63,475 nt of DNA, from positions 1 to 63,475 of the forward strand of contig JBMNVW010000005.1 of NCBI GenBank assembly GCA_050947035.1, given 5' to 3'. Numbering within the stretch: position 1 is the stretch's first letter; every line of letters begins with the position of its first letter. The notes under the pieces are model-generated. The model worked only from the letters and a program-made list of their open reading frames with translations, was not told the DNA's origin and made no database searches. This document shows positions 1 to 63,475 of this stretch, piece by piece. The translations under genes and the position numbers were made by a program. The DNA comes from Patescibacteria group bacterium. Its GTDB lineage: Bacteria; Patescibacteriota; Microgenomatia; 0-14-0-10-38-17.

Positions 1-1
1 T

Positions 2-550
2 AATGCTCTAGAGCCGGATCTTTTTAAACAGGAAAAATTAATTATTCTTGACGATTTTCAAAAATTTTCTCTTTCACAACAAAAAAAAATTGCTCAAATA
101 ATTAACCAGTTTTCTTCTGAAAAAAAAATTATTATTTGGGCAAACAAAAACCTGCCCGCAAAGACCCTAAAGCTTTTTCCTAAAAAGCAAGACCAGCTGT
201 TTAAACCAGACAAAACTATCTTTTCTTTTCTAGATTCCCTTTCCCCTGATAATAAAAAAAAGTCTCTTTATCTTCTTAACCAAACTCTTAAAAAAGAGGC
301 GGTTGGCTTGGTCTTCTATCTTTTAGTTGGCCGAATTGAAGATCTGATTATTGCCAAATCCGAACATCAAAAAGAACTTAAAAAAGCCCCTTGGCAAAAG
401 AAAAGGCTAATCAAACAGGCAGAAAATTTTTCTCAAAACCAATTAGAAAAAATGCTAAAAGGGCTGATTCTTTTGGATTATCAACAGAAAACTGGCCAAA
501 TGTCTTACTCTTTTGAATTTGGTCTTGAACTTTTAATCGCCAATCTTTAA
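2..550 (+). CDS. holA: DNA polymerase III delta subunit (HolA-like), C-terminal part; 5' end outside window
   Basis: Frame 2 is open from the window edge to TAA at 548-550. The helical C-terminal region (LYLLNQTLKKEAVGLVFYLLVGRIEDLII ... LILLDYQQKTG) looks like a clamp-loader delta subunit. Track ORF 308..550 is only its last part. Confidence 0.5.
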   Translation, partial: NALEPDLFKQEKLIILDDFQKFSLSQQKKIAQIINQFSSEKKIIIWANKNLPAKTLKLFPKKQDQLFKPDKTIFSFLDSLSPDNKKKSLYLLNQTLKKEAVGLVFYLLVGRIEDLIIAKSEHQKELKKAPWQKKRLIKQAENFSQNQLEKMLKGLILLDYQQKTGQMSYSFEFGLELLIANL

Positions 551-565
551 AATCCTAAACTAATA

Positions 566-1936
566 ATGGATCCCAAAATTTTTTCCACTTATGATATTCG
601 CGGTCTTTATCCTGACCAATGGGATAAGGATGATGCTAGGCTTCTTGGTCAAGCCTTTGGCACTTTTTTTACCAAAAACAAAGTCACCAGTGTTTACCTT
701 GGCCAAGACAATCGTCAAAGCGGTCCCGAAATTACTAAAAAAATTTCCCAAGGCTTGATTTCTGCCGGTCAAAACGTTGTTAATTTAGGAACAATAATCA
801 CTCCCATGATTTATTTTTCTTGGTACCATTATCAGTCGCCAGCGACTATGATGATTACCGCCAGCCATAACCCAGCCGGATATAATGGTATCAAGTCAGC
901 GCTTAAAAAAAATATTATTTATGGTGACCAACTTCAAGATATTAAAAAAATTATTAAAAACAAAGACTTCATTAAAAAAAATCAAGGAAAAATCGAAAAT
1001 AAAACTATCGCCGAAAAATATATTGATTACATCACTAAAGACATTAAAATCAAAAAACCGCTAAGAATCTTGATCGACACCGGCAACGGCACAACTGGTC
1101 TTTTTGCCAAAAAAATGTTTGAAAAGGTTGGTTGCCAAACAAAAATTTTGTTCGAAAAATCCGACGGTTCTTTTCCTAACCACCCCGCCTATCCTCAAAA
1201 AGAGGAACACTACACTAAAATGAAGAAAGAGCTTCAAGATAACAATTACAATTTGGGATTAGCTTTTGATGGCGATGGTGATCGAATTGGTGTTTATAGC
1301 CCTGAAGGAAAATTTATTGAAAATGATATTACCGCCGCTATTTTTGCCAAAAAAATTTGCCAAAATCATCCCGGGGCCAAAATCGTCTTGAATGTTTCCA
1401 CTACCATGGCTGTCTTAGAAACTATTCGCGCCAATGGCGGCCAACCAATTCTTTGGAAAACAGGTTTCCCGCTAATTACCGAAAAAATGCAACAAGAAAA
1501 GGCTATTTTTGGCGGAGAAATCTCCGGCCATTTCTTTTTTACCGACCGCTATTTTGGTTATGATGACGCTTTTTACGCCGCCTTAAGATTACTAGAAATT
1601 ATTTCTCAGGGACCGGGAATTGGTCAATTAACCAAAGAACTACCTCAATACCACCAAATTCCTGAATTTCGACTTAAACTACCCCAAGGAATTGATAAAT
1701 ACCAAATAGGTGAAAAAATTGCCAACGAGATAAAGTCAGAATATCCAAGCGCCAAAGTCTTAGATATCGACGGGGTTCGTTTTTCTTTCGAAAATTCCTG
1801 GGGACTGCTTCGCCCTTCTAATACAGAGCCTTTGCTTTCTGGTCGAGCTGAGGGCAAAACTAAACAAGACTTAGAAAAAATTAAAACGATTATTAATGAT
1901 AAACTGAATAAGTATCAATTCCAACAAAGAATTTAA
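566..1936 (+). CDS. Phosphomannomutase/phosphoglucomutase (alpha-D-phosphohexomutase family)
   Basis: 456 aa with the active-site loop TASHNPAGYNGIK, metal-binding FDGDGDR, a GEISGH sugar loop and C-terminal RPSNTEP. Confidence 0.9.
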   Translation: MDPKIFSTYDIRGLYPDQWDKDDARLLGQAFGTFFTKNKVTSVYLGQDNRQSGPEITKKISQGLISAGQNVVNLGTIITPMIYFSWYHYQSPATMMITASHNPAGYNGIKSALKKNIIYGDQLQDIKKIIKNKDFIKKNQGKIENKTIAEKYIDYITKDIKIKKPLRILIDTGNGTTGLFAKKMFEKVGCQTKILFEKSDGSFPNHPAYPQKEEHYTKMKKELQDNNYNLGLAFDGDGDRIGVYSPEGKFIENDITAAIFAKKICQNHPGAKIVLNVSTTMAVLETIRANGGQPILWKTGFPLITEKMQQEKAIFGGEISGHFFFTDRYFGYDDAFYAALRLLEIISQGPGIGQLTKELPQYHQIPEFRLKLPQGIDKYQIGEKIANEIKSEYPSAKVLDIDGVRFSFENSWGLLRPSNTEPLLSGRAEGKTKQDLEKIKTIINDKLNKYQFQQRI

Positions 1937-2325
1937 TGACTAAAGAAATTCAATACTCACAAAAAACGATTAAGCCCTGGGGTTGGGAAATTTTATTTAC
2001 TCCCAAAAATCTGCCCTACACCGGTAAAATTCTTTTTGTTAAGGCCGGTAAACGCCTAAGCCTTCAATATCATGATCAAAAACAAGAAACCCTAAGTCTT
2101 CTTGAAGGAGAGACCAAGCTTATCCTGGAAAACGAGAAAGGAAAAATGGTTTCCTTGATGATGATTCCCAAAAATGGTTATACTATTAATCAGGGCAAAA
2201 AACATCGTCTTGAGGCAATCACCGATTGTTTAGTTGTTGAAGCCTCAACCCCAGAAATTGGCAAAACTTATCGAGTTGAAGACGACTATAGTCGAAAAGA
2301 TGAAAAATTAACCGAAAAAAGCTAA
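1936..2325 (+). CDS. Cupin-domain protein (type II mannose-6-phosphate isomerase-like cupin)
   Basis: 129 aa with KPWGWE ... LSLQYHDQKQETLSLLEGE ... HRLEA cupin His motifs. TAATG stop/start overlap with the phosphohexomutase gene. Confidence 0.6.
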   Translation: MTKEIQYSQKTIKPWGWEILFTPKNLPYTGKILFVKAGKRLSLQYHDQKQETLSLLEGETKLILENEKGKMVSLMMIPKNGYTINQGKKHRLEAITDCLVVEASTPEIGKTYRVEDDYSRKDEKLTEKS

Positions 2326-2450
2326 GAAGTAGCGAACCCGTGTCGTATACCCTAAGTGGTATTGCGATTAGTTCACGCTAAATAAAAAAAACGATTCAAC
2401 AATTAAACAAAATAACAATAAATTTCATTAAAAATTAAAATCCTATTCCT

Positions 2451-4712
2451 GTGCCTGCCAAAAACTTATCCTTCATTACCAACATTGGCCAAGCCGACAA
2501 CAATAACCAAATCTTAGTCGGGGATAAGGGAGCCTCTTTGGGCGAAATTAATAAACTTGGTCTGGCCACCCCTCCCGGTGTTATTGTCACCACCAAGGCC
2601 TATGACTATTTTATTAAAGAAAACGGGCTTCGACCAAAAATTAGCTCTCTTCTAGAAAGCGTTAATTTTAAAAAACCGGAAAACTTGCAAGAGGTCTCAG
2701 GCCAAATCAAAAAATTAATTCTCGCCAGCCAAATGCCCGAAGACCTGGCTTGGCAAATCATTAAAGCCTACGCTTCACTTGGTCGATTAACCAACCCCCC
2801 GGTTGCTGTCCGCTCTTCGGCGGTTGGTGAAGATTTGCAATCTTCATTCCTAAATGTTTCCGGAGAAGCCAACGTGGTTAAAAAAGTCCAAGAGTGCTGG
2901 GCGTCATTTTTTGAACCACGAGGGATCTTCTTTCGTCAAAAAGCCAAAAAAAATCTTTTCGGTCAGGGCATGGCGGTGGTTATCCAAAAAATGATTCAGG
3001 CCAAAACCGCCGGTGTTCTGTTTACCGCTGATCCGACTGGAGTGAAAAAAAACGTTCTTATCATTGAAGCTATTTGGGGTTTAGGAGAATACCTAGTTCA
3101 AGGCCAAGTCACCCCTGATCAATATTTAATTAACTTTAAAAATGGAAAAATTATTAACCAAAAAATAAATTCCCAAAAAGTTTGTTTAACTAAAAAAAAT
3201 AATAAAAATGTTAAAAGCCTAGTCGCCAAGAAAAAAATTAACCAAGCTAAGCTTTCAGAAAATGAAATCAAACGGCTGGCAGATCTAGCAAAAAAAATCC
3301 ACCAATTTTATTTTTTCCCTCAAGAAATAGAATGGGCTAAAGATAAAAATCAATTTTTTGTTCTCCAATCTCGCCCCTTAGCAACCATTGCCCCTAAAGA
3401 GAAAAAGCCAACCGGAAGAAAAACAATCAAAACTCCACCGCCTATTCTTGAAGGAATTGCTGCTAGTCCAGGAATAATTTCTGGTCCAGTTAAAAAAATA
3501 AAATCCGCCAAAGAAATTAAAAAAATAAAAAAGGGTGACATTTTAGTCGCCCCAATGACAACGCCCGATTTTATTCCGGCTATGCGCCTGATTGGCGGCA
3601 TTATTACCGATCAAGGCGGACAGACTTCCCATGCGGCAATTATTTCTCGAGAATTAAGCATTCCTTGTATTGTTGGCACAAAAAAAGCCACCAAAATCCT
3701 TAAAAATAAGCAAATTGTTACCATCGATGGGCACCAGGGCCAAGTTTTTACCGGCCAAAGAAAAAAATCTTCTAAAAAAACCAAAACTAGAATTAATCCC
3801 AAAAAGGCAAAAAAAATTAAAACCGCTACTAGAATTTATGTTAATTTAAGCGAGCCGGAGGTAGCCAAAACTATTGCCAAAAGAGCCGTTGATGGCGTTG
3901 GCTTGCTACGAGCCGAATTTATGCTAGCCAAAATCGGCACCCATCCCCAGGTCCTAATTAATAAGGGCAAGGAAAAAACTATTATTAAAGAATTATCAAT
4001 TGGCTTAGAAAAAATTTGCCAGGCTTTTTCTCCTCGTCCGGTTGTTTATCGATCCAGCGACTTTAAAACCAATGAATACCGACACTTAACTGGTGGTAAA
4101 AAATATGAACCAGAAGAAGAGAACCCCCTTCTTGGCTCCCGCGGTGCTAGTCGCTATATTGCTAATAGCCGAGTCTTTTCTTTAGAATTAGAGGCAATTA
4201 AAAATATCCGAAATAAAAAAGGTTTAAAAAATCTTTGGTTAATGCTTCCCTTTGTCCGTACTCCAGAAGAATTAATTGAGGTTAAAAAAATTATTGCCAC
4301 CCATGGTTTATCTCGCGGTCCAAGTTTTAAGCTTTGGTTAATGGTAGAAACTCCAGGCAACGTTATTAACTTAGAGAAATTTATCAAGGCTGGTATTGAC
4401 GGTGTTTCTATCGGCACTAACGACTTAACAATGTTGATGTTGGGTGTTGATCGGGATAATGCTAAACTAAATAAACTATTTGATGAAACTAATCCGGCTG
4501 TTCTTTGGGCGATCAAAAAAATTATTAAAACCTGTCAAAAACACGAAATTACTAGTTCAATTTGCGGACAAGTAGTTTCTGATCAACCCGAAAATATTAT
4601 AGAAAAATTAATTTCCTGGGGAATTAGCAGCGTTTCTGTTAACCCTGATGTTATTGAAGAAACCCGACAACTAGTTGCTTGGGCTGAAGAAAAAAATATT
4701 AAAAATGGCTAA
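2451..4712 (+). CDS. ppsA: Phosphoenolpyruvate synthase / PEP-utilising enzyme
   Basis: 753 aa with an N-terminal ATP-grasp-like region (VGDKGASLGE), the phospho-His swivel motif GGQTSHAAIISRELSIPCIVG and a C-terminal PEP/pyruvate TIM-barrel (GVSIGTNDLT). GTG start. Confidence 0.85.
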   Translation: MPAKNLSFITNIGQADNNNQILVGDKGASLGEINKLGLATPPGVIVTTKAYDYFIKENGLRPKISSLLESVNFKKPENLQEVSGQIKKLILASQMPEDLAWQIIKAYASLGRLTNPPVAVRSSAVGEDLQSSFLNVSGEANVVKKVQECWASFFEPRGIFFRQKAKKNLFGQGMAVVIQKMIQAKTAGVLFTADPTGVKKNVLIIEAIWGLGEYLVQGQVTPDQYLINFKNGKIINQKINSQKVCLTKKNNKNVKSLVAKKKINQAKLSENEIKRLADLAKKIHQFYFFPQEIEWAKDKNQFFVLQSRPLATIAPKEKKPTGRKTIKTPPPILEGIAASPGIISGPVKKIKSAKEIKKIKKGDILVAPMTTPDFIPAMRLIGGIITDQGGQTSHAAIISRELSIPCIVGTKKATKILKNKQIVTIDGHQGQVFTGQRKKSSKKTKTRINPKKAKKIKTATRIYVNLSEPEVAKTIAKRAVDGVGLLRAEFMLAKIGTHPQVLINKGKEKTIIKELSIGLEKICQAFSPRPVVYRSSDFKTNEYRHLTGGKKYEPEEENPLLGSRGASRYIANSRVFSLELEAIKNIRNKKGLKNLWLMLPFVRTPEELIEVKKIIATHGLSRGPSFKLWLMVETPGNVINLEKFIKAGIDGVSIGTNDLTMLMLGVDRDNAKLNKLFDETNPAVLWAIKKIIKTCQKHEITSSICGQVVSDQPENIIEKLISWGISSVSVNPDVIEETRQLVAWAEEKNIKNG

Positions 4713-5991
4713 AATTATCGCTGTTGGCGCCCGAGAGATAATTGATTCTCGAGCCACTCCTACCATCGAAACAACCATCTTTTTAGATAATGATATTTTT
4801 GCTACTGCCTCTGTTCCTTCTGGCGCTTCCGTTGGCTCCCATGAAGCCCTAGAGTTGCGAGACGAGGATAAACAGCGCTATTTGGGCAAGGGAGTTTTAA
4901 AAGCTATTTATAACATAGAAAAGGTTATTGCTCCTAAAATTATTGGCCTAGATATAGGAGATCAGGAAAAAATTGATCAAACAATGATCGATTTAGATGG
5001 AACTAAAAATAAAAGCAATTTGGGCGCTAATGCTATTTTGTCTTGCTCTATCACGGCGGTTAAAGCCGCCGCCTTCCATTATCAACGTCACCTATTTGAA
5101 TATGTTTCCGAATTGGCAAAAAATTTTGACCTTAATATTCCTGATAATCAAAAAATGCCTGTTCCCGTTCTTAATTTGATCAACGGCGGCAAACACGGAG
5201 CGGGGAATTTAGAATTCCAAGAATTCCATATTGTTCCCTTGGGAATAAAGACTTTTGCCAATCAAGTTCGAGCAGCTGCCGAAATTTACAAACATGTTGA
5301 AATGGTTTTAACAGAAAACAAGGCTATTCATTCGGTCGGTGATGAGGGCGGTTTTGCTCCTAATCTTTTTACTAATCTTGACGCCCTAGAAGTAGTGGCT
5401 CGGGCCACTAATCGAGCCGGATATATTCTTCATAAAGATGTTTATTTAGGTCTTGATGTGGCGGCCGATTTTTTTTACAAAAAAGGTTATTACAATATTC
5501 GCGACCGAACCTCACCAATGCCTACTCAAGATTTTATTGCCTTTTATCGTCAATTAAGAGAACAATACCCTCTGCTTCTTCTGGAAGATCCTTTATACGA
5601 AGACGACTGGAAGGGTTGGAGTCGTCTAGCTCAAACTCTAGATCTAAACAAGGTTACTCTTGTAGGCGATGATCTTTTATGTACCAACCCGGAAAGAACC
5701 AAAAAAGCCATTCAAGAAAAATCTTGCAACGGCATTTTGGTTAAACCAAATCAGGTAGGAACTATTTCCGAAACCCTGAAAGTTATCAAGATGGCCAAGG
5801 AGGCTGGCTGGAAAACGGTTATTTCTCATCGCAGTGGTGAAACCGCTGATAATTTTATTGCCGACTTTGCTGTTGGTGTTGGTGGTGATTTCGTTAAATT
5901 TGGCGCTCCAGCTCGAGGAGAAAGAACAACAAAATATAATCGACTAATGAAAATTGAAGAAATTCTTAATAACAACCAAGCTAACCATTAA
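4705..5991 (+). CDS. eno: Enolase
   Basis: MAKIIAVGAREIIDSRATPTIE start, SVPSGASVGSHEALELRD, LVKPNQVGTISET and SHRSGETAD motifs. ATG at 4705 preferred over the upstream track start at 4675. Confidence 0.95.
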   Translation: MAKIIAVGAREIIDSRATPTIETTIFLDNDIFATASVPSGASVGSHEALELRDEDKQRYLGKGVLKAIYNIEKVIAPKIIGLDIGDQEKIDQTMIDLDGTKNKSNLGANAILSCSITAVKAAAFHYQRHLFEYVSELAKNFDLNIPDNQKMPVPVLNLINGGKHGAGNLEFQEFHIVPLGIKTFANQVRAAAEIYKHVEMVLTENKAIHSVGDEGGFAPNLFTNLDALEVVARATNRAGYILHKDVYLGLDVAADFFYKKGYYNIRDRTSPMPTQDFIAFYRQLREQYPLLLLEDPLYEDDWKGWSRLAQTLDLNKVTLVGDDLLCTNPERTKKAIQEKSCNGILVKPNQVGTISETLKVIKMAKEAGWKTVISHRSGETADNFIADFAVGVGGDFVKFGAPARGERTTKYNRLMKIEEILNNNQANH

Positions 5992-5998
5992 TTAATTA

Positions 5999-7627
5999 AT
6001 GATGAATAATAACGATCCTACCGTTTTAATTATTCTTGATGGTTGGGGGTTGGCTAATACCCAAACCGGCAACGCTATTCTTCAAGCTAAAACCCCAAAC
6101 TTTAATAAATACTGGGCTTCTTTCCCTCATACTCAACTAATTGCTTCCGGCGAACCAGTTGGCTTACCAAAAGGAGAAAAGGGTAATTCTGAAACTGGTC
6201 ATCTTAATTTAGGGGCTGGCCGAATTGTGCTTCAAGACCTGGTCCGAATTAATATGAGTGTTGCCGATGGGACATTTTTTGAAAATAAGGCCTTTTTAGA
6301 GGCCATTGCCTTCAGCAAAAAAAACGATCAACCTCTCCATCTTTTAGGAATGATTGGTTCAGCTGGAGTTCATGCCAATAATCAGCATCTATTTGCTCTG
6401 CTAAGATTGGCCAAAAAAGAAAAAGTAAAAAAAGTTTATCTACATCTTTTTACCGATGGCCGGGACTCACCTCCCAAGTCGGCCCTAACATTCTTAGAGC
6501 AAGTTGAAAACCAAATGGCTAGCTTGGAAGTGGGAGAAATTGCCAGCATTATGGGACGGTTTTGGGCAATGGATCGAGATAATCGTTGGGAAAGAACTCA
6601 AAAAGCCTATCAGGCCATTGTTGAAGGCCAAGGCATATCGGCCCCAAGCGCCAAGGAAGCTATAAAACAAGCCTACCAACGCCAAGAAACAGATGAATTT
6701 ATTAAACCCACTATTATTAATGGTCCAAACCAAACGTCCAAGACCATTAAAGATGGTGACGGGGTAATTTTCTTCAACTTTAGAATTGACCGGCCCCGGC
6801 AACTCACCAAGGCCATTGTTTTAGAAGATTTAGAAAACTACCAACCTAAAAAAGCCGCCTTTGATCCTTACGCGGAAAAATACGGCCAAAAACTATATGC
6901 CCCGATTGAAAAAATCCAAACATTCCAAAGGAAAAAGAAATTAACCAACATTTTCTTTGTCACCATGACTGAATACGAAAAGGGCCTGCCTGTCCATGTT
7001 GCCTTTCCTTCTCGAGAAATTCCTCTACCCTTGGCTCAAGTAATTTCTCAAGAAGGAAGAAGACAGCTTCATATTGCTGAAACCGAAAAAGAACGTTTCG
7101 TTACCTACTACTTTAATGGTTTTCGTGAAAAGCCCTTTGCCGGAGAAGAATGGTTCGAGGTCTCCTCACCGCCAGTTAAAACTTATGACCAAAAACCGGA
7201 AATGAGCGCTCCAGAGGTAACCGAAGAAGTCTTGAAAAGATTGAGAAAAAACAATCTTGATTTTATTTTAATTAATTTTGCCAATCCCGACATGGTCGGT
7301 CACACTGGGGTTTTGGAAGCTGGAATTAAGGCCTGTGAAGCCACTGATCAAGCTTTAGGAAAAATTATTAATCAAATCTTTGCTACTGGCGGAACAGCGG
7401 TTGTTACCGCCGATCATGGCAATGTCGAGGAAATGATTAATCTTTCTACTGGAGAAATAGACACCGAACATTCGGCCAACCCAGTTCCTTTCATTCTAGT
7501 TGGTAAAAAATTCTTAGGTCAATCTCAAATGCTTCCTAGGGGAATATTGGCCGATGTTGCTCCATCAGTTCTGTCATTAATGAACATTTCCTCGCCTGTT
7601 AATATGACCGGTCATAGTTTAATCTGA
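5999..7627 (+). CDS. gpmI: 2,3-bisphosphoglycerate-independent phosphoglycerate mutase
   Basis: 542 aa with LIILDGWG, GNSETGHLNLGAGR, NFANPDMVGHTG and TADHGN motifs. Ends at a TGA stop. Confidence 0.95.
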   Translation: MMNNNDPTVLIILDGWGLANTQTGNAILQAKTPNFNKYWASFPHTQLIASGEPVGLPKGEKGNSETGHLNLGAGRIVLQDLVRINMSVADGTFFENKAFLEAIAFSKKNDQPLHLLGMIGSAGVHANNQHLFALLRLAKKEKVKKVYLHLFTDGRDSPPKSALTFLEQVENQMASLEVGEIASIMGRFWAMDRDNRWERTQKAYQAIVEGQGISAPSAKEAIKQAYQRQETDEFIKPTIINGPNQTSKTIKDGDGVIFFNFRIDRPRQLTKAIVLEDLENYQPKKAAFDPYAEKYGQKLYAPIEKIQTFQRKKKLTNIFFVTMTEYEKGLPVHVAFPSREIPLPLAQVISQEGRRQLHIAETEKERFVTYYFNGFREKPFAGEEWFEVSSPPVKTYDQKPEMSAPEVTEEVLKRLRKNNLDFILINFANPDMVGHTGVLEAGIKACEATDQALGKIINQIFATGGTAVVTADHGNVEEMINLSTGEIDTEHSANPVPFILVGKKFLGQSQMLPRGILADVAPSVLSLMNISSPVNMTGHSLI

Positions 7628-8334
7628 GGAGGATGTTTTTTTAAAGATAAAACTACAGTTATCTCACCTTTAATTTTTTTATTTTCCAACTTATCCAAAA
7701 CCTCTTTCAAATTACCAGCAATTTTTTCTTCATGAACCTTGGTTAATTCTCTAGCAATCACCACCTGAGTATGAGCAGGAAAAATCTTCTGAGCAAGACT
7801 TAAGGTTTTGAGCAAACGATAGGGTGACTCATAAAAAACTAAAGTGGGAAAAATAGGGGAGTCGGCCAAATTAGCAAAGGCCTGAAACATTTTTTTTATT
7901 TTACCCTTTTTCTTAGGCAAAAATCCCAAAAATAAAAACTTATCCGTTGGCAAACCGGAAATTGATAGGGCGGTGATGGCCGCATTGGGACCAGGAACAC
8001 CAACCACCTCAATTCCTGCCCCAAGACAAGCTCGAACCAACTTAAAACCCGGATCAGCAATAACCGGCGTGCCGGCATTAGTTACCAGAGCCACATCATT
8101 ACCATTTAATAGTTTGGCCAAAATTTCCGGTTGTTTTTTTAATTCATTGCCTTCAAAAAAAGGCAGCAGGGGAGGAGGGGTTTTTTCTGATGGCAAAATC
8201 TCTTTTAGAAGTCGGCCGGTCTTTCTGGTATCCTCGGCTAAAACCAAATCCACTCCTTCTAAAACTTCTATCGCTCGAAAAGTAATATCAGCCAAGTTGC
8301 CAATTGGTGTCGCTACTAAAAATAATTTCCCCAT
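7612..8334 (-). CDS. rsmI: 16S rRNA 2'-O-methyltransferase RsmI (tetrapyrrole-methylase fold)
   Basis: 240 aa with LFLVATPIGNLADITFRAIEVL ... AEDTR ... GTPVIADPG. Convergent 16-nt overlap with gpmI. Confidence 0.85.
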   Translation of the reverse strand: MGKLFLVATPIGNLADITFRAIEVLEGVDLVLAEDTRKTGRLLKEILPSEKTPPPLLPFFEGNELKKQPEILAKLLNGNDVALVTNAGTPVIADPGFKLVRACLGAGIEVVGVPGPNAAITALSISGLPTDKFLFLGFLPKKKGKIKKMFQAFANLADSPIFPTLVFYESPYRLLKTLSLAQKIFPAHTQVVIARELTKVHEEKIAGNLKEVLDKLENKKIKGEITVVLSLKKHPPQIKL

Positions 8335-8375
8335 AACCCTATTATAACAATAACTTACTAACTCACCTCCCCCTA

Positions 8376-8394
8376 TTCCACCTTCGAGGTGGAA
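8376..8394. repeat. REP-like hairpin, variant of the CCACCTT-N-AAGGTGG family
   Basis: TTCCACCTTCGAGGTGGAA is a perfect palindrome in the rsmI/dedA divergent intergenic region. It has the same arms as the hairpins at 29853, 30613 and 35201. Confidence 0.6.
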
Positions 8395-8468
8395 TACCCT
8401 AAGGTAGACCTACCATTTGCTAAACGGCGATTAAAATGGTTATAATGACAGCCATTGAATGAAAACTT

Positions 8469-9137
8469 ATGTTTGAAATTGTTGATCAAATTACCAACTG
8501 GATCGTTACGGCCATTGGTAAAAATGGCACTTGGGCGATTTTCTGGGGCGGTATTATCGAACAAATCATCATCCCCATTCCTTCTCCTCTAATTACTATG
8601 GCTGGCGGTTTCTTGCTTGTCGCCAAAGAGCAGCCTCTTCTTTCAGCTTTGGGGGAGATATTCTTAAAAATTACCCTACCTTACTCCGTCGCCGCCGTCT
8701 TAGGATTGGGGATTGTTTATTTTATTGCTTATTTCGGCGGCAAACCGTTGATTGAAAAATTCAGTCATTTTATTGGTTTCTCCTGGCAAGATATTAAACA
8801 TCTTCAAAAAAAATTTAAAGGCACCTGGCATGACGATTTACTAGTTTTTATCTTGCGAGCCATTCCCGTTATTCCTATCTCAATCATTTCCGGTGTGGCT
8901 GGGGCTATCCGCATGCCTATTGTCGATTTTTACCTTGCTTCTGCTTTGGGAGTTCTACTCAGAAGCTTTATTCTAGGTTTTATCGGCTGGCAGGTGGGCG
9001 AGGCCTATGAGTCAATGGCTCAGGGCCTAGATCAAATTTCAGATATTCTTACTATTCTAATTGCGGCGGCTATTTTTGGTTTTTTGGTCTGGGGTTACAA
9101 AAAAAGAAGCAAATTCTTAGAAGAACAAAAAAAGTAA
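8469..9137 (+). CDS. DedA/VTT-domain membrane protein
   Basis: 222 aa, multiple TM helices, and the typical FWGGIIEQIIIPIPSPLIT re-entrant motif. Confidence 0.75.
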   Translation: MFEIVDQITNWIVTAIGKNGTWAIFWGGIIEQIIIPIPSPLITMAGGFLLVAKEQPLLSALGEIFLKITLPYSVAAVLGLGIVYFIAYFGGKPLIEKFSHFIGFSWQDIKHLQKKFKGTWHDDLLVFILRAIPVIPISIISGVAGAIRMPIVDFYLASALGVLLRSFILGFIGWQVGEAYESMAQGLDQISDILTILIAAAIFGFLVWGYKKRSKFLEEQKK

Positions 9138-9140
9138 AAT

Positions 9141-9764
9141 TTACTCACCAAACTTTCTAATCACTCCCTTTACTCGACCCTTAATCGCCACATTTTTAGC
9201 AAAAATGGGTTTCATGCTGCTGTTAGCCGGCTCCAGACGAATACGAGTTTTTTCTTTAAAATAGCGCTTTAGGGTGGCCAAACCATCTTCTAAAATCGCC
9301 ACCACAATATCACCGTCTTTGGCCTGTTCTCTTTCCTCAACAACTACAAAATCACCATCTAAAATCCCCTCATCAACCATTGATTCTCCCTTAACTTGCA
9401 AAACAAAGCTTCTTTTTTTGCCGGAAACTAAATTCGCTGGCACCGATAAAGAGGCATTGGGATCGGTATAAGTCTCAATTGGCGCTCCGGCGGCAATAAA
9501 ACCCAAAATCGGCACCTCAACTTGGGGAGTATTATCGTCAGCCAAGTCTTCATCCAAAATTTCAATACCGCGAATTTTGCCTTTATAACGTCTTAAAACG
9601 CCTTTTTTTTCCAAATTATTTAAGTGCTCGTGAACCGTCGCCAAAGAAGAAACACCAATAGCATCAGCGATTTGCTGTAGAGTAGGGGAAACACCAAATT
9701 TTTGAATATACTGGGCAATAAAATCGAGGATTTGTTTTTGGCGTTTATAAAGAGTAACTGGCAT
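9141..9764 (-). CDS. lexA: LexA repressor
   Basis: wHTH N-terminus (LYKRQKQILDFI ... SPTLQQIADAIGVSS ... HLNNLEKKGVLRR) and an S24 peptidase C-terminus (VKGESM ... GDIVVA ... LKR). ATG at 9764 preferred over the TTG at 9806. Confidence 0.9.
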   Translation of the reverse strand: MPVTLYKRQKQILDFIAQYIQKFGVSPTLQQIADAIGVSSLATVHEHLNNLEKKGVLRRYKGKIRGIEILDEDLADDNTPQVEVPILGFIAAGAPIETYTDPNASLSVPANLVSGKKRSFVLQVKGESMVDEGILDGDFVVVEEREQAKDGDIVVAILEDGLATLKRYFKEKTRIRLEPANSSMKPIFAKNVAIKGRVKGVIRKFGE

Positions 9765-9777
9765 AAGCTTACTCAAA

Positions 9778-9806
9778 AATTTACCAAAGAAAACCCAAAA
9801 AGTCAA
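9778..9806 (-). promoter_or_regulatory. Candidate sigma70-type promoter of lexA
   Basis: On the minus strand: TTGACT (9806-9801), a 17-nt spacer, then TAAATT (9783-9778). This would give a very short leader before the ATG at 9764. Confidence 0.35.
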
Positions 9807-9813
9807 TATTCAT

Positions 9814-9838
9814 TTTTTACACCCCCGGGGTGTAAAAA
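9814..9838 (-). terminator. Perfect 12-bp-arm hairpin directly after the map stop codon
   Basis: TTTTTACACCCC-C-GGGGTGTAAAAA, with A/T runs on both sides (bidirectional terminator shape). It lies about 50 nt upstream of the lexA start. Confidence 0.6.
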
Positions 9839-9839
9839 T

Positions 9840-10601
9840 TTAGCTTAAAGTTAAAATTTCGGCTCCGTTTTTAGTAATCAAAACTGAATGTTCCCATTGG
9901 GCCGACAAAGCTCCATCAAGAGTCCGAACCGTCCAGCCATCGTCAGCATCGGTTCGAACCCGATAATTATCAGAGGCGTTAATCATCGGCTCAATCGTTA
10001 AAATCATACCTGGTTTTAATAAAACATCCTCAAAGCCCAGGTTAAAATGAAAAACAGATGGATCTTCGTGAAATTCTAATCCCACCCCATGACCAGTTAA
10101 GGATCGAACTGAAGCATAGCCAAATTGTTTAACATAATCTTCAATTACTCGACCGACACAATGGTTTAAATATTTACCCGGGGATAAAGCTTCAATTGCT
10201 TTCATTGTGGCCTTTTTGGTTTCGGCAACTAATTTTTTAGCCTCTTTGGCCACTGGCTCAATTAAAAACATTCGCGAAGTATCGCCATAAAAACCGTCCA
10301 AGATTGTTGTCACATCAACATTTAAAATGTCACCTTTTTTTAAAATATCTTCAGGGGAGGGGATACCATGACAAACAACCTCGTTTAAAGAAGTGCAGAC
10401 ACTTTTAGGAAAACCCTGGTAACCAAGAGAGGCTGATTTGGCCCCATGATCAATAATAAATTGATGGGCCAAATCGTTTATTTTCTGAGTGCTAACCCCT
10501 TCCTCAACAAAAGGGGTAAGATAATCTAAGGTTTGAGAAGCCAATCGACAAGAGCGCCTGATACCCTCAATTTGCTTATCGTTTTTAATAATTACTTTCA
10601 T
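9840..10601 (-). CDS. map: Methionine aminopeptidase, type I
   Basis: 253 aa with metal ligands in the VCHGIP, DVTT..DGFYGD, GHGVG and EPM contexts. Confidence 0.95.
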   Translation of the reverse strand: MKVIIKNDKQIEGIRRSCRLASQTLDYLTPFVEEGVSTQKINDLAHQFIIDHGAKSASLGYQGFPKSVCTSLNEVVCHGIPSPEDILKKGDILNVDVTTILDGFYGDTSRMFLIEPVAKEAKKLVAETKKATMKAIEALSPGKYLNHCVGRVIEDYVKQFGYASVRSLTGHGVGLEFHEDPSVFHFNLGFEDVLLKPGMILTIEPMINASDNYRVRTDADDGWTVRTLDGALSAQWEHSVLITKNGAEILTLS

Positions 10602-10624
10602 AATGGCATTGTAGCACTCTTTTT

Positions 10625-12619
10625 TTAGACAATTCTCTTGATCGCTTCGCGAATTTCAATCGCTTGTTCAAAGTCCAGCTCATCAGCGGTGGTCTTCATT
10701 TCCTTTCTTAGCTTTTTAATTAGTTTCTTTCTTTCCACCGGTACTAACGAGGAAGCTTTTTTAACCTCCTCCTGCCAAACCGAACGCTTTTTTTCTTCTT
10801 CCTGATGTTCAATTAACCGATCCCTAATTGGCTTAGTAATTGACCGAGGAGTAATATTATGCTCTTTGTTATACTCCAACTGAATTTGGCGTCGACGATT
10901 AATCTCTTCAACCGCCCCCTTAATTGAGCCAGTTTTCCTATCGGCATATAGAATCACTTCTCCCTCAACATGACGAGCGGCTCGACCCATAATTTGGATT
11001 AGGGAGGTCTTGCTTCGCAAAAAACCCTCTTTGTCCGCATCCAAAATGGCCACTAAAGAGACTTCCGGCAAATCCAATCCCTCTCGCAAGAGGTTAATTC
11101 CTACCAAACAATCAAACTTGCCTCGTCTCAAATCGGCCAAAACATCACTTCTTTTTAAGGTCTCAATCTCCGAATGCAAATACTGAACCCGTAAACCTTC
11201 TTTAGCCAAAAAATCGGCTAAATCTTCGGCCAAGCGCTTAGTTAAAGTCAACACCAAAGTTCGCTGCTTTTTATCAGCCCGGGCCTTAACCTCGCTAATT
11301 AAGTCCTTAATTTGATTTTTGATGGTATGAATGGAAACTTTTGGGTCCGGCAAACCAGTAGGGCGAATTAATTGTTCAACCACTTGTCCGGAAGTTTTAG
11401 ACAAAGACAGCTCCCAGCTATCAGGGGTGGCGCTAACATAGATCGTCTGGTGGGTTTTTCGAGAAAATTCTTCAAACTTTAGGGGCCGATTGTCAAAAGC
11501 GGCCGGCAAACGAAAACCAAAATCAATTAAAGTTTTTTTTCGGGCCTGGTCGCCTCGATACATGCCTCGAATTTGAGGAATGCTCATATGAGACTCGTCA
11601 ACAAAAAGAAGCCAATCATCTCCATAGGCTTCGTTATAATAGTCTATTAAAGTGTAAGGAGGTTCGCCGGGGGAGCGGCCATCAAAATAACGAGAATAGT
11701 TTTCAATTCCATTAACATAACCTAGCTCCTCAATCATTTCCAAATCATAATTAACCCGCTCCTCAATTCTTTGGGCCTCAATCAAACGATTGTCTTTTTT
11801 AAATTTCTTAACCTGCTTTTTTAAATCTTGTCTGATTTGGGCAAAAACTTCTTTTTGGCTTTTAGCAACCAAATAGTGTCGAGCCGGGTAAACAATAACC
11901 CGCTCTAAATCTTTCTCCTCTTTCAAAATTTGGCCGGTTAACGGATCAAAACGGCTAATTTTTTCTATTACTTCATTAGATTGAACTATTCTAACAGCCA
12001 AATCTTTATGGGAAGGAAAAATATCTAATTGACCGCCTCGAACCCGGAAAGTGTTTCTTTGCAAATCAAACTCATTGCGCTGATAGCCCACCGCCACCAA
12101 CTGCCGCAAAATTTCTTTTTGCCCAATCGCCTGTCCCTTTGATAAATGAAGAACCTGTTTTTTAAATTCTTTTGGCGAACCCAAACCATAAAGACAAGAA
12201 ACTGAGGCGACCGTCAAAACATCGTCTCGAGATAAAATGTTGGCCGTGGCCTCAAGGCGTAGTTTTTCAACTAAATCATTAATGTCGGTTTCTTTGGCAA
12301 TATAGGTATCGGTAGTAGAAAGATAGGCTTCCGGCTGATAGTAATCATAATAAGAAACAAAATAAGAAATAGCATTGCCAGGGAAAAAATCGCGAAATTC
12401 CTGATACAGCTGGCCGGCTAAAGTTTTATTATGGGAAATTATCAGGGCCGGTTTTTGTAATTGTTCAATTACTTTGGCCACCGTAAAAGTCTTGCCACTG
12501 CCAGTTACCCCAAGAAGAACCTGGTGTTTCATACCTTGCTTTATTCCGCTAACCAATTTTTTTATTGCTTGGGGCTGATCGCCGGTAGGAGAAAAGTCCG
12601 ATTTTAGCTTAAATTTCAT
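10625..12619 (-). CDS. uvrB: Excinuclease ABC subunit B
   Basis: 664 aa with Walker A GVTGSGKT, VDESH, helicase motifs, a beta-hairpin region and a C-terminal UVR domain (ELDFEQAIEIREAI). Confidence 0.97.
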   Translation of the reverse strand: MKFKLKSDFSPTGDQPQAIKKLVSGIKQGMKHQVLLGVTGSGKTFTVAKVIEQLQKPALIISHNKTLAGQLYQEFRDFFPGNAISYFVSYYDYYQPEAYLSTTDTYIAKETDINDLVEKLRLEATANILSRDDVLTVASVSCLYGLGSPKEFKKQVLHLSKGQAIGQKEILRQLVAVGYQRNEFDLQRNTFRVRGGQLDIFPSHKDLAVRIVQSNEVIEKISRFDPLTGQILKEEKDLERVIVYPARHYLVAKSQKEVFAQIRQDLKKQVKKFKKDNRLIEAQRIEERVNYDLEMIEELGYVNGIENYSRYFDGRSPGEPPYTLIDYYNEAYGDDWLLFVDESHMSIPQIRGMYRGDQARKKTLIDFGFRLPAAFDNRPLKFEEFSRKTHQTIYVSATPDSWELSLSKTSGQVVEQLIRPTGLPDPKVSIHTIKNQIKDLISEVKARADKKQRTLVLTLTKRLAEDLADFLAKEGLRVQYLHSEIETLKRSDVLADLRRGKFDCLVGINLLREGLDLPEVSLVAILDADKEGFLRSKTSLIQIMGRAARHVEGEVILYADRKTGSIKGAVEEINRRRQIQLEYNKEHNITPRSITKPIRDRLIEHQEEEKKRSVWQEEVKKASSLVPVERKKLIKKLRKEMKTTADELDFEQAIEIREAIKRIV

Positions 12620-12683
12620 ATCTTGTTAATTATAACACTCTTCCAGCCTCAAATGAGGATTGGACATGATATGATAAGTCTAA

Positions 12684-13319
12684 ATGGTCAGAACTCTAAA
12701 ACTTGTCTCTGCTATTCTGACTGCTTCTGGATTGGTAATCTTGTTAGTCATTTTTGGACCGCTAATAAAACAAGAAATTATCTTTCAATATAATAAATTA
12801 ATCGGCACCTCATACTATATATATAATAATAATCAGGATCATGATGGCTACCTTAAGGAAAGGGGGGGCATTATCCCCAAGAGCACCGATTTTGGCATCA
12901 TTATCCCCAAAATCAACGCTAATGTGCCAATTTTTGCTAACATTGATCCCTTTAACGAAAAGGAATTTTTGCCCATTTTAAAAGAGGGCATTGCCCATGC
13001 TAAAAATACTTCCTTTCCCGGTCATGGCGGCAACATTTTTCTTTTTGCCCATTCGGCCACTGATAATCTCTTAGAAATTAAGCAATACAACGCTGTCTTT
13101 TACCTCATTCAAAAATTAGACCAAAATGATGAAATTGTTGTCTTCTATAAAGAAAAGCCCTACTATTACTATGTCTTTGAAAAAAGAATTGTTCCCGCTG
13201 AGGCAATAAAATATTTGGAAAGTGCTGATGAGGAAATCTTAACTTTACAAACTTGCTATCCTCCGGGAACCACTTTAAAAAGACTAGTGGTTAGGGCTAA
13301 ACCAAAAAACAACTCTTGA
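12684..13319 (+). CDS. Sortase-family transpeptidase
   Basis: N-terminal TM anchor, catalytic His context LFAHS, TLQTC catalytic Cys motif and a downstream Arg (RLVVRA). It lies directly upstream of an LPXTG substrate. Confidence 0.85.
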   Translation: MVRTLKLVSAILTASGLVILLVIFGPLIKQEIIFQYNKLIGTSYYIYNNNQDHDGYLKERGGIIPKSTDFGIIIPKINANVPIFANIDPFNEKEFLPILKEGIAHAKNTSFPGHGGNIFLFAHSATDNLLEIKQYNAVFYLIQKLDQNDEIVVFYKEKPYYYYVFEKRIVPAEAIKYLESADEEILTLQTCYPPGTTLKRLVVRAKPKNNS

Positions 13320-13394
13320 CAACCGATAACAAAAGTTATATAGATAGTGTTAGTAGTTGCCAAATATTTTCTCCTGCCGACAACATAAATATAT

Positions 13395-16300
13395 ATGTAT
13401 AAAAAAAGCCTAGCCTTTAAGCTTTTCTCTCTTTTTGCCTCCCTAAACCTTGCCCTACAACCAATTGTCAGTCTTATAATTGTCAATCAACCTTTAGTTT
13501 TTGCCCAAGAAGAACCAATCGAGCAAGAAGTCGTCATTGAAGACCAAGCTGAGGAAAAAGAGGACCAAGAAGAAGATGGTTCTCAAAACGAAGAAGAATC
13601 TCCTTTGCCAGAAGAAGAAATTACCCCCACCCCCACTCCTATTCCTGATCCAACTCCCCCTCCTCAAGAAAATAATCAGCCAATAGATGAAGGCGCCGAT
13701 GATCAACAAGACCCAGAAACTACTCCCACCCCTACCCCCGTTCCCACCCCCACGCCTACTCCACAAGAAAATGAAAAAGATGCCGAAGAAGAAGAGGATT
13801 CGAACCAAAAAAATCTTGACATTAACCCCAGCCCCGAATTTGAGGAAAGTGCCAAGCTAAATGAAAATCCGCCAGAAGAAGAGCCGGCAGAAGTAGTAAA
13901 AGTTTGTCTTGAAGAAGGAGCTGAATTAACCCAAAGCGTTAATGGTGATTGGGAAATAAATGAAGAAGAAGGTTTTGCCCAAACCCTAAACCCGGTTCAG
14001 CTAGGAGTAACCTATATCTATCCCCAAGAAGAAAAAGTTACCGTTACTTTTACTTGTTTACCAGAAAACGAAAGCCTGCGCAGTCCATTAAAAATTCAAA
14101 AAGTAAAAATATCTGATCTTAATTTACCGGAAGATTTTAATGCCTACGGTGAATATGCCTACGACATTACTACCGATATGGCCAATGGCACTTTTGAATA
14201 TGATGTCACTTTGCCAAAGCCGAAAAACACAACTGCGGAGGTTTCTTATATCGAGAAAACAGCAGAGAAGATCAAAAACCAAACAGAGCCATTAAAAGAA
14301 AATGAGCTAAAGCTTGTTGAAGAAGAAAAAACAATTCAAGAAGGAGACAAGGTTAAAGTTGGGGCTCTCAATCACTTCACGATTTTTGTTATATCGGAAA
14401 CAGTTGGTTCTACTACAAAAGATCCAAGCGCAGACCCTGATAATTCTAAATATTACTTGCGCTATGTGGGTAATCCTGCACCCGAGGGTTATGCTCATTA
14501 TTATCAATGGGCCGAGCCCTTCTATATGTGCGATCCAAATAATTCTGAAGTAAATTTTTCAGGAGAAATAAATGTTTCTTCTATGGCTGTGGGGGATGTT
14601 GCCTTTGTTGGGCTCATAGACAAAGGCTTATTGGAAGGAGGTTCTTCGGGATTTCAGAGTGGTGCCTACGCCTATTTATACAGAATAAGCTCTGACCACA
14701 TGCGCATAGGTCCTACTGATGGAAATAATAGCGGAGAAATAGTTCAGGTTTACAGAGATTATTCGATCCCAAGCGATGGGATATTCAATCTTATTATCCA
14801 AATATATAATGGGAATATTGTTATAACTGTTGATGATGATACGCCAATCTCTGATACATATGGTGAAGTAAAAACGTTAAACAACTCTTTTTTGTATGAT
14901 TGGGGAGAATTTGAGCATGGTGCAATTCCTGGATGGGATAATTGGCCTCAAACTAATATGCCTTACTCGTTTGAGATAAATGGGTGTCGTAAGATTTCTA
15001 CTGACAAAATTACTATTTGTCATGCAACAGATAGTCACCAAAACCCCTATACGGTTAATACACCAAATAAATCAGGAACTTTAAACGGACATGTTGACCA
15101 TACTGGTCCAGTTTGGTATTCGGGAATTGCTGATCATTCCTGGGGAGATATAATTCCACCCTTCATATATTTTGAATGTCCTACTGAAGAAGAAGCCTAT
15201 AATAGTAACGATAACTCAAAAGCCTGTAAAAAGAAAATCGATGGTTCCTGGAAATATGCTGATAAGACCGAACATCAATATCCCGGACTAAACTGGGAAG
15301 AGGGTCGAGCAATTTGGGAGAACGACTGTGAAATCCCATCCCCACCATCGGAAGAGTGTGGAAATGGCATTTTAGAAGGAGAAGAAGAATGTGATTATGG
15401 TGATCTTAATGGCCAATCCAATTGTTCCTCTGAGTGTCAATGGATAACGCCTACTTGTGTTCCAGAAGTTAACGTTGTTACCAATAGCTCTTTTAATATT
15501 CCAAGCGTAACCCACCCCTTATTGTGGAATATTTTTGATAATAACGAGGTTCCGGGCTGGACATCCGAGTGGTACGAAGGTTCAAGTTCTTATACCGGCA
15601 CTCAACGCCCAGAACCAAAAATAGAAATTCATGCCGGAGTTAATGATTGGGGATCAAGCTATGACCAACATGTCGAATTAGATAGCGATTGGGATGGCCC
15701 GGGTGGCAGTTTAAATGGAGAGCCGGCTTCTATTTATCTTTATCAGAAGATACCAACGATTATTGGTGACCAATACACTCTATCTTGGGATTATTCTCCA
15801 AGACCGAATCACAACAATAACCAAATCAAAGTTGAAATTAATGGCACAGAGATTTCTAATAGCAATAACATCTCAGGAGGAAGCAATATTAACTGGCAAA
15901 AAGAAACATATACCTTCACTGCCACAACAAATTTAACAGAAATTCATTTTACTGAAGTGGGCACACCTGACTCTTTTGGCATGTTTTTAAACAATGTCGA
16001 AATGGAATGTTTGGGTGAAGAAACCCCAGAGTGCGTGGAAGAAGGACCTGTTTGGGCCGATAAAGTTGGTTCAGTCACTACTGGTACTTTATATAATGGA
16101 AATGAAATCACTGATTCTATTAGATTTGATCCAGGAGAGGCCTTGGGTGAAGCTGATGGAAATTTTTATAGTTTAGGTAGTGGTGGAGAAATAATCTTAA
16201 ACTTTAATTATTACATAGCAAATGTTCCGGGTAATGATTTATCTGTTCACGAAATAACTTGGAATAGGCTTTTGGATATTGAAGAAAAGGCTGAATTTTG

Positions 16301-17594
16301 GGTTAAAAATGATCATACAGGCTGGATATATCTTGGTGAGGCCAGTAGTTTTAGTGATGGGAACGGCGATGGAACCAGAGACGGTATAAATTACTTTGAT
16401 CTTAGCGATATTGGGCTATCATGGATCAATTCCGTGAAATTAGTTGAATCTTCTGTTGGGCAAGCGGGAAATGATGATGGATTTGATTTAGATGCAGTGG
16501 ACGCAACTCAAAGGGTTTGTGAGGAACCTGTTGTTCAGTGTGGTGACGGGGTTAAAAATCAAGATTCTGAAGAATGCGATGGTGAAGACGAGGTTGTTCC
16601 AGGAGAAAACTTTTGTACTGCCAACTGTAAATTGGTGCCAATTTATAACGGTGAAAACAAATGTCCACCAGGAACCGTAAGAGGTAAAAATCCTATTGAT
16701 AGCACAACTGTTTCATCTACTAATCTAAATGGAGAGGTTTTATCAAGTTTAACAGCTGGCGGTAAATATCTTTTTGAGACTTCAGGGACTTTCCGACCCA
16801 CTGATCCTAAGTGGCACAAAGATCCTTGGGCTGATGCTGGATATACAACACTAGAGGGCTGGCCAACACTTGCAACTCAATATGGAATAAAAGGAACAGG
16901 TTCTGATTATGGCGCTCACGCTCTACTCGCTGACCTGGGAGAGGGAGTGGGAATAGTTGAGTGGGGCAATTTTAACGAAAACCATGTTTATACCAAATAT
17001 TACGAGCCGACAACTAACCAAGTTCAATTCTTAATTGGCGATCGTTACGGCAGCTGGTTTAATACCTCTTGGGATAATCAAGCAGGAATGAACGATAACG
17101 AAGGGTCTTTAAATTTAGATGTTTACGAGTGCGTAACTCCTGTAGAAGTTGAAATTTGTAAAGAGGATGACTTAGGAAATAGGCTTTCTGGTTGGGAAGT
17201 GGCCCTGGCTTCAGAAAAAGTAGACGGACCAACGCCAATAAACGTTTCTGACTCCTCTGGAACAAATAGCTCTGATTTAGAGACCGGAAAATATTTAATA
17301 AAAGTTGGCGGTACTTACCGCTATGGTAGCTCCCAAATGATTGCTGATGCCGGCTACTCTTACCGACCAAGCAATATCCCCAGCGGATGTGATTGTTGGC
17401 TAAGCGGGTTTGATTTACCAAGCGGCAATGGCCTAATGGTTCAGATTAATAATAATACTGTTAATTGGGGAACGCTCAACGAACCCCTTCATTCTTATAC
17501 ACATGTTTACGATCACTCCGGCGGACCAATAAACTTTTCAATCCACGACGATAATTACAACGATAACCTAAATAATGACGATCTTCTGTTTTAA
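13395..17594 (+). CDS. Giant secreted surface protein, N-terminal 1399 codons (signal peptide; ends at in-frame TAA)
   Basis: Contains a signal peptide, a Pro/Thr/Glu-rich linker, a CH..NPY..GH..H motif block (ITICHATDSHQNPYTVN..GHVDHTG), two Cys-rich ECGNG/QCGDG ... EECD repeats, a DUF642-like beta-sandwich (NSSFN..VPGWT..VELDSD..FLNNVEMEC) and Cna-B/prealbumin-like repeats. Confidence 0.85.
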   Translation: MYKKSLAFKLFSLFASLNLALQPIVSLIIVNQPLVFAQEEPIEQEVVIEDQAEEKEDQEEDGSQNEEESPLPEEEITPTPTPIPDPTPPPQENNQPIDEGADDQQDPETTPTPTPVPTPTPTPQENEKDAEEEEDSNQKNLDINPSPEFEESAKLNENPPEEEPAEVVKVCLEEGAELTQSVNGDWEINEEEGFAQTLNPVQLGVTYIYPQEEKVTVTFTCLPENESLRSPLKIQKVKISDLNLPEDFNAYGEYAYDITTDMANGTFEYDVTLPKPKNTTAEVSYIEKTAEKIKNQTEPLKENELKLVEEEKTIQEGDKVKVGALNHFTIFVISETVGSTTKDPSADPDNSKYYLRYVGNPAPEGYAHYYQWAEPFYMCDPNNSEVNFSGEINVSSMAVGDVAFVGLIDKGLLEGGSSGFQSGAYAYLYRISSDHMRIGPTDGNNSGEIVQVYRDYSIPSDGIFNLIIQIYNGNIVITVDDDTPISDTYGEVKTLNNSFLYDWGEFEHGAIPGWDNWPQTNMPYSFEINGCRKISTDKITICHATDSHQNPYTVNTPNKSGTLNGHVDHTGPVWYSGIADHSWGDIIPPFIYFECPTEEEAYNSNDNSKACKKKIDGSWKYADKTEHQYPGLNWEEGRAIWENDCEIPSPPSEECGNGILEGEEECDYGDLNGQSNCSSECQWITPTCVPEVNVVTNSSFNIPSVTHPLLWNIFDNNEVPGWTSEWYEGSSSYTGTQRPEPKIEIHAGVNDWGSSYDQHVELDSDWDGPGGSLNGEPASIYLYQKIPTIIGDQYTLSWDYSPRPNHNNNQIKVEINGTEISNSNNISGGSNINWQKETYTFTATTNLTEIHFTEVGTPDSFGMFLNNVEMECLGEETPECVEEGPVWADKVGSVTTGTLYNGNEITDSIRFDPGEALGEADGNFYSLGSGGEIILNFNYYIANVPGNDLSVHEITWNRLLDIEEKAEFWVKNDHTGWIYLGEASSFSDGNGDGTRDGINYFDLSDIGLSWINSVKLVESSVGQAGNDDGFDLDAVDATQRVCEEPVVQCGDGVKNQDSEECDGEDEVVPGENFCTANCKLVPIYNGENKCPPGTVRGKNPIDSTTVSSTNLNGEVLSSLTAGGKYLFETSGTFRPTDPKWHKDPWADAGYTTLEGWPTLATQYGIKGTGSDYGAHALLADLGEGVGIVEWGNFNENHVYTKYYEPTTNQVQFLIGDRYGSWFNTSWDNQAGMNDNEGSLNLDVYECVTPVEVEICKEDDLGNRLSGWEVALASEKVDGPTPINVSDSSGTNSSDLETGKYLIKVGGTYRYGSSQMIADAGYSYRPSNIPSGCDCWLSGFDLPSGNGLMVQINNNTVNWGTLNEPLHSYTHVYDHSGGPINFSIHDDNYNDNLNNDDLLF

Positions 17595-17729
17595 ATATAC
17601 AAAATACAAGATGGATATTATGGTCAAACTGAAGAAAACGGCTGTGTTTCTTTAAATGTTATTCAGGGCGAATATATTTTAGATGAGGTCCTACCAAACG
17701 ATTGGATTAACCTGGAAGGGAAAGGAAGC

Positions 17730-19562
17730 TTGGTACAGGTTGGCAGTGAAAATAACAGCTTCATTCTAAAAAACAAAATTGACGCTCCTGTTACTATCAT
17801 TGCTCATAAAATTGTTTGTAATGATGAGTCGCATCTTCCTAATTGGGGCGCCGTTAAAAGCCATGGCAATCCAATTACCGCTGATACTGCCCAAAACTTT
17901 GTTGATAATAGCCAGGGTAATTGCTGGTTTGAAGAAGACTGGGGCTTTGAATGGGGTCCGGCCGATTCCGGTTATAGCGGAGATGACCTGATTGGCTCCG
18001 CTGGCGGCAAATGGAATGCTTTTGGACCAACCAACGAAAATGGTAAAACCCAAGTTGAAATTAATAATCTGTCAAGCCTTGGTAACCGGATCGAAATGAG
18101 AGAAGTTTTAAAAGAGGGTTATGTTCCTTTCACCTATGCCACTTCGGGAAACAATAATTCAAATAATGTGTCGGCCGAATTTTATTGCCATCGCGATGTT
18201 ATGAATTATGATAACTGGGAATGGATTAATAGCCCACAATACGGTCAAGCCTATCATTGTGTTGCTTTCAACGCGCCTCTTCACGGCTCTGCCGAAATTT
18301 ATAAATTCGATGATGAAAATGCCAACGGCACTCAAGATGAAGGCGAAAATTTTCTTTCAGATTGGGAAATTGTTTTGGGAGAAAAAACCGAGACCACCGA
18401 CAACGACGGAAAAGTTATCTTTGCCGATCTTAACCCAGGCCAATATGATTTAAGTGAAATTTTAAAAGAAGGTTGGGGGCAAACTAACATTTATTGTCTT
18501 GGCGACCAAGAGGAACCTGACAATAACAATATTGAACCTACTCCATCCCCACCTCTTGAAGCGACCGGCGTTTTGGGTTTAGCTAATACTGTTTTTGCTC
18601 AAGCCCAAGAAAACAATAGCCATCAAATAACCGTCAATCCCGGCCAAACCACCACCTGCTATATTGGTAACTTCGATCTTGGGCAAATTTCTGGCTATAA
18701 AATTTACGATCGAAACGATAATGGCACCAAAGAAGAGGGGGAAGAAGGAATCGAAGATTGGGAAATTTGTCTGACTGGCGATAATCTGGAAACCCAAAAT
18801 TGCACCAAAACCGATAGTAATGGCTACTATGAATTCACCGGTTTAACGGCCGGAACCTACACCGTCACCGAAGAAGACCGAAGCGCTGAAGGCTGGCGAG
18901 CCAGCAACCCAGAAAGCGGAACGTATGAAAATATTGAAATTGCCTCCGGCAGTAATGTCGAGGCCGATTTTTATAATGCTCCACCAGCCAATATTTGGTT
19001 AACTAAAAATAATAATACGACTGGTTCGGTTGGTGTTGGCCAAACCATTGAATATACCCTTACCATTACCGTTGGCCAAAGAACTTTATCAGAAATGAAG
19101 CTAAGAGATGTTCTTCCTGATGGTTTTGTTTATCAAACCGGCACCAGCACCATTGATGGTGCCACCGTTGAACCCACAACCAACGAGGGCAAAACCCTAA
19201 TCTGGAATTGGGATGAGGAAGTCCCCGGCGAATCAGTCGTAGTGGTCAAATATACTATTCAAATTGAACCAACTAACAAGCCGGCCACCTATACCAATAT
19301 CGCCCACGTCTATGGTTATGGTTCACCCACCCTGGTTGAAAGCAGTATCGTTGACTCTTCGGTAAAAATTGACCCCGAATACCAAGTTGAGGGCCGAACT
19401 GTTGGCGGCCAAGTCTTGGGAGCAGCTACCGAGGGCAAAGTTTTAGGCGCTACTACTTTGCCAGCTACCGGCGCCAATACCTGGTATTCAATTGTTGCTC
19501 TAATTTTAATCGCCGGCGGTATCACTTTAAGAGTAAAAACTAAAAAATTTGAAGATAATTAA
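17730..19562 (+). CDS. C-terminal part of the same surface protein (LPATG sorting signal); no credible own start
   Basis: Same reading frame as 13395..17594. The frame is open from 17595, directly after the TAA. Repeated Cna-B-like modules (EIYKFDD.., GYKIYD..), then C-terminal LPATG, a hydrophobic helix and a basic tail. The track start at 17730 is a TTG. Confidence 0.8.
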   Translation: MVQVGSENNSFILKNKIDAPVTIIAHKIVCNDESHLPNWGAVKSHGNPITADTAQNFVDNSQGNCWFEEDWGFEWGPADSGYSGDDLIGSAGGKWNAFGPTNENGKTQVEINNLSSLGNRIEMREVLKEGYVPFTYATSGNNNSNNVSAEFYCHRDVMNYDNWEWINSPQYGQAYHCVAFNAPLHGSAEIYKFDDENANGTQDEGENFLSDWEIVLGEKTETTDNDGKVIFADLNPGQYDLSEILKEGWGQTNIYCLGDQEEPDNNNIEPTPSPPLEATGVLGLANTVFAQAQENNSHQITVNPGQTTTCYIGNFDLGQISGYKIYDRNDNGTKEEGEEGIEDWEICLTGDNLETQNCTKTDSNGYYEFTGLTAGTYTVTEEDRSAEGWRASNPESGTYENIEIASGSNVEADFYNAPPANIWLTKNNNTTGSVGVGQTIEYTLTITVGQRTLSEMKLRDVLPDGFVYQTGTSTIDGATVEPTTNEGKTLIWNWDEEVPGESVVVVKYTIQIEPTNKPATYTNIAHVYGYGSPTLVESSIVDSSVKIDPEYQVEGRTVGGQVLGAATEGKVLGATTLPATGANTWYSIVALILIAGGITLRVKTKKFEDN

Positions 19563-19563
19563 A

Positions 19564-20541
19564 ATGAAAAAAACCATTCTTTTTCTAATCACTCTGGCAA
19601 CGGGCTTTCTTTTGGCCAGTCCGGCCCTAGCCGCTCTAAAACTTACCTTGTCGCCAATTCCTGAATACCAAGATTCGGCTAATTTTCGTCTTTATTATGC
19701 TTACCTTGATACCGAAGACAATGAAGCTACCGTTAATCTTTATGTTCAAAAAGAGGGGGGCTCCTGGCGACAGACCAGAGACAAAAATAAAACTGAAGTG
19801 TCCGGTTATTTTCAAATTGAGGATGCTGATATTTATGATGGCGAGGGAAAATATAATTTTTACGCTCAAGCAAAAACTGCCAATCTAGCCGAAAACAGCC
19901 CCACCGTTTCTGTTGTTATCGACCGATCCAATCCCGATAAGGTAATCAACTTTAAAAAAGAGCGAGTAGGGGAGACGGCCTATCGACTTTCTTGGACTAA
20001 TCCTGATAATGATGATTTTTATCAGGTTTATCTTTATCGTTCCCAAGACAAAAGCTTTACCGCCAACTCTTCTACCAAAATTGGCGAAGCCGGAGGGTCG
20101 GCAAATGAAAAAATGACCTTTGAAGACAGTGGCCTAGAAAAAGATACCACCTATTATTACGCCTTAAGGGTAATTGACCAGGCTGGTAACGCTTCCGGAC
20201 TGGTAACCGACGCCCCAGGCGAAGTAATTGCCGGCGAAGTCGCCGGAGTGACCACCGAAGAGGGAACAGGAGGCATAGAAGATATCGACGAAACTGAAGT
20301 TATTTTACTAACCGAAGAAGAAGAACAAGCCCGAGAAGAAATCGCCGACACAATTGAAGAAGACAAAAAAGAGAACGAAGAAGAAGGAACACTACTTGAT
20401 GAAGGCCAAACTGCTGAAAAAGAAGGCCAGGTTATGGGCGAAGAAGACGACCAAAGTTTAACAAAAAAGCTCTGGCTTATTATTCCTCTAGGGCTCTTAT
20501 TTTTGGCCGCTGCCTTTTTCTTCTTCGGAAAAAAAGCCTAA
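19564..20541 (+). CDS. Secreted, C-terminally membrane-anchored protein with a fibronectin-III-like domain
   Basis: Signal peptide MKKTILFLITLATGFLLASPALA, FN3-like YRLSWTNPDNDDFYQVYLYRS ... YYYALRVIDQAGN, an acidic linker and a C-terminal TM helix. ATG at 19564 preferred. Confidence 0.7.
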   Translation: MKKTILFLITLATGFLLASPALAALKLTLSPIPEYQDSANFRLYYAYLDTEDNEATVNLYVQKEGGSWRQTRDKNKTEVSGYFQIEDADIYDGEGKYNFYAQAKTANLAENSPTVSVVIDRSNPDKVINFKKERVGETAYRLSWTNPDNDDFYQVYLYRSQDKSFTANSSTKIGEAGGSANEKMTFEDSGLEKDTTYYYALRVIDQAGNASGLVTDAPGEVIAGEVAGVTTEEGTGGIEDIDETEVILLTEEEEQAREEIADTIEEDKKENEEEGTLLDEGQTAEKEGQVMGEEDDQSLTKKLWLIIPLGLLFLAAAFFFFGKKA

Positions 20542-20560
20542 TTAATAACTTCCTCTCCCT

Positions 20561-20579
20561 GATAGATCCTGGATCTATC
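20561..20579. repeat. Palindrome GATAGATCC-T-GGATCTATC (second copy of core at 43703)
   Basis: Perfect 9-bp arms, intergenic between the FN3 protein gene and uvrA. No T-tract follows. Confidence 0.5.
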
Positions 20580-20643
20580 CAGCCTAGTCCCAAATAAAAC
20601 CCTAACAATTTTTGCCAAACTAAGCTATAATGATAGGTTGCTT

Positions 20644-23559
20644 ATGCAAGATAAAATTATTATCCGCGGCGCCCGAGAACACAACCTAAAAAATATTAAT
20701 CTAGAACTGCCCAAAAACAAATTAATTGTTTTTACCGGCCTATCCGGTTCCGGCAAGTCTTCCTTGGCCTTTGACACTCTCTACGCCGAGGGCCAACGCC
20801 GCTATGTTGAGAGTCTAAACACTTACGCCCGTCAGTTTTTGGGGGTAATGGATAAGCCAGACGTTGATATTATTGATGGTTTGTCACCGGCTATTGCCAT
20901 TGACCAAAAAGCCACTTCTAATAACCCCCGTTCCACCGTCGGCACCGTTACCGAAATTTATGATTACCTGCGCATTCTTTATGCTCGAATCGGCCACCCC
21001 CATTGCCCTAAATGCGGCCGGGAAATTTCCCGCCAATCGCCGGAACAAATTATTGGCCAAGTTAAAAACTTGATTGCTCAAAAACTGAAAAATAAATCTT
21101 TGGCCCGGGTTTTTATTCTCTCCCCGCTGGTAAGAGGTAAAAAAGGAGAATTTAGCGGCCTATTTCAAAACTTAATGAAAAAGGGGTTTACCCAGGTGCG
21201 GGTTGATAATCAATTTTTTGATTTAGGCGATGATTTTAACTTGCTAAAAAACAACCAACACAACATTGACGTTGTCGTTGATCGATTAAGCTTTACCAAA
21301 AAAGATTTACAAGAAAAAAGTAACCAACAAAAACGACTGGCTGAGGCAATTCGATCGGCCCTGACCCTTTCTAACGGTCAGGTTGTTGTTTTAGAGATTA
21401 ACGACGCCTCTTTTGAAATGCCCAAAAAACCAAGAAAAACGGTTGATCATCTTTTTTCCGAGCTATTCGCCTGTCCGATATGCAATATTTCCTTCCCTAA
21501 AATTGAGCCTCGAACCTTTTCCTTTAACTCCCCCTTTGGGGCTTGTCCTAAATGTAACGGCATCGGCGCCTTATTGCGCTTTGACCCCAATCTATTTCTT
21601 AACACCAATCTGTCTGTTTCCGAAGGCGGTATTAACCCGATGGTAAAAATTTATTACCAAGACACCTGGTTTGCCCGAATCTTAAGACAAGCAGCTAAAG
21701 AAGAGAACATCCCCTTAAGAAAACCCCTAAAACAATTATCAAAAAAACAAACCAAAAAACTATTATGGGGAACAGGAGAAAAATATTTTCTCGTTTCCGG
21801 CTCAAACCGCCATGGCCAAAAAACTACTATTGAAGAAAAATTTTCCGGCATTATTCCCGAGCTAGAACGACGCTATCAAGAAACTGATTCCGATTTTATC
21901 CGTCACTCATTGGAACAATTTATGATTTATCAAAAATGCCCTCAATGCCAAGGCGATAGATTAAAAGAGCTAGCCTTAAAAATTACCATTAACGGTCAAA
22001 ATATTAGCCAATTAACCGCTTTAAACATCAAAAAAATTCGGGCTTTTCTTAAAGAAATGGTCAAAGCGGCCAGCTCTTCTAAACGAGAAAAGGCAATAAT
22101 CGAGCCGGTTTTAAAAGAAATTAATACTCGATTAAAATTCTTGTCTTCTGTTGGTCTAGATTACCTAACCTTGGATCGAACCACCGGCACCTTGGCCGGC
22201 GGCGAAGCCCAACGAATTCGCCTGGCTTCCCAAATCGGCACCGGCCTAACGGGAGTTTTGTATGTCTTAGACGAACCAACTATCGGTCTTCATCCTCGAG
22301 ATAATGGCCGATTGATTAAAACTTTAAAAAACCTGCGTAATTTGGGCAACACTGTTGTTGTTGTCGAACACGACCGACAAATTATGGAAGAGTCTGACCT
22401 AGTGGTTGATTTTGGCCCTGGAGCCGGCAGCCGGGGAGGACAAATTGTAGCCAAAAACAGCCCGGAAAAATTAAAAACCAACCCTAAATCGCTAACCGGC
22501 CAATACTTATCCGGTAAAAAGAAAATTTCTCTCCAACCAAAAAAACACTCTCCAAACAACAAAACCCTAACCATTGAGGGGTGCTCAGAGCATAATTTAA
22601 AAAACATTAATGTCTCTTTCCCTTTAGGCAAGCTAATTTGCGTTACTGGCGTATCTGGCTCTGGCAAGTCTACCCTAATTAACGAAACTCTTTATCCGGC
22701 TCTAATCAGAGCTTTGGGCAAGACCAGCAAAGAGGCGCCCGGTCAACACAAGAATCTAAAGGGGAGCGAACAAGTGGCCCGCACTTATTTGGTTGACCAA
22801 TCACCCATCGGCCGTACTCCTCGTTCTAATCCCGCTACCTACACCGGGATTTTCACCGATATAAGAGAGCTTTTTGCCCAAACCCCGGAAGCCAAAATCA
22901 GAGGTTACAATATCGGCCAATTTTCTTTCAATACTAAAGGCGGCCGTTGTGAGGCTTGTTCCGGCCATGGCCAGTCAAAAATTGAAATGCAATTTTTACC
23001 TGATGTTTATGTTAAATGCGAGGTCTGCCAGGGTAAACGTTATAATGCTGACACCCTAGAAATTCTTTATAAAGAAAAAAATATTGCCCAAGTTTTAGAT
23101 ATGACTATTGATGAGGCCCAAGAGTTTTTTAAAAATGTTCCCAGCATTAGTAAAAAGCTGGCTGTTTTAATTCAAGTCGGCCTGGGTTATTTAAAATTAG
23201 GTCAACCGGCACCCACTCTTTCCGGCGGCGAAGCCCAAAGAATAAAAATTGCCCACGAATTGGTCAAACAAAGCCCTGAACACATTCTATATATCTTAGA
23301 TGAACCAACAACCGGCCTTCATTTTGCTGATTTGGAAAAACTAACCGCGGTTTTAAGACAGTTAGTAGCCGATAATAATACCGTCATTGTTATTGAGCAC
23401 AACTTAGATCTGGTTAAAAATGCTGACTGGATTATCGATCTAGGACCAGAGGGCGGGGAGAGGGGAGGGGAAATTGTTGCTCAAGGCGACATAAAAAGTA
23501 TTGTCCAAAAAACCCAATCTTACACTGGTCAGTTTTTAAAAAAGGTTTTAGCTGATTAA
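20644..23559 (+). CDS. uvrA: Excinuclease ABC subunit A
   Basis: MQDKIIIRGAREHNLKNI start, two ABC ATPase modules (GLSGSGKSS, GVSGSGKST, LSGGEAQR twice) and zinc-finger Cys clusters. Confidence 0.97.
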   Translation: MQDKIIIRGAREHNLKNINLELPKNKLIVFTGLSGSGKSSLAFDTLYAEGQRRYVESLNTYARQFLGVMDKPDVDIIDGLSPAIAIDQKATSNNPRSTVGTVTEIYDYLRILYARIGHPHCPKCGREISRQSPEQIIGQVKNLIAQKLKNKSLARVFILSPLVRGKKGEFSGLFQNLMKKGFTQVRVDNQFFDLGDDFNLLKNNQHNIDVVVDRLSFTKKDLQEKSNQQKRLAEAIRSALTLSNGQVVVLEINDASFEMPKKPRKTVDHLFSELFACPICNISFPKIEPRTFSFNSPFGACPKCNGIGALLRFDPNLFLNTNLSVSEGGINPMVKIYYQDTWFARILRQAAKEENIPLRKPLKQLSKKQTKKLLWGTGEKYFLVSGSNRHGQKTTIEEKFSGIIPELERRYQETDSDFIRHSLEQFMIYQKCPQCQGDRLKELALKITINGQNISQLTALNIKKIRAFLKEMVKAASSSKREKAIIEPVLKEINTRLKFLSSVGLDYLTLDRTTGTLAGGEAQRIRLASQIGTGLTGVLYVLDEPTIGLHPRDNGRLIKTLKNLRNLGNTVVVVEHDRQIMEESDLVVDFGPGAGSRGGQIVAKNSPEKLKTNPKSLTGQYLSGKKKISLQPKKHSPNNKTLTIEGCSEHNLKNINVSFPLGKLICVTGVSGSGKSTLINETLYPALIRALGKTSKEAPGQHKNLKGSEQVARTYLVDQSPIGRTPRSNPATYTGIFTDIRELFAQTPEAKIRGYNIGQFSFNTKGGRCEACSGHGQSKIEMQFLPDVYVKCEVCQGKRYNADTLEILYKEKNIAQVLDMTIDEAQEFFKNVPSISKKLAVLIQVGLGYLKLGQPAPTLSGGEAQRIKIAHELVKQSPEHILYILDEPTTGLHFADLEKLTAVLRQLVADNNTVIVIEHNLDLVKNADWIIDLGPEGGERGGEIVAQGDIKSIVQKTQSYTGQFLKKVLAD

Positions 23560-23596
23560 TTGAACTACCCGTCTAATCCATGATTAAATAAAGCTT

Positions 23597-25459
23597 ATGT
23601 TGAGATTAGAAAAATTAGTAAAAACTCTCCTCTTTTTTCTGGCTATTTTTCTTCTTTTGCCCGCAAAAACTACCCTAGCCCAAGACGAATTCACCATTAG
23701 CCAAGAAATCGCCTATCAAATAAATCAAGCCGGAGAAGCCCAAATAACTCACGATATTAACATGGTTAATAATTTTTCCAGTATTTATGCCACCCAATAC
23801 TCTTTGACAATCACCGGCAGCCAACTAATAAAAGACATTACCGCTGTTTCCCAAGAGCAAAACCTTAGAACCAGCACCGATCGCTCTAATCGAAACTTAA
23901 CTAAAATTACCGTTTTCTTTGATCCACCTATTACCGGAAAGGATAAGGCAAATCAGTTCAAAATTAGCTATCAAATTGATGGCTTTGTGGAAAATGTCGG
24001 CCAAACCAAGCGAATTACTGTCCCTAAAATTAATAATATTGATCAAACCAACGAAACTAAATTAACTATTATTGTTCCCGATGAATTTGGCCCACTTTCC
24101 TTTATTTCTCCTAAAAATTTTAGGAAAGAGGCTGAAAATAACCAAACTATTATTACCTTTCATCAAACCGATTTATTTGAGAAAGAAGTCATGGCTATAT
24201 TCGGAGATGTTCAATTAATGCAATTTGATTTAAAATATTTTTTGGAAAATCCCACTAAACAAACAGTCCGACAAATTATTGCCCTTCCCCCTGATACCAG
24301 CTACCAAAAAATCTTTTTGACTGACCTTGACCCTCAGCCAGAAAAAGTGGTTATTGATGATGACGGCAATTGGCTGGCCCACTTTCTCTTAGAGCCAGAA
24401 GAAGTCATTAACATTACCGCCCAAGGGGTCGCCCAAATTACCGCCGAACCCAAAAACAGTCCTCTTGAACCAGAAGACTTTTCCCTTTATTTAAAAGAGG
24501 ATCGTTATTGGGAAACAAACAATGAAAAAATTAAATCCTTGGCTAAAAATTTAAAAACAGCTGACCAAATTTATCATTACGTTGTCAATAACCTCCAATA
24601 TAATTTAGACCGAGTTAAAAATAGGCAAATTGACCGCCAAGGAGCGCTGTTGGCCCTAGAAAACCCTGATCAGGCCATTTGTACTGAATTTACCGATTTG
24701 TTTATTGCTTTGGCCCGGGCGGCGGGAATTCCCGCCCGAGAAATAAACGGCTACGCCTATTCGGCTAACCCACAAATACTCCCCTCAACCCTTTATGCTG
24801 ATGTTTTACATTCTTGGCCGGAATATTGGGACAACAACACAAACACCTGGCGCCAAGTTGACCCCACCTGGGAATCAACCAGCAATATTGATTACTTCAA
24901 TAAAATGGATATGGCTCACTTGGCCTTTGTTATTCACGGAAAGAATAGCCAATCTCCTTTACCGGCCGGTGCTTATCAAAGAGAAAAAGAACACCAAAAA
25001 AGCGTTAATATTGCTTTTAGTCAAAACTTACCCAATCTAGAAACCAAGAAGCTTGTTGTTGATTCTAACTTAGCCAAAGAGGTAGCCATTGGCCAAAACC
25101 TAAGCGGAGAAATTATTATCACCAACCCCAATAATCGAGCCTTTTACCAGATTGAAGTCGAAATAGCCGGCCAGGGGTTAGGTGTTAGTCCTAAAAAAAC
25201 TCTTATTAACGCTTTACCACCCTGGGGTGAAATAGAAATTCCTCTGGTTGTTTATGGTCAATCATTTTGGGGCCAAACCGACAGCCATTTACTGGTTGAT
25301 ATTAGTAATGATAATTTCAACAACCAAGAAACTATTTCCATCAAAAGCCTGTCACCAATCAGTTGGCAAAGCCTAGTTCGTTATTGGTATTTCCTCTTAA
25401 CCGGTATTATCTTATTAACTGTCAGCGGCTTTATTATCGGCAAAAAAATTAAAAAATGA
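23597..25459 (+). CDS. Transglutaminase-like domain protein (secreted, C-terminal TM anchor)
   Basis: Signal peptide, transglutaminase core (AICTEFTDLFIALARAAGIPAREINGYAY ... HSWPEYWD ... VDPTW) and a C-terminal TM helix. Confidence 0.8.
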   Translation: MLRLEKLVKTLLFFLAIFLLLPAKTTLAQDEFTISQEIAYQINQAGEAQITHDINMVNNFSSIYATQYSLTITGSQLIKDITAVSQEQNLRTSTDRSNRNLTKITVFFDPPITGKDKANQFKISYQIDGFVENVGQTKRITVPKINNIDQTNETKLTIIVPDEFGPLSFISPKNFRKEAENNQTIITFHQTDLFEKEVMAIFGDVQLMQFDLKYFLENPTKQTVRQIIALPPDTSYQKIFLTDLDPQPEKVVIDDDGNWLAHFLLEPEEVINITAQGVAQITAEPKNSPLEPEDFSLYLKEDRYWETNNEKIKSLAKNLKTADQIYHYVVNNLQYNLDRVKNRQIDRQGALLALENPDQAICTEFTDLFIALARAAGIPAREINGYAYSANPQILPSTLYADVLHSWPEYWDNNTNTWRQVDPTWESTSNIDYFNKMDMAHLAFVIHGKNSQSPLPAGAYQREKEHQKSVNIAFSQNLPNLETKKLVVDSNLAKEVAIGQNLSGEIIITNPNNRAFYQIEVEIAGQGLGVSPKKTLINALPPWGEIEIPLVVYGQSFWGQTDSHLLVDISNDNFNNQETISIKSLSPISWQSLVRYWYFLLTGIILLTVSGFIIGKKIKK

Positions 25460-26745
25460 TCAATAAGCAAGAAATAGATTTAAAGAAATTTACTCCTAAA
25501 AAAATCCCCCAAAAATCAGGAGCTTATCTTTTCCTTAACAAAAATAAACAGCCAATTTACATTGGCAAAGCGGCTAATTTGCGCTCTCGCTTATCAAGCT
25601 ACTTTCAAAAAAATATCACTAAAAAAACCGGCCAAATTATAAAAAATGCCAAAACGGTTAAGTTTTTTATTACCAAATCAGATTTTGCTGCCTTGCTTTT
25701 GGAGGCTAAATTAATTAACCAATATCAGCCCAAATATAACGTAGTTTTAAAAGATGATAAGCGTTACCTTTATATCAAAATTACTCAAGAAGACTTTCCT
25801 CAAATTGGCACTGCCAGAAAGACTACACCTGGAGCCACGCTTTTTGGCCCCTTTCCTTCAGCTAAAACCGTTCGTTTCATCTTAAAACAAATTCGAACCA
25901 TTTTCCCTTATCGGTCTTGTCGGAAAATACCCTCAAAAGCTTGCCTCTATTATCATCTTGGCCTTTGTCCGGCCCCGTGTATTAATAACAACCCAAAAGA
26001 TAGAAAAGACTATCAAAAACAAATCGAAAAAATTAAAAAAATCCTTTCCGGACAAAGCCAATCAATTATTGACCAATACCAAAAAATAATGAAACAGGCC
26101 GCCCAAAAAGAAAATTATGAAACGGCCCAAAAAGCAAAAAAGATTGTCGATGGTTTGATCTTTTTAACTCAACAACGAGTCGACCCTAATCTTTTTTTGG
26201 CCGGTCCTGATCGGCAACTAGATTATCAAAGTCGTCTCAAAACCCTAAAAAAACTTCTTAATAATTACTTTGATTTAAAAAGCCTAAAAAGAATTGAGGC
26301 CTATGATATTGCCAATCTTTCCGGCCAAGAAGCGACCGGATCAATGGTGGTTTTTTCTGACGGCCAGGCAGACACCGGTCAATATCGGCAATTTAAAATT
26401 AAACAATCTGGCCCCAACGATCCAAAAATGATCGCCGAAACGATAGATCGACGGCTAGGCCATCCCGAATGGCCATATCCCAATTTAATCGTTGTTGATG
26501 GCGGCAAACCGCAATTAGGAGCCGTTGAGCAGGTTTTTAAAAAGAAAAAAGTTAATCTTCCTCTTTTGGGCTTGGCTAAAGAAGAAGAAAAGATTATTAT
26601 TAAAAAGGGGAGAGGGTATCAAACAATTTCTTTAAGTAATAAAAATCCCGCTCGCCTGCTCTTACAGGCCATAAGAGACGAGGCCCATCGTTTTGCTCAA
26701 AAATATCATCACTATTTAAGAAAAAATAAAATAAAATATGATTAA
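25456..26745 (+). CDS. uvrC: Excinuclease ABC subunit C, short form (no C-terminal helix-hairpin-helix pair visible)
   Basis: GIY-YIG (GAYLFLNKNKQPIYIGKAANLRSRL), a UVR domain (ENYETAQKAKKI) and an RNase-H-like endonuclease region (IEAYDIANLSG ... VVDGGKPQL). Only 429 aa. ATGA overlap with the upstream gene. Confidence 0.9.
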   Translation: MINKQEIDLKKFTPKKIPQKSGAYLFLNKNKQPIYIGKAANLRSRLSSYFQKNITKKTGQIIKNAKTVKFFITKSDFAALLLEAKLINQYQPKYNVVLKDDKRYLYIKITQEDFPQIGTARKTTPGATLFGPFPSAKTVRFILKQIRTIFPYRSCRKIPSKACLYYHLGLCPAPCINNNPKDRKDYQKQIEKIKKILSGQSQSIIDQYQKIMKQAAQKENYETAQKAKKIVDGLIFLTQQRVDPNLFLAGPDRQLDYQSRLKTLKKLLNNYFDLKSLKRIEAYDIANLSGQEATGSMVVFSDGQADTGQYRQFKIKQSGPNDPKMIAETIDRRLGHPEWPYPNLIVVDGGKPQLGAVEQVFKKKKVNLPLLGLAKEEEKIIIKKGRGYQTISLSNKNPARLLLQAIRDEAHRFAQKYHHYLRKNKIKYD

Positions 26746-27142
26746 ACTAATTAAAAAGTGGCTCTTCTTGATTGGTCTTGTTTATTTATCTTCTCTTGTT
26801 GTGGGCAATGTTGGTTTTGAAAAAAACTTTACCACTATCACCATTCTGGCTTTGTTAATAATGTTTATCCAATGGCTTTTTGGACCCCTAGAAAGGACCC
26901 TTCTTGAGCCGCTAAATAAAATTAGTCTTGGCCTAGCTGGACCAATCGCCTATGTTTTGGCTATTTGTTTTATCTCTTTTTCCTTTAATCAAGTTAATTT
27001 CAGTATTTTTACCAATCAAAACTTGCCGAAGTGGTTAAATAATTTTGCTCCTCAAGTTTATTTGGCTGGTTTCTGGTCTTTATTACCGTTTTCAGCTATA
27101 ATAGGGATCATTGATTGCCTGCTAATTAAGTCTAAAAAATGA
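26738..27142 (+). CDS. Hypothetical integral membrane protein
   Basis: 134 aa with 4 predicted hydrophobic helices. Overlaps both neighbours (operon-like). Confidence 0.5.
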   Translation: MIKLIKKWLFLIGLVYLSSLVVGNVGFEKNFTTITILALLIMFIQWLFGPLERTLLEPLNKISLGLAGPIAYVLAICFISFSFNQVNFSIFTNQNLPKWLNNFAPQVYLAGFWSLLPFSAIIGIIDCLLIKSKK

Positions 27143-27348
27143 CTCTTATCCTAAACATCATTCAAATAATTGTCTCCCTTTTGCTGATTGCCATTATTTT
27201 ATTTACTGTTCGCGGGGGCGGCTTTTCTCAAGGCGCCATAAGCAACCCACCAACTAAAACCGGCAGTGAAAAAATAATTTTTTATAGCCTCATTGTTTTG
27301 GCAATTATATTTGCCACTCTCTCAATCACTCGACTATATTTCTTTTAA
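27139..27348 (+). CDS. secG: Preprotein translocase subunit SecG-like
   Basis: 69 aa with two TM helices separated by a Gly-rich loop (LLLIAIILFTVRGGGFSQG). Confidence 0.5.
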   Translation: MTLILNIIQIIVSLLLIAIILFTVRGGGFSQGAISNPPTKTGSEKIIFYSLIVLAIIFATLSITRLYFF

Positions 27349-27366
27349 TCGTTATTTTTCTCAAAA

Positions 27367-28734
27367 ATGGCAACTGAAAAAAGGCGTTTTCGCTTTTATT
27401 GGCACCTATCTTGGGAATTTCTAAAACGCCATCGAGCTATTTTTATTGGCCTGATTATTTTGGCCGGGTTAACATTTTTTTTAGATCTTAAGTTTAGTTT
27501 TTTTCAAAGGCAAACTTTGCGTCTTGGTCTGACCGGCCAATATAAAACCCACACCCTTCCTCAAGAAATAACCAAATTAATCAGCCAGGGACTAGTTGAG
27601 GTTAACCCTGACGGCAGCTTCTCTCCGGCGGCAGCTCGAGATTGGCAAATTAATAATGATGGTAAAGAATATATCTTTTGGCTTCGAGATGATCTGGTTT
27701 GGGATGATGGCCGATCACTAACAGCCGATGATATTAACTACTCTTATCAAGACTTATCCGTTACTGTTCAAGATAAAAACACCCTAATAATCAGACTAAA
27801 AGAAAAATTTTCTCCTCTTTTAACTCTTTTGTCCCGGCCTATTTTTAAAAAAAACTTGGTCGGCCTGGGTGGTAATTATCGAGCTAAAAAAATTACTTAC
27901 CAAGGCAGTTTTATTAATTCTATTAACCTTGAGCCAAAAAAAGATCAGCCATTTATAAAAATCATTTTTTATCCTGACGAAAAATCACTAAGAAACGCCT
28001 TTAAACTTGGAGAAATTGACATTGTTTGGGGGGTAGCCGATCCGGGCCAATTAGTTTATTATCCCAACATTAAAACTCATACCGAGCTGACTAGTCAACA
28101 ATACAACGCCATCTTTTTTAATCTTGATGATGATCTATTAGGCTTTAAGCCTTTACGCCAAGTTCTTTCTTATGCTACACCAAAACCTCAAGGTAAATCA
28201 CGAGCGAAGGGGCCAATTAGCCCTGATTCTTGGGCCTATAACGATTTTGTCAAAACTTATGACCTTGATTTAGTTCATGCTCGACAACTTTTGGAAGACA
28301 ACAAAGAAGAACTGCCTGAAGAAATTGAAATCACCTTAACCACCCTGCCTCATTTGCTTGAAATAGCGGAAAAAACTAAAAATTCTTGGGAAGAAGTTGG
28401 CATTAAAACTAACATTCAAGTGGTTAGCTTTATTCCCGACAATTTCCAGGCCCTATTAATTACCCAAAGTGTTCCTCAAGATCCAGACCAATATTGGTTT
28501 TGGCATTCTTCCCAAGTCCAAACTAACCTAACTCGTCTGGGTAATTTAAGAATTGATCAGCTATTAGAGGAGGGAAGACAAACTATGGATATTAAAGAAA
28601 GACGAGAGAAATATCTTGATTTTCAAAGGTTTTTATTAGAGGAGTCACCGGCCATATTTATTTCTTATCCCACTTATCACTACATTTACCGCCAGGGTTT
28701 TGAAAACGCCCAAATACCGTTATATAATAGGTAA
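27367..28734 (+). CDS. ABC-transporter substrate-binding protein, family 5 (peptide/nickel type), orphan
   Basis: 455 aa with an N-terminal TM/signal anchor and SBP_bac_5-like blocks (GLVEVNPDGSFSPAAARDW..DGKEYIFWLRDDLVWDDG..LTADD). No permease or ATPase genes adjacent. Confidence 0.7.
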   Translation: MATEKRRFRFYWHLSWEFLKRHRAIFIGLIILAGLTFFLDLKFSFFQRQTLRLGLTGQYKTHTLPQEITKLISQGLVEVNPDGSFSPAAARDWQINNDGKEYIFWLRDDLVWDDGRSLTADDINYSYQDLSVTVQDKNTLIIRLKEKFSPLLTLLSRPIFKKNLVGLGGNYRAKKITYQGSFINSINLEPKKDQPFIKIIFYPDEKSLRNAFKLGEIDIVWGVADPGQLVYYPNIKTHTELTSQQYNAIFFNLDDDLLGFKPLRQVLSYATPKPQGKSRAKGPISPDSWAYNDFVKTYDLDLVHARQLLEDNKEELPEEIEITLTTLPHLLEIAEKTKNSWEEVGIKTNIQVVSFIPDNFQALLITQSVPQDPDQYWFWHSSQVQTNLTRLGNLRIDQLLEEGRQTMDIKERREKYLDFQRFLLEESPAIFISYPTYHYIYRQGFENAQIPLYNR

Positions 28735-28771
28735 GGCCAAATTGGTGCTCTTTGATATTACTCGATTTTGG

Positions 28772-28856
28772 GCCGAAGTGGCGGAACTGGCAGACGCGTA
28801 CGGTTCAGGGCCGTATGGACTCTAAGTCCATGTGGGTTCAATTCCCACCTTCGGCA
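28772..28856 (+). tRNA. tRNA-Leu(CAG)
   Basis: Cloverleaf by hand: acceptor GCCGAAG/CTTCGGC, anticodon arm TACGG-TTCAGGG-CCGTA, long variable arm GGAC..GTCC, T-arm GTGGG-TTCAATT-CCCAC. CCA is not encoded. Confidence 0.9.
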
Positions 28857-28878
28857 CACTACATTATAATAAACTATT

Positions 28879-29055
28879 GAGCGGACGTGTCCCGCCTAAA
28901 ACGGCGGGCAGGTGGAACTTGAAGCGAAGTGAAATCCGCCTATAATCGCAGCATAAGGCGTGAGTGAATAACTCCCCAAAGCCGCATGCTAAGATATGGC
29001 GGAGGCAAAAAATAAAGCTTTAGTTGGTATTTAACAAATTATCGAGCGGACGTGT
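28879..29055 (+). other. 12-nt direct repeat (5' end of tRNA-Leu(GAG)) bracketing a 153-nt GC-rich structured spacer
   Basis: GAGCGGACGTGT occurs at 28879-28890 and 29044-29055. The spacer holds hairpins CCCGCC-TAAAAC-GGCGGG and GGTGGA..TCCGCC, plus GGCGGA able to compete for TCCGCC. Confidence 0.6.
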
Positions 29056-29132
29056 TGGAACTGGCAGACAAGCAAGCTTGAGGAGCTTGTGGGCGCAAGC
29101 CCGTGGAGGTTCAAATCCTCTCGTCCGCACCA
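29046..29132 (+). tRNA. tRNA-Leu(GAG), CCA encoded
   Basis: Acceptor GCGGACG/CGTCCGC, anticodon arm CAAGC-TTGAGGA-GCTTG, variable arm GGGC..GCCC, T-arm GGAGG-TTCAAAT-CCTCT, then ACCA. Confidence 0.9.
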
Positions 29133-29267
29133 GAAAAGAGAGGATGCAGAACCTCCAAAAAAAATTCTGATCTTGGAGATTTTAACCGACAGTCGTGCTG
29201 TTGGTATACCAGTAGACGAGGGGAAAAAGACGGTTCGTGTCGTCTTCAAATCCTCTCGTCCGCACCA
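29133..29267 (+). repeat. tRNA-linked element, copy A (ends in a 23-nt duplicate of the tRNA-Leu(GAG) 3' end)
   Basis: Hairpin GAGG-ATGCAGAA-CCTC mimics the Leu T-stem. Conserved blocks AAAATTCTGAT, GACAGTCGTGCTGTT and GACGGTTCGTGTCGTC follow. It ends with TTCAAATCCTCTCGTCCGCACCA (29245-29267), identical to 29110-29132. Confidence 0.75.
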
Positions 29268-29282
29268 TTTATTTTATTGTTT

Positions 29283-29356
29283 GGATCCGTAGCTCAGTTG
29301 GCTAGAGCGCCCGGTTTACATCCGGAAGGTCACAGGTTCAAGTCCTGTCGGATCCA
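29283..29356 (+). tRNA. tRNA-Val(TAC)
   Basis: Acceptor GGATCCG/CGGATCC, D-arm AGCTCAGTTGGCTAGAGC, anticodon loop TTTACAT, T-arm ACAGG-TTCAAGT-CCTGT. Confidence 0.9.
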
Positions 29357-29382
29357 CAAAACATGATAAAATAGGATTGTTT

Positions 29383-29455
29383 GCCAGGGTAGCCAAGGTG
29401 GTCACGGCGCGTGTCTGAAAAACATGAGATCCCGGCTCAACTCCGGGCCCTGGCA
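29383..29455 (+). tRNA. tRNA-Phe(GAA) with an atypical T-loop
   Basis: Acceptor GCCAGGG/CCCTGGC, anticodon arm CGTGT-CTGAAAA-ACATG, T-arm CCCGG-CTCAACT-CCGGG (C instead of T at loop position 1). Confidence 0.75.
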
Positions 29456-29464
29456 CTTATTTTT

Positions 29465-29536
29465 GCGGCGGTAGTTCAGTGGTAGAATACCTCCTTGCCA
29501 AGGAGAAGGTCGCCGGTTCAAGTCCGGTCCGCCGCT
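29465..29536 (+). tRNA. tRNA-Gly(GCC)
   Basis: Acceptor GCGGCGG/CCGCCGC, anticodon loop TTGCCAA, T-arm GCCGG-TTCAAGT-CCGGT. Confidence 0.9.
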
Positions 29537-29626
29537 CAAAAAATATCAGCGCCAAGTCAGACTTGGCTACTCCAAACAAAGAAATAGCGAACTTTAGTTC
29601 GCGCCAAAAAAATTTTCTTTAATTAT

Positions 29627-29698
29627 TGGGGAGTAGTGTAATGGTAACACGCCAGTCTTTGGAACTGGTTACTCTAGGTTCGAATCCTAGCTCCCCAA
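29627..29698 (+). tRNA. tRNA-Gln(TTG)
   Basis: Acceptor TGGGGAG/CTCCCCA (U1-A72 as in bacterial Gln), anticodon arm CCAGT-CTTTGGA-ACTGG, T-arm CTAGG-TTCGAAT-CCTAG. Confidence 0.9.
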
Positions 29699-29827
29699 CA
29701 TTAAGCTAGGTGAGAACCTAGTAAAAATTCTGATTAACAGAATAACAAAAGACAACCGTGCTGTTATTACACCAACCAACAAGGTAAGAAAGCGGTTCGT
29801 GTCGTCTTCGAATCCTAGCTCCCCAAC
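29699..29827 (+). repeat. tRNA-linked element, copy B (ends in a 21-nt duplicate of the tRNA-Gln 3' end)
   Basis: Hairpin CTAGG-TGAGAA-CCTAG mimics the Gln T-stem. Conserved blocks AAAATTCTGAT, GACAACCGTGCTGTT and AGCGGTTCGTGTCGTC follow. It ends with TTCGAATCCTAGCTCCCCAAC (29807-29827), a duplicate of the tRNA-Gln sequence from T-loop to 3' end. Confidence 0.75.
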
Positions 29828-29852
29828 TAAAAGGCAGGGGAGGCCAGAATTC

Positions 29853-30627
29853 CCACCTTCAAGGTGGTTTTTACCTTGAACCTTATTAGCAACCTTGCTA
29901 AACTAAAACTGTGCCGGGAAGAAAGATAGTTTTAGCTACAGATCAGGTTTACCATCTTTTTAATCGGGGTAATTCATCTCAACCCACTTTCTTGAATGCT
30001 TTTGATTATCGTCGTTTTTTAAAGACAATTAATTTTTACCGTTTCGCTCCTCATTCAGCTAAGCTTTTCCAATTTTTAGAGTTTTCAGAAAAAAGAAGAA
30101 AAGAATATTTTGATAACCTTAAGAAGAAGACAAAAGAATTAGTTTCCATCTTTTCTTTTTGTCTGATGCCCAATCACTATCATCTTTTAGTCAGACAAGA
30201 AGTAGAAAATGGTATTTCCAAGTTCATGTCTCAACTGCAAAACAGCTATACCAAATATTTCAATCTTAAAAGAAAAAAAGCCGGTTCTTTATTCCAGGGC
30301 CATTTTAAAGCGGTCAGAGCAGAGACAGATGAGCAATTAATCCACCTTTCAAGGTATATTCATCTTAACCCCTATTCTTCATATGTAGTAAAATTAATTA
30401 ATAATCTAGAGACTTATCCCTGGTCATCCTTACCTGATTATCTGGGAGAAAAAAAACATTTTTTTGTTAAAAAGAAACCGATTCTCGATTTATTCAAAAA
30501 CAAAAAAGACTACCAGAAATTTGTTTTTGATCAAGCAGACTATCAAAGAGAATTAGAAAAGATTAAACACTTAACTTGGGAGTGATAGAATTAACAAGGT
30601 GTAAAGAGTAAACCACCTTGAAGGTGG
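29853..30627 (+). mobile_element. IS200/RAYT-type unit: HUH Y1 transposase gene flanked by inverted REP-like hairpins
   Basis: CCACCTTCAAGGTGG (29853-29867) and CCACCTTGAAGGTGG (30613-30627) sit in inverted orientation around the single gene 29911-30585. Their flanks match as reverse complements (AAACCACCTTGAAGGTGG). Confidence 0.7.
29911..30585 (+). CDS. REP-associated tyrosine transposase (RAYT / IS200-like Y1 HUH transposase, COG1943-like)
   Basis: 224 aa with YHLFNRGN, the HUH motif in LMPNHYHLLV, GSLFQGHFK and the catalytic Tyr context SRYIHLNPY. GTG start. Confidence 0.8.
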   Translation: MPGRKIVLATDQVYHLFNRGNSSQPTFLNAFDYRRFLKTINFYRFAPHSAKLFQFLEFSEKRRKEYFDNLKKKTKELVSIFSFCLMPNHYHLLVRQEVENGISKFMSQLQNSYTKYFNLKRKKAGSLFQGHFKAVRAETDEQLIHLSRYIHLNPYSSYVVKLINNLETYPWSSLPDYLGEKKHFFVKKKPILDLFKNKKDYQKFVFDQADYQRELEKIKHLTWE

Positions 30628-30651
30628 TATCATACGATAACGGATCGTTGA

Positions 30652-31080
30652 TTGCTATTAATGTTCGGTCAAAAAGTGTGCTACTTGTTTTGCTGTCCAA
30701 TCTGGGTATCCCAGCTCAGTTGTCCAGTCAGTCCTTCGGAAAACATACCATCGTTCGAAAGAGATTGTCAGGAAATAAAAGAAGTTTTTGGGCGAGGTCA
30801 GGGCTTTGGCGAATGGAATAACCCTAAACTTAAAAGGGACAAACAGGCACTCGAAAAAGCTGGTTTCGAGATAATTTACGCCCAAGATTTTTTTTATAAC
30901 GAATTCTATCCAACATACGGAGACTTAGACTTATTCCTTCAAGGCGTGCCAATTTTCGAAGATTTTGATTCTGAGAGGGATAAAGAACCGCTTAAAACAT
31001 ATATAGAAAAGTTCAAAACCAACAAGGGTATCAAGTTCCCCCGACACAGAATTGTTATCGTGGCTAAAAAGAGAAGTTAA
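30652..31080 (+). CDS. Hypothetical protein; possibly the 3' remnant of a gene truncated next to the RAYT unit
   Basis: 142-aa ORF. Only the C-terminal ~90 aa look protein-like (EKAGFEIIYAQDF ... HRIVIVAKK, reminiscent of the C-terminus of class I methyltransferases). The N-terminus is Cys-rich nonsense-like and begins right after the REP hairpin. Confidence 0.3.
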   Translation: MLLMFGQKVCYLFCCPIWVSQLSCPVSPSENIPSFERDCQEIKEVFGRGQGFGEWNNPKLKRDKQALEKAGFEIIYAQDFFYNEFYPTYGDLDLFLQGVPIFEDFDSERDKEPLKTYIEKFKTNKGIKFPRHRIVIVAKKRS

Positions 31081-31081
31081 T

Positions 31082-31426
31082 CTATTCTTGGGGCTTACTT
31101 TTAGAAGATTCCAATTCTATTGCAAAAACTCCCAACTTTTCCTTAAATGGAGGATATAAACTTCTCAAAACCCTAAGAATTTCACCCTTTGGCATTCCTG
31201 GCACAATTCTCTCGGTCTCCTCATGCTCTAACATTTCAGAGAAAGCAAGATACCTTCTTACATCTTTAATCCCAACCTCATGCTCCTCATTCAGGAGAAG
31301 TCTCATGCCAGGCTTTAACTCTTGGATATTCCTATAACCAACCCGAACTTCAACCGTCTTCTTACCATCCAAAATTTCTTCAAGAAATTGTCTTTTTATC
31401 CAGAGTGTTTTTGGTCTTGTGTCCAT
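31082..31426 (-). CDS. ASCH (PUA-like) domain protein
   Basis: LWIKRQFLEEILDGKKTVEVRVGY ... GMRLLLNE matches the ASCH pattern. ATG at 31426 preferred over the TTG at 31444. Last gene of the operon. Confidence 0.6.
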   Translation of the reverse strand: MDTRPKTLWIKRQFLEEILDGKKTVEVRVGYRNIQELKPGMRLLLNEEHEVGIKDVRRYLAFSEMLEHEETERIVPGMPKGEILRVLRSLYPPFKEKLGVFAIELESSKSKPQE

Positions 31427-31440
31427 TTTTTGTTTCTTAT

Positions 31441-32106
31441 TCAAAAATTAGATGCTATAAATTCTATTAATTTACTTTTCACTTCGTCTGGGGAAATATC
31501 CGAGGTGTCAATGGAAAGTGATTTTTCAAAATTAGCGTCAATTATATCCATGAATAAAGGTCTTTCATCTAAATACGCTTGCATCCTCTTCCTGTAGTGC
31601 TCTGGCGTCTCTAGTCTGCCACTACTATCTCGTTGAGATATTCGCTGTAACGCTACCTCCTCTCTTACATCTAAATATAGAGCTAAATTTAGTCTTACGC
31701 CGTTTCTGCGTGCCCAAGCGACCAGGTCTTCTGCTTCGCTCTTTTGTCTAGGTAAACCATCCAAAATAAACCCAACATCTTTAACTTTAAGAATATGGGG
31801 TGCAACGACGCTTATTACAAAATCGGCTGACCAGGAATTATTGTGCCCAAATTGAGCCATAATTTGTCTTGACAGATCACTATCTGTTTGCAACTCCCTT
31901 CTGGTTATCTCACCAAGAGAAATATAATTGGGTTTTGGTTTGATACTGTTCACTAAAGTAGATTTCCCAGCTCCAGGGAGCCCCATCATTACAATATTAA
32001 TTTGACTTATCTTTGCTTCTGCTTCTTCAAATTTTAACCTCTCCATACAAGTGGACTCGGTCGGTTTTGCACCAACTTTTCTCCTTGCGGAGCGTTTTAA
32101 CTGCAT
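31441..32106 (-). CDS. Adenylate-kinase-family nucleoside monophosphate kinase
   Basis: P-loop MMGLPGAGKST, ISLGEITRRE, FILDGLPRQKSEAEDL, and an LID-less short-type region (ALQRISQR). ATG at 32106 lies 4 nt after the upstream stop, which is more plausible than the overlapping track start. Confidence 0.75.
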   Translation of the reverse strand: MQLKRSARRKVGAKPTESTCMERLKFEEAEAKISQINIVMMGLPGAGKSTLVNSIKPKPNYISLGEITRRELQTDSDLSRQIMAQFGHNNSWSADFVISVVAPHILKVKDVGFILDGLPRQKSEAEDLVAWARRNGVRLNLALYLDVREEVALQRISQRDSSGRLETPEHYRKRMQAYLDERPLFMDIIDANFEKSLSIDTSDISPDEVKSKLIEFIASNF

Positions 32107-32110
32107 ATAA

Positions 32111-32950
32111 CTACGAGCCCTTTTCTTTTTTAGGAAAAATGATTGGTAAGGGATCGGATTCAAATTTGTGTCCAGAATAAACTTGGGCACGCTCAAGCAT
32201 AGTAGGAGTATAAATCATAATTGAGTTGGGTAATAAATACCTAATTGTGTTACCAACTAAAGCCTCGCTTGAGGCTATAACTTCTGATCGTTCTTTGATT
32301 TGTTCATCAGTCCACCCAAACAAGTCATAAAACTTTTTACCCCTTTCAATTATTCTCTCAAGAGTTCTTTGCGAAATTGGCAACGGATCGATTTTAATTC
32401 CCTTATAACCAATGGTATCAAACAAAAAAGGAAAAAGCTCACTCAGCAATTCAAACTTCATATCTTTAGGAATATATTTTTTAAGGTTTTTGATGTTTAT
32501 TTTTAGGTCATCAGTCTCTGTAATCGTTTTTTCAGGTTGCTCCACTGCTACATCAAAGAATATGGCTCTAGAAGGTTTGCAACAAAATCCTAATTTCTCT
32601 GTCTTCTTAGTAATATCTTGCAACATTTTGATGCCCCAGCGTGAAGTGTTACCTACATCATCAATTCTAAACCCGTGAACGCCTTTGCCTTTTTTGTAAG
32701 AAGGGCAAAATAAAGCATAAAATTCGAGAGGGTTTTCCTTATTTGAATTGGCTAAAATTCTAGCTAATTTTTGAGTTACTAATTTTGGTCGCCATCCTAT
32801 TGTTTCGATTGATTGAAGATATGAAAACCAATCTAGAACCATTTTATTCTCGCCTATTTCTTCAACGACTATTCTGAGATCGTCATACTGCCATTTAGGT
32901 ATCTTTTGACCACCAAGGTAATTGTTAAGTAATTTATTTATCGAAATCAT
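32111..32950 (-). CDS. Hypothetical protein (279 aa), no family recognised
   Basis: Long ORF that overlaps the CYTH gene by 17 nt and ends 4 nt before the kinase start. I see no diagnostic motif. Its central position in the operon argues that it is real. Confidence 0.6.
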   Translation of the reverse strand: MISINKLLNNYLGGQKIPKWQYDDLRIVVEEIGENKMVLDWFSYLQSIETIGWRPKLVTQKLARILANSNKENPLEFYALFCPSYKKGKGVHGFRIDDVGNTSRWGIKMLQDITKKTEKLGFCCKPSRAIFFDVAVEQPEKTITETDDLKINIKNLKKYIPKDMKFELLSELFPFLFDTIGYKGIKIDPLPISQRTLERIIERGKKFYDLFGWTDEQIKERSEVIASSEALVGNTIRYLLPNSIMIYTPTMLERAQVYSGHKFESDPLPIIFPKKEKGS

Positions 32951-33515
32951 TGAATCTCATGTGAGGCTTAAACGGTAGACCTTTTTTCTTTCGCCACTCT
33001 TGAAAAAGGGTGTCAACAGGTTTAGTTAAGCCTTCCTTAATATCAAATCCAAACTCTTTTGCCAGCTTTTCTATAATTTCCTTTTTTCCCTCAATTTCAA
33101 TTATGTCAGCGTAAGGATATTCATCTAAAGTAACATGCGCCCCATCTATTTCCCATCCAGTCTGATAACGTTCGTAACTTGTGGTGGGTGTAAATTCCAT
33201 TGCTCCAAGGATTTTTTCTATCTCTCCTTTGGGATCCCGAAAAGATATCTCATATTCTATTTCTCTTTTGGCTCCATTTATGGGAGAGAGGGGTTTTTTA
33301 TAGGTAAGAGTTTTATCTCCTGTGTCTCCCAGAATTCTAACCCTGATTCTACCGTTGGTTGTTTGCATAATTCTACTAGGGTTATCAAACATAACGCTGC
33401 TTTGATATTGACGGGCTATTTTAGAAAAGGCTCTAGTATCTAAAACTCTAACCAGAGCTTCTCCGTCTTTAACCCAAAACTTATACTCTAATTCTATATT
33501 TTGTTTATTTTTCAT
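32934..33515 (-). CDS. CYTH-domain protein (triphosphate tunnel metalloenzyme / class IV adenylyl-cyclase-like)
   Basis: N-terminal ExExK signature (IELEYKF), RIRVR, LTYKKP, REIEYEI and LDEYPYADIIEIEG strands typical of the CYTH barrel. ATGA overlap with folE. Confidence 0.75.
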   Translation of the reverse strand: MKNKQNIELEYKFWVKDGEALVRVLDTRAFSKIARQYQSSVMFDNPSRIMQTTNGRIRVRILGDTGDKTLTYKKPLSPINGAKREIEYEISFRDPKGEIEKILGAMEFTPTTSYERYQTGWEIDGAHVTLDEYPYADIIEIEGKKEIIEKLAKEFGFDIKEGLTKPVDTLFQEWRKKKGLPFKPHMRFNDFDK

Positions 33516-34123
33516 AGGGGATGATTAAAATTAGTAGCCAAAGCTAAAAATTCATCTCTTGTTCGCTCATAATTTTTAAAATCCCCTTTGACAGCTGAGG
33601 TTTTGTTCACCGCTTCGCAGTGGACACCTCTCATCTTCATACAAAGGTGAACTCCAGATACCACAATTGCTAGCCCTTGTGGTTTAAGTCTTTTATAAAA
33701 CAAATCAACCGCTTCCTGAGTAAAATCTTCTTGATTCATTGGTCTTTTGGCAATGTGGCGTAGAATGCGAACAGTTTTAGAAAAACCGATTTGTTCACCT
33801 TTTTTGGGAATATAAGCAAAGGCAATGTCATAAATAACTGGTAACATGTGATGAGAACACAGAGAGTAAACCCTTATTGGGCTTTGGACTAACATTCCTT
33901 TATATTCGACTCTCCTGCCGTTGTGTTTGGGAAATAAAACTCTAAAATGTTTCTCTAATTCACTTTTTGATTCTTCTCGGAGCGAAGAGGTAAATTCAGC
34001 CAGCACCTCTACCATCCTCTTGGGAGTGCCTTCATAGTTAGGATCTTTAAGATCTAGACCAAGATTCAATAACAGCTCTTTAGCTGCCAACTCAGCTTTG
34101 GTTAGATTTAATGTTTTTCCCAT
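33512..34123 (-). CDS. folE: GTP cyclohydrolase I (FolE type)
   Basis: 203 aa with GTPKRMVEVL, CSHHMLPV (Cys/His zinc site; Ser replaces the usual Glu), GFSKTVRI, QEDFT and HLCMKMRGV. Confidence 0.85.
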   Translation of the reverse strand: MGKTLNLTKAELAAKELLLNLGLDLKDPNYEGTPKRMVEVLAEFTSSLREESKSELEKHFRVLFPKHNGRRVEYKGMLVQSPIRVYSLCSHHMLPVIYDIAFAYIPKKGEQIGFSKTVRILRHIAKRPMNQEDFTQEAVDLFYKRLKPQGLAIVVSGVHLCMKMRGVHCEAVNKTSAVKGDFKNYERTRDEFLALATNFNHPL

Positions 34124-34170
34124 TTTCGTTGTATAAAAACCCCCTTGTATTATAATGGTCTAAGTGAAAA

Positions 34171-34374
34171 TTATAGCACTACCACCCGCTCCTTACAACT
34201 ATAGGTGGTGCTTAATGCTAGTAGTTGATGAATATGCTTAAATGTGAGTTCTGGGAATTCCAGGATGTCTAACCAGTTAGCTGACCTAAAATCGTTCCAT
34301 TTGTCCAACAGATCGGGCAAACAAGGGCGTTTGGTTGTGGCGCAAGCCGAGACGCCCACCGTGGCCAGCGCCAA
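34171..34374 (-). CDS. Possible small leader ORF or decayed gene fragment upstream of folE
   Basis: 67-codon TTG-initiated ORF in a locally GC-richer stretch. A second overlapping frame (34269..34520) is also partly open. No family recognised. Confidence 0.2.
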   Translation of the reverse strand: MALATVGVSACATTKRPCLPDLLDKWNDFRSANWLDILEFPELTFKHIHQLLALSTTYSCKERVVVL

Positions 34375-34485
34375 GAATCCGTCATTTTGATATTTTGGGC
34401 GTACAATAAAAAGTAGAAACGCAAAATTTTATTTAAGTGATAATATTCATATATATTGAATATTAATAATTTAAAAAATGTAAAT

Positions 34486-34764
34486 ATGAGCAACAAGGTA
34501 GCCGTTAATAACCCAAGCACTAATAAAAAGGATTTAGTAGATTACATAGGTATTAATGGACTTTTTATTGTGGCTATCATCAGTTTCTTCTTTTTTGGTG
34601 GGAGTATCGTTGCAATGTTAGGTACCATTTGCGGGATAGCCGGACTTATATATCTCATTAAAAGGAGGAAAATATTGTCAAGTAGGGATAAATATAGTGG
34701 ATGGGGTTTATTTATACTTTGGATAATTGTTTGGATATTTGTCGCTAGTAAAGGAAATTATTAA
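34486..34764 (+). CDS. Small membrane protein (2 TM helices)
   Basis: ATG at 34486. Two hydrophobic helices flank RRKILSSRDKY. Very AT-rich. Confidence 0.45.
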   Translation: MSNKVAVNNPSTNKKDLVDYIGINGLFIVAIISFFFFGGSIVAMLGTICGIAGLIYLIKRRKILSSRDKYSGWGLFILWIIVWIFVASKGNY

Positions 34765-34777
34765 CCTAAATTAAGTT

Positions 34778-35116
34778 ATGAACTATATAATTCAAATCGC
34801 CGGAACTATATTATTTACCTGTTTATTTGCACTTTTTTTACTAAAGACAACGAAGAGAAAGCCGACGCGCATTACCCTTACAGGTTTCGCTACGCTATTG
34901 CACATTGTATTAGAATTTGGGGCAGAAAGAAGCTTGCCTTTATCAATTTTATCTGTGGCTGGTGGTATTCCTATATATTATTTTTCTTTAGTCGAATCAA
35001 ACGAATTTCTACAAAAATGTTATGAAACAAAAATCAGTAAATCTTTAAAAATATTTATAATCGGATGTTTTGTCTTTCTTATTTTATGGTTCGGACTTTT
35101 GACATTCGGAGGTTAG
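34778..35116 (+). CDS. Small membrane protein (3-4 TM helices)
   Basis: 112 aa, hydrophobic throughout, 13 nt after the preceding small membrane ORF. Confidence 0.45.
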   Translation: MNYIIQIAGTILFTCLFALFLLKTTKRKPTRITLTGFATLLHIVLEFGAERSLPLSILSVAGGIPIYYFSLVESNEFLQKCYETKISKSLKIFIIGCFVFLILWFGLLTFGG

Positions 35117-35200
35117 TTGCGAAAATATGCAAACTAGTAATCCGACACCAACGCATCGCAATAAACTAGAAAAAGGTGAAAAAAACTTGAAAAGGGAAAA

Positions 35201-35215
35201 CCACCTTGAAGGTGG
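35201..35215. repeat. Solo REP-like hairpin CCACCTTGAAGGTGG
   Basis: Identical to the hairpin at 30613-30627, including the AAA 5' flank, and in the same orientation. Confidence 0.7.
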
Positions 35216-35236
35216 TGTCCCTAGTATCAAAACCAC

Positions 35237-35461
35237 ATGACAAACCCAGAAAGCCCAAATTTAGATACCCTACAAATGGCTGATTTGCAAAAATTCTTAA
35301 CCGGACGCCCCAGAGAACAACTAGAAAAAGATCTCCAACAGTTGATCAACGATTCTCAGACCGATAAAGGACCATATCACTCGGGCGGTACTCCAGCCAA
35401 TGTCTCTAGGACCTATATTATTATCCAAGAAACCCTGGAACAATCGGCTAAGGAGAAATAA
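35237..35461 (+). CDS. Hypothetical small protein (possible antitoxin partner)
   Basis: 74 aa, hydrophilic. Its TAATG stop/start overlap with the next ORF suggests a two-gene module. Confidence 0.4.
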   Translation: MTNPESPNLDTLQMADLQKFLTGRPREQLEKDLQQLINDSQTDKGPYHSGGTPANVSRTYIIIQETLEQSAKEK

Positions 35462-35700
35462 TGGTGACCAAGATAATTTATACCAACCATGCCGTCAAAA
35501 GAATCCCTGACCAAGGCCTAGAGAAGTGGCAAGTCAAAAAAACCCTTAACAAACCCGATCTGATTCGCCCCTCAACCGCGCCAGGTTGTAAAAATTATGT
35601 CCGGGTCAACAACCACCTCGAAATTGGGGCAACCGTCAAAAAAACTGACGATGGTAATTGGTTGGTTATCTCCGCCTGGAAGAGAGAATTGACAAAATAA
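35461..35700 (+). CDS. DUF4258-like small protein (putative toxin)
   Basis: 79 aa. The IIYTNHAVKRI ... WLVISAW pattern resembles DUF4258. Confidence 0.45.
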   Translation: MVTKIIYTNHAVKRIPDQGLEKWQVKKTLNKPDLIRPSTAPGCKNYVRVNNHLEIGATVKKTDDGNWLVISAWKRELTK

Positions 35701-35706
35701 ACCCAT

Positions 35707-35735
35707 AAAAAAAGGGCCCAGTGGGGCCCTTTTTT
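35707..35735. terminator. Bidirectional rho-independent terminator
   Basis: AAAAAAA-GGGCCC-AGTG-GGGCCC-TTTTTT between convergent genes. Confidence 0.85.
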
Positions 35736-35759
35736 AGTTTGGACACTTGGCAAAAAAGA

Positions 35760-36188
35760 TTATTCGGTCAATCCTTTTCGACCACCTCTCATAGCACCCC
35801 GGTATTGAGACAGGGTTTGGCAATCAAGATCTTGCTCTTCCATCCAAGTTTTCATTTCCTCTCGATGGGCCTCTCGCTGGACCTCCCTCTCTTGCCACTT
35901 AGCCTCCAGGGCCTGCTTTTGCTCAGCAGAAATTGCTCCATCAGCTACCGCCTGCTCCAAATCCGCTTCCGGCTTTTGGCCGCCGCGTCTGAATCCACCA
36001 TCTTGGCGAAACTGATTAACTTCTTCTTCTACCTGAGCCTGTTCCAAGCCAAACCGCTGGGCTAATCTTTCCACCAGGCTAACCGGCTCTTCTTGAGCGG
36101 CTACATTCTGAGTCGCCAAAAAAGCGCCTCCGGCTATAATAGCTGTTAACAAAACCGCTGTTAATATTTTTTTCATTTTTTTCTTCAC
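35760..36188 (-). CDS. Secreted helical protein (envelope-stress/Spy-like character), first gene downstream of the two-component system
   Basis: Signal peptide MKKKMKKILTAVLLTAIIAGGAFLA, followed by a charged helical repeat (EQAQVEEEVNQFRQ, AEQKQALEAKWQERE). Confidence 0.55.
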   Translation of the reverse strand: MKKKMKKILTAVLLTAIIAGGAFLATQNVAAQEEPVSLVERLAQRFGLEQAQVEEEVNQFRQDGGFRRGGQKPEADLEQAVADGAISAEQKQALEAKWQEREVQREAHREEMKTWMEEQDLDCQTLSQYRGAMRGGRKGLTE

Positions 36189-36254
36189 CTCCTTTATCTT
36201 TCTAGAATATATTCATATTAGAAAACTAACCTGAGGAAAAGCTTAAAGAGGGGC

Positions 36255-37307
36255 TTAGCTTTTTTGGGGAAGGGTGATAGTAAAAGTGGTTCCCTTGCCA
36301 ACCTGGCTTTTAACCTCAATTTTGCCCTGATGAAGGCTAATAATTTCTTTAGCTAAGGCTAAACCCAAACCATAGCCCTCTTGGGTTTCTTTTTGCCGCG
36401 CCTGGTCGGCCCGCCAAAAACGCTCAAAAATATGGGGTAAATCTTTTGGGGCAACACCAACGCCATTATCTTTTACCAAAATCTGCCAATTGTTACCCGT
36501 CTTTTTTGTTGTCACCAAAACTTCGCCCCCAACCGGAGTATATTTAACCGCATTATCCAACAAAATCAACAACACTTCCTCTAAAGCGGGCCGATCAGCC
36601 TTAATTTTCCCAGGAATAAGCTTAAGTTTTAGGCTAATTTTTTTCTTCTTGGCCAAAGGGGCGACCTTTTTATCAACCGATTTAATTAATTCTTTTAAAG
36701 AAAAGCCGATTTTTGCTATAGTTTGGCCATTTTCCTGATAGCGGGTTAATGATAATAGCCTATTAACTAAAGAAGACAAATTATCAACCTCCTTCAAGTT
36801 GTCCTCAAGGGCTTTTTTGGCCTCCAAGGCGGTTAAATTTTTATCCCGCAAAACCACTTCGGTGGCCGTTTTTAGAGCCGTTAGCGGAGTGCGTAGTTCA
36901 TGAGAAGCGTCGGCCACGAAACGTTTTTGTCTTGTCATCGCCTTTTCAATTGGCGCTAGGGTTTTGCCGGCTAAAAAATAACCCAAACCGGCCGAAGCCG
37001 ACAAGACTGCCAAATCAATAAAAATAATTCTTTTTAAAATATTTTGCCGCGCCTCTTTTAAACTCTGATCAAAATAGGCAACAACCTCTTTCCTGGTTTC
37101 CACCGGCAAATCAAGAAAGGCTTTTCCGGGGGATAGGGGAGTGTCGGGATTTTTTATTTTCATCATCATTCCCGCTCCGGCCTGATGAAAACCTCGCTCC
37201 AAAACTTGAGAAAGGGAAAAATAGATAATGCCACTAAAAAATATCACCACTAATGTCATAACCAATAAATACCAACCGGCTAATTTTATTCTCGCTGACT
37301 GAAACAT
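36255..37307 (-). CDS. Sensor histidine kinase
   Basis: Two TM helices, H-box SHELRTPL, N-box LLDNAVKYTP, G1 DNGVGV and G2 GYGLGLA. Confidence 0.9.
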   Translation of the reverse strand: MFQSARIKLAGWYLLVMTLVVIFFSGIIYFSLSQVLERGFHQAGAGMMMKIKNPDTPLSPGKAFLDLPVETRKEVVAYFDQSLKEARQNILKRIIFIDLAVLSASAGLGYFLAGKTLAPIEKAMTRQKRFVADASHELRTPLTALKTATEVVLRDKNLTALEAKKALEDNLKEVDNLSSLVNRLLSLTRYQENGQTIAKIGFSLKELIKSVDKKVAPLAKKKKISLKLKLIPGKIKADRPALEEVLLILLDNAVKYTPVGGEVLVTTKKTGNNWQILVKDNGVGVAPKDLPHIFERFWRADQARQKETQEGYGLGLALAKEIISLHQGKIEVKSQVGKGTTFTITLPQKS

Positions 37308-37315
37308 AAGTTTTT

Positions 37316-37999
37316 TTAATTATTTTTAGCTTGCCTAATTTGATAACCAAACCCCCGCACCGTTTTAATTAATTTTTTCTTGAAAGGTTTATCGATTTTC
37401 TTTCGCAAATAGCCAATATAAACCTCAACCGTATTAGGCAAAATATCCGCCTCATAATCCCAAACATGATCAATGATTTGTTGTTTGGAAACAATTTGCC
37501 CTTTTTGAGCCAGTAAATACTTCAATAGGGTGTATTCTTTTTTGGATAACTTAATTTCTTTGCCCGCTCTTTTAACTAAAAACTTATTAGTATCTAGGGT
37601 TAAATCGCCGGCCTCTAAAATCTGGCCGAGGCGATTTTTGGGCCGGCGCGATAAAGCCCTGAGACGAGCCAAAAGCTCAGCAAAAGCAAATGGCTTAACT
37701 AAATAGTCATCGGCCCCAGCATTCAAACCAGCTACTCGATCATCCAGCTCGCCTTTGGCAGTTAGAATTAAAATCGGCGTCTGGACCTTTTCTTCTTGAC
37801 GCAAGCGGCGGCATATTTCTAATCCCGAAATTTCCGGCAACATCAAATCCAAAACAATCACGTCATAATCTTGGCCAACGGCCAAATCAAAACCCGCTTG
37901 TCCATCATAGGCCACATCAACCACATAAGCTTCTTGTAATAAGCCTTTTTTGATAGAGTTGGCAATTTTATGCTCGTCTTCGACCACTAATATTTTCAT
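37316..37999 (-). CDS. OmpR-family response regulator
   Basis: Receiver domain (MKILVVEDE, DVIVLDLMLP, LTAKG) and a winged-helix output domain (EYTLLKYL, VRGFGYQI). Confidence 0.92.
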   Translation of the reverse strand: MKILVVEDEHKIANSIKKGLLQEAYVVDVAYDGQAGFDLAVGQDYDVIVLDLMLPEISGLEICRRLRQEEKVQTPILILTAKGELDDRVAGLNAGADDYLVKPFAFAELLARLRALSRRPKNRLGQILEAGDLTLDTNKFLVKRAGKEIKLSKKEYTLLKYLLAQKGQIVSKQQIIDHVWDYEADILPNTVEVYIGYLRKKIDKPFKKKLIKTVRGFGYQIRQAKNN

Positions 38000-38114
38000 T
38001 TTTCCCTGTTAAGCACAATTATATCAACCTGGCTGAAAAATAGCTGAAAATGTGGTTGTATTTGTCAAAAAAGATTTTTTTGACAAATTACTACCATTAA
38101 ACTATTATCAAATT

Positions 38115-38798
38115 ATGACAGAAACAGAAGGTTCCCCAACTCCACCCCCCACAGAAAAAAATGAAAAAATTACCATTCTTTCTCCTCTGCCTGAACAAAG
38201 AAAAAATGAATTTAGCAAGCGCACTGCTGAATTAACCAATCAAACTGGTAGTTGGACTAATGGTGTTACCGAAACAGTTACTAAAAATTGGGAAACCATT
38301 AACAACAGAGTCGTGCAACCCGCAGCCTCCTTTGAGGAAAAAGGAACCAGGGGACTAGAACAACAAGCCGATCAAGGCAAAAAAGAGGCCACCAAAAAAG
38401 CAGAAAGCATTAAAGAAAATTGGCACAACACTTATAAGAGCCTTGTTCTTAATAATATGGAAAAGCTAGTTGTCCAAGAAAAATTACCTCAACCGGAAGC
38501 TATCGAAATAGGTAATAGAATATTAAATATAATATCGCAAATGAGAACTGAACAAACAAGCACATTTTCCATAACCGATAGCGCCCTTAGGAAAATAAAA
38601 CAAGCAATTTATCAAATAATCAAAAAAACCAACAACCCGGAAATCAACCGCATAGTCGGCGGAAGGGATATGGCTCAGGAAATATCAGTAGAAAAAAGAA
38701 GAAAAGAATCAGATGAGAAAATATATCGTCTCCATAAAGAGTATTTTGGATTAATAAACGAAATAGTTTCTGCCCGTCAACCACTAGACAAGAATTAA
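38115..38798 (+). CDS. Hypothetical protein
   Basis: ATG at 38115 (MTETEGSPTPPP) preferred over the GTG at 38052. Helical and charged, no recognised motif. Confidence 0.5.
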   Translation: MTETEGSPTPPPTEKNEKITILSPLPEQRKNEFSKRTAELTNQTGSWTNGVTETVTKNWETINNRVVQPAASFEEKGTRGLEQQADQGKKEATKKAESIKENWHNTYKSLVLNNMEKLVVQEKLPQPEAIEIGNRILNIISQMRTEQTSTFSITDSALRKIKQAIYQIIKKTNNPEINRIVGGRDMAQEISVEKRRKESDEKIYRLHKEYFGLINEIVSARQPLDKN

Positions 38799-38858
38799 TT
38801 TTGGCCCTCTTTATTAAGGAAATAATTATTTCCTTGAAAAGTTTATTATATCGCCATT

Positions 38859-39536
38859 TTGACTCCTGTTAAAAAACGAACTAAGATTAAGCTAGACGTG
38901 AAGGTTACCATTATCTACGACAACACTACCTACGACAAAAGACTGCAAGCCGATTGGGGCTTTGCTGCCTTAATTGAAATCCCCAACACCCCGACCATTT
39001 TGTTTGATACCGGCGCTAACGGTAAAATTTTACTAGACAACATGGCCAAGCTAGATATTAACCCTAAAAAAATTGAAGAAGTTTTCATCTCTCACCATCA
39101 CTACGATCACGTTGGCGGCTTATCAGAATTTCTCACTGTTAATCCTGATGTTAAAGTCTATGTTCCACCTTCCTTTCATGGTTTAAAAAGTGGTCAAGCA
39201 GTAATAATAAAAAAGGCTCAAAAAATCCATAATAACCTTTTCTCCACTGGTGAATTAGAAAATATCGAACAAGCCCTAGGGATTATCACCAAGAAAGGGA
39301 CAGTTTTAGTCGTCGGCTGTTCTCATCCAAAAATGAATAAAATTTTAAAAGCTGGACGAAAATACGGCACTCTTTACGGCATCATCGGCGGTTTGCATGG
39401 TTTTTCTAATTTTGAATTACTAAAAGAATTAAAATTAATTTGTCCCACTCATTGCACTCAATACCAAAAAGAAATAAAAGAACTTTATCCAAAAGAATAT
39501 CTTCCTGGCGGAACTGGACAAATAATTAAAATTTAA
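38859..39536 (+). CDS. Metallo-beta-lactamase-fold hydrolase
   Basis: HxHxDH motif (SHHHYDHVGG) and a downstream His (GCSHP). TTG start; the GTG at 38898 is an alternative. Confidence 0.75.
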   Translation: MTPVKKRTKIKLDVKVTIIYDNTTYDKRLQADWGFAALIEIPNTPTILFDTGANGKILLDNMAKLDINPKKIEEVFISHHHYDHVGGLSEFLTVNPDVKVYVPPSFHGLKSGQAVIIKKAQKIHNNLFSTGELENIEQALGIITKKGTVLVVGCSHPKMNKILKAGRKYGTLYGIIGGLHGFSNFELLKELKLICPTHCTQYQKEIKELYPKEYLPGGTGQIIKI

Positions 39537-39538
39537 CC

Positions 39539-40540
39539 ATGAAAAGGGCAAGCCTTATTACAATTGCCGTCTTAATTTTTCTATCCGGAGGATTTTGGGG
39601 TTGGCTTATCACCAGCAATCGTCTAACAGAGCCGGGGATTATTGGCCCCGTTGCCAGTCCCACCCCAGCTCCCAAACCCCTACTGGTCTTTACTTTTGAG
39701 GCTTTGGCCCAAAGAGAATATCAAGGCAGTCAAATTGAGATTGGCGAAGATTTAGACAATGAAGACGAGGGCTATACGGCCCAGCTGTTTTCCTTTTATT
39801 CTGACGGCAAGAAAGTTACCGGCCAAATTAATTTCCCCCTAACGGAAAAATCAAACAAGCTACCGGTTATTATTCTTCTTCGTGGTTGGGCTAACCAAGA
39901 AACCTACCGCACCGGTATGGGTACCGAAAAAGCCGCCGCCGTCTTTGCTCAAAATGGTTATATTACCCTGGCCCCAGATTTCTTGGGCTATGGGGGTTCT
40001 GATAATCCGGAAAATGATGTTTGGTGGGAGCGATTCAATAATCCAGTCATTGTTTTAAATTTATTAGCTTCAATTAAAAATTTGCCCCAGACCGACCCGG
40101 AAAGGGTGGGCATTTGGGCCCACAGCAACGGCGGCCAAATTGCCCTATCAGCCTTGGCTATCTCCCGACAAGAAATTCCCACTACTCTTTGGGCACCGGT
40201 AACCAAACCCTTTCCTTACTCAATTCTCTACTTTACTGATACTTTTGAAGACGAAGGTAAGGCTTTGCGAGCCCAAATTTGCCGCCTGGAAAAAGACTAT
40301 AACGTGGCCGATTATTCTTTGACTAATTATCTAGACCAAATTAAGGCCCCTTTGCAAATCCATCAGGGAACCGCCGATAAATCGGTACCCGTATCTTGGA
40401 GTGATGAATTTGCCGAAAAGCTAGAAGAGTTAGAAATTGTCAACAACTATTTTCGCCACTCCGGGGCTGATCATAATCTGGTTGGGGCTTGGAACCAAGC
40501 TATTGAACAAGATTTAGAATTTTTTGAAGAAGAAATATAG
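39539..40540 (+). CDS. Alpha/beta hydrolase (S9 / dienelactone-hydrolase-like), membrane-anchored
   Basis: N-terminal TM helix, nucleophile elbow GIWAHSNGG, and later D/H contexts (GTADKSVP, GADHNL). Confidence 0.7.
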   Translation: MKRASLITIAVLIFLSGGFWGWLITSNRLTEPGIIGPVASPTPAPKPLLVFTFEALAQREYQGSQIEIGEDLDNEDEGYTAQLFSFYSDGKKVTGQINFPLTEKSNKLPVIILLRGWANQETYRTGMGTEKAAAVFAQNGYITLAPDFLGYGGSDNPENDVWWERFNNPVIVLNLLASIKNLPQTDPERVGIWAHSNGGQIALSALAISRQEIPTTLWAPVTKPFPYSILYFTDTFEDEGKALRAQICRLEKDYNVADYSLTNYLDQIKAPLQIHQGTADKSVPVSWSDEFAEKLEELEIVNNYFRHSGADHNLVGAWNQAIEQDLEFFEEEI

Positions 40541-40565
40541 AACCGAAAAATAGGTAAAAAAATAA

Positions 40566-41633
40566 CTAGAGCAGAGAGATAAGTTTTAAAACCATCCTTT
40601 CCGTTTCTTCTCGATGTAAGTAGCCCTCTTGTTCAAGACAGCTATTAAGGGGAATAATAAAGTGATCAATAAGGGTCATGCCACCATCTCGACTAGTTTG
40701 AGTTTTGGTTTCAAATTTGGTTAATGATTGACAAAAAGTTTTTCCGGTCGGCATACAGTTTAGAGTAGTAAGCAAACCGCCGGTAAACAAATGTTCTCTC
40801 ACCTGAAAAGCCTGCAAAAACCGGCCATCAATTGGCAAATCTTCTTTTTTGAAAGCGTCTTTAGGAAACTTTACTCTTTGATCACTACCACCCCCTCCGG
40901 TCATCATTTTATTTTCTCTCTGAGCGGGTTTTTTGGACTCCGGATTTTTCTTAGCTGGAGGAGGATAAAAATATACCGCCGGATAACCACGGAAATCACC
41001 CTTTTTGTAAACAACACCGCTATCGGCAACTTGTCTGACGGCTTGGGCTGAAGCCGCTTTAATCTTTTCTAATGCCTCGGCCATTTTTTCCTCTGAGACC
41101 CCTTGTTTTTGGGCCGCTTCTTTGACGGCCGGATTATTAAAAACATCAACTAAAGTCATATTATCTGCTCCGGGAACCGGGCTATTAGCCAAACCAATAC
41201 TAAACTGGTTAACATAATTTTCCAGCGACTGGGCGGCAGTTTTCTCGTCTTGAAATTTGGCGACATTAATATCGGACCAAAAATCACATTCTTCCGGTTG
41301 TTCTTTATTAATATCTCGTCTTAATTTTTCAATTTTTTCAACACTAAACCCGGGCAAAAACCCCATATTAGCCAAGCCAATCATGGCTTCATAAAAATCC
41401 GTCATGCTGCCTTTTTTGGTGGAAATACCCACGGTGGAAGTGGTCTCAATAACGTTGCCTCGCCGCTCTTCTTTTATAACCCTGTTCGACTGACCATAAA
41501 CGGGGTCAATATTAACTTCTGGGTTTAAATGGCCAATTCGAAAAAGAAGCTGTCTTTTGCCAACCACTCTTTTTATTTCCCGCCACCGAGAAAGATCGGC
41601 AAATTGACTAAGTTGAAGTTTTTCTAAATCCAT
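40566..41633 (-). CDS. Hypothetical protein
   Basis: 355-aa ORF with no recognisable motif. Confidence 0.5.
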   Translation of the reverse strand: MDLEKLQLSQFADLSRWREIKRVVGKRQLLFRIGHLNPEVNIDPVYGQSNRVIKEERRGNVIETTSTVGISTKKGSMTDFYEAMIGLANMGFLPGFSVEKIEKLRRDINKEQPEECDFWSDINVAKFQDEKTAAQSLENYVNQFSIGLANSPVPGADNMTLVDVFNNPAVKEAAQKQGVSEEKMAEALEKIKAASAQAVRQVADSGVVYKKGDFRGYPAVYFYPPPAKKNPESKKPAQRENKMMTGGGGSDQRVKFPKDAFKKEDLPIDGRFLQAFQVREHLFTGGLLTTLNCMPTGKTFCQSLTKFETKTQTSRDGGMTLIDHFIIPLNSCLEQEGYLHREETERMVLKLISLL

Positions 41634-41645
41634 AAAGAAGAAACT

Positions 41646-41735
41646 CTACCTAAACCAGAAAAAAACCTCCAAGCCCACTAAAATAATTGTCACTAGACTA
41701 GCTCCGATAATAATTAACAAGTCTTTCTTTGTCAT
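41646..41735 (-). CDS. Possible 29-aa single-TM mini-protein
   Basis: MTKKDLLIIIGASLVTIILVGLEVFFWFR. Its ATG directly abuts the upstream stop (TAAATG). Below the ORF-track size cutoff. Confidence 0.3.
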   Translation of the reverse strand: MTKKDLLIIIGASLVTIILVGLEVFFWFR

Positions 41736-42428
41736 TTATTCTAAAACAAACATCCCCGGCAGAGTTCTAACCAAAAACTCTTCTCCTTTTTTTACTACCT
41801 CAATAACAAACTCTGTTTCATTAATAAACTGACCACCAACATGGCTGCTATTAACATAAACCTGGCCGTCTTCTTCCAAATAATTAACCCGAAATAAAAA
41901 AACATCTTCTCCGGAGACCGGTTCCTTAACACTTAAAATTCTTATCTTTGTCTTAGCCCCCTCCTGGGAACAAATTTCTTCTAAAATAGCAACCCGATCG
42001 TTTAGTCCGGAAGTTATCCCAAAAACGCTTTCCAACAAATCCTCGTTAACATATTGCCAATCAACCAATTTTACCGCCTCCTCATAGTCCTGAGAATCAA
42101 GATGGAAATAAAAATCGCCCAGGGCCTTGGCCGCCCTTTGGGTATCAGCACTCATATTTTTTGTTTCCAAAATTTTAGTTTCCGGTTCAGACTCTTCTTC
42201 AACCTCAACTTTTGAAGAAGAATTGCCTTTGGCAACTTCAGTAGTTGGAGCAGGGGAGAGGGTTATTTCTTCCAAAAAAGTTTCCTTAACGGAACCTTTG
42301 GCTTGCTTTTTGCCAAGAAGAAAATAAGTGCCAAAACCAGAAAAAATAGCACTAATAACAATCACCAAAATAGCCAAAAAAATAATTTCGCCCTTTTCTT
42401 TAAACATTAGGATAATTCTTGACCACAT
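41736..42428 (-). CDS. Hypothetical membrane-anchored protein
   Basis: 230 aa with one N-terminal TM helix. Overlaps the upstream gene by 22 nt. Confidence 0.5.
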   Translation of the reverse strand: MWSRIILMFKEKGEIIFLAILVIVISAIFSGFGTYFLLGKKQAKGSVKETFLEEITLSPAPTTEVAKGNSSSKVEVEEESEPETKILETKNMSADTQRAAKALGDFYFHLDSQDYEEAVKLVDWQYVNEDLLESVFGITSGLNDRVAILEEICSQEGAKTKIRILSVKEPVSGEDVFLFRVNYLEEDGQVYVNSSHVGGQFINETEFVIEVVKKGEEFLVRTLPGMFVLE

Positions 42429-43537
42429 TTAGAACAAAACTTGCTCTCGGGGTTATTTTTAGTCCCGCAAGCAGAGCAATAAACCGCTTCTTCTTTGGTT
42501 TTTGGTTCTTCTTTTAGCGGCTCCTTCTTCCCATCATCTGGTTGTTTCTCTTTATCCTTTCTAGTTAGCAAAAATATGGTTACCCCAATAATCACCAAAA
42601 CAGTAATCAAAATTAAAACCACTAAACCCCCAATCTTGCCCAAAAAGGGTTTGACCGGCAAAAACCCCTCATCATTATCATCAGTGTTGGCCGTTGCTGT
42701 CTTGCCCTCATCGGGTAGATCACTGCTAAGGCTTAACTGATATTGGCTAGCCCCAGATTGATCGGCGTTATAATCGCCAACCGCCACCGCAACATAAAAG
42801 GGGCCGTTTTTTTCCGCCTTAATCGAGGTTTCTGCCGCCACACCCGAGCCCTGAGGGTTATCACTGGCTACCTCGTCCCCATTATCATCATAAATTACCA
42901 AATCTAAATATAAGCCTCGAGGCGGCGTGGCTTTAACAGTTAAATTTTGCCCTCGACTAAGATTAACTTGATAAAAATCTTCCCCGTCTTGGGCATCATA
43001 ATTAAAGTCAAGAAAGCCAGTATGTTGGCCTAATTCAACCGGCAAAGCACTATTAAGCGTATTACCGGCATCAGTTTGGCTTTTGGCATCAAAGCGGTCA
43101 ACCACCTCAATACTGACTAAATCAAGGGTGGCCTTATTAATCGCCTGATTCTTAATTTGTAAATAATATTTTTGCTCTTCCTGGGAACCGTTAGGCCAAT
43201 AAAAAGAAAGATCATCATTAGGACCCAAATACTCTTTATAGGTTAGAACCTGATAATCTTGATCGTAAAAATATATGCCAAGATTGGTTTCACCGCTAAA
43301 TAAAACTTTAGCCCTAATTTCCTGGCCGGGTAAAACTTCTTCATCAATAAGATAAAAAACACTCTCTCCATCAGGCAGGGAATAATTACCATATTCGCCA
43401 AGAGAGAGGGGAGTGGCGGCTACTATGGCTTCACCACCAGCAGGAAGAGTGTTTTGGGCAAAAGATTGGCAGGGAAAAACGGAAAATAGCAAGCTAAATA
43501 GGAAAAAAAAGCAAAACAAGCGCCCTTTCTTTATCAT
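42407..43537 (-). CDS. Secreted protein with PPC-like beta-sandwich repeats, a TM helix and a cytoplasmic zinc ribbon
   Basis: Signal peptide, two pre-peptidase-C-terminal-like modules (..DGESVFYLIDEEVLPGQEI.., ..GEDFYQVNLSRGQNLTV..LDLVIYDDNG), a TM segment, a Lys/Glu tail and YCSACGTKNNPESKFCSKCG. Confidence 0.55.
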   Translation of the reverse strand: MIKKGRLFCFFFLFSLLFSVFPCQSFAQNTLPAGGEAIVAATPLSLGEYGNYSLPDGESVFYLIDEEVLPGQEIRAKVLFSGETNLGIYFYDQDYQVLTYKEYLGPNDDLSFYWPNGSQEEQKYYLQIKNQAINKATLDLVSIEVVDRFDAKSQTDAGNTLNSALPVELGQHTGFLDFNYDAQDGEDFYQVNLSRGQNLTVKATPPRGLYLDLVIYDDNGDEVASDNPQGSGVAAETSIKAEKNGPFYVAVAVGDYNADQSGASQYQLSLSSDLPDEGKTATANTDDNDEGFLPVKPFLGKIGGLVVLILITVLVIIGVTIFLLTRKDKEKQPDDGKKEPLKEEPKTKEEAVYCSACGTKNNPESKFCSKCGQELS

Positions 43538-43702
43538 GTTAATTCCAACTTAGACCATTAATTCTCTTCTGTCAAGAACCAACCTTGGCCTATATCTAAA
43601 TATCTAAAATAGCCTGGTAAAAATTTTTATTCGAGGCGCGGAGAAAAATTAACTAGCCAACTCCTCGCTTCAGTATGAAAATCCTCTCCTTTTGGCATAT
43701 CA

Positions 43703-43718
43703 ATAGATCCTGGATCTA
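43703..43718. repeat. Palindrome ATAGATCC-T-GGATCTA (copy of the 20561 core)
   Basis: 16 of 16 nt are identical to 20562-20577. Confidence 0.5.
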
Positions 43719-43770
43719 CCAAGTAATTAAAGCTAGTTTTCCTATAGTTTTGAATCTTTAAAAGGACCTT

Positions 43771-43967
43771 GTCAACCTTGGCTGTCTTAACTTTGGCCTG
43801 GGACAATATTTAGTTATCGAGGATAATAATTTAAAATTTTACGATTTAGATTATTAGTTCAAAAAAGAGAGGATTTCTCGCTTAAATACTTTACCGTATT
43901 TAAATAGTTGGGCATAAATTATTTTTACAAAATTTTTCACAATTTTAAAAAGGAGAGTCCTTAAAAA
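43771..43967 (+). repeat. Module copy A: last ~90 nt of a metallophosphoesterase gene plus ~110 nt of downstream sequence
   Basis: Aligns with 54544-54740. The gene fragment still reads in frame as VNLGCLNFGLGQYLVIEDNNLKFYDLDY*. The block TTAAATACTTTACCGTATTTAAATAGTTGGGCATAAATTA is identical in all three copies. Confidence 0.85.
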
Positions 43968-44153
43968 TATGGGCTAGTGGAAGATAAACGCTATTGTCTT
44001 GGCCCACAAAGACGAGATAAACACGTCACCCTTTTTAGGCTTTGGTAATGTATCCGACGTTTTTATTAAACTTATAATTTTATAATGACTTTGTTCCCCC
44101 CAAGAAAATTCAAGACACCCCTAATTTGCTAAAATAAACCCAATAACCAAACC

Positions 44154-44957
44154 ATGAGGCCAAAAAGAAAAAGTAAATTTTCTCTCTTTTGCTGGAATAT
44201 TGGCAACCCTTCAGAGGAAAGGGCCAAAAGACAGGCGATCTGGCTTGATAAACGCCCAGAGCATGTCTTCGTCTTAACGGAAACAAAAAATAGTAGTGGT
44301 TGTTTATTCATCGAAAAATACTTCCAAGAAAGAAATTATGATGTTTTCTTTCCTAAACCCAAAAACAATGAATATGGCACTATGATCATCAGCAAATATT
44401 CATTAAAAACCAGTAATTTCTCAAATAAAATTACTTATCTTCGCTCTCGGATAGCCTCTGTTAAACTAGAGCTCTCAACAGGATTACTAGAAATAATTGG
44501 GGTTTACGTTCCTTCTCGTAATTCAGAACCCAAAAAAGTGATTAAGAAAAAACGTTTTTTAGAAAACCTTATTGGGACTCTTAAAAAAAAGCCCACTTCT
44601 TCAAAAACCATCTTTTGCGGAGATTTAAATATTCTAGAACCCAATCATATTCCCCGCTACTCCTTTTTTCAAAAATGGGAATACGGCTTTTACCAAAATT
44701 TAACAGACAATAAACTCACAGACGCTTTTCGCCATCTAAGCCCCAGGGCTAAAGAGTATAGCTGGATTGGCCGCACCGGAGATGGGTATCGCTATGATCA
44801 CTGTTTTGCCTCAAAAGATCTCTTATCCTCATTGCACGAAAGTTACTACCTTTCCCAACCAAGGAAAATGAAATTAAGCGACCATTCCGCTTTAGTTACG
44901 ACATTTAATCTTAAACCCCTTAACCTAAAACCAAAAACAAACCCAATGCTATTCTAA
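44154..44957 (+). CDS. Endonuclease/exonuclease/phosphatase (EEP) family protein, exonuclease-III-like
   Basis: 267 aa with FCWNIG, VFVLTETK, GDLNI and LSDHSAL motifs. Confidence 0.8.
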   Translation: MRPKRKSKFSLFCWNIGNPSEERAKRQAIWLDKRPEHVFVLTETKNSSGCLFIEKYFQERNYDVFFPKPKNNEYGTMIISKYSLKTSNFSNKITYLRSRIASVKLELSTGLLEIIGVYVPSRNSEPKKVIKKKRFLENLIGTLKKKPTSSKTIFCGDLNILEPNHIPRYSFFQKWEYGFYQNLTDNKLTDAFRHLSPRAKEYSWIGRTGDGYRYDHCFASKDLLSSLHESYYLSQPRKMKLSDHSALVTTFNLKPLNLKPKTNPMLF

Positions 44958-44986
44958 ATCAACCCCAACCCGCATAGCGCTGCCCC

Positions 44987-45006
44987 TAAATACTGTAGTG
45001 TATTTA
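44987..45006. repeat. Fourth TAAATAC-N6-GTATTTA palindrome
   Basis: TAAATAC-TGTAGT-GTATTTA, 30 nt after the EEP stop. It has the same arms as the palindrome inside module copies A, B and C. Confidence 0.6.
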
Positions 45007-45287
45007 AATCATTGAAGTTCAAACTATTTTCCTTAGGTTCCCAAGAAACAAACATAATTCTATCCCAGGCGAAAATAAAAACAAAAAATGGATTAAGAGA
45101 AGAAAACTCTTAATGCTGGCGGTCAGCCCTTGAGGTGGTCTTTACAGTTGATCAGAGAATCCTTGAAAAAAATCCTTTGAAAATAACCCTTGAAAATGCC
45201 TCTCAGGTGGAAAAAAACCAAGAAGAAAAAAGTTTTCTTCATTAATTAGGATTATGGCGGATCTGTTGGATAAGGAGATTTACTTTC

Positions 45288-46072
45288 CTATCTACTATTG
45301 TCAAATCTTCCCTTCTCGACTACATGAGTAGGGCCATCTACATAAACCTTAGCAGCAATTTGCTCCAATTTACTTACACTCCAAGAGACTATCGGTAGAG
45401 ATTTTCCTCCGGTAGCCTCTAATATATAAACCCCTTGTTCATTGCGAGAAAGAGAAAATCAAAGTCGTTCATATTGACAACCACCATAGGTATAGGGAAA
45501 ACCATCCCCCTCCTTATAATCCCAAACCAAAGCGGTGTAGCACTTAATCATTTCCATACTATCTTCTCCTCTAGCAGATATATCTCGAAAACATTGCTGT
45601 AAAAAATCTAGTTTTTCTTGTTCTTGACGGCTACGGGAATATTTATCTTGTGGATTTACCGGCCTAGACATAAGCTCGAGATCAAGACCAGAAAAAGCGT
45701 AGACCTCTCCCGTTAGTGATGACCACGACCCAACTTGAACCTCTGAAATCACACCTAGCTTCGCTGGAGTAGGATCAATTCGCTTCTCCCGTTTTTTACG
45801 ACCAAAAAGGGTGGTAACAGTACTGCGTTCAGGAGTGCAATAATAAAGATCCATATCCTCTCTTAAATCCTCTAGAACACCAATTGCGCCAGATTCACTC
45901 AATTTTTGAACAAAAGGTAAGGCATAATTTCGAGCAATTTCTTCATGCCTTATATATACCGCATATATACCGCGTCTATACTTTCGGTTAATTTTCTCTC
46001 TTGTTCTATCTCCCAATTAAGAGCCTCTTGTTTTGCCCGCCTTCGTCTTTCAATCTCCTTTTTAATTCCCAT
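45288..46072 (-). pseudogene. Disrupted hypothetical gene: 11-bp tandem duplication (frameshift) plus in-frame TGA
   Basis: ATG at 46072 opens MGIKKEIERRRRAKQEALNWEIEQERKLTESIDAVY.., and ATATATACCGC is duplicated in tandem at 45952-45973. Removing one unit fuses this frame to track ORF 45459..46016. After the TGA at 45459-45461, 56 more codons stay open (FSLSRNEQGVYILEATGGKS ..) up to the TAG at 45288. Confidence 0.55.
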
Positions 46073-46261
46073 TTGAGCCTATAATATCACCTTCGCACTC
46101 TTGACGCAAGGCCCAATATAAACCCAGCTATCCAGCTATAGTAAGCCCTTTTCCTTTAAAAAATCAAAAGAGGGAATTGTTCTTAATAAATTTTATAAAA
46201 ATCCTCGAGACAAAAAGACAATCCCATCTCTCAAATGAGAACAGTCAAATTATTATGCCAT

Positions 46262-46306
46262 AAAAAAACCTCGCCCAGGCCAGCTAAATAGCTAGCCTGG
46301 ACGAGG
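46262..46306 (-). terminator. Rho-independent terminator after the S66 peptidase gene
   Basis: On the minus strand, CCTCGTCCAGGCTAGCT-ATT-TAGCTGGCCTGGGCGAGG is followed by TTTTTTT. Confidence 0.8.
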
Positions 46307-46409
46307 TGATGATATTTATATTTTACTGCATTAACACCGGTGTCGATAAAAAAACACAATCTTGATTATCATGAAGAACTAATAAAATTAAAAAAATTAT
46401 TAAAAAACT

Positions 46410-47396
46410 TTAGTGCTTAATTATTTTTATCTGACAGTTTTTCCCGCTGACAATCCTCGCCGTTCCACCAAGGGGTAAGGTAACCTTCGGCGTTGTGTGC
46501 CCAAAATCAACATTAGCAATAACTGGAATATTACCAATTACCCCCTTATTTCTCTTGATTATTTTTTCTAACAATTTTACACTGATATCACTCCTTATTT
46601 GGAATCTACCAAAAACCATCCCCACACAGCTTGCAAAGCCCTTATTTAAACACAAAGAAATTATATTTCTATTTAAATGATCTATTTCATACTCGTCATC
46701 GTCTTCAATAAATAAAACATATTTTTCTTCTCCTACCGGCCAGTATTCTGTCCCCCGAAGAAGCTGTAAGGTTGAGATATTACCACCTATTATTACCCCC
46801 TCAGCTTCTCCTTCTTGAATTGACAAGTATCCTTTATTTTTAAAAAAATGCCTGTCATTCTGGTTTTTCCCCCATTTTTCATCGCTCCATAAGCTAGATT
46901 CTCGCAAATCATAATTATTTTCCTGAAAGAGACATTTCTTAAAATATTCCATAGTATAACTAAAACCTCTTAACTCGCCAAAATCAAAGTAATGGGGACC
47001 ATAATATGTAACCAAGCCACTCTTAGTATAAATACCACTTAAAAGTGCGGTTATATCTGAATATCCACAAATAATTTTGGGATTACTTTTAATAACTTCA
47101 TAATCTAAATAGGGAAGTATCTCGATAGAGTTATAACCCCCGATAGCTGTAATAATCGCCTTAACGTTTTTGTCTCTGAAGGCTTCATGTAAATCTTTAA
47201 CTCTTTTTTCAATCGAAGACGAAGATAAATAGTCTATAGCCATCACGTTAGAAGCAAAAGTGAGCCTTAGACCTAATTCTTCAAATCTTCTATTGGCAAC
47301 CGCTTTTAATTCTTCAGTAAGCCAAGGCAAGGCCAAGCTTCTGGCTGGTGCGATAACTCTAACTTCATCGCCAAACTTAAGTTTAGGGGGGATCAT
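46410..47396 (-). CDS. S66 serine peptidase (LD-carboxypeptidase / MccF-like), copy 1
   Basis: 328 aa with VRVIAPA, the nucleophile context CGYSDITAL, the acidic FIEDDDE and His in DFGHTTP. Confidence 0.85.
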   Translation of the reverse strand: MIPPKLKFGDEVRVIAPARSLALPWLTEELKAVANRRFEELGLRLTFASNVMAIDYLSSSSIEKRVKDLHEAFRDKNVKAIITAIGGYNSIEILPYLDYEVIKSNPKIICGYSDITALLSGIYTKSGLVTYYGPHYFDFGELRGFSYTMEYFKKCLFQENNYDLRESSLWSDEKWGKNQNDRHFFKNKGYLSIQEGEAEGVIIGGNISTLQLLRGTEYWPVGEEKYVLFIEDDDEYEIDHLNRNIISLCLNKGFASCVGMVFGRFQIRSDISVKLLEKIIKRNKGVIGNIPVIANVDFGHTTPKVTLPLGGTARIVSGKNCQIKIIKH

Positions 47397-47435
47397 GTTT
47401 TCTCGTTATTTACTGCTTGATATAAATATACTTCA

Positions 47436-47903
47436 TTATACCTCGATGTTTTCTAGGCCCAAATATTCCATGCAAAATAAAAGCTCCTCTGCAGAATCGA
47501 TTTTATGAAAACCATTAAAAATAACCTCAAAACCGCTTTTCTCATCCCGAAAGGTTTTTCTTAAGCCATACCTAGAGCGCAAAGAGTTATCCAGAGATAA
47601 AAAATACCCCCAGGAAGAGCCCACATCATTAATCAATCTACGGATTGTGTTCCCCTTCACATGGCTAACAATAAGAACATAATAATCTTCTCCAAAATTG
47701 CTTTCTAAATAAGCCTTTAAAAACACCCCTAAAACTTCTTTCGAAAAATCCTTGCGGTATATAGCCTTAACAACTTGAGAAAAATTAGTTTTCTTATATT
47801 TCCCTAAAATTGAATATCCCCTTCTGCTTATATCCAAACAAATATTGTCTATCTCGCTCGCACATTCTGGTTTGACTATTAACAAAGAAAGATCTCTCTT
47901 CAT
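47436..47903 (-). CDS. Nucleoside-diphosphate-kinase-fold protein (divergent)
   Basis: LLIVKPE start as in NDK (IKPD), NTIRRL, and NGFHKIDSAEE aligning with N.VHGSDS.E (catalytic His retained). ATGA overlap with the upstream gene. Confidence 0.55.
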   Translation of the reverse strand: MKRDLSLLIVKPECASEIDNICLDISRRGYSILGKYKKTNFSQVVKAIYRKDFSKEVLGVFLKAYLESNFGEDYYVLIVSHVKGNTIRRLINDVGSSWGYFLSLDNSLRSRYGLRKTFRDEKSGFEVIFNGFHKIDSAEELLFCMEYLGLENIEV

Positions 47904-48622
47904 TGTATAATCTTTTCTGGCATAACTTCTTTTATAGAGTTCTTTTCCAAAAGCGTCATCATTAACCTATCGAAACTAATAAATACTCCTAAGCAAGGGG
48001 GAAGCCCTCTTTTAAACTCCTCTAAAAACCCAATATCCAGTCGGGCGTCAGGACGTTCTCTTTTTACCACCTCAAATTGTGATAACAACCTAGAAAGTAC
48101 CTGCTGGTAATCTTCCCCCTTCGCGCTGTGCGTCGAAAATGGCACTATATTTGCTGTCCCCGAATAGGGTGACATTATCCTACTATCTACCTCTGTTAGC
48201 CCATATTGCAGAAGGCTACTTCTGATTATTTCTTTTGCCCTTGCTCTACTTACTAACAATTCTTTAAGACTAAGATCTTCTCCTTCGTAACTCTCTGGCC
48301 TAGAAAACAAATGAAATCCTTCTACAAACAAACTCGTTTGACCACTGTTTGTAGCCCCAAGGTTTCCTACACACCGCACAAAGTCACCAGTTTTAATATC
48401 GAAAGGAGAGTTGTTATCCAAATTTTCAAAGACAATCTGTGTTTGAGTTAAGCCATTATAAACGTCACAAAACATTGTTCACTTATGTTTCCTTACCGCA
48501 ATTACTCTTCCTTCCACCTCTGAGCGGCCAACACCCTCTCCAACCCCTTGATCTTCTGAGCCACCTTGATACACTTCCCTCATTATATGAAGGATTTTAC
48601 CACCAGATCCAACTTTTTGCAT
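47900..48622 (-). pseudogene. LysRS-derived (class IIb aaRS) mini-protein lacking the catalytic core, interrupted by an in-frame TGA
   Basis: The OB fold is split by the TGA at 48479-48481 (..EVEGRVIAVRKHK*TMFCDVYNGLTQTQIVF..). The motif-1 region is LLQYGLTEVDSRIM, and VPFSTHS aligns with RPFITHH. It then jumps to motif 3 (GLPPCLGVFISFDRLMMTLL..SIKEV). About 230 aa of a normal catalytic domain are absent. Confidence 0.6.
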
Positions 48623-48664
48623 ATCTACTAAATGGTTATCAAAATAAACAATAAATATTTTTCA

Positions 48665-48975
48665 CGAAAAATATAACCAGAAAATTGAGACCAAGGCCAA
48701 AAAATATTTAAGAAGAAACCAAATCTTGGTTTGCGGCCATACTCACCTGGCCCAAAAAGACCCCAAGAAAGGTTTTATCAACCTTGGCTGTCTTAATTTT
48801 GGCCTAGGGCAATATTTAGTTGTCGAGGATAATAATTTAAAATTTTACGATTCGGATTATTAGTTTAGAAAAAAAGAGGGGATGCTTATTTAAATACTTT
48901 ACCGTATTTAAATAGTTGGGCATAAATTACTTTCACAAAATTTTTCACAATTTCAAAAAGGAGAATCCTTAAAAA
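48665..48975 (+). repeat. Module copy B: last ~190 nt of a metallophosphoesterase gene plus downstream sequence
   Basis: Aligns with 54428-54740. The fragment reads ..CGHTHLAQKDPKKGFINLGCLNFGLGQYLVVEDNNLKFYDSDY*. Most differences from copy C are synonymous or conservative. Confidence 0.85.
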
Positions 48976-49135
48976 TAAATACCTTATCTTTTACAACACT
49001 AAAAGAGTCCATCAAAGTCTAGACTATGAGACACCGATGGACTATATCATCAAAAAGGGAGGAATGTCGAATATGTATCGAGCCCGTACATAAGCTTTAA
49101 TTTATGACATATTTGTGATAGAATGTGTTTCACAT

Positions 49136-49387
49136 ATGGTAAATCCGGAAATTAAAATTAACCAAACACCTAATCACATAGATATTGTTATTAGGCAAGA
49201 AAGTTCTAGTAAAGCCGCTGTCGTTCATATTCCTTTTGGTGGAAAATCAGCCGAGACAAGTAGGATAGATCACTGGGCAAGCCCCGATGAACTATTTATG
49301 CGGCGAGAGTCCGCCATTGATATTAAAGCACCTATCGAAGAACGACCAAGAGATCATTGGGCCGGACCGGATGAATTGATGAGATAA
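49136..49387 (+). CDS. Small hypothetical protein with a duplicated C-terminal DHWA.PDEL motif
   Basis: 83 aa from the ATG at 49136 (the track starts at the GTG at 49115). Contains RIDHWASPDELFMRR and RDHWAGPDELMR-stop. No obvious SD. Confidence 0.4.
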   Translation: MVNPEIKINQTPNHIDIVIRQESSSKAAVVHIPFGGKSAETSRIDHWASPDELFMRRESAIDIKAPIEERPRDHWAGPDELMR

Positions 49388-49538
49388 TAGAATAATATAG
49401 TGAGATTTTAACTACTTTGCTCCGATTAGGCGCTGAGTAATTTGAGCCATTATGCCCCTAAGCCTAATCTCTTTTTGGTAAAATCAAAGGCTTAAATAAA
49501 GGAAAAAGTAATGCAAAATATGCAAAAAGGTATTTTGT

Positions 49539-50537
49539 ATGATTGATAAAATTTACCCCCCAAAATTATCGAAAGGCGATAAAATTGGTGTAATTGCTAC
49601 TTCAACACCAATCACGACTTTAAAGGAAGGACAAATTAAACAAGGCTATCACTATCTTGAAAGCAAAGGATTTACTGTTATTGAGCATCCTCAGTGTCGT
49701 AAAAAGAAAGATTATACAGCAGGAACAGTTAAAGAACGTGTTCGGGCTATTCACCAATTTGTTAAAGATAAAGAAATAAAATGCATTATGGCTTTTTGGG
49801 GTGGCTTAAACACAAATCAGATATTGGATTATTTGGATTATGATTTGATAAAAGCCAACCCGAAAATTTTTATTGGATATTCTGATACTTGCGCTTTGCT
49901 TCAGGCTCTTACTACAAAAACTGGTTTGGTTACCTATATGGGACCGGCAGTCATTACTTTTGCTAAACCAGACCCCTTCAATTATTCTTGGGAATATTTT
50001 AGCAAAATGTGTATCAAAGACTCAAAAGAAGTTGCAATCAAGGATTCTAAGGTTTTTGCCGACGATCTGTATTTTCTAAGAAAAGACAACGACCACCGGA
50101 TTATTCAAAAAAACCCGGGAATAAAAATATTTCGGGAAGGAAAAGCGCAGGGTTCAATAGTGGCATGTAATCTCTCTACTCTTTTAGCCCTTTGGGGGAC
50201 GGAGTATTTTCCTTTTCTAAAAGAAAAAATTCTTTTCATAGAAGAAGCGGAAGATTTAGATTACCGCTGGATACACCGTTTTATGACCCAATTAAAACAA
50301 ATAGGAGCTTTTAAATTAATAAAAGGTTTGGTTATCGGAAAATTTATGACTGCTTCAAATATTAGCGAAAGTCAACTTTTAGAAATTCTAAATGAAGTAA
50401 TTGGTAAAATCGAAATACCGGTAATCTATGATGCGAATTTTGGCCATACTGACCCCATCTTCACCGTTCCTAACGGTGGAAAATGTAAAATAAATACATT
50501 TTTCAATAAGATTTCATTTATCCAAGACAGAATTTGA
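49539..50537 (+). CDS. S66 serine peptidase (LD-carboxypeptidase / MccF-like), copy 2
   Basis: 332 aa with IGVIATS, IGYSDTCAL, FIEEAED and NFGHTDP. Overlaps the next gene. Confidence 0.85.
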   Translation: MIDKIYPPKLSKGDKIGVIATSTPITTLKEGQIKQGYHYLESKGFTVIEHPQCRKKKDYTAGTVKERVRAIHQFVKDKEIKCIMAFWGGLNTNQILDYLDYDLIKANPKIFIGYSDTCALLQALTTKTGLVTYMGPAVITFAKPDPFNYSWEYFSKMCIKDSKEVAIKDSKVFADDLYFLRKDNDHRIIQKNPGIKIFREGKAQGSIVACNLSTLLALWGTEYFPFLKEKILFIEEAEDLDYRWIHRFMTQLKQIGAFKLIKGLVIGKFMTASNISESQLLEILNEVIGKIEIPVIYDANFGHTDPIFTVPNGGKCKINTFFNKISFIQDRI

Positions 50538-50539
50538 AT

Positions 50540-51778
50540 ATGAGAATATCAAAGGAATCGGAAAAACATTATAATCTGTCCCATTCAGAAGAGATATTGG
50601 GGATAAGAAAAAAACTTGAGGAGACCTTTTTATCATTTTATAAAAAACATGGTTATAGTTGGGTTTCTCCCATTCCGCTTATTCCAGGGGAAATTGATCC
50701 ATCTGTAACGTTTACTGGGGCAACGGTGAATGGTTGGAAGCGATACTTAACAGGAGAAAATAAATTACCAAATAGGGGAATATATACAGCCCAACCATGT
50801 TTAAGAACCCAAAATGCGACTTCAATTTACGATTTTGAAACCACTCCTAAGTTTGGAAGTTATTTCTCAATGGCGGGGGTACTATCACCAGCCGGAAGAT
50901 TACCTGATATTTATCACGAAGCGCTTTCCCTTTTAACTGAAGAACTTGGAGTTGCCAAAAAAGATATTGTGGTTCATATTGCCTCTGACCATGAGGAAAT
51001 TAGCACTTGCGCGAGAGAGGGACCGTACGAGATAAAAATAGAGACCGATCAGATTGGTTATTATAAATGGAATTATGGAATAGAGGGGGTTTTAGGCGAA
51101 GGGTTAACAATAGCCTTATTAAACAAAAGGAGCCAAGAATTTGAAGAAATAGGGAATATTGTGTTAATTAAAAATAGTGGAAAAGCGATAGCAACTGAAT
51201 GGGGATTTGGACTGGAAACAACTACATCTAGACTTTTATCTTTACCACACCCTGTTTTTGCCTCTCCTGTAATTCGATTTATTGAAAAAGATGTTCTTTC
51301 AACTCCTTTGGGCGTTCGTTTGGGAGATTCTCTTGTTGCAATTTCTGCCCTTTTGGCCAATGGAACCGATCTTAATTCCTCAAATCAGAAAGTGGCGAGA
51401 GTTTTGGAAAAATATAAAAGAGGTATTGCCTACCTTGCTGCACTAGAAGAAATACCAGGAACTACGGTAGTAGAAATAATAACCAAGATTGTCAGCTCCC
51501 TCTCCCCCGAAGTTAGGGTATCGCCAGAAACAATAGAACAACTAGTTGGGTATTTTTCAAATGCCGGAAAGAGACAAAATGATTTCCTTAATTCTGTAAG
51601 GGGAATCCTCACTAACCCTGTCTATAGAACTAACCCGGAGCGTGCGGCAAAAAGTCTTCAAAGAACAGCTAAAAATTATGGATTTCATAATTTGAAAGTT
51701 ATTCGGGGTATAATTAGCTTCAACGCCAGGTTATTTACAAAAGAAGATCTTAATTTTTTAAAATGCCTACAAAACTAA
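50540..51778 (+). CDS. Stand-alone paralogue of the alanyl-tRNA synthetase catalytic domain
   Basis: Aligns by eye with the AlaRS N-terminus: IRKKLEETFLSFYKKHGY.. (IRQAFLDFF..KGH), DPSVTFTGA (DPTLLFTNAG), AQPCLRT (SQRCVRA), YFSMAGVLS (FFEMLGNFS), EIGNIVLI (EIWNIVFM), EWGFGLET (DTGMGLER). At 412 aa it has no editing or C-Ala domains. Confidence 0.65.
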   Translation: MRISKESEKHYNLSHSEEILGIRKKLEETFLSFYKKHGYSWVSPIPLIPGEIDPSVTFTGATVNGWKRYLTGENKLPNRGIYTAQPCLRTQNATSIYDFETTPKFGSYFSMAGVLSPAGRLPDIYHEALSLLTEELGVAKKDIVVHIASDHEEISTCAREGPYEIKIETDQIGYYKWNYGIEGVLGEGLTIALLNKRSQEFEEIGNIVLIKNSGKAIATEWGFGLETTTSRLLSLPHPVFASPVIRFIEKDVLSTPLGVRLGDSLVAISALLANGTDLNSSNQKVARVLEKYKRGIAYLAALEEIPGTTVVEIITKIVSSLSPEVRVSPETIEQLVGYFSNAGKRQNDFLNSVRGILTNPVYRTNPERAAKSLQRTAKNYGFHNLKVIRGIISFNARLFTKEDLNFLKCLQN

Positions 51779-52581
51779 CTCCCAAATTCATATACTCCCT
51801 TCCCTACACCGAGTTTGTGGGATTAGTTAACCAATGGAATGTTCCACCCGGGGCTTTTTCTACAGTTAATAAATGGGCTAAATTTGGTAATGTTAATCAG
51901 GATTCAAATGTTTTAGAATTGGGGTGTTCGACTGGATTTTCTTTAAGAGAGTTAACAGCTTTAACTTCTTGTAGGGGTTTAGGAATAGACATTTCTGAAG
52001 CTTCTGTGAAGACAGCCACGCTCAATAAAAATCTTTGTACTCCTGGAGCCAGAATAAAATATAAAAAGATAGACGCTTATAAGTTTCAACCAACAGAAAA
52101 ATTTTCGCATGTCGTTTTTGGAGCAGCTTTAAGATTTTTTCCGAATCCACCCAAGATACTAAAGTTAGCTACTGGCTGGTTGACAGATCCTGGGTATATA
52201 CTTTCATGCGAATTTTACACTATTCAACCAATCCCCAAAAATTTAGTAGAAAAAGCAAAAAAAATTTTTGACATAGAAATTACTCAAGTTGGCTACAAAG
52301 AAGTGATGAAAATCTACCATGATCTGGAATTAATATATGAGGAAAGAAATTCTATTTTTGAGGAGACGGCGGAAGAACTTAGCTTTTATTGTCAATCAAC
52401 TATTTCTAGAGCTTGTAAGCTTCTGAATATTACAGATAAAAAAATATATGATGCCATGTATAAGAGACTCTATGAAATAAAAAATATGTCCAACAGGCTT
52501 CGACCCTATCAAAACTATAATGTTTTAGTCCATCGATTTAGAAAAAAATTCTACCAAAAACGTTTTGTGGAGTTATTCTAA
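51763..52581 (+). CDS. Class I SAM-dependent methyltransferase
   Basis: Motif I VLELGCSTGFSL, a post-I acidic residue (GLGIDIS) and an FGAAL motif IV region. 16-nt overlap with the AlaRS-like gene. Confidence 0.7.
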   Translation: MPTKLTPKFIYSLPYTEFVGLVNQWNVPPGAFSTVNKWAKFGNVNQDSNVLELGCSTGFSLRELTALTSCRGLGIDISEASVKTATLNKNLCTPGARIKYKKIDAYKFQPTEKFSHVVFGAALRFFPNPPKILKLATGWLTDPGYILSCEFYTIQPIPKNLVEKAKKIFDIEITQVGYKEVMKIYHDLELIYEERNSIFEETAEELSFYCQSTISRACKLLNITDKKIYDAMYKRLYEIKNMSNRLRPYQNYNVLVHRFRKKFYQKRFVELF

Positions 52582-52591
52582 AAAAATAAAA

Positions 52592-53119
52592 ATGATATTA
52601 ACTGGCGAAGAAATAAAAAAACAGGTAAAACTTGGGAATATTCATATTAAACCTTTTTGCGAAGAATTAATAAATCCAAATAGTTACAATTACAGAATAG
52701 CTCCTGAATTATTAGAAATTGAGGAGGAAATAATTGATTCAAAAAATCCATACAAGACGAAAACGGTTTGGATGGACCAACAAAGCGGATTTATGCTCAA
52801 ACCTCACCGGCTATACCTGGCAAAGACCTATGAGGAAATTGGCAGTAGAGAATTTGTCACCATTTTAATAGGACGTTCGTCTGTGGGTAGACTAGGATTG
52901 TTTCTCCAAATTACCGCAGATTTGGGTCACGTAGGATGTCAACATTGTTGGACTTTGGAGCTAAAAGTGGTTCAGCCTCTTATTATTTATCCATTTATGA
53001 AAATTGGACAAGTCGGTTTCTGGATAAATTACGGTTCTAAAAATAAAAAATATTCTGGGGAGTACGGAAAATATTCAATTCCCTATCCAAGCAAACTCTA
53101 TAAGGAGCTTAATAAATGA
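52592..53119 (+). CDS. dcd: dCTP deaminase-fold protein (dUTPase superfamily), catalytic Glu present
   Basis: MILTGEEIKK.., NPNSYNYRI, and GRSSVGRLGLFLQITADLG..CWTLELKV, which aligns with GRSSLARLGL..IVLEF of Dcd. ATG at 52592 preferred. Confidence 0.75.
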   Translation: MILTGEEIKKQVKLGNIHIKPFCEELINPNSYNYRIAPELLEIEEEIIDSKNPYKTKTVWMDQQSGFMLKPHRLYLAKTYEEIGSREFVTILIGRSSVGRLGLFLQITADLGHVGCQHCWTLELKVVQPLIIYPFMKIGQVGFWINYGSKNKKYSGEYGKYSIPYPSKLYKELNK

Positions 53120-53631
53120 TACTCACGGGAAAAAAAATTAAGGAGGAAGTAAAAAAGGGTAAGATAGTTATCGACCCCTTTGATGAGAGTAAAATCAACC
53201 CAAACTCTTACGACTTCAGGTTGTTTAATAAGATAAAAATCTATAAAGAGCGAATATTGGATGTCAAAAAAGTGAATGAAGCTGAGGAGGTGGAAATACC
53301 CCCTTCGGGATTTGTATTAAAGCAAGACGTTTTATACCTCAGCTGTACGGTGGAAATTATGGGCAGTAATTTTTATGTGCCAATCATTCGAGGAAGATCT
53401 TCAACGGCAAGGCTTGGGATATTTATCCATATAACTGCCGACCTAATTGATATTGGCTCAATAAACAGGTGGACATTAATGATGCACGCTGTTCAACCAG
53501 TTAAAATTTATCCCTATATGCTAATAGGGCAGGTAACGTTTTGGGTTCCTAAAGGAAAAATAACTTTATATAAGGGTAAATACCAAGGAAGTAAAAAACC
53601 AATGTCATCATTAGCTTATAAGGATTTTTAA
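53116..53631 (+). CDS. dCTP deaminase-fold paralogue with the catalytic Glu replaced (TLMM)
   Basis: MILTGKKIKE.., NPNSYDFRL and GRSSTARLGIFIHITADLIDIGS..RWTLMMHA. ATGA overlap with the preceding paralogue. Confidence 0.7.
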   Translation: MILTGKKIKEEVKKGKIVIDPFDESKINPNSYDFRLFNKIKIYKERILDVKKVNEAEEVEIPPSGFVLKQDVLYLSCTVEIMGSNFYVPIIRGRSSTARLGIFIHITADLIDIGSINRWTLMMHAVQPVKIYPYMLIGQVTFWVPKGKITLYKGKYQGSKKPMSSLAYKDF

Positions 53632-53777
53632 AGAAGTTAAGTTTTTAGTCAATTAGGATTAATTAAATTTGGGGGTCTCTTTAATTACTATAATCAGCAG
53701 CATAGTAATCCAAACATTAGCCATATTCTATCTAACAACCAATAACATCTGCAACTCTCAAGGGGTTAAATTGCTAG

Positions 53778-53820
53778 GTCAAACCCCCACGAGGTCTTTG
53801 ACCCTTTAATCTTTTTCTTA
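53778..53820 (+). terminator. Candidate terminator of the 49.1-53.6 kb operon
   Basis: GGTCAAA-13 nt-TTTGACC followed by the T-rich CTTTAATCTTTTTCTT. Confidence 0.4.
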
Positions 53821-53985
53821 GCCAATTATTTAATCCCCATTCGATAACTCTTAGTTTTTCTTGAGACCGATTTCACTAAAATCCGTCCCTATGCTAGTAT
53901 GTAAAATACTGTTTTCTAAAAACCATTTAGGGCGAGCCCTTATAGGGGGGGCATTAAAATAAACCAAAGACTAAAAAGACTCACT

Positions 53986-54630
53986 ATGAAAACCCTAATT
54001 TTTTCCGATACTCATTTAACCAATAAGCCCGACCCCAAACGAATGGCTTTTTTGAAAAAGATTATCAACGAGGCTGACCGGGTAATTATCAACGGCGATT
54101 TTTGGGATGGAGTGTTTATTAGTTTTGATCAGTTTTTATCTTCCCCTTGGCAAGAATTATTTCCTTTATTAAAAAAGAAAAATACCATTTATGTTTATGG
54201 CAACCACGATAAAAAAGAGCGTTGCGACGAAAGAGTAAGCCTGTTTTCCAACCACCAGGCCGAAAGCTATTCTTTATCTCTAGGAAACAAAACCTTGCTA
54301 ATTACTCACGGCCACAACTTAAATTTATCCTTTACCAAAACAGTCAAAATCTTAAAAATCTGCCGGCCACTATTCCGCCTTGATCATTTTTTGGCCAATA
54401 TTTTGGGCCGAAAATATCTTTATTGGTCAAGAAAAAAATATAATCAGGAAGTTGAAAAAGAAGCCAAAAAACTTTCCCAAAGAAACCAAATTTTGGTTTG
54501 CGGCCATACTCACCTGGCCCAAAAAGACCCCAAGAAGGGTTTTATCAACCTTGGTTGTCTTAATTTCGGCTTAGGGCAATATTTGATTGTTGAAGATAAT
54601 AGCCTAAAATTTTATGATTTAGACTATTAG
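53986..54630 (+). CDS. Calcineurin-like metallophosphoesterase (LpxH/YfcE-like)
   Basis: IFSDTHL, NGDFWD, YGNHD, ITHGH and CGHTH motifs. This is the only full-length copy of the gene whose 3' end is repeated at 43.8 and 48.7 kb. Confidence 0.8.
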   Translation: MKTLIFSDTHLTNKPDPKRMAFLKKIINEADRVIINGDFWDGVFISFDQFLSSPWQELFPLLKKKNTIYVYGNHDKKERCDERVSLFSNHQAESYSLSLGNKTLLITHGHNLNLSFTKTVKILKICRPLFRLDHFLANILGRKYLYWSRKKYNQEVEKEAKKLSQRNQILVCGHTHLAQKDPKKGFINLGCLNFGLGQYLIVEDNSLKFYDLDY

Positions 54631-54740
54631 TTTAGAAAAAAAGAGGATTTCTCGCTTAAATACTTTACCGTATTTAAATAGTTGGGCATAAATTATTTTC
54701 ACAAAATTTTTCACAGCCTCAAAGGGGGAATCTTTAAAAA
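54428..54740 (+). repeat. Module copy C (reference copy: 3' part of the intact metallophosphoesterase gene plus ~110 nt downstream)
   Basis: Homology to copies A and B ends at the same point in all three, just after TTAAAAA (43967, 48975, 54740). Confidence 0.85.
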
Positions 54741-54856
54741 CACTTCAATTTTTCACTTCATTCCTCAAGCCCTAAAACCTAGCTACCTAACCATCTAGCG
54801 AAAGGCTTTTTGTTCCGTTACAATAAAACTAATCCTAAAATTTGAGTTCCTGCCTG

Positions 54857-55537
54857 ATGAGTAAAAATTATTCTCTCCAAAGCCTGCCACCGGAAGAACG
54901 GCCCCGGGAAAGACTAAAACAATTAGGGGCAGAAAATCTTTCCCTTCAAGAACTCCTGGCCTTGGTTATCGGCCGCGGCACTAAAAACAAAAATGTTTTA
55001 CAATTAGCCCAAGAATTGCTTTCTTTCTTTGGTAATTTACAAAATCTTCGCCAAGCCTCGCTGGAAGAACTAAAACAAATTAGGGGCATCGGCCCGGCCA
55101 CGGCTTGTAAAATAAAAGCGGCCCTGGAAATAGGGAAGAGGAGTAGCAAAAACTTTCAGCAATACCAGCAAAAAATTGCCAAACCGGTTGATGTTTTCAA
55201 ACTCTTAAAACCCCAAATCGGCGATAAGAAAAAAGAACATTTCGTTTTGCTTTCTCTAGATACTAAAAACAATATTATCAACCTGGATACAATTTCTATC
55301 GGCTCCTTAAATATTAGCCTGGCCCACCCCAGGGAAATTTTCCAAACCGCCATCAAAAACTCCGCCGCCACCATTATTCTAGCCCATAATCACCCTTCCG
55401 GCGATCCCACCCCCAGCGACAACGACCTCAAAATTACCAAACGGCTATCAGAAATCAGTAAATTGGTAGGAATTAGGTTAATCGACCATATCATTATCGG
55501 TCAAAGTGGGTACTACAGTTTTAGCAACCAAGACTAA
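54857..55537 (+). CDS. radC: RadC-like JAB-domain protein
   Basis: PPEERPRERL, an HhH region (LRQASLEELKQIRGIGPATA) and the JAMM motif HNHPSGDPTPSDND. ATG at 54857 preferred. Confidence 0.9.
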   Translation: MSKNYSLQSLPPEERPRERLKQLGAENLSLQELLALVIGRGTKNKNVLQLAQELLSFFGNLQNLRQASLEELKQIRGIGPATACKIKAALEIGKRSSKNFQQYQQKIAKPVDVFKLLKPQIGDKKKEHFVLLSLDTKNNIINLDTISIGSLNISLAHPREIFQTAIKNSAATIILAHNHPSGDPTPSDNDLKITKRLSEISKLVGIRLIDHIIIGQSGYYSFSNQD

Positions 55538-55585
55538 AAGGCCAAAAATCGGCCGGAAAGCAATATCAATGATAAAATAAGAGCA

Positions 55586-56515
55586 ATGCTGTTCAAAAAG
55601 GGGAGTAACGATAATCTAACTCCGGTTAAAAGGAAGAATATAAAGCTGGAAAAATCCCTCCAAAGCTTAACAGAAAAAAATTTGGAGGCGATTTTTGGTT
55701 TAGAATTTATTTCCACCGAGTTTCAAGTTGACAATCTTCGAATCGACACCCTCGCCTTTGATAACGAAACTCAGTCTTTTGTCATTATCGAATACAAAAG
55801 AAACCGAAGTTTTAGCGTTGTCGATCAAGGTTTTGCTTACCTTTCCCAAATGTTAAATAAAAAAGCCGAATTTATTTTAGAATATAACGAAAAAAGGGAA
55901 CAGAACCTCAAAAGAAACGATATCGATTGGTCGCAATCGCGCATAATTTTTATCGCCGGCTCCTTTACAACCCACCAGCAAAAAGCCATTAACTTTCAAG
56001 ATTTACCGATTGAGTTATGGGAAGTAGAAGAATATAAAAATAGCCTGATTAAATATGAACAATTAAAAACTCCCGGCGCCACCGCTTCAATCAAGGACCT
56101 TGGCACAAGTCAAACTATCTCAAGGATTAGTCAAGAAGTAAAGAAATACACTATAGAGGACCATTTTCACGAAGGATGGGATAATTCAAGAGAGTTGTTT
56201 GAGGAAATTAGAGAAAGGATATTAAGTCTCGACGATCAAATCGAGGAAAACCCCGTTAAGCATTATATTGGTTATAAAATCGCTGGTAGTGTTTTAACCG
56301 CAATAAGAATACAAAAATCTAAACTGATAGTTGACCTAAATAGAGTTCAGCCTAAAGATCTGGAAGATCCGGAAAAGGAAGTTTATTACCAAAAAAACAG
56401 TATGAAATATTACAATAAGCATATGAGTCAATTCAATATTAAGAAATCCGAAGACATCGATTACGCCATATTTCTAATCAAACAACTGCACAAAAAATTC
56501 GCGGATGAGTTTTAA
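55586..56515 (+). CDS. PD-(D/E)XK (NucS/DUF91-like) nuclease-domain protein with a DUF5655-like C-terminus
   Basis: LRIDTLAFDNETQSFVIIEYKRNRSFSVVDQGFAYL matches the D..ExK core of NucS-type nucleases. The C-terminal half is of a type I recall as common next to R-M loci. Confidence 0.55.
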   Translation: MLFKKGSNDNLTPVKRKNIKLEKSLQSLTEKNLEAIFGLEFISTEFQVDNLRIDTLAFDNETQSFVIIEYKRNRSFSVVDQGFAYLSQMLNKKAEFILEYNEKREQNLKRNDIDWSQSRIIFIAGSFTTHQQKAINFQDLPIELWEVEEYKNSLIKYEQLKTPGATASIKDLGTSQTISRISQEVKKYTIEDHFHEGWDNSRELFEEIRERILSLDDQIEENPVKHYIGYKIAGSVLTAIRIQKSKLIVDLNRVQPKDLEDPEKEVYYQKNSMKYYNKHMSQFNIKKSEDIDYAIFLIKQLHKKFADEF

Positions 56516-56518
56516 ATC

Positions 56519-56650
56519 ATGAACGGAAAAAAACACAATGAAATTGTAAGTTTTATTTGGAGCATTGCTGATGATGTTCTTCGAGATGTTTTTAATAGGG
56601 GAAAATATAGAGACGTAATCTTGCCTTTATTGCTTAACCATAAGGGTTAA
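56519..56650 (+). pseudogene. hsdM: Remnant of a type I R-M methyltransferase (HsdM N-terminus, 43 codons)
   Basis: MNGKKHNEIVSFIWSIADDVLRDVFNRGKYRDVILPLLL matches the conserved HsdM N-terminal helix region (..W..AD.LR......Y..VILPL..). It then stops. No remaining hsdM, hsdS or hsdR follows. Confidence 0.55.
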
Positions 56651-57222
56651 TCCAAACTATCCAGTTTTTCTCTAGCAAAAATGTCTTCTTGCCAATCAAA
56701 ACGACGAATCCGATCAAAATTATAAAAAGCAATATGGCTGGCTTTCTCGATCAACGGCATATTAATCTTAGTTAATAGGCGATCAATTTCCGCTTCTTTC
56801 TCATCTTTGGGCACAGCCATTCCGGCACAATATTGCCAACCATTATCTTTTTCATCACGCGCCGACATGCCAACAATCATTTGATAATCATCTTCCGCCT
56901 GAGCAACGCCAAGCAAGGCTAGACCGCGATAACCAACATCATCATCTTGAGACCAAGGTTTATCATTTTGCCAAATTTCATTTTTAACCGGATAAAGGTG
57001 GGAATAATGTAACAAAGCAATAACCCCATCCACCACTCTAATTTTAGTTTCCCGAAGATAGGCCTTGGCGACAAACCTAATTTTTTTTAATAAATCCTCT
57101 GGATTAGAAAAGACCCAATCTAATTGATGTAAAAATTTAACCTCTTCATCTTCTAGCAATAGTCCGCCAACAAAACAATGGTCAGGAAAATCGTCCTTAG
57201 TAATCTTTATTTTAGAATTCAT
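56647..57222 (-). CDS. Hypothetical protein
   Basis: 191-aa ORF with no recognised motif. Confidence 0.45.
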   Translation of the reverse strand: MNSKIKITKDDFPDHCFVGGLLLEDEEVKFLHQLDWVFSNPEDLLKKIRFVAKAYLRETKIRVVDGVIALLHYSHLYPVKNEIWQNDKPWSQDDDVGYRGLALLGVAQAEDDYQMIVGMSARDEKDNGWQYCAGMAVPKDEKEAEIDRLLTKINMPLIEKASHIAFYNFDRIRRFDWQEDIFAREKLDSLD

Positions 57223-57394
57223 GCCAATTCAAATTTATTTTACAATAAAAAACAGCCTAAAACCTAGCCACCTGGCCAACTAGACAGAACGATGGGCTTC
57301 TGTTAGAATAGGGAAAACCGAAGAAAACACAAAACTTATCTCAAGAATTAGAGTTAATGGTAAAATAGAAACATTGAAAATTTAGGCAAGAAAA

Positions 57395-59146
57395 ATGGCA
57401 AAAAACCTTTTTGACGAATTAAAATCTCTTCTTGAAAAAGATGAACGGTTGGTTAGCGAAGGCAAATTGTTAAAAAATAAAATCGTCGAGTCAGCCATAG
57501 TTTTAGATAAAGACCTTCTTGAACCTCTCCTATCTCACCCAAAAATCAAAGAAATATTCTTTACTCAAGTTGGCAAGACAACCGTTTTTGATAAAGACAA
57601 ATTCATTAAATTCATTGCCAACAAGCAATTCCTTCCGGACAGCTACACCGCCTTTAAAAATAAGATTGGGCTAGTTAATAACGACGAATTTATCAGCCAA
57701 AAAGAAGAAGTTGTTCTTGCCTGGCCTTATAAAGACTGTGTTTTGGAGGGTGGGCAAACCAAAGAAGAGGTAAAAAGAGAAGAAATTTTTTGGAACCAAG
57801 CCTTGGCACCAGATGAAATCAGTCGTCTTTTAGACCCCAAAGTTTTTACTAATGCCAAACGAGTAGACAAAAACGGCGAACATCGTTTCGGTCATTCTGA
57901 ACTTGATTCAAAATCCTTTTTTAATCACCGAAAAGACGGCGCTATTTCTGATAACTTAATTATCAAAGGCAACAACCTTTTAGCTCTTCATTCCCTTAGA
58001 AAACAATTCGCCGGAAAAGTAAAATTAATTTACATTGACCCGCCATACAATACCGGCAATGATTCATTTGGTTATAACGATCGCTTTAACCACTCTTCTT
58101 GGTTAACCTTTATAAAAAACCGACTAGAAGTAGCACAAGAGGTTCTTTCTAAAGATGGAACTATATATATTCATATTGATCACAATGAGTCTGCCTATCT
58201 AAAAATCTTGATGGACGAGATCTTCGGTCGAAAAAACTTTTTGAATGAAATTGTATGGGCCTATAAGGAGAGAGAGACTTCTACACGATTTTATAATCGC
58301 AAACATGACACAATACTTTTTTATGCGAAGGATGCTTTATCGGCGTATCCTTTTAACTATGATGAAATTCGCGAAGATTATTCATCTGTAACCATAAGAA
58401 AATTTAAATATATAGACAAAAATGGTAGACGCTATAGATTACGTACCAAGGACGGAAGAAATGATCCGGCAGAAGAATCAGAAAATACATACAGACAATA
58501 TCTTAATAAGGAAAGCGGCCCGTTACCCAGAGACTGGTTCATTATGCCCTTTGTAAATCAAGCTGCAAAAGAGAGGGTTTTTGACACACAAAAACCGGAA
58601 GCCCTACTTAAGCGACTTATTACCGCCTCAACAAATCCAGGAGATATTGTATTAGATTTCTTTGCCGGAAGCGGTACAACTGGAGCCGTGGCTCATAAAA
58701 TGAAAAGGCAATACATTCTAATAGAACAACTAGAAGAACATACAGAAATTCTCCAAGAACGCCTTAAAAAGGTTATTGCTGGTGAACAGGGCGGCATTTC
58801 AAAAGAGGTCAATTGGAAGGGGGGCGGTGATTTTGTCTATATGGAATTGGCAAAATGGAATGAGGTTTTCGTTGAGCAAATTAAAAAAGCCAAAACAAGC
58901 AAAGATTTACAAAACCTTTGGGAAACATTAAAAGAAAAGGCCCACTTAAGCCATAAAATTGACATTACTACATTCGATAATAGCGCTAAGGAATTTCCCA
59001 ATCTGTCACTCAAAAATCAAAAAAGATTTCTCCTAGAAACCCTAGACCAAAATCATCTTTATGTTAATTACAGCGAGATTGAAGATGAGGAGTATGGAGT
59101 AAGTGCGAAAGATAAAAAATTAAATAAAGAGTTTTATGGCGAATAA
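57395..59146 (+). CDS. mod: Type III restriction-modification DNA methyltransferase (Mod), beta-class amino-MTase
   Basis: Catalytic motif IV IYIDPPYNTGND precedes SAM motif I LDFFAGSGTTG (beta permutation). The variable middle is a putative target-recognition region. Followed in the operon by a Res helicase-nuclease. Confidence 0.9.
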   Translation: MAKNLFDELKSLLEKDERLVSEGKLLKNKIVESAIVLDKDLLEPLLSHPKIKEIFFTQVGKTTVFDKDKFIKFIANKQFLPDSYTAFKNKIGLVNNDEFISQKEEVVLAWPYKDCVLEGGQTKEEVKREEIFWNQALAPDEISRLLDPKVFTNAKRVDKNGEHRFGHSELDSKSFFNHRKDGAISDNLIIKGNNLLALHSLRKQFAGKVKLIYIDPPYNTGNDSFGYNDRFNHSSWLTFIKNRLEVAQEVLSKDGTIYIHIDHNESAYLKILMDEIFGRKNFLNEIVWAYKERETSTRFYNRKHDTILFYAKDALSAYPFNYDEIREDYSSVTIRKFKYIDKNGRRYRLRTKDGRNDPAEESENTYRQYLNKESGPLPRDWFIMPFVNQAAKERVFDTQKPEALLKRLITASTNPGDIVLDFFAGSGTTGAVAHKMKRQYILIEQLEEHTEILQERLKKVIAGEQGGISKEVNWKGGGDFVYMELAKWNEVFVEQIKKAKTSKDLQNLWETLKEKAHLSHKIDITTFDNSAKEFPNLSLKNQKRFLLETLDQNHLYVNYSEIEDEEYGVSAKDKKLNKEFYGE

Positions 59147-59975
59147 AAAATTTCTAGAAGAATATCCATTATATAGGAAGTTCTTAACCGAACTTAAAAC
59201 CTATCATCGTTTGAGCGATATTCCTAAGCCCTCTATTCATATGCATTGCAAGCAATGTCAATCGGGGCAGACTTTTAATATGGTCAACGAATACAACGAA
59301 ATTGATTATTACTCAAATAATAAAATTCCTGGCATTGTCATCAGATTAAAATATAAGTGTACTGGCTGCCATAACTATATAAGATATTTTCTAGTCCATT
59401 TTGCTACCGCTGAAATAGAAGTTAAAAATGACAAGGGAGAAAAAGAATATCAGGAAGTTATTTATATGGAAAAAGTTGGTCAATATCCGGCTTGGAGTAT
59501 TGAAATGGACAAGGAATTGGAAGAAATACTTGGCGATCATGCTGAATATTATAAAAGAGGTTTAATATGCGAATCTCAAAGTTATGGCATTGGTGCTTAT
59601 GCTTACTTTCGTAGAGTGACCGAAGATGTAGTTGATGACTTGCTAGAATTAATCTTGGATTTAGTGGAAGAAGATGAGCAAGAAAAATACAAAGAAAAGC
59701 TAGAAGAAGCAAAAAAGGAAAAGGTTGCGGAGAAAAAGATAAATTTAGTAAAAGATTTATTGCCAAAATCTCTTCAAGTTGAAGGAGTGAATCCCCTCAA
59801 GGAGTTATATAGAGTGTTAAGTAAAGGAGTACACAATAAGACAGACGAAGAATGTATGGAAAAGGCCGAAGCGATTCGTGGTATTTTAGTTTTTCTTGTC
59901 AATCAAGTTATCAGAACGAAAAAAGATAAAAAATCATTTACTGAGGGCATGAAAAAGATTTTGAATAGCAAATAA
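59136..59975 (+). CDS. Zinc-ribbon plus DUF4145-like helical protein embedded in the R-M operon
   Basis: CKQC ... CTGC four-Cys pair, then a helical region (YAYFRRVTEDVVDDLL ... LSKGVHNK) of the DUF4145 type. Overlaps the mod stop by 11 nt. Confidence 0.45.
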   Translation: MANKKFLEEYPLYRKFLTELKTYHRLSDIPKPSIHMHCKQCQSGQTFNMVNEYNEIDYYSNNKIPGIVIRLKYKCTGCHNYIRYFLVHFATAEIEVKNDKGEKEYQEVIYMEKVGQYPAWSIEMDKELEEILGDHAEYYKRGLICESQSYGIGAYAYFRRVTEDVVDDLLELILDLVEEDEQEKYKEKLEEAKKEKVAEKKINLVKDLLPKSLQVEGVNPLKELYRVLSKGVHNKTDEECMEKAEAIRGILVFLVNQVIRTKKDKKSFTEGMKKILNSK

Positions 59976-59982
59976 TAATTTT

Positions 59983-60879
59983 ATGGCTGATCCGTTTACA
60001 ATTCGCATATTTGTGCCAGAAGGAAATCCGGAAAGTGTAAGGATTATTGATAGGTTAAGTTCTACAGGCATATTTTTTGCGTTTCCGCGGGCCAAGTGGG
60101 GCGATTTGCGTCATCGGCAAGAATTAAATCAAGCTGGAATTTATATTTTAAGCGGCTATGCCGATCCAGAAGATGAGTTGCCTACTATTTATGTTGGACA
60201 GGCAGATGTTGTCAGGAATAGGATTGATCAGCACATAAAAAACAAAGATTTTTGGGATAAGGCAGTTATTTTTGTTTCAGCAAATAAAATGAATGCTACT
60301 CATGCACGATGGCTCGAATATGCTTTGGTAAAACGTGCAGTGGAAGCGAATAGAAGCAAACTGGAAAATGGTAATAGTCCGCAGGAGCCGTCTATATCAG
60401 AATCAGAAAAAGCTGATATGAAAGTTTTCTTGCGAGAGATCTATCAAACATTGCCATTGGTTGGAATGAATGTGTTTGAAATACCAAAAACTGTTGCGCA
60501 GCCGCAAACACAAAAACAGCAAAAGAATGAAAAGAATACTATCATTGTTCCCGCACAGGAGGATGGCTTTAAAAGAGTATTTCTTGGAGAAAATGCATGG
60601 TGGGCAGTGAGAATTTCCGGAGGTATGCTTGAAAAAATTAAATACATCGCAGCATACCAAACGGCGCCAGTATCGGCTATCACGCATGTAGCACCGGTTA
60701 ACAGGATTGAACCTTATGGCGAGGAAGGAAAATATAAACTCATATTTTCTGAACCGGCGAACAAGCTTAAAAGGCCAATTCCATTCGGAAATTCTCCTCA
60801 AGGTTTAATGCAGGGTCCAAAATATACGATTTTTAACAAATTAAAAACAGCACAAAAAATTGCTGATTTGCTTAATTAA
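59983..60879 (+). CDS. GIY-YIG nuclease-domain protein with a DUF4357-like C-terminus
   Basis: AGIYILSG ... TIYVGQADVVRNRIDQH ... ARWLEYALV (GIY-YIG core). C-terminal beta-rich region. 2 nt before the res ATG. Confidence 0.6.
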   Translation: MADPFTIRIFVPEGNPESVRIIDRLSSTGIFFAFPRAKWGDLRHRQELNQAGIYILSGYADPEDELPTIYVGQADVVRNRIDQHIKNKDFWDKAVIFVSANKMNATHARWLEYALVKRAVEANRSKLENGNSPQEPSISESEKADMKVFLREIYQTLPLVGMNVFEIPKTVAQPQTQKQQKNEKNTIIVPAQEDGFKRVFLGENAWWAVRISGGMLEKIKYIAAYQTAPVSAITHVAPVNRIEPYGEEGKYKLIFSEPANKLKRPIPFGNSPQGLMQGPKYTIFNKLKTAQKIADLLN

Positions 60880-60881
60880 CT

Positions 60882-63475
60882 ATGCTTTACCAAACCTTCA
60901 ATTCGATAAAAGAGTCCTTTGGCCAAGATTATTTTATTTCCCGCCTTGACGATCAAATAGTCCAAAACCTAAACTCAAAATTCGAGTTGCGAGAATACCA
61001 AAAAGAAGCCTTAGGAAGATTTGATTTTTACTTTAGCGAATACCAAAAACGGGCTCATCCGGCCCAACTACTTTTTCATATGGCTACCGGGTCCGGCAAA
61101 ACCCTTATTATGGCCGCCAACATCCTCCAGCTTTACCAAAAGGGTTATCGAAACTTTATTTTTTTTGTTAACAGCACTAATATTATCGAAAAAACCCGGG
61201 ACAATTTTTTGAATGAAATTTCAAGCAAATATTTGTTCTCCGAAAAAATAAAATTTGGTGAAAAAGAAGTAAAAATAAAAGAGGTCGATAACTTTGAAGC
61301 GGCCAACCAGGATAATATTAATATTGTCTTTACCACCATTCAGGGTTTGCACACTAGATTAAACTATCCTAAAGAAAACGCCCTAACATATGAGGACTTT
61401 GAAAATAAAGAAATTGTTCTTATTTCTGACGAGGCCCACCATATCAACACCTTAACTAAATCAAAACTTAATAAAACAGAGCAGGAAGAGGTTCACAGTT
61501 GGGAGGGGACAGTCGAGCGAATTTTCCAAGCCAGTCCCAAAAATATTTTGCTAGAGTTTACCGCCACAATTGATCTATCTAACCCCGCCATTAACGAAAA
61601 ATACCAAGACAAAATTATTTTCCAATACGATCTTAAACAATTCAGGCTAGACGGCTATTCCAAAGAAATTGAAGTGTTGGAGGCTGATATGGAACCAGTT
61701 GATCGAGCCTTGCAAGCAATAATTATCAGTCAGTATCGGCGAAAAATTGCCGAAAAAAACGGCATTCCTCTAAAACCGGTGGTAATGTTTAAGGCCAATT
61801 ATGTTAACCCGCCCTCAAAACCCAACCCCAATGCGGTGGTTTCGGCTCAGTTTAAGGAAGAATTTCTAAAAAAAATAAAAAATTTACAGCCCCGGGACTT
61901 GGCTAAATTTAAAAATAGCCGCAGTAAGGTATTGCAAAAAGCCTTTGAATATTTTGCCAACAATAAAATTAGCCTAGAAAATTTAATTTTAGAAATCCAA
62001 AATGACTTTGACGAGACAAAATGCTTATCGGTAGACTCAAACGAAGATAAAGAAAAAAACCAGGTTTTAGTTAATACCCTAGAAGCAGAAGATAATGAAA
62101 TTCGAGCGGTATTTGCAGTGGAAATGTTAAACGAGGGTTGGGATGTTTTAAACCTGTTTGATATTGTCCGGCTTTATGATACCCGCGATGCTAACAAAAA
62201 TAGGCCAGGTAAAACCACTATGGCTGAGGCTCAATTAATTGGCCGAGGGGCAAGATACTACCCTTTTGTTACTGGTAACGAGCAAGATCAATTTAAAAGA
62301 AAATTTGATCAAGAAACCAATAATGAATTGCGAATCCTAGAACAGCTTTATTATCACAGCGCCCATAACCCCCGCTATATCCAAGAGCTAAAAACCGCCC
62401 TTACCGATATCGGCATTATGCCGGAAAAATATATTCAAAAAGAAATTTTTGTTAAAAATTCGTTTAAGAAAACGGATTTTTGGAAAAAGGGGGTTATCTT
62501 CTTAAACGAAAGGGTTAAAAACCCCAAAGAAAATATTTTTAGCTTAGATGATGCCAACATTGCCAAAGAACATAGCTTTCAATTAAAAACAGGGGAGGCA
62601 ACAGAAGAAACCCTGCTAGGACAGGCAGTTGATTTTAACGATCAAAATTTCTCTACTGAACCCTCAAGGAAGGTTTATTTTTTGGCCGATTTTGATGAGA
62701 ATATTGTTCGAGCGGCGCTTGACAGAATCGAATTCTATCAGTTTGCTAACCTAAAAGGATATTTCCCTAATCTTAAATCAGTTTCGGAGTTTATTACATC
62801 TAGCAAGTATCTTGCCGGCGTTAGAATCGAAGTTACTGGCGCTAAGAAGGCAATAAAAAATTTATCCTCTTTAGAAAAATTGGCTATTAGCTTATTTGTT
62901 TTGAAAAAAATTGCTCAAGAGGCGAAAGCAAACACTGCCGAATATATAGGAACCAGACTGTTCAGGGTAAAGCAAATTAAAGATGTGTTTGCCGATAGTA
63001 AGGTTATCAAGCTAGCAAACGACGATGAAAGGGTAAGAGATATTAGGGAAATAAATTTAGCGGCTAAGTCCTGGTTTGCTCAAAACGATTTTTATGGTAC
63101 CAGTGAGGAAGAAAGCTTTATTGACTTTTTTGAAAAAAGTTTAGATTTTATGAGAAAAAAATATGACAAAGTAGCATTATTAAGAAACGAAAGACATTTT
63201 AAGATATTTGATTTTGAAGAGGGAAGAGCTTTTGAGCCGGACTTCTTGCTAATCTTAAAAAAGAAAAGCTCACAAAAAAATACCGTTCTTCAGGTATTTA
63301 TCGAACCAAAAGGTGATCAATTCAAAGACGCCGATGGCGGTTTTGAGCAGTCAAAAGAGGGCTGGAAGCAAAAATTACTTTTAGGGTTAGAAAAAGAATC
63401 CAAATTAGATTTGAAACTGGAAAATGAGAATTTTAAATTGTTGGTCTTACCTTTTTATAACGAAAGCTTAAAACA
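60882..63475 (+). CDS. res: Type III restriction enzyme Res subunit (SF2 helicase plus C-terminal endonuclease), 3' end outside window
   Basis: Not in the ORF track because no stop is reached. I translated the frame by hand, and it is open from the ATG at 60882 to the window end. Walker A MATGSGKT, DEAH box LISDEAHH, motif VI-like QLIGRGAR and a C-terminal EPKG nuclease-type region. Confidence 0.9.
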   Translation, partial: MLYQTFNSIKESFGQDYFISRLDDQIVQNLNSKFELREYQKEALGRFDFYFSEYQKRAHPAQLLFHMATGSGKTLIMAANILQLYQKGYRNFIFFVNSTNIIEKTRDNFLNEISSKYLFSEKIKFGEKEVKIKEVDNFEAANQDNINIVFTTIQGLHTRLNYPKENALTYEDFENKEIVLISDEAHHINTLTKSKLNKTEQEEVHSWEGTVERIFQASPKNILLEFTATIDLSNPAINEKYQDKIIFQYDLKQFRLDGYSKEIEVLEADMEPVDRALQAIIISQYRRKIAEKNGIPLKPVVMFKANYVNPPSKPNPNAVVSAQFKEEFLKKIKNLQPRDLAKFKNSRSKVLQKAFEYFANNKISLENLILEIQNDFDETKCLSVDSNEDKEKNQVLVNTLEAEDNEIRAVFAVEMLNEGWDVLNLFDIVRLYDTRDANKNRPGKTTMAEAQLIGRGARYYPFVTGNEQDQFKRKFDQETNNELRILEQLYYHSAHNPRYIQELKTALTDIGIMPEKYIQKEIFVKNSFKKTDFWKKGVIFLNERVKNPKENIFSLDDANIAKEHSFQLKTGEATEETLLGQAVDFNDQNFSTEPSRKVYFLADFDENIVRAALDRIEFYQFANLKGYFPNLKSVSEFITSSKYLAGVRIEVTGAKKAIKNLSSLEKLAISLFVLKKIAQEAKANTAEYIGTRLFRVKQIKDVFADSKVIKLANDDERVRDIREINLAAKSWFAQNDFYGTSEEESFIDFFEKSLDFMRKKYDKVALLRNERHFKIFDFEEGRAFEPDFLLILKKKSSQKNTVLQVFIEPKGDQFKDADGGFEQSKEGWKQKLLLGLEKESKLDLKLENENFKLLVLPFYNESLK

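Follow-up and report, generated by a model that had tools for sequence, protein, structure and literature searches.

A decaying copy of a mobile gene module pairing a LysRS-like paralog with an S66 peptidase in a Patescibacteria group bacterium

The window analyzed here, a stretch of 63,475 nucleotides from a Patescibacteria group bacterium (contig JBMNVW010000005.1), carries on its minus strand three ORFs of 191, 155, and 328 aa, which specify a LysRS-derived protein, an NDK-fold protein, and an S66 peptidase (Table 1). An earlier note on this DNA had described the three genes as translationally coupled. An ATGA stop/start overlap at positions 47900-47903 indeed joins the LysRS-like stop to the NDK-like start, but 39 nt separate the NDK-like and S66 genes, so that the overlap is limited to the first pair. 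A promoter scan at the locus gave a signal no better than that of shuffled sequence. As the same note had pointed out, a second S66 gene lies nearby in a unit with an AlaRS-like gene. The two S66 proteins are 35-37% identical, and the AlaRS-like gene is followed by a methyltransferase gene and two dCTP-deaminase-like genes, up to position 53631. An exact-sequence look-up of the AlaRS-like protein returned no matches, and a single metagenome scan contained two copies only, both 100% identical.

Table 1. Coordinates of the features at the LysRS-like/S66 locus, numbered from the first letter of the window
Feature	Position	Strand	Description
LysRS-like pseudogene	47900..48622	-	intact form, 402 aa (P0001); residual 191-aa ORF, 47900-48475, begins at Met50
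Premature TGA, codon 48	48479..48481	-	single C->T difference at 48481 relative to L007
Junction of 486-nt in-frame deletion	48109..48115	-	between two GAAGATT direct repeats; P0001 residues ~172-333 gone
NDK-fold protein, 155 aa, intact	47436..47903	-	AF2 model, Foldseek PDB matches, and invariant residues
S66 serine peptidase, MccF-like subfamily, 328 aa, intact	46410..47396	-	Pfam N- and C-terminal domains, PDB matches, and motifs
APH-like kinase, 3'-terminal remnant (last 23 codons and stop)	46349..46420	+	KKHNLDYHEELIKLKKLLKNFSA followed by the stop, identical to the C-terminal end encoded by the L007 APH gene
Terminator-like hairpin, 18-bp stem and T-run	46268..46307	-	downstream of S66, just past the breakpoint
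Direct repeat copy A	43769..43969	+	last ~90 nt of metallophosphoesterase gene and ~110 nt downstream; bounds the ~5-kb unit on the left
Direct repeat copy B	48667..48977	+	last ~210 nt of metallophosphoesterase gene and downstream sequence; abuts the start of the LysRS-like pseudogene
Direct repeat copy C	54434..54743	+	3' end of intact metallophosphoesterase gene (53986-54630) and downstream sequence
Neighboring unit: second S66 peptidase overlapping a 414-aa AlaRS-like protein	49539..51778	+	Pfam, NCBIfam, and sequence comparison

The description of the 328-aa protein as an MccF-like S66 peptidase was borne out. It matches both Pfam S66 domains (1e-33, 116.5 bits, and 2.5e-23, 83.4 bits), in excess of their gathering cut-offs of 25 and 23.7 bits, and NCBIfam returned a weak match to muramoyltetrapeptide carboxypeptidase. 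Compared with proteins of solved structure, it is, on sequence, far nearer MccF (1e-50 for the Bacillus anthracis and 3e-40 for the Escherichia coli protein) than LdcA (1e-13 to 1e-17), and the closest matches are BA_5613 and Lmo1638 (~3e-94). The predicted catalytic triad, Ser113/Glu231/His300, is kept in the nine aligned S66 proteins as GYS113D, FIE231D, and FGH300T and agrees with that of BA_5613. MccF, BA_5613, and Lmo1638 are of the same family and have the same Ser/Glu/His motifs. MccF has an adenine-stacking Trp loop with Trp186, and a W-x-x-x-x-W loop occurs in the window protein. None of the mcc genes (MccA, MccB, MccC, or MccE) lies near the window S66 gene, and a literature search on BA_5613, Lmo1638, and YocD found no functional study.

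The NDK-fold assignment of the 155-aa protein was also confirmed, through an AlphaFold model (pLDDT 86.4) whose best 50 PDB matches in Foldseek were all NDKs (TM 0.62-0.73). Pfam and NCBIfam searches of this protein gave no NDK match (PF00334), and a profile search against the PDB gave weak matches to NDK domains (E 0.02-0.15). The predicted ferredoxin-like fold is common to this protein and Ndk/NME, and the Lys, Asn, and His-x-x-Asp-Ser signature is kept: the invariant K11, N130, H133, D136, and S137 align with K12, N115, H118, D121, and S122 of NDK. The catalytic set of NDK comprises K12, Y52, R88, T94, R105, N115, and H118. Identity with canonical NDKs is 11-20%, the central region with the equivalents of R88, T94, and R105 not being reliably alignable.

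The third ORF is LysRS-derived, as had been recognized (Pfam tRNA-synt_2), but neither as the 240-aa derivative reported nor as a fragment of lysS. The frame that opens at 48622 is not a single ORF: it is cut by an in-frame TGA at 48481-48479, and its translation reads MQKV...RKHK, a stop, then TMFCD. An intact 402-aa homologue, P0001, is encoded on contig L007 and is 98% identical to the window copy, the two DNAs being 99.5-99.9% identical outside the lesions. Codon 48 is CGA (Arg) in L007, also specifies Arg in a near-identical strain, L013, and is TGA in the window. The second lesion is visible in the same comparison, in which GGGGGAAGATTTTTAT and AGCGAAGATTACCAG lie 486 nt apart in L007 and form a single fused copy in the window. 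This shows a slippage-type, microhomology-mediated deletion of 486 nt between GAAGATT repeats; L013 still has the deleted segment. Alignment to P0001 sets the loss at 162 aa rather than at the approximately 230 aa of the catalytic domain estimated before. Motif 2 and the active-site core and sheet are taken out, with the family-invariant residues T177, L182, E195, G197, R201, E212, E217, P221, and P301, and the premature TGA splits the OB fold. The "mini LysRS" of the window is a recently broken copy, i.e., a pseudogene, of a LysRS-like gene of ~400 residues.

Two readings would leave the short protein a function or the gene a single lesion at most. In the first, it is a minimized LysRS derivative that acts through its OB fold, motif 1, and motif 3 together with the NDK-like and S66 proteins. 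The deletion is in frame, and a 191-aa ORF with an ATG start persists and overlaps the NDK-like start; however, the search for homologues found proteins of 316-402 aa only and no form of 191 or 240 aa, which removes the conserved short architecture that had been proposed. Members of the short-paralog family have an uninterrupted ORF of 316-402 aa with the invariant residues T177 to P301; in the window, the TGA splits the OB fold and the deletion strips every one of these catalytic residues. The lesions are, moreover, absent from the 99.5-99.9% identical contig, and sister strains bear other ones. We find this reading scarcely credible. In the second, to which we give practically no credence, translation inserts an amino acid at the TGA (code 4 or 25), and the gene is broken by the deletion only, or unbroken. 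A low-GC genome of the uncultured type makes an alternative code conceivable, but TGA ends 10 of the 46 long ORFs in the window, including the LysRS-like gene at its own natural, conserved stop, the homologous codon encodes Arg and not Gly or Trp, and the long ORFs, translated with code 11, fit Pfam models over their whole length. Neither a suppressor tRNA(UCA) nor a set of in-frame TGAs at conserved Gly/Trp positions was seen, the tRNAs found being six ordinary ones. Recoding was rejected on two grounds, the frequent use of TGA as a stop in this DNA and the ancestral CGA codon.

The cassette lies on a ~5-kb unit that is flanked by ~200-nt direct repeats. In L013, the same LysRS-like gene is broken independently by a 1-nt frameshift. 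In L012, a third near-identical strain, repeat copy A is joined directly to copy B, so that the entire 5-kb unit is missing. The neighboring ORF is broken too. Homology between the window and L007 ends at 46345: the APH-like kinase gene comes after S66 in intact cassettes, and in the window this downstream half of the module (the APH-like kinase and a ThiY/NMT1-type ABC importer) has been replaced, with 23 kinase codons left. Together, these observations show a conserved mobile gene module, of which the locus carries a truncated copy in decay. The module can move and can be dispensed with: nearly identical strains have the unit, lack it, or carry it with different lesions, and the series of intact, frameshifted, nonsense plus deletion, and absent gives a clear picture of how the module is lost. 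In the window, we infer that the cassette pathway is dead. Since the S66 and NDK-like genes are still intact, the remnant may not be wholly functionless, and these two activities are the most that would survive.

From sequence comparison, the parent gene is a dedicated short paralog and not the housekeeping lysS. A housekeeping gene is essential, single-copy, and intact in every strain; this one carries lesions in the window and in L013, L012 lacks it, and, unlike LysS/LysU, the paralog is dispensable and island-borne. The short LysRS paralogs form ~16 clusters at 50% identity, with proteins of 316-390 aa, clearly apart from canonical LysRS. Overall, the family has 316-402 aa where LysS/LysU have ~490-505, and the alignment starts ~50 residues into the solved chains. 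LysRS are the closest sequence relatives (E ~3e-21). In its AlphaFold model (AF2, pLDDT 81), P0001 has the predicted OB anticodon-binding domain and class II catalytic fold of LysRS, the strands at residues 34-107 forming an OB-like domain that precedes the catalytic one, and the best 50 Foldseek matches are all LysRS, matched over the full length of the model (TM 0.72-0.78). The OB fold kept in the paralogs is also compatible with ordinary tRNA charging, which speaks against the role proposed below. P0001 scores 134.7 and 142.8 bits with the NCBIfam LysS models, far below their cut-offs of 427.6 (TIGR00499) and 468 bits (NF001756), and NCBIfam has no model into which the LysRS-like, NDK-like, or APH proteins fit.

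The active site of the family departs from that of LysRS in a conserved manner. The motif 2 sequence FRNE is changed to FRN followed by L, M, or H, and HNPEFT to RRETEFT-like sequences; the nearly invariant Gly322 aligns with the first Mg-binding Glu of LysRS. Thus the FRNE glutamate and one Mg-binding glutamate are missing. Both class II arginines (the motif 2 Arg and the motif 3 Asp-Arg), the adenine-stacking aromatic of EF/Y, and a tRNA-type OB fold are kept. The roles of these residues are presumably those of the LysU structure, carried over through a HMMER alignment. These deviations recur across the LysRS-like family, and the intact family is under purifying selection, dN/dS being 0.09-0.16 across the LysRS-like, NDK-like, and S66 genes (0.10-0.16 for the NDK-like gene). 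A scan of GTDB genomes found one locus, in a MAG labeled Gammaproteobacteria, so that the taxonomic range of the module is poorly defined.

EpmA/PoxA (GenX), the EF-P beta-lysine ligase, is likewise a class II paralog of LysRS with a nontranslational role and is the next-best relative of the family (1e-12 in the PDB). The paralog could accordingly be imagined as a protein-lysylating enzyme that puts a lysine isomer, made by a radical SAM enzyme, on a protein such as EF-P, and a radical SAM gene does lie directly upstream in L001, L017, and L020. We regard this as very improbable. The solved EpmA chains (326-345 aa) align with the catalytic domain only and have no OB domain, whereas the LysRS-like family keeps an OB-like N-terminal domain, and P0001 scores 90.3 and 85.7 bits with the EpmA models, whose cut-offs are 264-287. 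The closest solved matches of the L020 radical SAM protein are AprD4 and HydE, with no lysine aminomutase among its PDB matches. EpmA has EpmB and EpmC as partners; an EpmA-like role leaves the obligatory, constant S66 partner of the LysRS-like family unexplained.

The proposed functional link between the synthetase derivative and the S66 peptidase is strongly supported by their adjacency, which recurs in 11/11 lineages examined, the S66 gene being next to, or at most two genes from, the LysRS-like gene. The S66 identities follow the LysRS-like divergence. The note had asked whether homologues again neighbor S66 and NDK-like genes: S66 is always there, but the NDK-like gene was seen in a single clade of the module only, which makes it an accessory partner. 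The other variable partners are a class I LysRS (adjoining the module in three lineages), radical SAM, methyltransferase, HAD, a kinase, and importers. No description of the module was found in the literature on LysRS-like paralogs and on combinations of aaRS, MccF, and NDK; the LysRS-like/S66 pairing is real and apparently undescribed. A PADLOC search for antiphage systems matched no cassette protein, save for a weak match of the methyltransferase to mad2.

The shared connection to lysine might suggest that the module recycles cell wall peptides, with S66 as an LD-carboxypeptidase acting on L-Lys-D-Ala stems, the LysRS-like protein reactivating or ligating lysine, and the APH-like kinase working as does AmgK, an anomeric sugar kinase to which we take it to be comparable. 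S66 is the LdcA family in Pfam, with the weak NCBIfam match noted above, and an APH fold is present. This is nonetheless improbable, because the S66 protein is much nearer the MccF type (1e-40 to 1e-94) than LdcA, the importer binding protein is closest to the ThiY/THI5 pyrimidine binders and not to peptide or sugar binders, the APH-like protein matches only hygromycin kinase, and weakly, and no Mur or Mpl genes are found in the examined clusters.

The best explanation as a whole, to which we assign a probability of about 0.6, combines a decayed copy of a conserved module with an aminoacyl-nucleoside role for the intact module. On the role itself we are more tentative: in the likeliest case, although one clearly short of even odds, and going by gene context and analogy, the intact module would handle an aminoacyl-nucleoside or aminoacyl-nucleotide conjugate, i.e., a lysyl-adenylate mimic of the ascamycin/MccF kind. 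MccF cleaves the amide bond of aminoacyl-nucleotides and aminoacyl-adenylate mimics (PMC8323819). In the ascamycin (AcmF/AcmD/AcmE) and SB-203208 (SbzA) systems, a nucleoside amine is aminoacylated by a truncated aaRS-like enzyme of class II whose ATP-site residues are degraded; the aminoacylation is undone by a dedicated hydrolase, and the cluster contains an extra synthetase copy (PMC12945691). The grouping of LysRS-like, S66, and class I LysRS genes, with AlaRS-like and S66 genes next door, would parallel these systems, and the module proteins are, in architecture and in their partial loss of ATP-site residues, compatible with AcmF-like transferases, which retain tRNA recognition, have lost adenylation residues, and pass the aminoacyl group from aminoacyl-tRNA to a small-molecule amine. 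The differences are that AcmF is AlaRS-derived, that AcmE is an alpha/beta hydrolase and not an S66 protein, and that the known clusters belong to sulfamate pathways of actinomycetes; in the module, sulfamate genes were not recognized.

In our working model, the LysRS-like enzyme would join lysine or a lysine analogue to an amine of a scaffold, nucleoside or pyrimidine, the donor being either its own adenylate or Lys-tRNA, as with the truncated AlaRS-like AcmF in ascamycin. The MccF-type S66 peptidase would hydrolyze the aminoacyl-amide bond, either to release the product or to protect the producer itself. The nucleotide part may be tailored by the NDK-like, kinase, HAD, radical SAM, and methyltransferase proteins, the importer may bring a pyrimidine-like precursor into the cell, and the class I LysRS of some clusters could supply Lys-tRNA or resist the product. 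The neighborhood tables of the examined clusters contain no MccB/ThiF-like enzyme or precursor peptide of the kind that marks an mcc cluster.

The transporters in the clusters are of importer types (binding-protein-dependent ABC and ECF), not exporters, and are no worse a fit to salvage or detoxification than to the production of an antibiotic. The module could, in that case, be a resistance or detoxification island in which a toxic lysyl-adenylate mimic, or a conjugate of a lysine analogue, is imported and cleaved by S66, while the LysRS-like protein and, in some clusters, a class I LysRS serve as synthetases that are insensitive to the drug or act as decoys. Stand-alone MccF homologues do confer McC resistance (PMC8323819), and the mobility and dispensability of the module, its importers, and the adjacent class I LysRS agree with this. 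We nevertheless consider it unlikely: in a back-up LysRS one would expect to find FRNE, HNPEFT, and the Mg-binding residues still in place, which is not so in the family, the radical SAM, methyltransferase, HAD, kinase, and NDK-like partners resemble tailoring enzymes, and to encode an importer for a toxin is counterintuitive.

For this genome, the striking mini-synthetase turns out to be a recent pseudogene on a genomic island that is itself in decay. What is gained is an invariant pairing, in at least 11 lineages, of a diverged LysRS paralog under selection with an MccF-like peptidase. If the intact module makes or disarms lysyl-adenylate mimics, as we tentatively propose, the logic of ascamycin, SB-203208, and microcin C would gain a new family of synthetases and reach into uncultured bacteria, and the solved but uncharacterized BA_5613 and Lmo1638 peptidases would gain a concrete substrate hypothesis. 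More doubtful, and drawn by analogy, is the proposal that the short LysRS paralog with its MccF-type S66 peptidase, together with the adjacent AlaRS-like/S66 counterpart, represents an undescribed, widespread family of mobile modules that make or recycle synthetase inhibitors mimicking aminoacyl-adenylates, through a truncated class II synthetase that aminoacylates a nucleoside or pyrimidine scaffold. If true, uncultured bacteria would have in such modules a new source of natural products that target aaRSs and of transferases that depend on aminoacyl-tRNA or adenylate.

The three minus-strand ORFs and the ATGA overlap (47900-47903, shared by the 155-aa and 191-aa ORFs) that the earlier note had described at 46410-48622 stand, with 39 nt separating the S66 and NDK-like genes, but the third reading frame, taken to start at 48622, is hit by a TGA. 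Indeed, in-frame extension to that ATG reads MQKV...VEGRVIAVRKHK*TMFCDV, the stop at 48481-48479 splitting the OB fold, and Pfam finds in the residual ORF only the C-terminal end of tRNA-synt_2 plus a weak OB anticodon-binding domain match. A protein search returned nine relatives, the window's own 191-aa ORF among them; all the others are 366-402 aa long. One of these, P0001 (402 aa, 98% identical), is encoded intact on the homologous contig L007, whose DNA is 99.5-99.9% identical to window positions 48755-46345. Relative to L007, a C-to-T change at 48481 converts CGA (Arg48) to TGA, and 486 nt are deleted in frame between two GAAGATT copies, fused at 48109-48115, as expected of a typical slippage deletion. 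P0001 residues ~172-333 are thereby removed, and with them all the residues of motif 2 and of the active-site sheet that are invariant in the family (T177, L182, E195, G197, R201, E212, E217, P221, and P301). Recoding of the TGA at codon 48 was excluded since this genome uses TGA as a normal stop codon, one that terminates 10 of the 46 long ORFs of the window, including the LysRS-like gene at its own conserved terminus. The proposed mini-LysRS made of motif 1, motif 3, and an OB fold is refuted by the length of the relatives, the stop, and the deletion: the gene is a pseudogene, the remnant of a longer parent.

Comparison of sister strains reveals ongoing decay of the cassette. L013, taken from a metagenome contig of 122.5 kb and 99.2-99.5% identical to the window over 43008-54714, retains Arg48 and the 486 nt, but its LysRS-like gene has lost 1 nt at gene position 754 and is thereby frameshifted. 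In L012, repeat copy A is joined straight to copy B; therefore, the whole ~5-kb first unit is absent, exactly between repeat copies. The window cassette keeps only its NDK-like and S66 genes intact. Homology to L007 stops at 46345, next to a remnant of an APH-like kinase that is followed by a strong terminator-like hairpin, and the adjoining ORF of unassigned function is broken, like the LysRS-like gene; the cassette has thus been cut short and is decaying.

The window comes from a bacterial chromosome and carries glycolysis and UvrABC genes. Three direct repeats, each containing the palindrome TTAAATACTTTACCGTATTTAAATA, bound two tandem units of ~5.0 and ~5.8 kb with one aaRS-like/S66 cassette each, and the site has the look of a hotspot for recombination or integration. 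An intact metallophosphoesterase gene lies at the right-hand side of the repeats, unlike the usual att layout. These repeat-bounded units, the rve-like remnant, and the IS1595 or resolvase genes found beside the module in other contigs identify it as a mobile, dispensable element. In the related contig L002, an intact cassette lies directly beside a tRNA array (7936-8775) equivalent to that of the window, near UvrC and a transglutaminase-like gene, and the module site therefore differs between related genomes. The 90-aa ORF upstream of the second S66 gene is kept in both L012 and L013.

Features of the window and of homologous contigs
Feature	Position	Strand	Remarks
S66 gene	46410-47396	-	328-aa ORF; matches both Pfam S66 domains
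NDK-like gene	47436-47903	-	155-aa ORF
Residual LysRS-derived ORF	47900-48475	-	191 aa
APH-like kinase remnant	46349-46420		last 23 codons; kinase follows S66 in intact cassettes
Broken ORF of unassigned function	45459-46016	-	11-nt insertion at 45952-45962 and CGA to TGA at 45461; 257-aa ORF in L013; no match in Pfam or PADLOC
Direct repeat A	43769-43969		copies A-C: 3' end of metallophosphoesterase gene plus ~110 nt downstream, 81-91% identical
Direct repeat B	48667-48977
Direct repeat C	54434-54743
rve-type integrase/transposase C-terminal-like remnant	~48990-49100	+	YNTKRVHQSLDYETP; Pfam rve_2/rve_3 sub-threshold, E ~1e-3
90-aa ORF	49115-49387	+	internal repeat DHWA[SG]PDEL[FM] twice; no family match
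Methyltransferase, then two tandem, overlapping dCTP-deaminase-like paralogs (184 and 171 aa)	51763-53631	+	downstream of AlaRS-like gene
Six tRNA genes (Leu, Leu, Val, Phe, Gly, Gln)	28772-29699		cluster
1399-aa ORF	13395-17594	+	no Pfam match at E<=1e-5; adjoins 610-aa surface-protein-like ORF (SdrD_B/SpaA/DUF11 domains)
Class I LysRS directly downstream of short class II LysRS-like gene	L014 1197-2780; L015 1135-2715; P0015 contig		full-length; PF01921, 5e-104 for L014 copy

The parent gene is a member of a real, selected family of LysRS-like paralogs. An exhaustive profile search recovered ~16 clusters (50% identity) of 316-390 aa proteins at E values of 1e-45 to 1e-213, beyond which scores drop to E ~1e-30 and the first proteins as long as canonical LysRS (~500 aa) turn up. 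Between lineages, dN/dS is 0.09 for the LysRS-like, 0.10-0.16 for the NDK-like, and 0.11-0.14 for the S66 genes. The AlphaFold model of P0001 (pLDDT 81) combines an OB-like N-terminal domain with a class II catalytic domain and superposes on LysRS structures over its full length (TM 0.72-0.78). Its sequence scores far under the curated cut-offs for LysS and for EpmA, the paralog that lysylates EF-P; an EpmA-like lysylation remains a rival activity for the enzyme. Conserved in the family are the Arg and the Glu-Phe/Tyr pair of motif 2 and the Asp-Arg of motif 3. Throughout the family, L, M, or H stands in place of the FRNE glutamate, the HNP of HNPEFT is replaced as well, and Gly322 occupies the position aligned with one Mg-binding glutamate; we take the functional roles of these motif 2, motif 3, and Mg-binding positions to be those known from LysU structures.

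The two partners are what the earlier note had called them. The 155-aa protein has no match in Pfam or NCBIfam, and its confident AlphaFold model (pLDDT 86.4) finds nucleoside diphosphate kinases in all of its best 50 PDB matches. Five invariant residues (Lys11, Asn130, His133, Asp136, and Ser137) correspond to the Lys, Asn, and catalytic His-x-x-Asp-Ser of NDKs, in an alignment that is unreliable in its central region. The nearest structures to the S66 protein, whose Ser/Glu/His motifs are intact, are the MccF-like BA_5613 and Lmo1638 (E ~3e-94), followed by true MccF (1e-40 to 1e-50) and, far weaker, by LdcA (1e-13 to 1e-17); recycling of cell-wall peptides remains a rival role for the intact module.

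The functional aaRS-S66 link suggested earlier is robust: in 11 of 11 lineages with a readable neighbourhood, the LysRS-like gene adjoins the S66 gene or sits at most two genes away, and the pairing is obligatory in the lineages read. The more the LysRS-like proteins diverge, the lower the S66 identities, a sign that the two genes are co-inherited. Three layouts occur among these lineages. In the closest clade, LysRS-like, NDK-like, and S66 genes precede an opposite-strand APH-like kinase and a binding-protein ABC importer, the binding protein being closest to the ThiY/THI5 pyrimidine binders. In the second, the order is LysRS-like, class I LysRS, and S66, with an ECF-type importer past S66 where the contig reaches; the family member P0027 is encoded with S66 and ECF genes without the class I LysRS. 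The third comprises a radical SAM protein, LysRS-like, S66, a second radical-SAM-like protein, and a HAD phosphatase, with a methyltransferase in one case; the radical SAM enzyme of contig L020 is closest to AprD4. The adjacency of class I LysRS and LysRS-like genes recurs in three diverged lineages, and a pair of class I and class II LysRS genes in one operon is, to our knowledge, unusual.

We propose, with a probability of roughly one in three, that the intact module would handle an aminoacyl-nucleoside conjugate. MccF-type enzymes cleave the aminoacyl-nucleotide amide bond in synthetase inhibitors (PMC8323819), and detoxification by the intact module remains a rival. In ascamycin biosynthesis, AcmF, a truncated AlaRS-like protein with degraded ATP-site residues, moves Ala from Ala-tRNA to a nucleoside sulfamate, the hydrolase AcmE undoes this reaction, and an extra AlaRS, AcmD, lies in the same cluster; SbzA is an IleRS-like analogue of AcmF (PMC12945691). 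The gene logic of the LysRS-like/S66/class I LysRS sets resembles AcmF/AcmE/AcmD, as does that of the neighbouring S66/AlaRS-like/methyltransferase/dCTP-deaminase-like unit. In this unit, no GGKHND loop is present in the AlaRS-like protein, the methyltransferase has a weak likeness to PADLOC mad2, and the dCTP_deam cut-off is reached by the second deaminase-like paralog and just missed by the first. The conjugate-handling proposal is weakened chiefly by the importer-type transporters and by its reliance on predicted chemistry and on an S66 subfamily without a characterised member. Among known aaRS-like/hydrolase systems, the parent module seems to be a variant that has not been described before.

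What the first reader, a model, noticed from the sequence alone, without database searches (positions are those of the whole stretch)
49136..53631. Six-gene operon: repeat-motif small protein, MccF-like S66 peptidase, stand-alone AlaRS catalytic-domain paralogue, SAM methyltransferase, two dCTP-deaminase-fold proteins
What the sequence shows:
- Six same-strand genes have overlapping or nearly abutting boundaries (50534/50537, 51763/51778, 52581/52592, 53116/53119), so this is one transcription unit.
- It sits in a cargo cassette, not among housekeeping genes.
- The 412-aa protein retains the blocks that build the AlaRS amino-acid/ATP pocket (CLR for CVR, YFSMAG for FFEMLG, EIGNIV for EIWNIV, GFGLE for GMGLE). 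It has no editing or C-terminal domains.

What follows from known families:
- S66 peptidases include MccF. MccF detoxifies aminoacyl- and peptidyl-nucleotide Trojan-horse antibiotics by cutting the amino-acid-to-nucleotide amide bond.
- aaRS paralogues in gene clusters act either as biosynthetic amino-acid activators or as resistance copies.

Inference: this may be a module that makes, modifies (methyltransferase, pyrimidine-deaminase folds) and self-protects against an aminoacyl-/peptidyl-nucleotide-like compound, or another nucleotide-centred conflict system. It is not a canonical microcin C cluster. I see no ThiF/MccB-type adenylyltransferase, no exporter and no Asn-terminated heptapeptide gene. 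I know of no described system with this gene combination.
Basis: partly seen in the sequence, partly recalled or inferred. Interest (0 to 1): 0.85.

Follow-up and report, generated by a model that had tools for sequence, protein, structure and literature searches.

The report
Aminoacyl-nucleotide antibiotic-like gene module with self-immunity
Five tightly packed genes form a module, conserved across very distant microbes, that most likely makes a small amino-acid–pyrimidine-nucleotide toxin of the microcin C/agrocin 84/ascamycin type and protects its owner from it; this enzyme combination has not been described.

Summary
The gene block is real, but the conserved unit has five genes, not six. 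They are an MccF-like S66 hydrolase, a truncated AlaRS-like protein (AlaL), an MccD/AgnB1-like SAM enzyme, and two complementary dCTP-deaminase-fold proteins. The small repeat-motif ORF is an orphan, 151 nt upstream, and absent from every other copy.

- The "methyltransferase" is a full-length homologue of microcin C MccD and of the methyltransferase encoded beside leuS on the agrocin 84 plasmid pAgK84.
- Both S66 copies sit with MccF, not LdcA.
- AlaL has the AlaRS catalytic and tRNA-recognition fold. It has lost the motif-3 arginine and carries the Asp-to-Glu change reported for AcmF, which uses Ala-tRNA.
- The methyltransferase plus DCD core recurs in 58 of 68 species-level loci, from Patescibacteria and DPANN archaea to Pseudomonas, Burkholderia and Paenibacillus.
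- Partners in those loci include S66 (41), AlaL (33), a PLP decarboxylase (22) and a full LeuRS, AlaRS or SerRS gene (22). An extra aaRS is the classic self-resistance signature.

In this genome the module is one of several cassettes bounded by repeats and a palindromic site. No paper found describes the cluster. The product and chemistry are inferred, not shown.

The parts
49539..50537 (+). S66a: MccF-like serine hydrolase, the putative self-immunity or processing enzyme. It is the first gene of the conserved module.
   Evidence: Pfam finds both the S66 N and C domains. PDB hits: B. anthracis MccF-like BA_5613 at 5.5e-62 and E. coli MccF at 1e-50, against LdcA at 1e-10 to 1e-13. The GYSD, IEE and GHT triad motifs align. 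An orthologue lies next to the module in most loci.
50540..51778 (+). AlaL: a truncated AlaRS-like protein with the catalytic and tRNA-recognition domains, and no editing or C-Ala domain. It is the putative amino-acid-to-nucleotide coupling enzyme, of AcmF type.
   Evidence: Pfam tRNA-synt_2c covers residues 28-160. The AF2 model has pLDDT 83.5. Foldseek's top hits are AlaRS catalytic fragments 1riq and 3hxu over 400-450 columns. The family has 177 representatives at E<=1e-30.
51763..52581 (+). MccD/AgnB1-like class I SAM-dependent transferase. It may transfer a methyl or a 3-amino-3-carboxypropyl group.
   Evidence: The PDB hit to MccD 5fcd is E 5.9e-21, residues 4-257 against 8-264. It is 27% identical over 99% coverage to MccD on E. 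coli mcc plasmids. It is 26% identical to the pAgK84 methyltransferase next to leuS, E 5e-23.
52592..53119 (+). DCD1: a dCTP-deaminase-fold protein that keeps the catalytic Glu (TLEL) but has His/Gln/Asn in place of the Asp of the IDPG motif.
   Evidence: Pfam PF22769, PDB alignments and an alignment of about 19 orthologues.
53116..53631 (+). DCD2: a dCTP-deaminase-fold protein that keeps the Asp (IDIG) and the C-terminal GKYQGS lid, but has an invariant Met in place of the catalytic Glu. Its start overlaps DCD1 by 4 nt.
   Evidence: Pfam PF22769 and TIGR02274 at 100 bits, the PDB alignment to M. tuberculosis Dcd and the orthologue alignment.
49136..49387 (+). Orphan small ORF of 83 aa with two DHWA[SG]PDEL motifs. 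It is not part of the conserved module, and whether it is a gene is doubtful.
   Evidence: It has no Pfam hit, matches only itself, lies 151 nt from S66a, and is absent from other loci.
48667..48977 (.). Repeat R2, the left boundary of the module cassette. It is a copy of the 3' end of the metallophosphoesterase gene plus downstream sequence, and includes the palindrome TAAATAC-N6-GTATTTA at 48891.
54434..54740 (.). Repeat R3, the right boundary. It is the 3' end of the intact metallophosphoesterase gene (53986-54630) plus downstream sequence, with the palindrome at 54657.
43770..43975 (.). Repeat R1, the third copy, with the palindrome at 43883. The R1-R2 segment is missing in the related strain contig L019.
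46410..48475 (-). Neighbouring cassette on the opposite strand. It holds a second MccF-like S66 (46410-47396), an unknown 155-aa protein (47436-47903), and the remnant of a class IIb (Lys/Asp/Asn-type) aaRS gene (47900-48475).
   Evidence: S66b matches BA_5613 and Lmo1638 at about 3e-94. In L020 the aaRS gene is 478 nt longer and frameshifted.

Best explanation
The five genes form a compact biosynthesis-plus-immunity module for a small amino-acid-pyrimidine-nucleotide conjugate. The likely product is an aminoacyl-adenylate mimic that poisons an aminoacyl-tRNA synthetase. This is the same strategy as processed microcin C, agrocin 84/TM84, ascamycin, albomycin's warhead and phosmidosine.

Proposed division of labour (all inferred):
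- DCD1 and DCD2 are co-translated, probably as a heteromer. They bind a (deoxy)cytidine or (deoxy)uridine triphosphate and convert it, by deamination and/or alpha-phosphate chemistry, into the nucleotide scaffold.
- AlaL has an AlaRS catalytic and tRNA-binding fold without the motif-3 arginine. It attaches a small amino acid to an amine on that scaffold, most likely from aminoacyl-tRNA as AcmF does.
- The MccD/AgnB1-like SAM enzyme alkylates the conjugate with a methyl or 3-amino-3-carboxypropyl group. In microcin C this goes on the phosphoramidate phosphate.
- The MccF-like S66 hydrolase cleaves the amino-acid-nucleotide amide, protecting the producer or regulating the level of active compound.

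What is shown: gene structure, fold and family assignments, active-site substitutions, cross-phylum synteny, and recurrent linkage to full aaRS genes. What is inferred: every chemical step, the product, and its target.
For: - Tight packing of the five genes.
- The same five genes occur in the same order in divergent Patescibacteria contigs with different neighbours, such as SecA, PPDK, HtrA/CtpA, SerRS and L31.
- The methyltransferase is MccD-like. It is also homologous to the pAgK84 methyltransferase that sits between an AsnA-like class II aaRS-like gene and the leuS gene. PMC8323819 identifies agnB2 as the LeuRS immunity gene.
- Both S66 copies are MccF-like rather than LdcA-like.
- AlaL matches the AlaRS catalytic fragment by fold. 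Arg69, Trp170 and Asn212 equivalents are kept, Asp235 is Glu, and the motif-3 Arg is Thr. AcmF, a truncated AlaRS-like enzyme with D232E, transfers Ala from Ala-tRNA onto the NH2 of a nucleoside sulfamate (PMC12945691).
- In 68 GTDB species loci holding the methyltransferase: DCD-like genes within 7 kb in 58, S66 in 41, AlaL in 33, a PLP decarboxylase of the fold-type-III Orn/DAP/Arg family in 22, and a full-length aaRS in 22 (LeuRS 10, AlaRS 7, SerRS 5).
- LeuRS identity is confirmed at 858 and 977 bits against a cutoff of 548. In Wohlfahrtiimonas chitiniclastica the cluster with LeuRS lies on a plasmid-like contig carrying Rep, ParA and a resolvase.
- A richer version (L039) adds a radical SAM enzyme, a thymidylate-kinase-like protein, a carbamoyltransferase, a second methyltransferase and a genuine AlaRS. 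That mirrors albomycin and ascamycin logic and points to a pyrimidine deoxynucleotide substrate.
- The complementary, invariant active-site losses in DCD1 and DCD2, with overlapping genes, argue for a specialised pair rather than housekeeping Dcd.
Against: - No product, activity or phenotype is known for any member.
- The window module has no exporter and no uptake (Trojan-horse) moiety, and the window shows no spare aaRS apart from a decayed Lys/Asp/Asn-type one in the next cassette.
- In several Patescibacteria the module lies among housekeeping genes and is stably inherited. That would also fit a physiological role.
- The role of the DCD pair has no precedent in any known aaRS-inhibitor pathway.
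- The AlaL-AcmF comparison rests on published residue descriptions, not on an alignment with the AcmF sequence.
- Asn212 is kept in AlaL, whereas AcmF has Gln.
- One AlaL relative (L039) keeps Asp and the motif-3 Arg, so ATP-dependent activation cannot be excluded for the family.
- Adjacency of LeuRS, AlaRS or SerRS could be the housekeeping copy in some MAGs.
Confidence: 0.6

Rival explanations
1. Resistance or detoxification island only. The genes defend the cell against imported aminoacyl-nucleotide antibiotics (MccF-like hydrolysis plus nucleotide clean-up) and synthesise nothing.
For: There are two MccF-like S66 genes within 4 kb and a decayed extra class IIb aaRS beside the second one. 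A GNAT of RimL/MccE-CTD type sits upstream in L008, L012 and L013. No exporter is present.
Against: MccD-type enzymes and AcmF/AgnA-type aaRS-like enzymes are known only as biosynthetic enzymes (PMC8323819, PMC12945691). The strictly conserved core is MT+DCD1+DCD2, not S66. Some relatives lack S66 and carry ATP-grasp ligases, a carbamoyltransferase and a radical SAM enzyme, which are typical tailoring enzymes.
Confidence: 0.1
2. A nucleotide-centred conflict or defence system. The module makes a modified pyrimidine nucleotide, such as a chain terminator or antimetabolite, or depletes dCTP, in order to block phage or host replication rather than to inhibit an aaRS.
For: The DCD-fold pair is the most conserved part together with the methyltransferase. 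The window copy lies in a variable region near a DNA methyltransferase-like gene with an IDPPYN motif at 57395-59146. The methyltransferase domain weakly resembles PADLOC mad2. L039 carries a thymidylate-kinase-like gene.
Against: No PADLOC model matches any other gene. This reading gives no role to an AlaRS-like or an MccF-like enzyme. It also does not explain the recurrent linkage to LeuRS, AlaRS or SerRS genes.
Confidence: 0.12
3. Macromolecule modification. AlaL aminoacylates a tRNA-like RNA or a protein (as EpmA does for EF-P), the MccD-like enzyme adds an acp or methyl group to RNA or protein, and S66 trims it. This would be a housekeeping function of small-genome symbionts.
For: AlaL keeps the tRNA-recognition domain. 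In Saccharibacteria the module sits in a conserved block with SerRS, HPF, SecA and L31. A PheS-related 'SrmL'-type ligase replaces S66 at the 5' end there.
Against: It does not explain the DCD-fold pair or the specific MccD and MccF similarity. It also does not explain the patchy cross-phylum distribution on plasmids and islands, or the presence/absence polymorphism of the neighbouring cassette between strains.
Confidence: 0.08
4. Coincidental clustering of ordinary genes: LdcA for murein recycling, Dcd and Dut for dTTP synthesis, a generic methyltransferase, and a degenerate AlaRS fragment.
For: NCBIfam's dCTP_deam model scores DCD2 above its cutoff. S66 enzymes are usually annotated as LD-carboxypeptidases.
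Against: The gene order is conserved across bacterial phyla and archaea. Neither DCD has a complete canonical active site. S66 is MccF-like, and the methyltransferase is specifically MccD-like.
Confidence: 0.03

Closest known systems
Microcin C (mcc) system of E. coli plasmids: MccA, B, C, D, E, F
   Same: It has a homologue of MccD, the SAM-dependent 3-amino-3-carboxypropyl transferase acting on the phosphoramidate. It has a homologue of MccF, the S66 hydrolase that cleaves the aminoacyl-nucleotide amide. Many relatives add a PLP decarboxylase, the enzyme type of the MccE N-terminal domain, or a RimL-type GNAT. The overall logic of toxic aminoacyl-nucleotide plus hydrolase immunity is shared.
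   Different: It has no MccA peptide, no ThiF/E1-like MccB and no MccC pump. The amino-acid-nucleotide bond would be made by an AlaRS-like enzyme. The nucleotide part is implied to be a pyrimidine (deoxy)nucleotide handled by two DCD-fold proteins, which no mcc cluster contains.
Ascamycin pathway: AcmF (truncated AlaRS-like, Ala-tRNA-dependent transferase), AcmD (AlaRS), AcmE (hydrolase)
   Same: AlaL has the same architecture: aminoacylation plus tRNA-recognition domains only. It also has the same Asp-to-Glu change at the alpha-amino-binding position and retains the motif-2 Arg (PMC12945691). A hydrolase that removes the aminoacyl group is encoded alongside. Some relatives carry a genuine AlaRS next to AlaL, like AcmD next to AcmF.
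   Different: The acceptor cannot be a chlorinated adenosine sulfamate, because no sulfamate or halogenation genes are present. The hydrolase is S66 rather than alpha/beta-hydrolase. Asn212 is kept where AcmF has Gln. The direct sequence relationship to AcmF was not tested.
Agrocin 84 (agn) cluster of pAgK84
   Same: On pAgK84 an AsnA-like class II aaRS-like gene, an MccD-family methyltransferase (26% identical to the window methyltransferase) and leuS are adjacent. PMC8323819 names agnB2 as the LeuRS immunity gene. Relatives of the window module show the same trio of class II aaRS-like enzyme, MccD-like methyltransferase and LeuRS.
   Different: The aaRS-like enzyme is AlaRS-derived, not AsnA-derived. 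The window copy has S66 instead of a spare LeuRS. There are no homologues of the other agn genes, no opine-like uptake moiety, and the DCD pair is absent from pAgK84.
Bacterial dCTP deaminase / bifunctional dCTP deaminase-dUTPase (Dcd, DCD-DUT)
   Same: Both DCD proteins belong to PF22769 and keep the GRSS...RLG nucleotide-binding motif. DCD1 keeps the catalytic Glu. DCD2 keeps the Asp and the C-terminal lid.
   Different: Each paralogue has lost one of the two hallmark residues, and the loss is invariant across phyla. They always occur as an adjacent, often overlapping pair next to the MccD-like gene. A specialised, possibly heteromeric, enzyme is implied.
Phosmidosine and albomycin warhead SB-217452 (aminoacyl-nucleotide or aminoacyl-nucleoside aaRS inhibitors)
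   Same: Phosmidosine is a natural phosphoramidate nucleotide antibiotic (PMC6429109). From my own knowledge, it is a prolyl N-acyl phosphoramidate O-methyl ester, the kind of product an aaRS-like ligase plus an MccD-like methyltransferase could give. From my own knowledge, the albomycin cluster combines a pyrimidine nucleoside, a carbamoyltransferase, a methyltransferase, radical SAM enzymes, a SerRS-like enzyme and a SerRS immunity gene. The enriched relative L039 parallels this.
   Different: No gene-level homology to those clusters was tested. To my knowledge the phosmidosine gene cluster is unknown.

Membership tests
Microcin C-type (mcc) cluster | Short ribosomal precursor peptide ending in Asn (MccA) | tested here: not met
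   Only chance Asn-terminated mini-ORFs without an RBS were found. The small ORF ends in ...DELMR and is an orphan. L001 has only 90 nt upstream of S66.
Microcin C-type (mcc) cluster | ThiF/E1-like nucleotidyltransferase MccB | tested here: not met
   Every ORF of the block has another assignment, and there is no ThiF hit. None was seen in related loci.
Microcin C-type (mcc) cluster | MccD-type SAM-dependent transferase | tested here: met
   The 5fcd hit is E 5.9e-21 over the full length, with the next PDB hit at 0.005. It is 27% identical over 99% coverage to MccD genes on E. coli mcc plasmids. Whether it transfers acp or methyl is not testable here.
Microcin C-type (mcc) cluster | MccF-type S66 immunity hydrolase | tested here: met
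   S66a matches E. coli MccF at 1e-50 and BA_5613 at 5.5e-62. LdcA matches at no better than 1e-10 to 1e-13. The Ser/Glu/His motifs align. Activity is not testable.
Microcin C-type (mcc) cluster | MccE (PLP decarboxylase + GNAT) and the MccC exporter | tested here: not met
   Both are absent from the window block. A PLP decarboxylase is present in 22 of 68 related loci, and a GNAT in 3.
Canonical alanyl-tRNA synthetase | AlaRS catalytic plus tRNA-recognition fold | tested here: met
   The AF2 model has pLDDT 83.5. Foldseek gives 1riq, 3htz and 3hxu at E about 1e-13, TM 0.65, over 400-450 columns.
Canonical alanyl-tRNA synthetase | Motif-3 arginine (GMGLER) and Asp235 for ATP and alpha-amino binding | tested here: not met
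   GFGLET with an invariant Thr229, and Glu222 in place of Asp. The reference AlaRS sequences were L039's 591-aa AlaRS and the E. coli sequence written from memory.
Canonical alanyl-tRNA synthetase | Editing domain and C-Ala domain | tested here: not met
   The protein is 412 aa and has no tRNA_SAD hit.
AcmF-type aminoacyl-tRNA-dependent transferase | Truncated AlaRS architecture with Asp-to-Glu at the alpha-amino site and the motif-2 Arg retained | tested here: met
   compared with the residues reported in PMC12945691 (Arg93, Glu216, Gln219, Glu232).
AcmF-type aminoacyl-tRNA-dependent transferase | Asn-to-Gln change and loss of most ATP-binding residues | tested here: inconclusive
   Asn208 is kept and the motif-3 Arg is lost.
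AcmF-type aminoacyl-tRNA-dependent transferase | Uses aminoacyl-tRNA as the acyl donor onto a nucleoside-linked NH2 | not testable with these tools
   This needs enzymology.
dCTP deaminase (Dcd / DCD-DUT) | Catalytic Glu together with the Asp of the (I/V)DPG hairpin in one subunit | tested here: not met
   DCD1 has Glu present and Asp replaced by His/Gln/Asn. DCD2 has Asp present and Glu replaced by Met. Both changes are invariant across about 19 orthologues each.
Agrocin 84-type cluster | Class II aaRS-like enzyme next to an MccD-family methyltransferase | tested here: met
   pAgK84 has asnA-like, methyltransferase and leuS genes in a row. The methyltransferase homology is E 5e-23. Here the aaRS-like enzyme is AlaRS-derived.
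Agrocin 84-type cluster | Resistant LeuRS immunity gene in the cluster | tested here: not met
   There is none in the window. It is present in 10 of 68 related loci and in the W. chitiniclastica plasmid-like contig.
Known anti-phage defence systems (PADLOC) | Match to a defence-system protein model | tested here: not met
   The only hit is a generic methyltransferase-domain match to mad2. There are none for S66, AlaL, DCD1 or DCD2.

The most novel reading that the evidence does not exclude
The DCD1/DCD2 pair is a heteromeric enzyme that turns dCTP into a deoxyuridine (or deoxycytidine) 5'-phosphoramidate. It would do so by using ammonia, possibly the molecule released by its own deaminase site, instead of water as the nucleophile at the alpha-phosphate. 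AlaL then acylates that P-NH2 with an amino acid taken from aminoacyl-tRNA. The MccD-like enzyme esterifies the phosphoramidate with methyl or acp. The result would be a ribosome-independent, peptide-free analogue of processed microcin C or phosmidosine, with MccF-like S66 or a spare aaRS as immunity. It would be the first antibiotic pathway assigned to Patescibacteria and DPANN symbionts, and a new enzymatic route to the N-acyl-phosphoramidate bond.
Probability: 0.12. Interest if true: 0.92.

Novelty: new variant of a known kind. Interest (0 to 1): 0.8.

Why it matters
If the reading is right, this is an undescribed and very widespread family of gene clusters for aminoacyl-tRNA-synthetase-directed nucleotide antibiotics. 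The clusters are built from an unprecedented enzyme set: an AlaRS-derived coupling enzyme, an MccD-type SAM enzyme, and a split dCTP-deaminase-fold pair.

- It would give ultra-small symbionts (Patescibacteria, DPANN archaea), which are thought to have almost no secondary metabolism, a chemical weapon or a means of controlling their hosts.
- It would offer new chemistry for making non-hydrolysable aminoacyl-adenylate mimics.
- It would explain why MccF-like 'LD-carboxypeptidases' are common outside microcin producers.
- The same core occurs in cultured Pseudomonas batumici, Burkholderia lata, Paenibacillus baekrokdamisoli, Photorhabdus viridis, Wohlfahrtiimonas chitiniclastica and Streptomyces strains, so the hypothesis can be tested directly.

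Tried and rejected
- PADLOC scan of all ten local proteins: only a generic methyltransferase-domain hit.
- Small ORF as precursor or carrier protein: no Pfam hit, a chance-level DltC match (E 0.009), and no homologues. Rejected as part of the module.
- Search for an MccA-like Asn-terminated ORF: only chance ORFs.
- The first word-indexed homologue search made AlaL look extremely rare, with 8 clusters. The full HMM scan corrected this to 177 representatives at E<=1e-30.
- Taxonomic placement of the window through UvrB: one uninformative 53% hit labelled Clostridiales. A Patescibacterial origin therefore rests only on the nearest relatives of the module.
- Megablast of the W. chitiniclastica cluster against plasmids: only an IS3 end matched.
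- Possible link to the Photorhabdus 4'-thiothymidine cluster: that paper's cluster (thmA-C) is unrelated.
- Possible recurrent role for the endonuclease/exonuclease/phosphatase gene (window 44154-44957 against the one in L039): no specific similarity.
- The unknown 155-aa protein (47436-47903): no Pfam, NCBIfam or PDB match.
- Six literature searches for the gene combination found no description.

Full report
**1. What is in the sequence**

Five are tightly packed.

| Gene | Coordinates | Junction with previous gene |
|---|---|---|
| S66a | 49539-50537 | first gene |
| AlaRS-like (AlaL) | TTG at 50534; homologues start at the ATG at 50540 (412 aa) | within 3 nt of the S66a stop |
| Methyltransferase (MT) | 51763-52581 | 16-nt overlap |
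| DCD1 | true start 52592 by homology | 11 nt after the MT stop |
| DCD2 | 53116-53631 | ATGA overlap |

- Pfam and NCBIfam assign Peptidase_S66 N and C domains, tRNA-synt_2c (only the first ~135 profile positions), class I methyltransferase domains, and PF22769 DCD twice.
- The sixth ORF (49136-49387, two DHWA[SG]PDEL motifs) is different. It lies 151 nt upstream of S66a and has no visible Shine-Dalgarno sequence. It has no family hit. In a 5.8-billion-protein collection it matches only itself.

**2. The five genes form a conserved module; the small ORF is not part of it**

- Contigs encoding AlaL relatives at 31-73% identity carry S66-AlaL-MT-DCD1-DCD2 in the same order, with unrelated neighbours. 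These include secA, PPDK, HtrA/CtpA, ribosomal protein L31 and an ABC-F ATPase.
- In one Saccharibacteria lineage, S66 is convergent downstream. A PheS-related 'SrmL'-type ligase (NF051887, E 2.7e-26) takes the first position.
- None of these loci has a homologue of the small ORF. In L001 only 90 nt separate secA from S66.

**3. What the individual proteins are**

*S66.*
- S66a matches the B. anthracis MccF-like protein BA_5613 at 5.5e-62 and E. coli MccF at about 1e-50. It matches LdcA enzymes only at 1e-10 to 1e-13. The nucleophile Ser (GYSD), Glu (IEE) and His (GHT) motifs align.
- The second copy on the other strand, S66b (46410-47396), is even closer to BA_5613 and Lmo1638, at about 3e-94.

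*Methyltransferase.*
- Its only significant solved relative is MccD (5fcd), at E 5.9e-21, residues 4-257 against 8-264. The next hit is at 0.005.
- 5FCD is the microcin C enzyme that transfers 3-amino-3-carboxypropyl from SAM to the phosphoramidate (PMC10491745; PMC8323819).
- By tblastn the protein matches mccD on E. coli mcc plasmids at 27% identity over 99% coverage.
- It also matches a methyltransferase on pAgK84. There the gene lies between an 'asparagine synthetase A' gene (a class II aaRS-like enzyme) and leuS, and the pairwise E-value is 5e-23. PMC8323819 describes agnB2 as the LeuRS immunity gene of that plasmid and AgnA as carrying an aaRS-type adenylation domain.

*AlaL.*
- An AlphaFold model (pLDDT 83.5, pTM 0.82) superposes on AlaRS catalytic fragments (1riq, 3htz, 3hxu; E about 1e-13; 400-450 aligned columns). 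The protein therefore has the aminoacylation domain plus the tRNA-recognition helical domain, and no editing or C-Ala domain.
- Family alignments show that the equivalents of E. coli Arg69 (QPCLR), Trp170 (YYxWxYG), Asn212 (EIGN) and Gly237 are conserved. The E. coli reference sequence was written from memory. A genuine 591-aa AlaRS from locus L039 served as an in-session reference.
- Asp235 is Glu (EWGFG), and the motif-3 arginine of GMGLER is an invariant Thr (GFGLET).
- The review PMC12945691 describes AcmF of ascamycin biosynthesis. AcmF is a truncated AlaRS-like protein with just these two domains. It lacks ATP-binding residues and carries D232E. It transfers Ala from Ala-tRNA(Ala) onto the NH2 of a nucleoside 5'-O-sulfamate, and Arg93 (motif 2) and Glu232 are key residues.
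- AlaL shares the architecture, the retained motif-2 Arg and the Asp-to-Glu change. It keeps Asn where AcmF has Gln.
- AlaL is therefore more likely a transferase of this type than a tRNA-charging enzyme or a resistance copy. This is inference.

*DCD pair.*
- Alignments to solved Dcd enzymes and across about 19 orthologues of each paralogue show a reciprocal, invariant pattern.
- DCD1 keeps the catalytic Glu (TLE) but has His/Gln/Asn in place of the Asp of the (I/V)DPG hairpin.
- DCD2 keeps that Asp (IDIG) and the C-terminal GKYQGS lid, but has Met in place of the Glu.
- Both keep GRSS...RLG. The two genes usually overlap by 4 nt.
- Neither is a complete canonical dCTP deaminase. A specialised, probably heteromeric, pyrimidine-nucleotide enzyme is the simplest reading (inference).

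**4. The wider family gives the functional context**

- A full HMM scan shows that AlaL-like truncated proteins are not rare. There are 177 representatives at E<=1e-30, 320-440 aa long.
- The methyltransferase family has 97 close relatives at 41-76% identity.
- In GTDB species representatives it was found in 78 loci. These come from many Patescibacteria classes and DPANN archaea (Woesearchaeota, Nanoarchaeota, Nanobdellota). They also come from Alpha- and Gammaproteobacteria, Firmicutes, Bacteroidota, Actinomycetota, Parachlamydia and Bdellovibrionaceae.
- Cultured carriers include Pseudomonas batumici UCM B-321, Burkholderia lata LMG 23254, Paenibacillus baekrokdamisoli KCTC 33723, Photorhabdus viridis, Facilibium subflavum and several Streptomyces.

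Gene content within 7 kb of the methyltransferase, in the 68 loci where it was called:

| Partner | Loci (of 68) |
|---|---|
| DCD-like gene | 58 |
| S66 | 41 |
| AlaL | 33 |
| PLP decarboxylase | 22 |
| PheS-related ligase | 12 |
| Full-length aaRS | 22 (LeuRS 10, AlaRS 7, SerRS 5) |

- Several of the 10 loci without a DCD-like gene are short contigs.
- The decarboxylase belongs to the fold-type-III Orn/DAP/Arg family. The N-terminal domain of MccE is also a PLP-dependent decarboxylase (PMC10491745).
- A given aaRS gene would fall within such a window by chance in roughly 1% of small genomes. That figure is my estimate.
- LeuRS identity was confirmed by TIGR00396 at 858 and 977 bits against a cutoff of 548.

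Examples:
- W. chitiniclastica NEFH01000009 is a plasmid-like contig with Rep, two ParA genes, a resolvase and TacA. It carries unk357-MT-DCD1-DCD2-unk249-ATP-grasp-AlaL-LeuRS. P. batumici has the same layout.
- The ATP-grasp enzymes weakly resemble the L-amino-acid ligases BacD and DdaF.
- A Nanoarchaeota contig has PLP decarboxylase-S66-MT-DCD1-DCD2.
- An Acutalibacteraceae locus next to a T4SS coupling protein has a PPTase, an AMP-binding-like protein and a radical SAM enzyme. It continues with a thymidylate-kinase-like protein, three DCD genes, MT and AlaL. It ends with a carbamoyltransferase, a second methyltransferase and a genuine AlaRS (452 bits plus tRNA_SAD).

Taken together, these features are those of biosynthetic clusters for aaRS-directed aminoacyl-nucleotide or aminoacyl-nucleoside antibiotics. 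The MT-DCD core is conserved, the ligases and tailoring enzymes vary, and immunity is either an MccF-like hydrolase or a spare aaRS. Known examples are microcin C, agrocin 84, albomycin and ascamycin (PMC8323819, PMC12945691).

**5. Most likely mechanism (inference)**

- The DCD pair shapes a pyrimidine (deoxy)nucleotide.
- AlaL couples a small amino acid to an amine on it, probably from aminoacyl-tRNA.
- The MccD-like enzyme alkylates the conjugate.
- S66a hydrolyses the amino-acid-nucleotide amide to protect the producer.

My confidence in this general scheme is about 0.6. The amine acceptor is unknown. One economical possibility is a nucleoside 5'-phosphoramidate made by the DCD pair with ammonia as the nucleophile. 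That would give each enzyme the reaction of its closest characterised relative. I rate it at about 0.12 and list it as the novel case. An alternative is acylation of the alpha-amino group of an acp group installed by the methyltransferase.

**6. Rival explanations**

- A resistance-only island (0.10).
- A nucleotide-based defence or antimetabolite system (0.12).
- A macromolecule-modifying housekeeping system (0.08).
- Coincidental clustering (0.03).

The main weaknesses of the preferred reading are these. There is no exporter or uptake moiety in the minimal module. The module is stably inherited among housekeeping genes in some Saccharibacteria. There is no precedent for DCD-fold enzymes in such pathways. 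There are no experimental data at all.

**7. Local genomic context**

- The module lies in a variable region.
- Three copies of a 200-300-nt repeat occur at about 43770-43975, 48667-48977 and 54434-54740, at 83-89% identity. The repeat is the 3' end of the metallophosphoesterase gene 53986-54630 plus downstream sequence.
- The palindrome TAAATAC-N6-GTATTTA occurs four times, at 43883, 44987, 48891 and 54657, where 0.01 copies are expected by chance. Each copy sits at a boundary between gene blocks.
- Among all fetched loci, the palindrome occurs only in the two near-identical strains.
- Contig L019 (about 98.7% identical over the module) lacks window 43970-48774 exactly between two repeats.
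- L020 (NPIE01004804.1, about 99.4%) has 478 more nucleotides inside the class IIb aaRS-like gene, which is also frameshifted there.
- The module is therefore one cassette of a small array. The neighbouring cassette (S66b, a 155-aa unknown protein, and a decaying Lys/Asp/Asn-type aaRS) looks like a degraded immunity set.
- The rest of the window is chromosomal, with uvrA, uvrB, PPDK, iPGM and a tRNA cluster.
- Its phylum was not established directly.

**8. Novelty**

Six full-text searches found no description of a cluster combining DCD-fold proteins, an MccD-like enzyme and an AlaRS-like enzyme. I class it as a new variant of a known kind (aaRS-inhibitor aminoacyl-nucleotide clusters with self-immunity), with a real chance of new chemistry.

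Noticed in passing
window 43883-43902, 44987-45006, 48891-48910, 54657-54676: The 20-nt palindrome TAAATAC-N6-GTATTTA has 7-8-bp inverted arms and a 6-nt spacer, like the core site of a tyrosine recombinase or a Xer/dif site. It occurs four times where 0.01 copies are expected, always at a boundary between gene blocks. Among all fetched loci it is found only in the two near-identical strains. It may mark dif-module-like cassettes. No integrase was seen nearby.
   Followed up: partly
window 43770-43975, 48667-48977, 54434-54740: Three diverged copies (83-89% identity) of the 3' end of the metallophosphoesterase gene plus its downstream region delimit two cassettes. Related contig L019 lacks the segment between the first two copies (window 43970-48774).
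   Followed up: yes
window 46410-48475 (- strand); L020 4882-6089: A second MccF-like S66 gene, an unknown 155-aa protein with no detectable relatives, and a decaying class IIb (Lys/Asp/Asn-type) aaRS gene. The aaRS gene is frameshifted in L020 and carries a further 478-nt deletion in the window. This could be the remnant of an immunity cassette against an aminoacyl-nucleotide toxin.
   Followed up: partly
L015 7155-7943 (also L014, L016, L017, L040, and many loci): A 262-aa protein matching NCBIfam 'PheS-related mystery ligase SrmL' (E 2.7e-26) recurs next to the MT-DCD core in 12 of 68 loci. It often accompanies a conserved ~482-aa unknown protein and a PLP decarboxylase in place of AlaL. 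This is a second, AlaL-free architecture of the same cluster family.
   Followed up: partly
L033 6927-8000 and 9859-10608; L028 6815-7942: Three conserved proteins of unknown function (about 357, 249 and 375 aa) recur in the LeuRS-linked versions of the cluster: W. chitiniclastica, P. batumici, Pseudomonadota MAGs and some Patescibacteria. They have no Pfam or NCBIfam match.
   Followed up: partly
window 13395-17594 (+): A 1399-aa ORF with no Pfam match at E<=1e-5. It lies between uvrB and a surface-protein-like gene carrying SdrD_B, SpaA and DUF11 domains.
   Followed up: no
window 57395-59146 (+) and 55586-56515 (+): A 583-aa ORF with an IDPPYN motif typical of N6/N4 DNA methyltransferases, and a 309-aa unknown ORF, lie just downstream of the cassette array, after a gene (54842-55537) that I judged RadC-like from its sequence alone. 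This suggests a restriction-modification or defence neighbourhood. I read it from the translation only and did not run it against family libraries.
   Followed up: no
window 28772-29699: A cluster of six tRNA genes: Leu-CAG, Leu-GAG, Val-TAC, Phe-GAA, Gly-GCC and Gln-TTG. There is no tRNA-Ala in the window.
   Followed up: no
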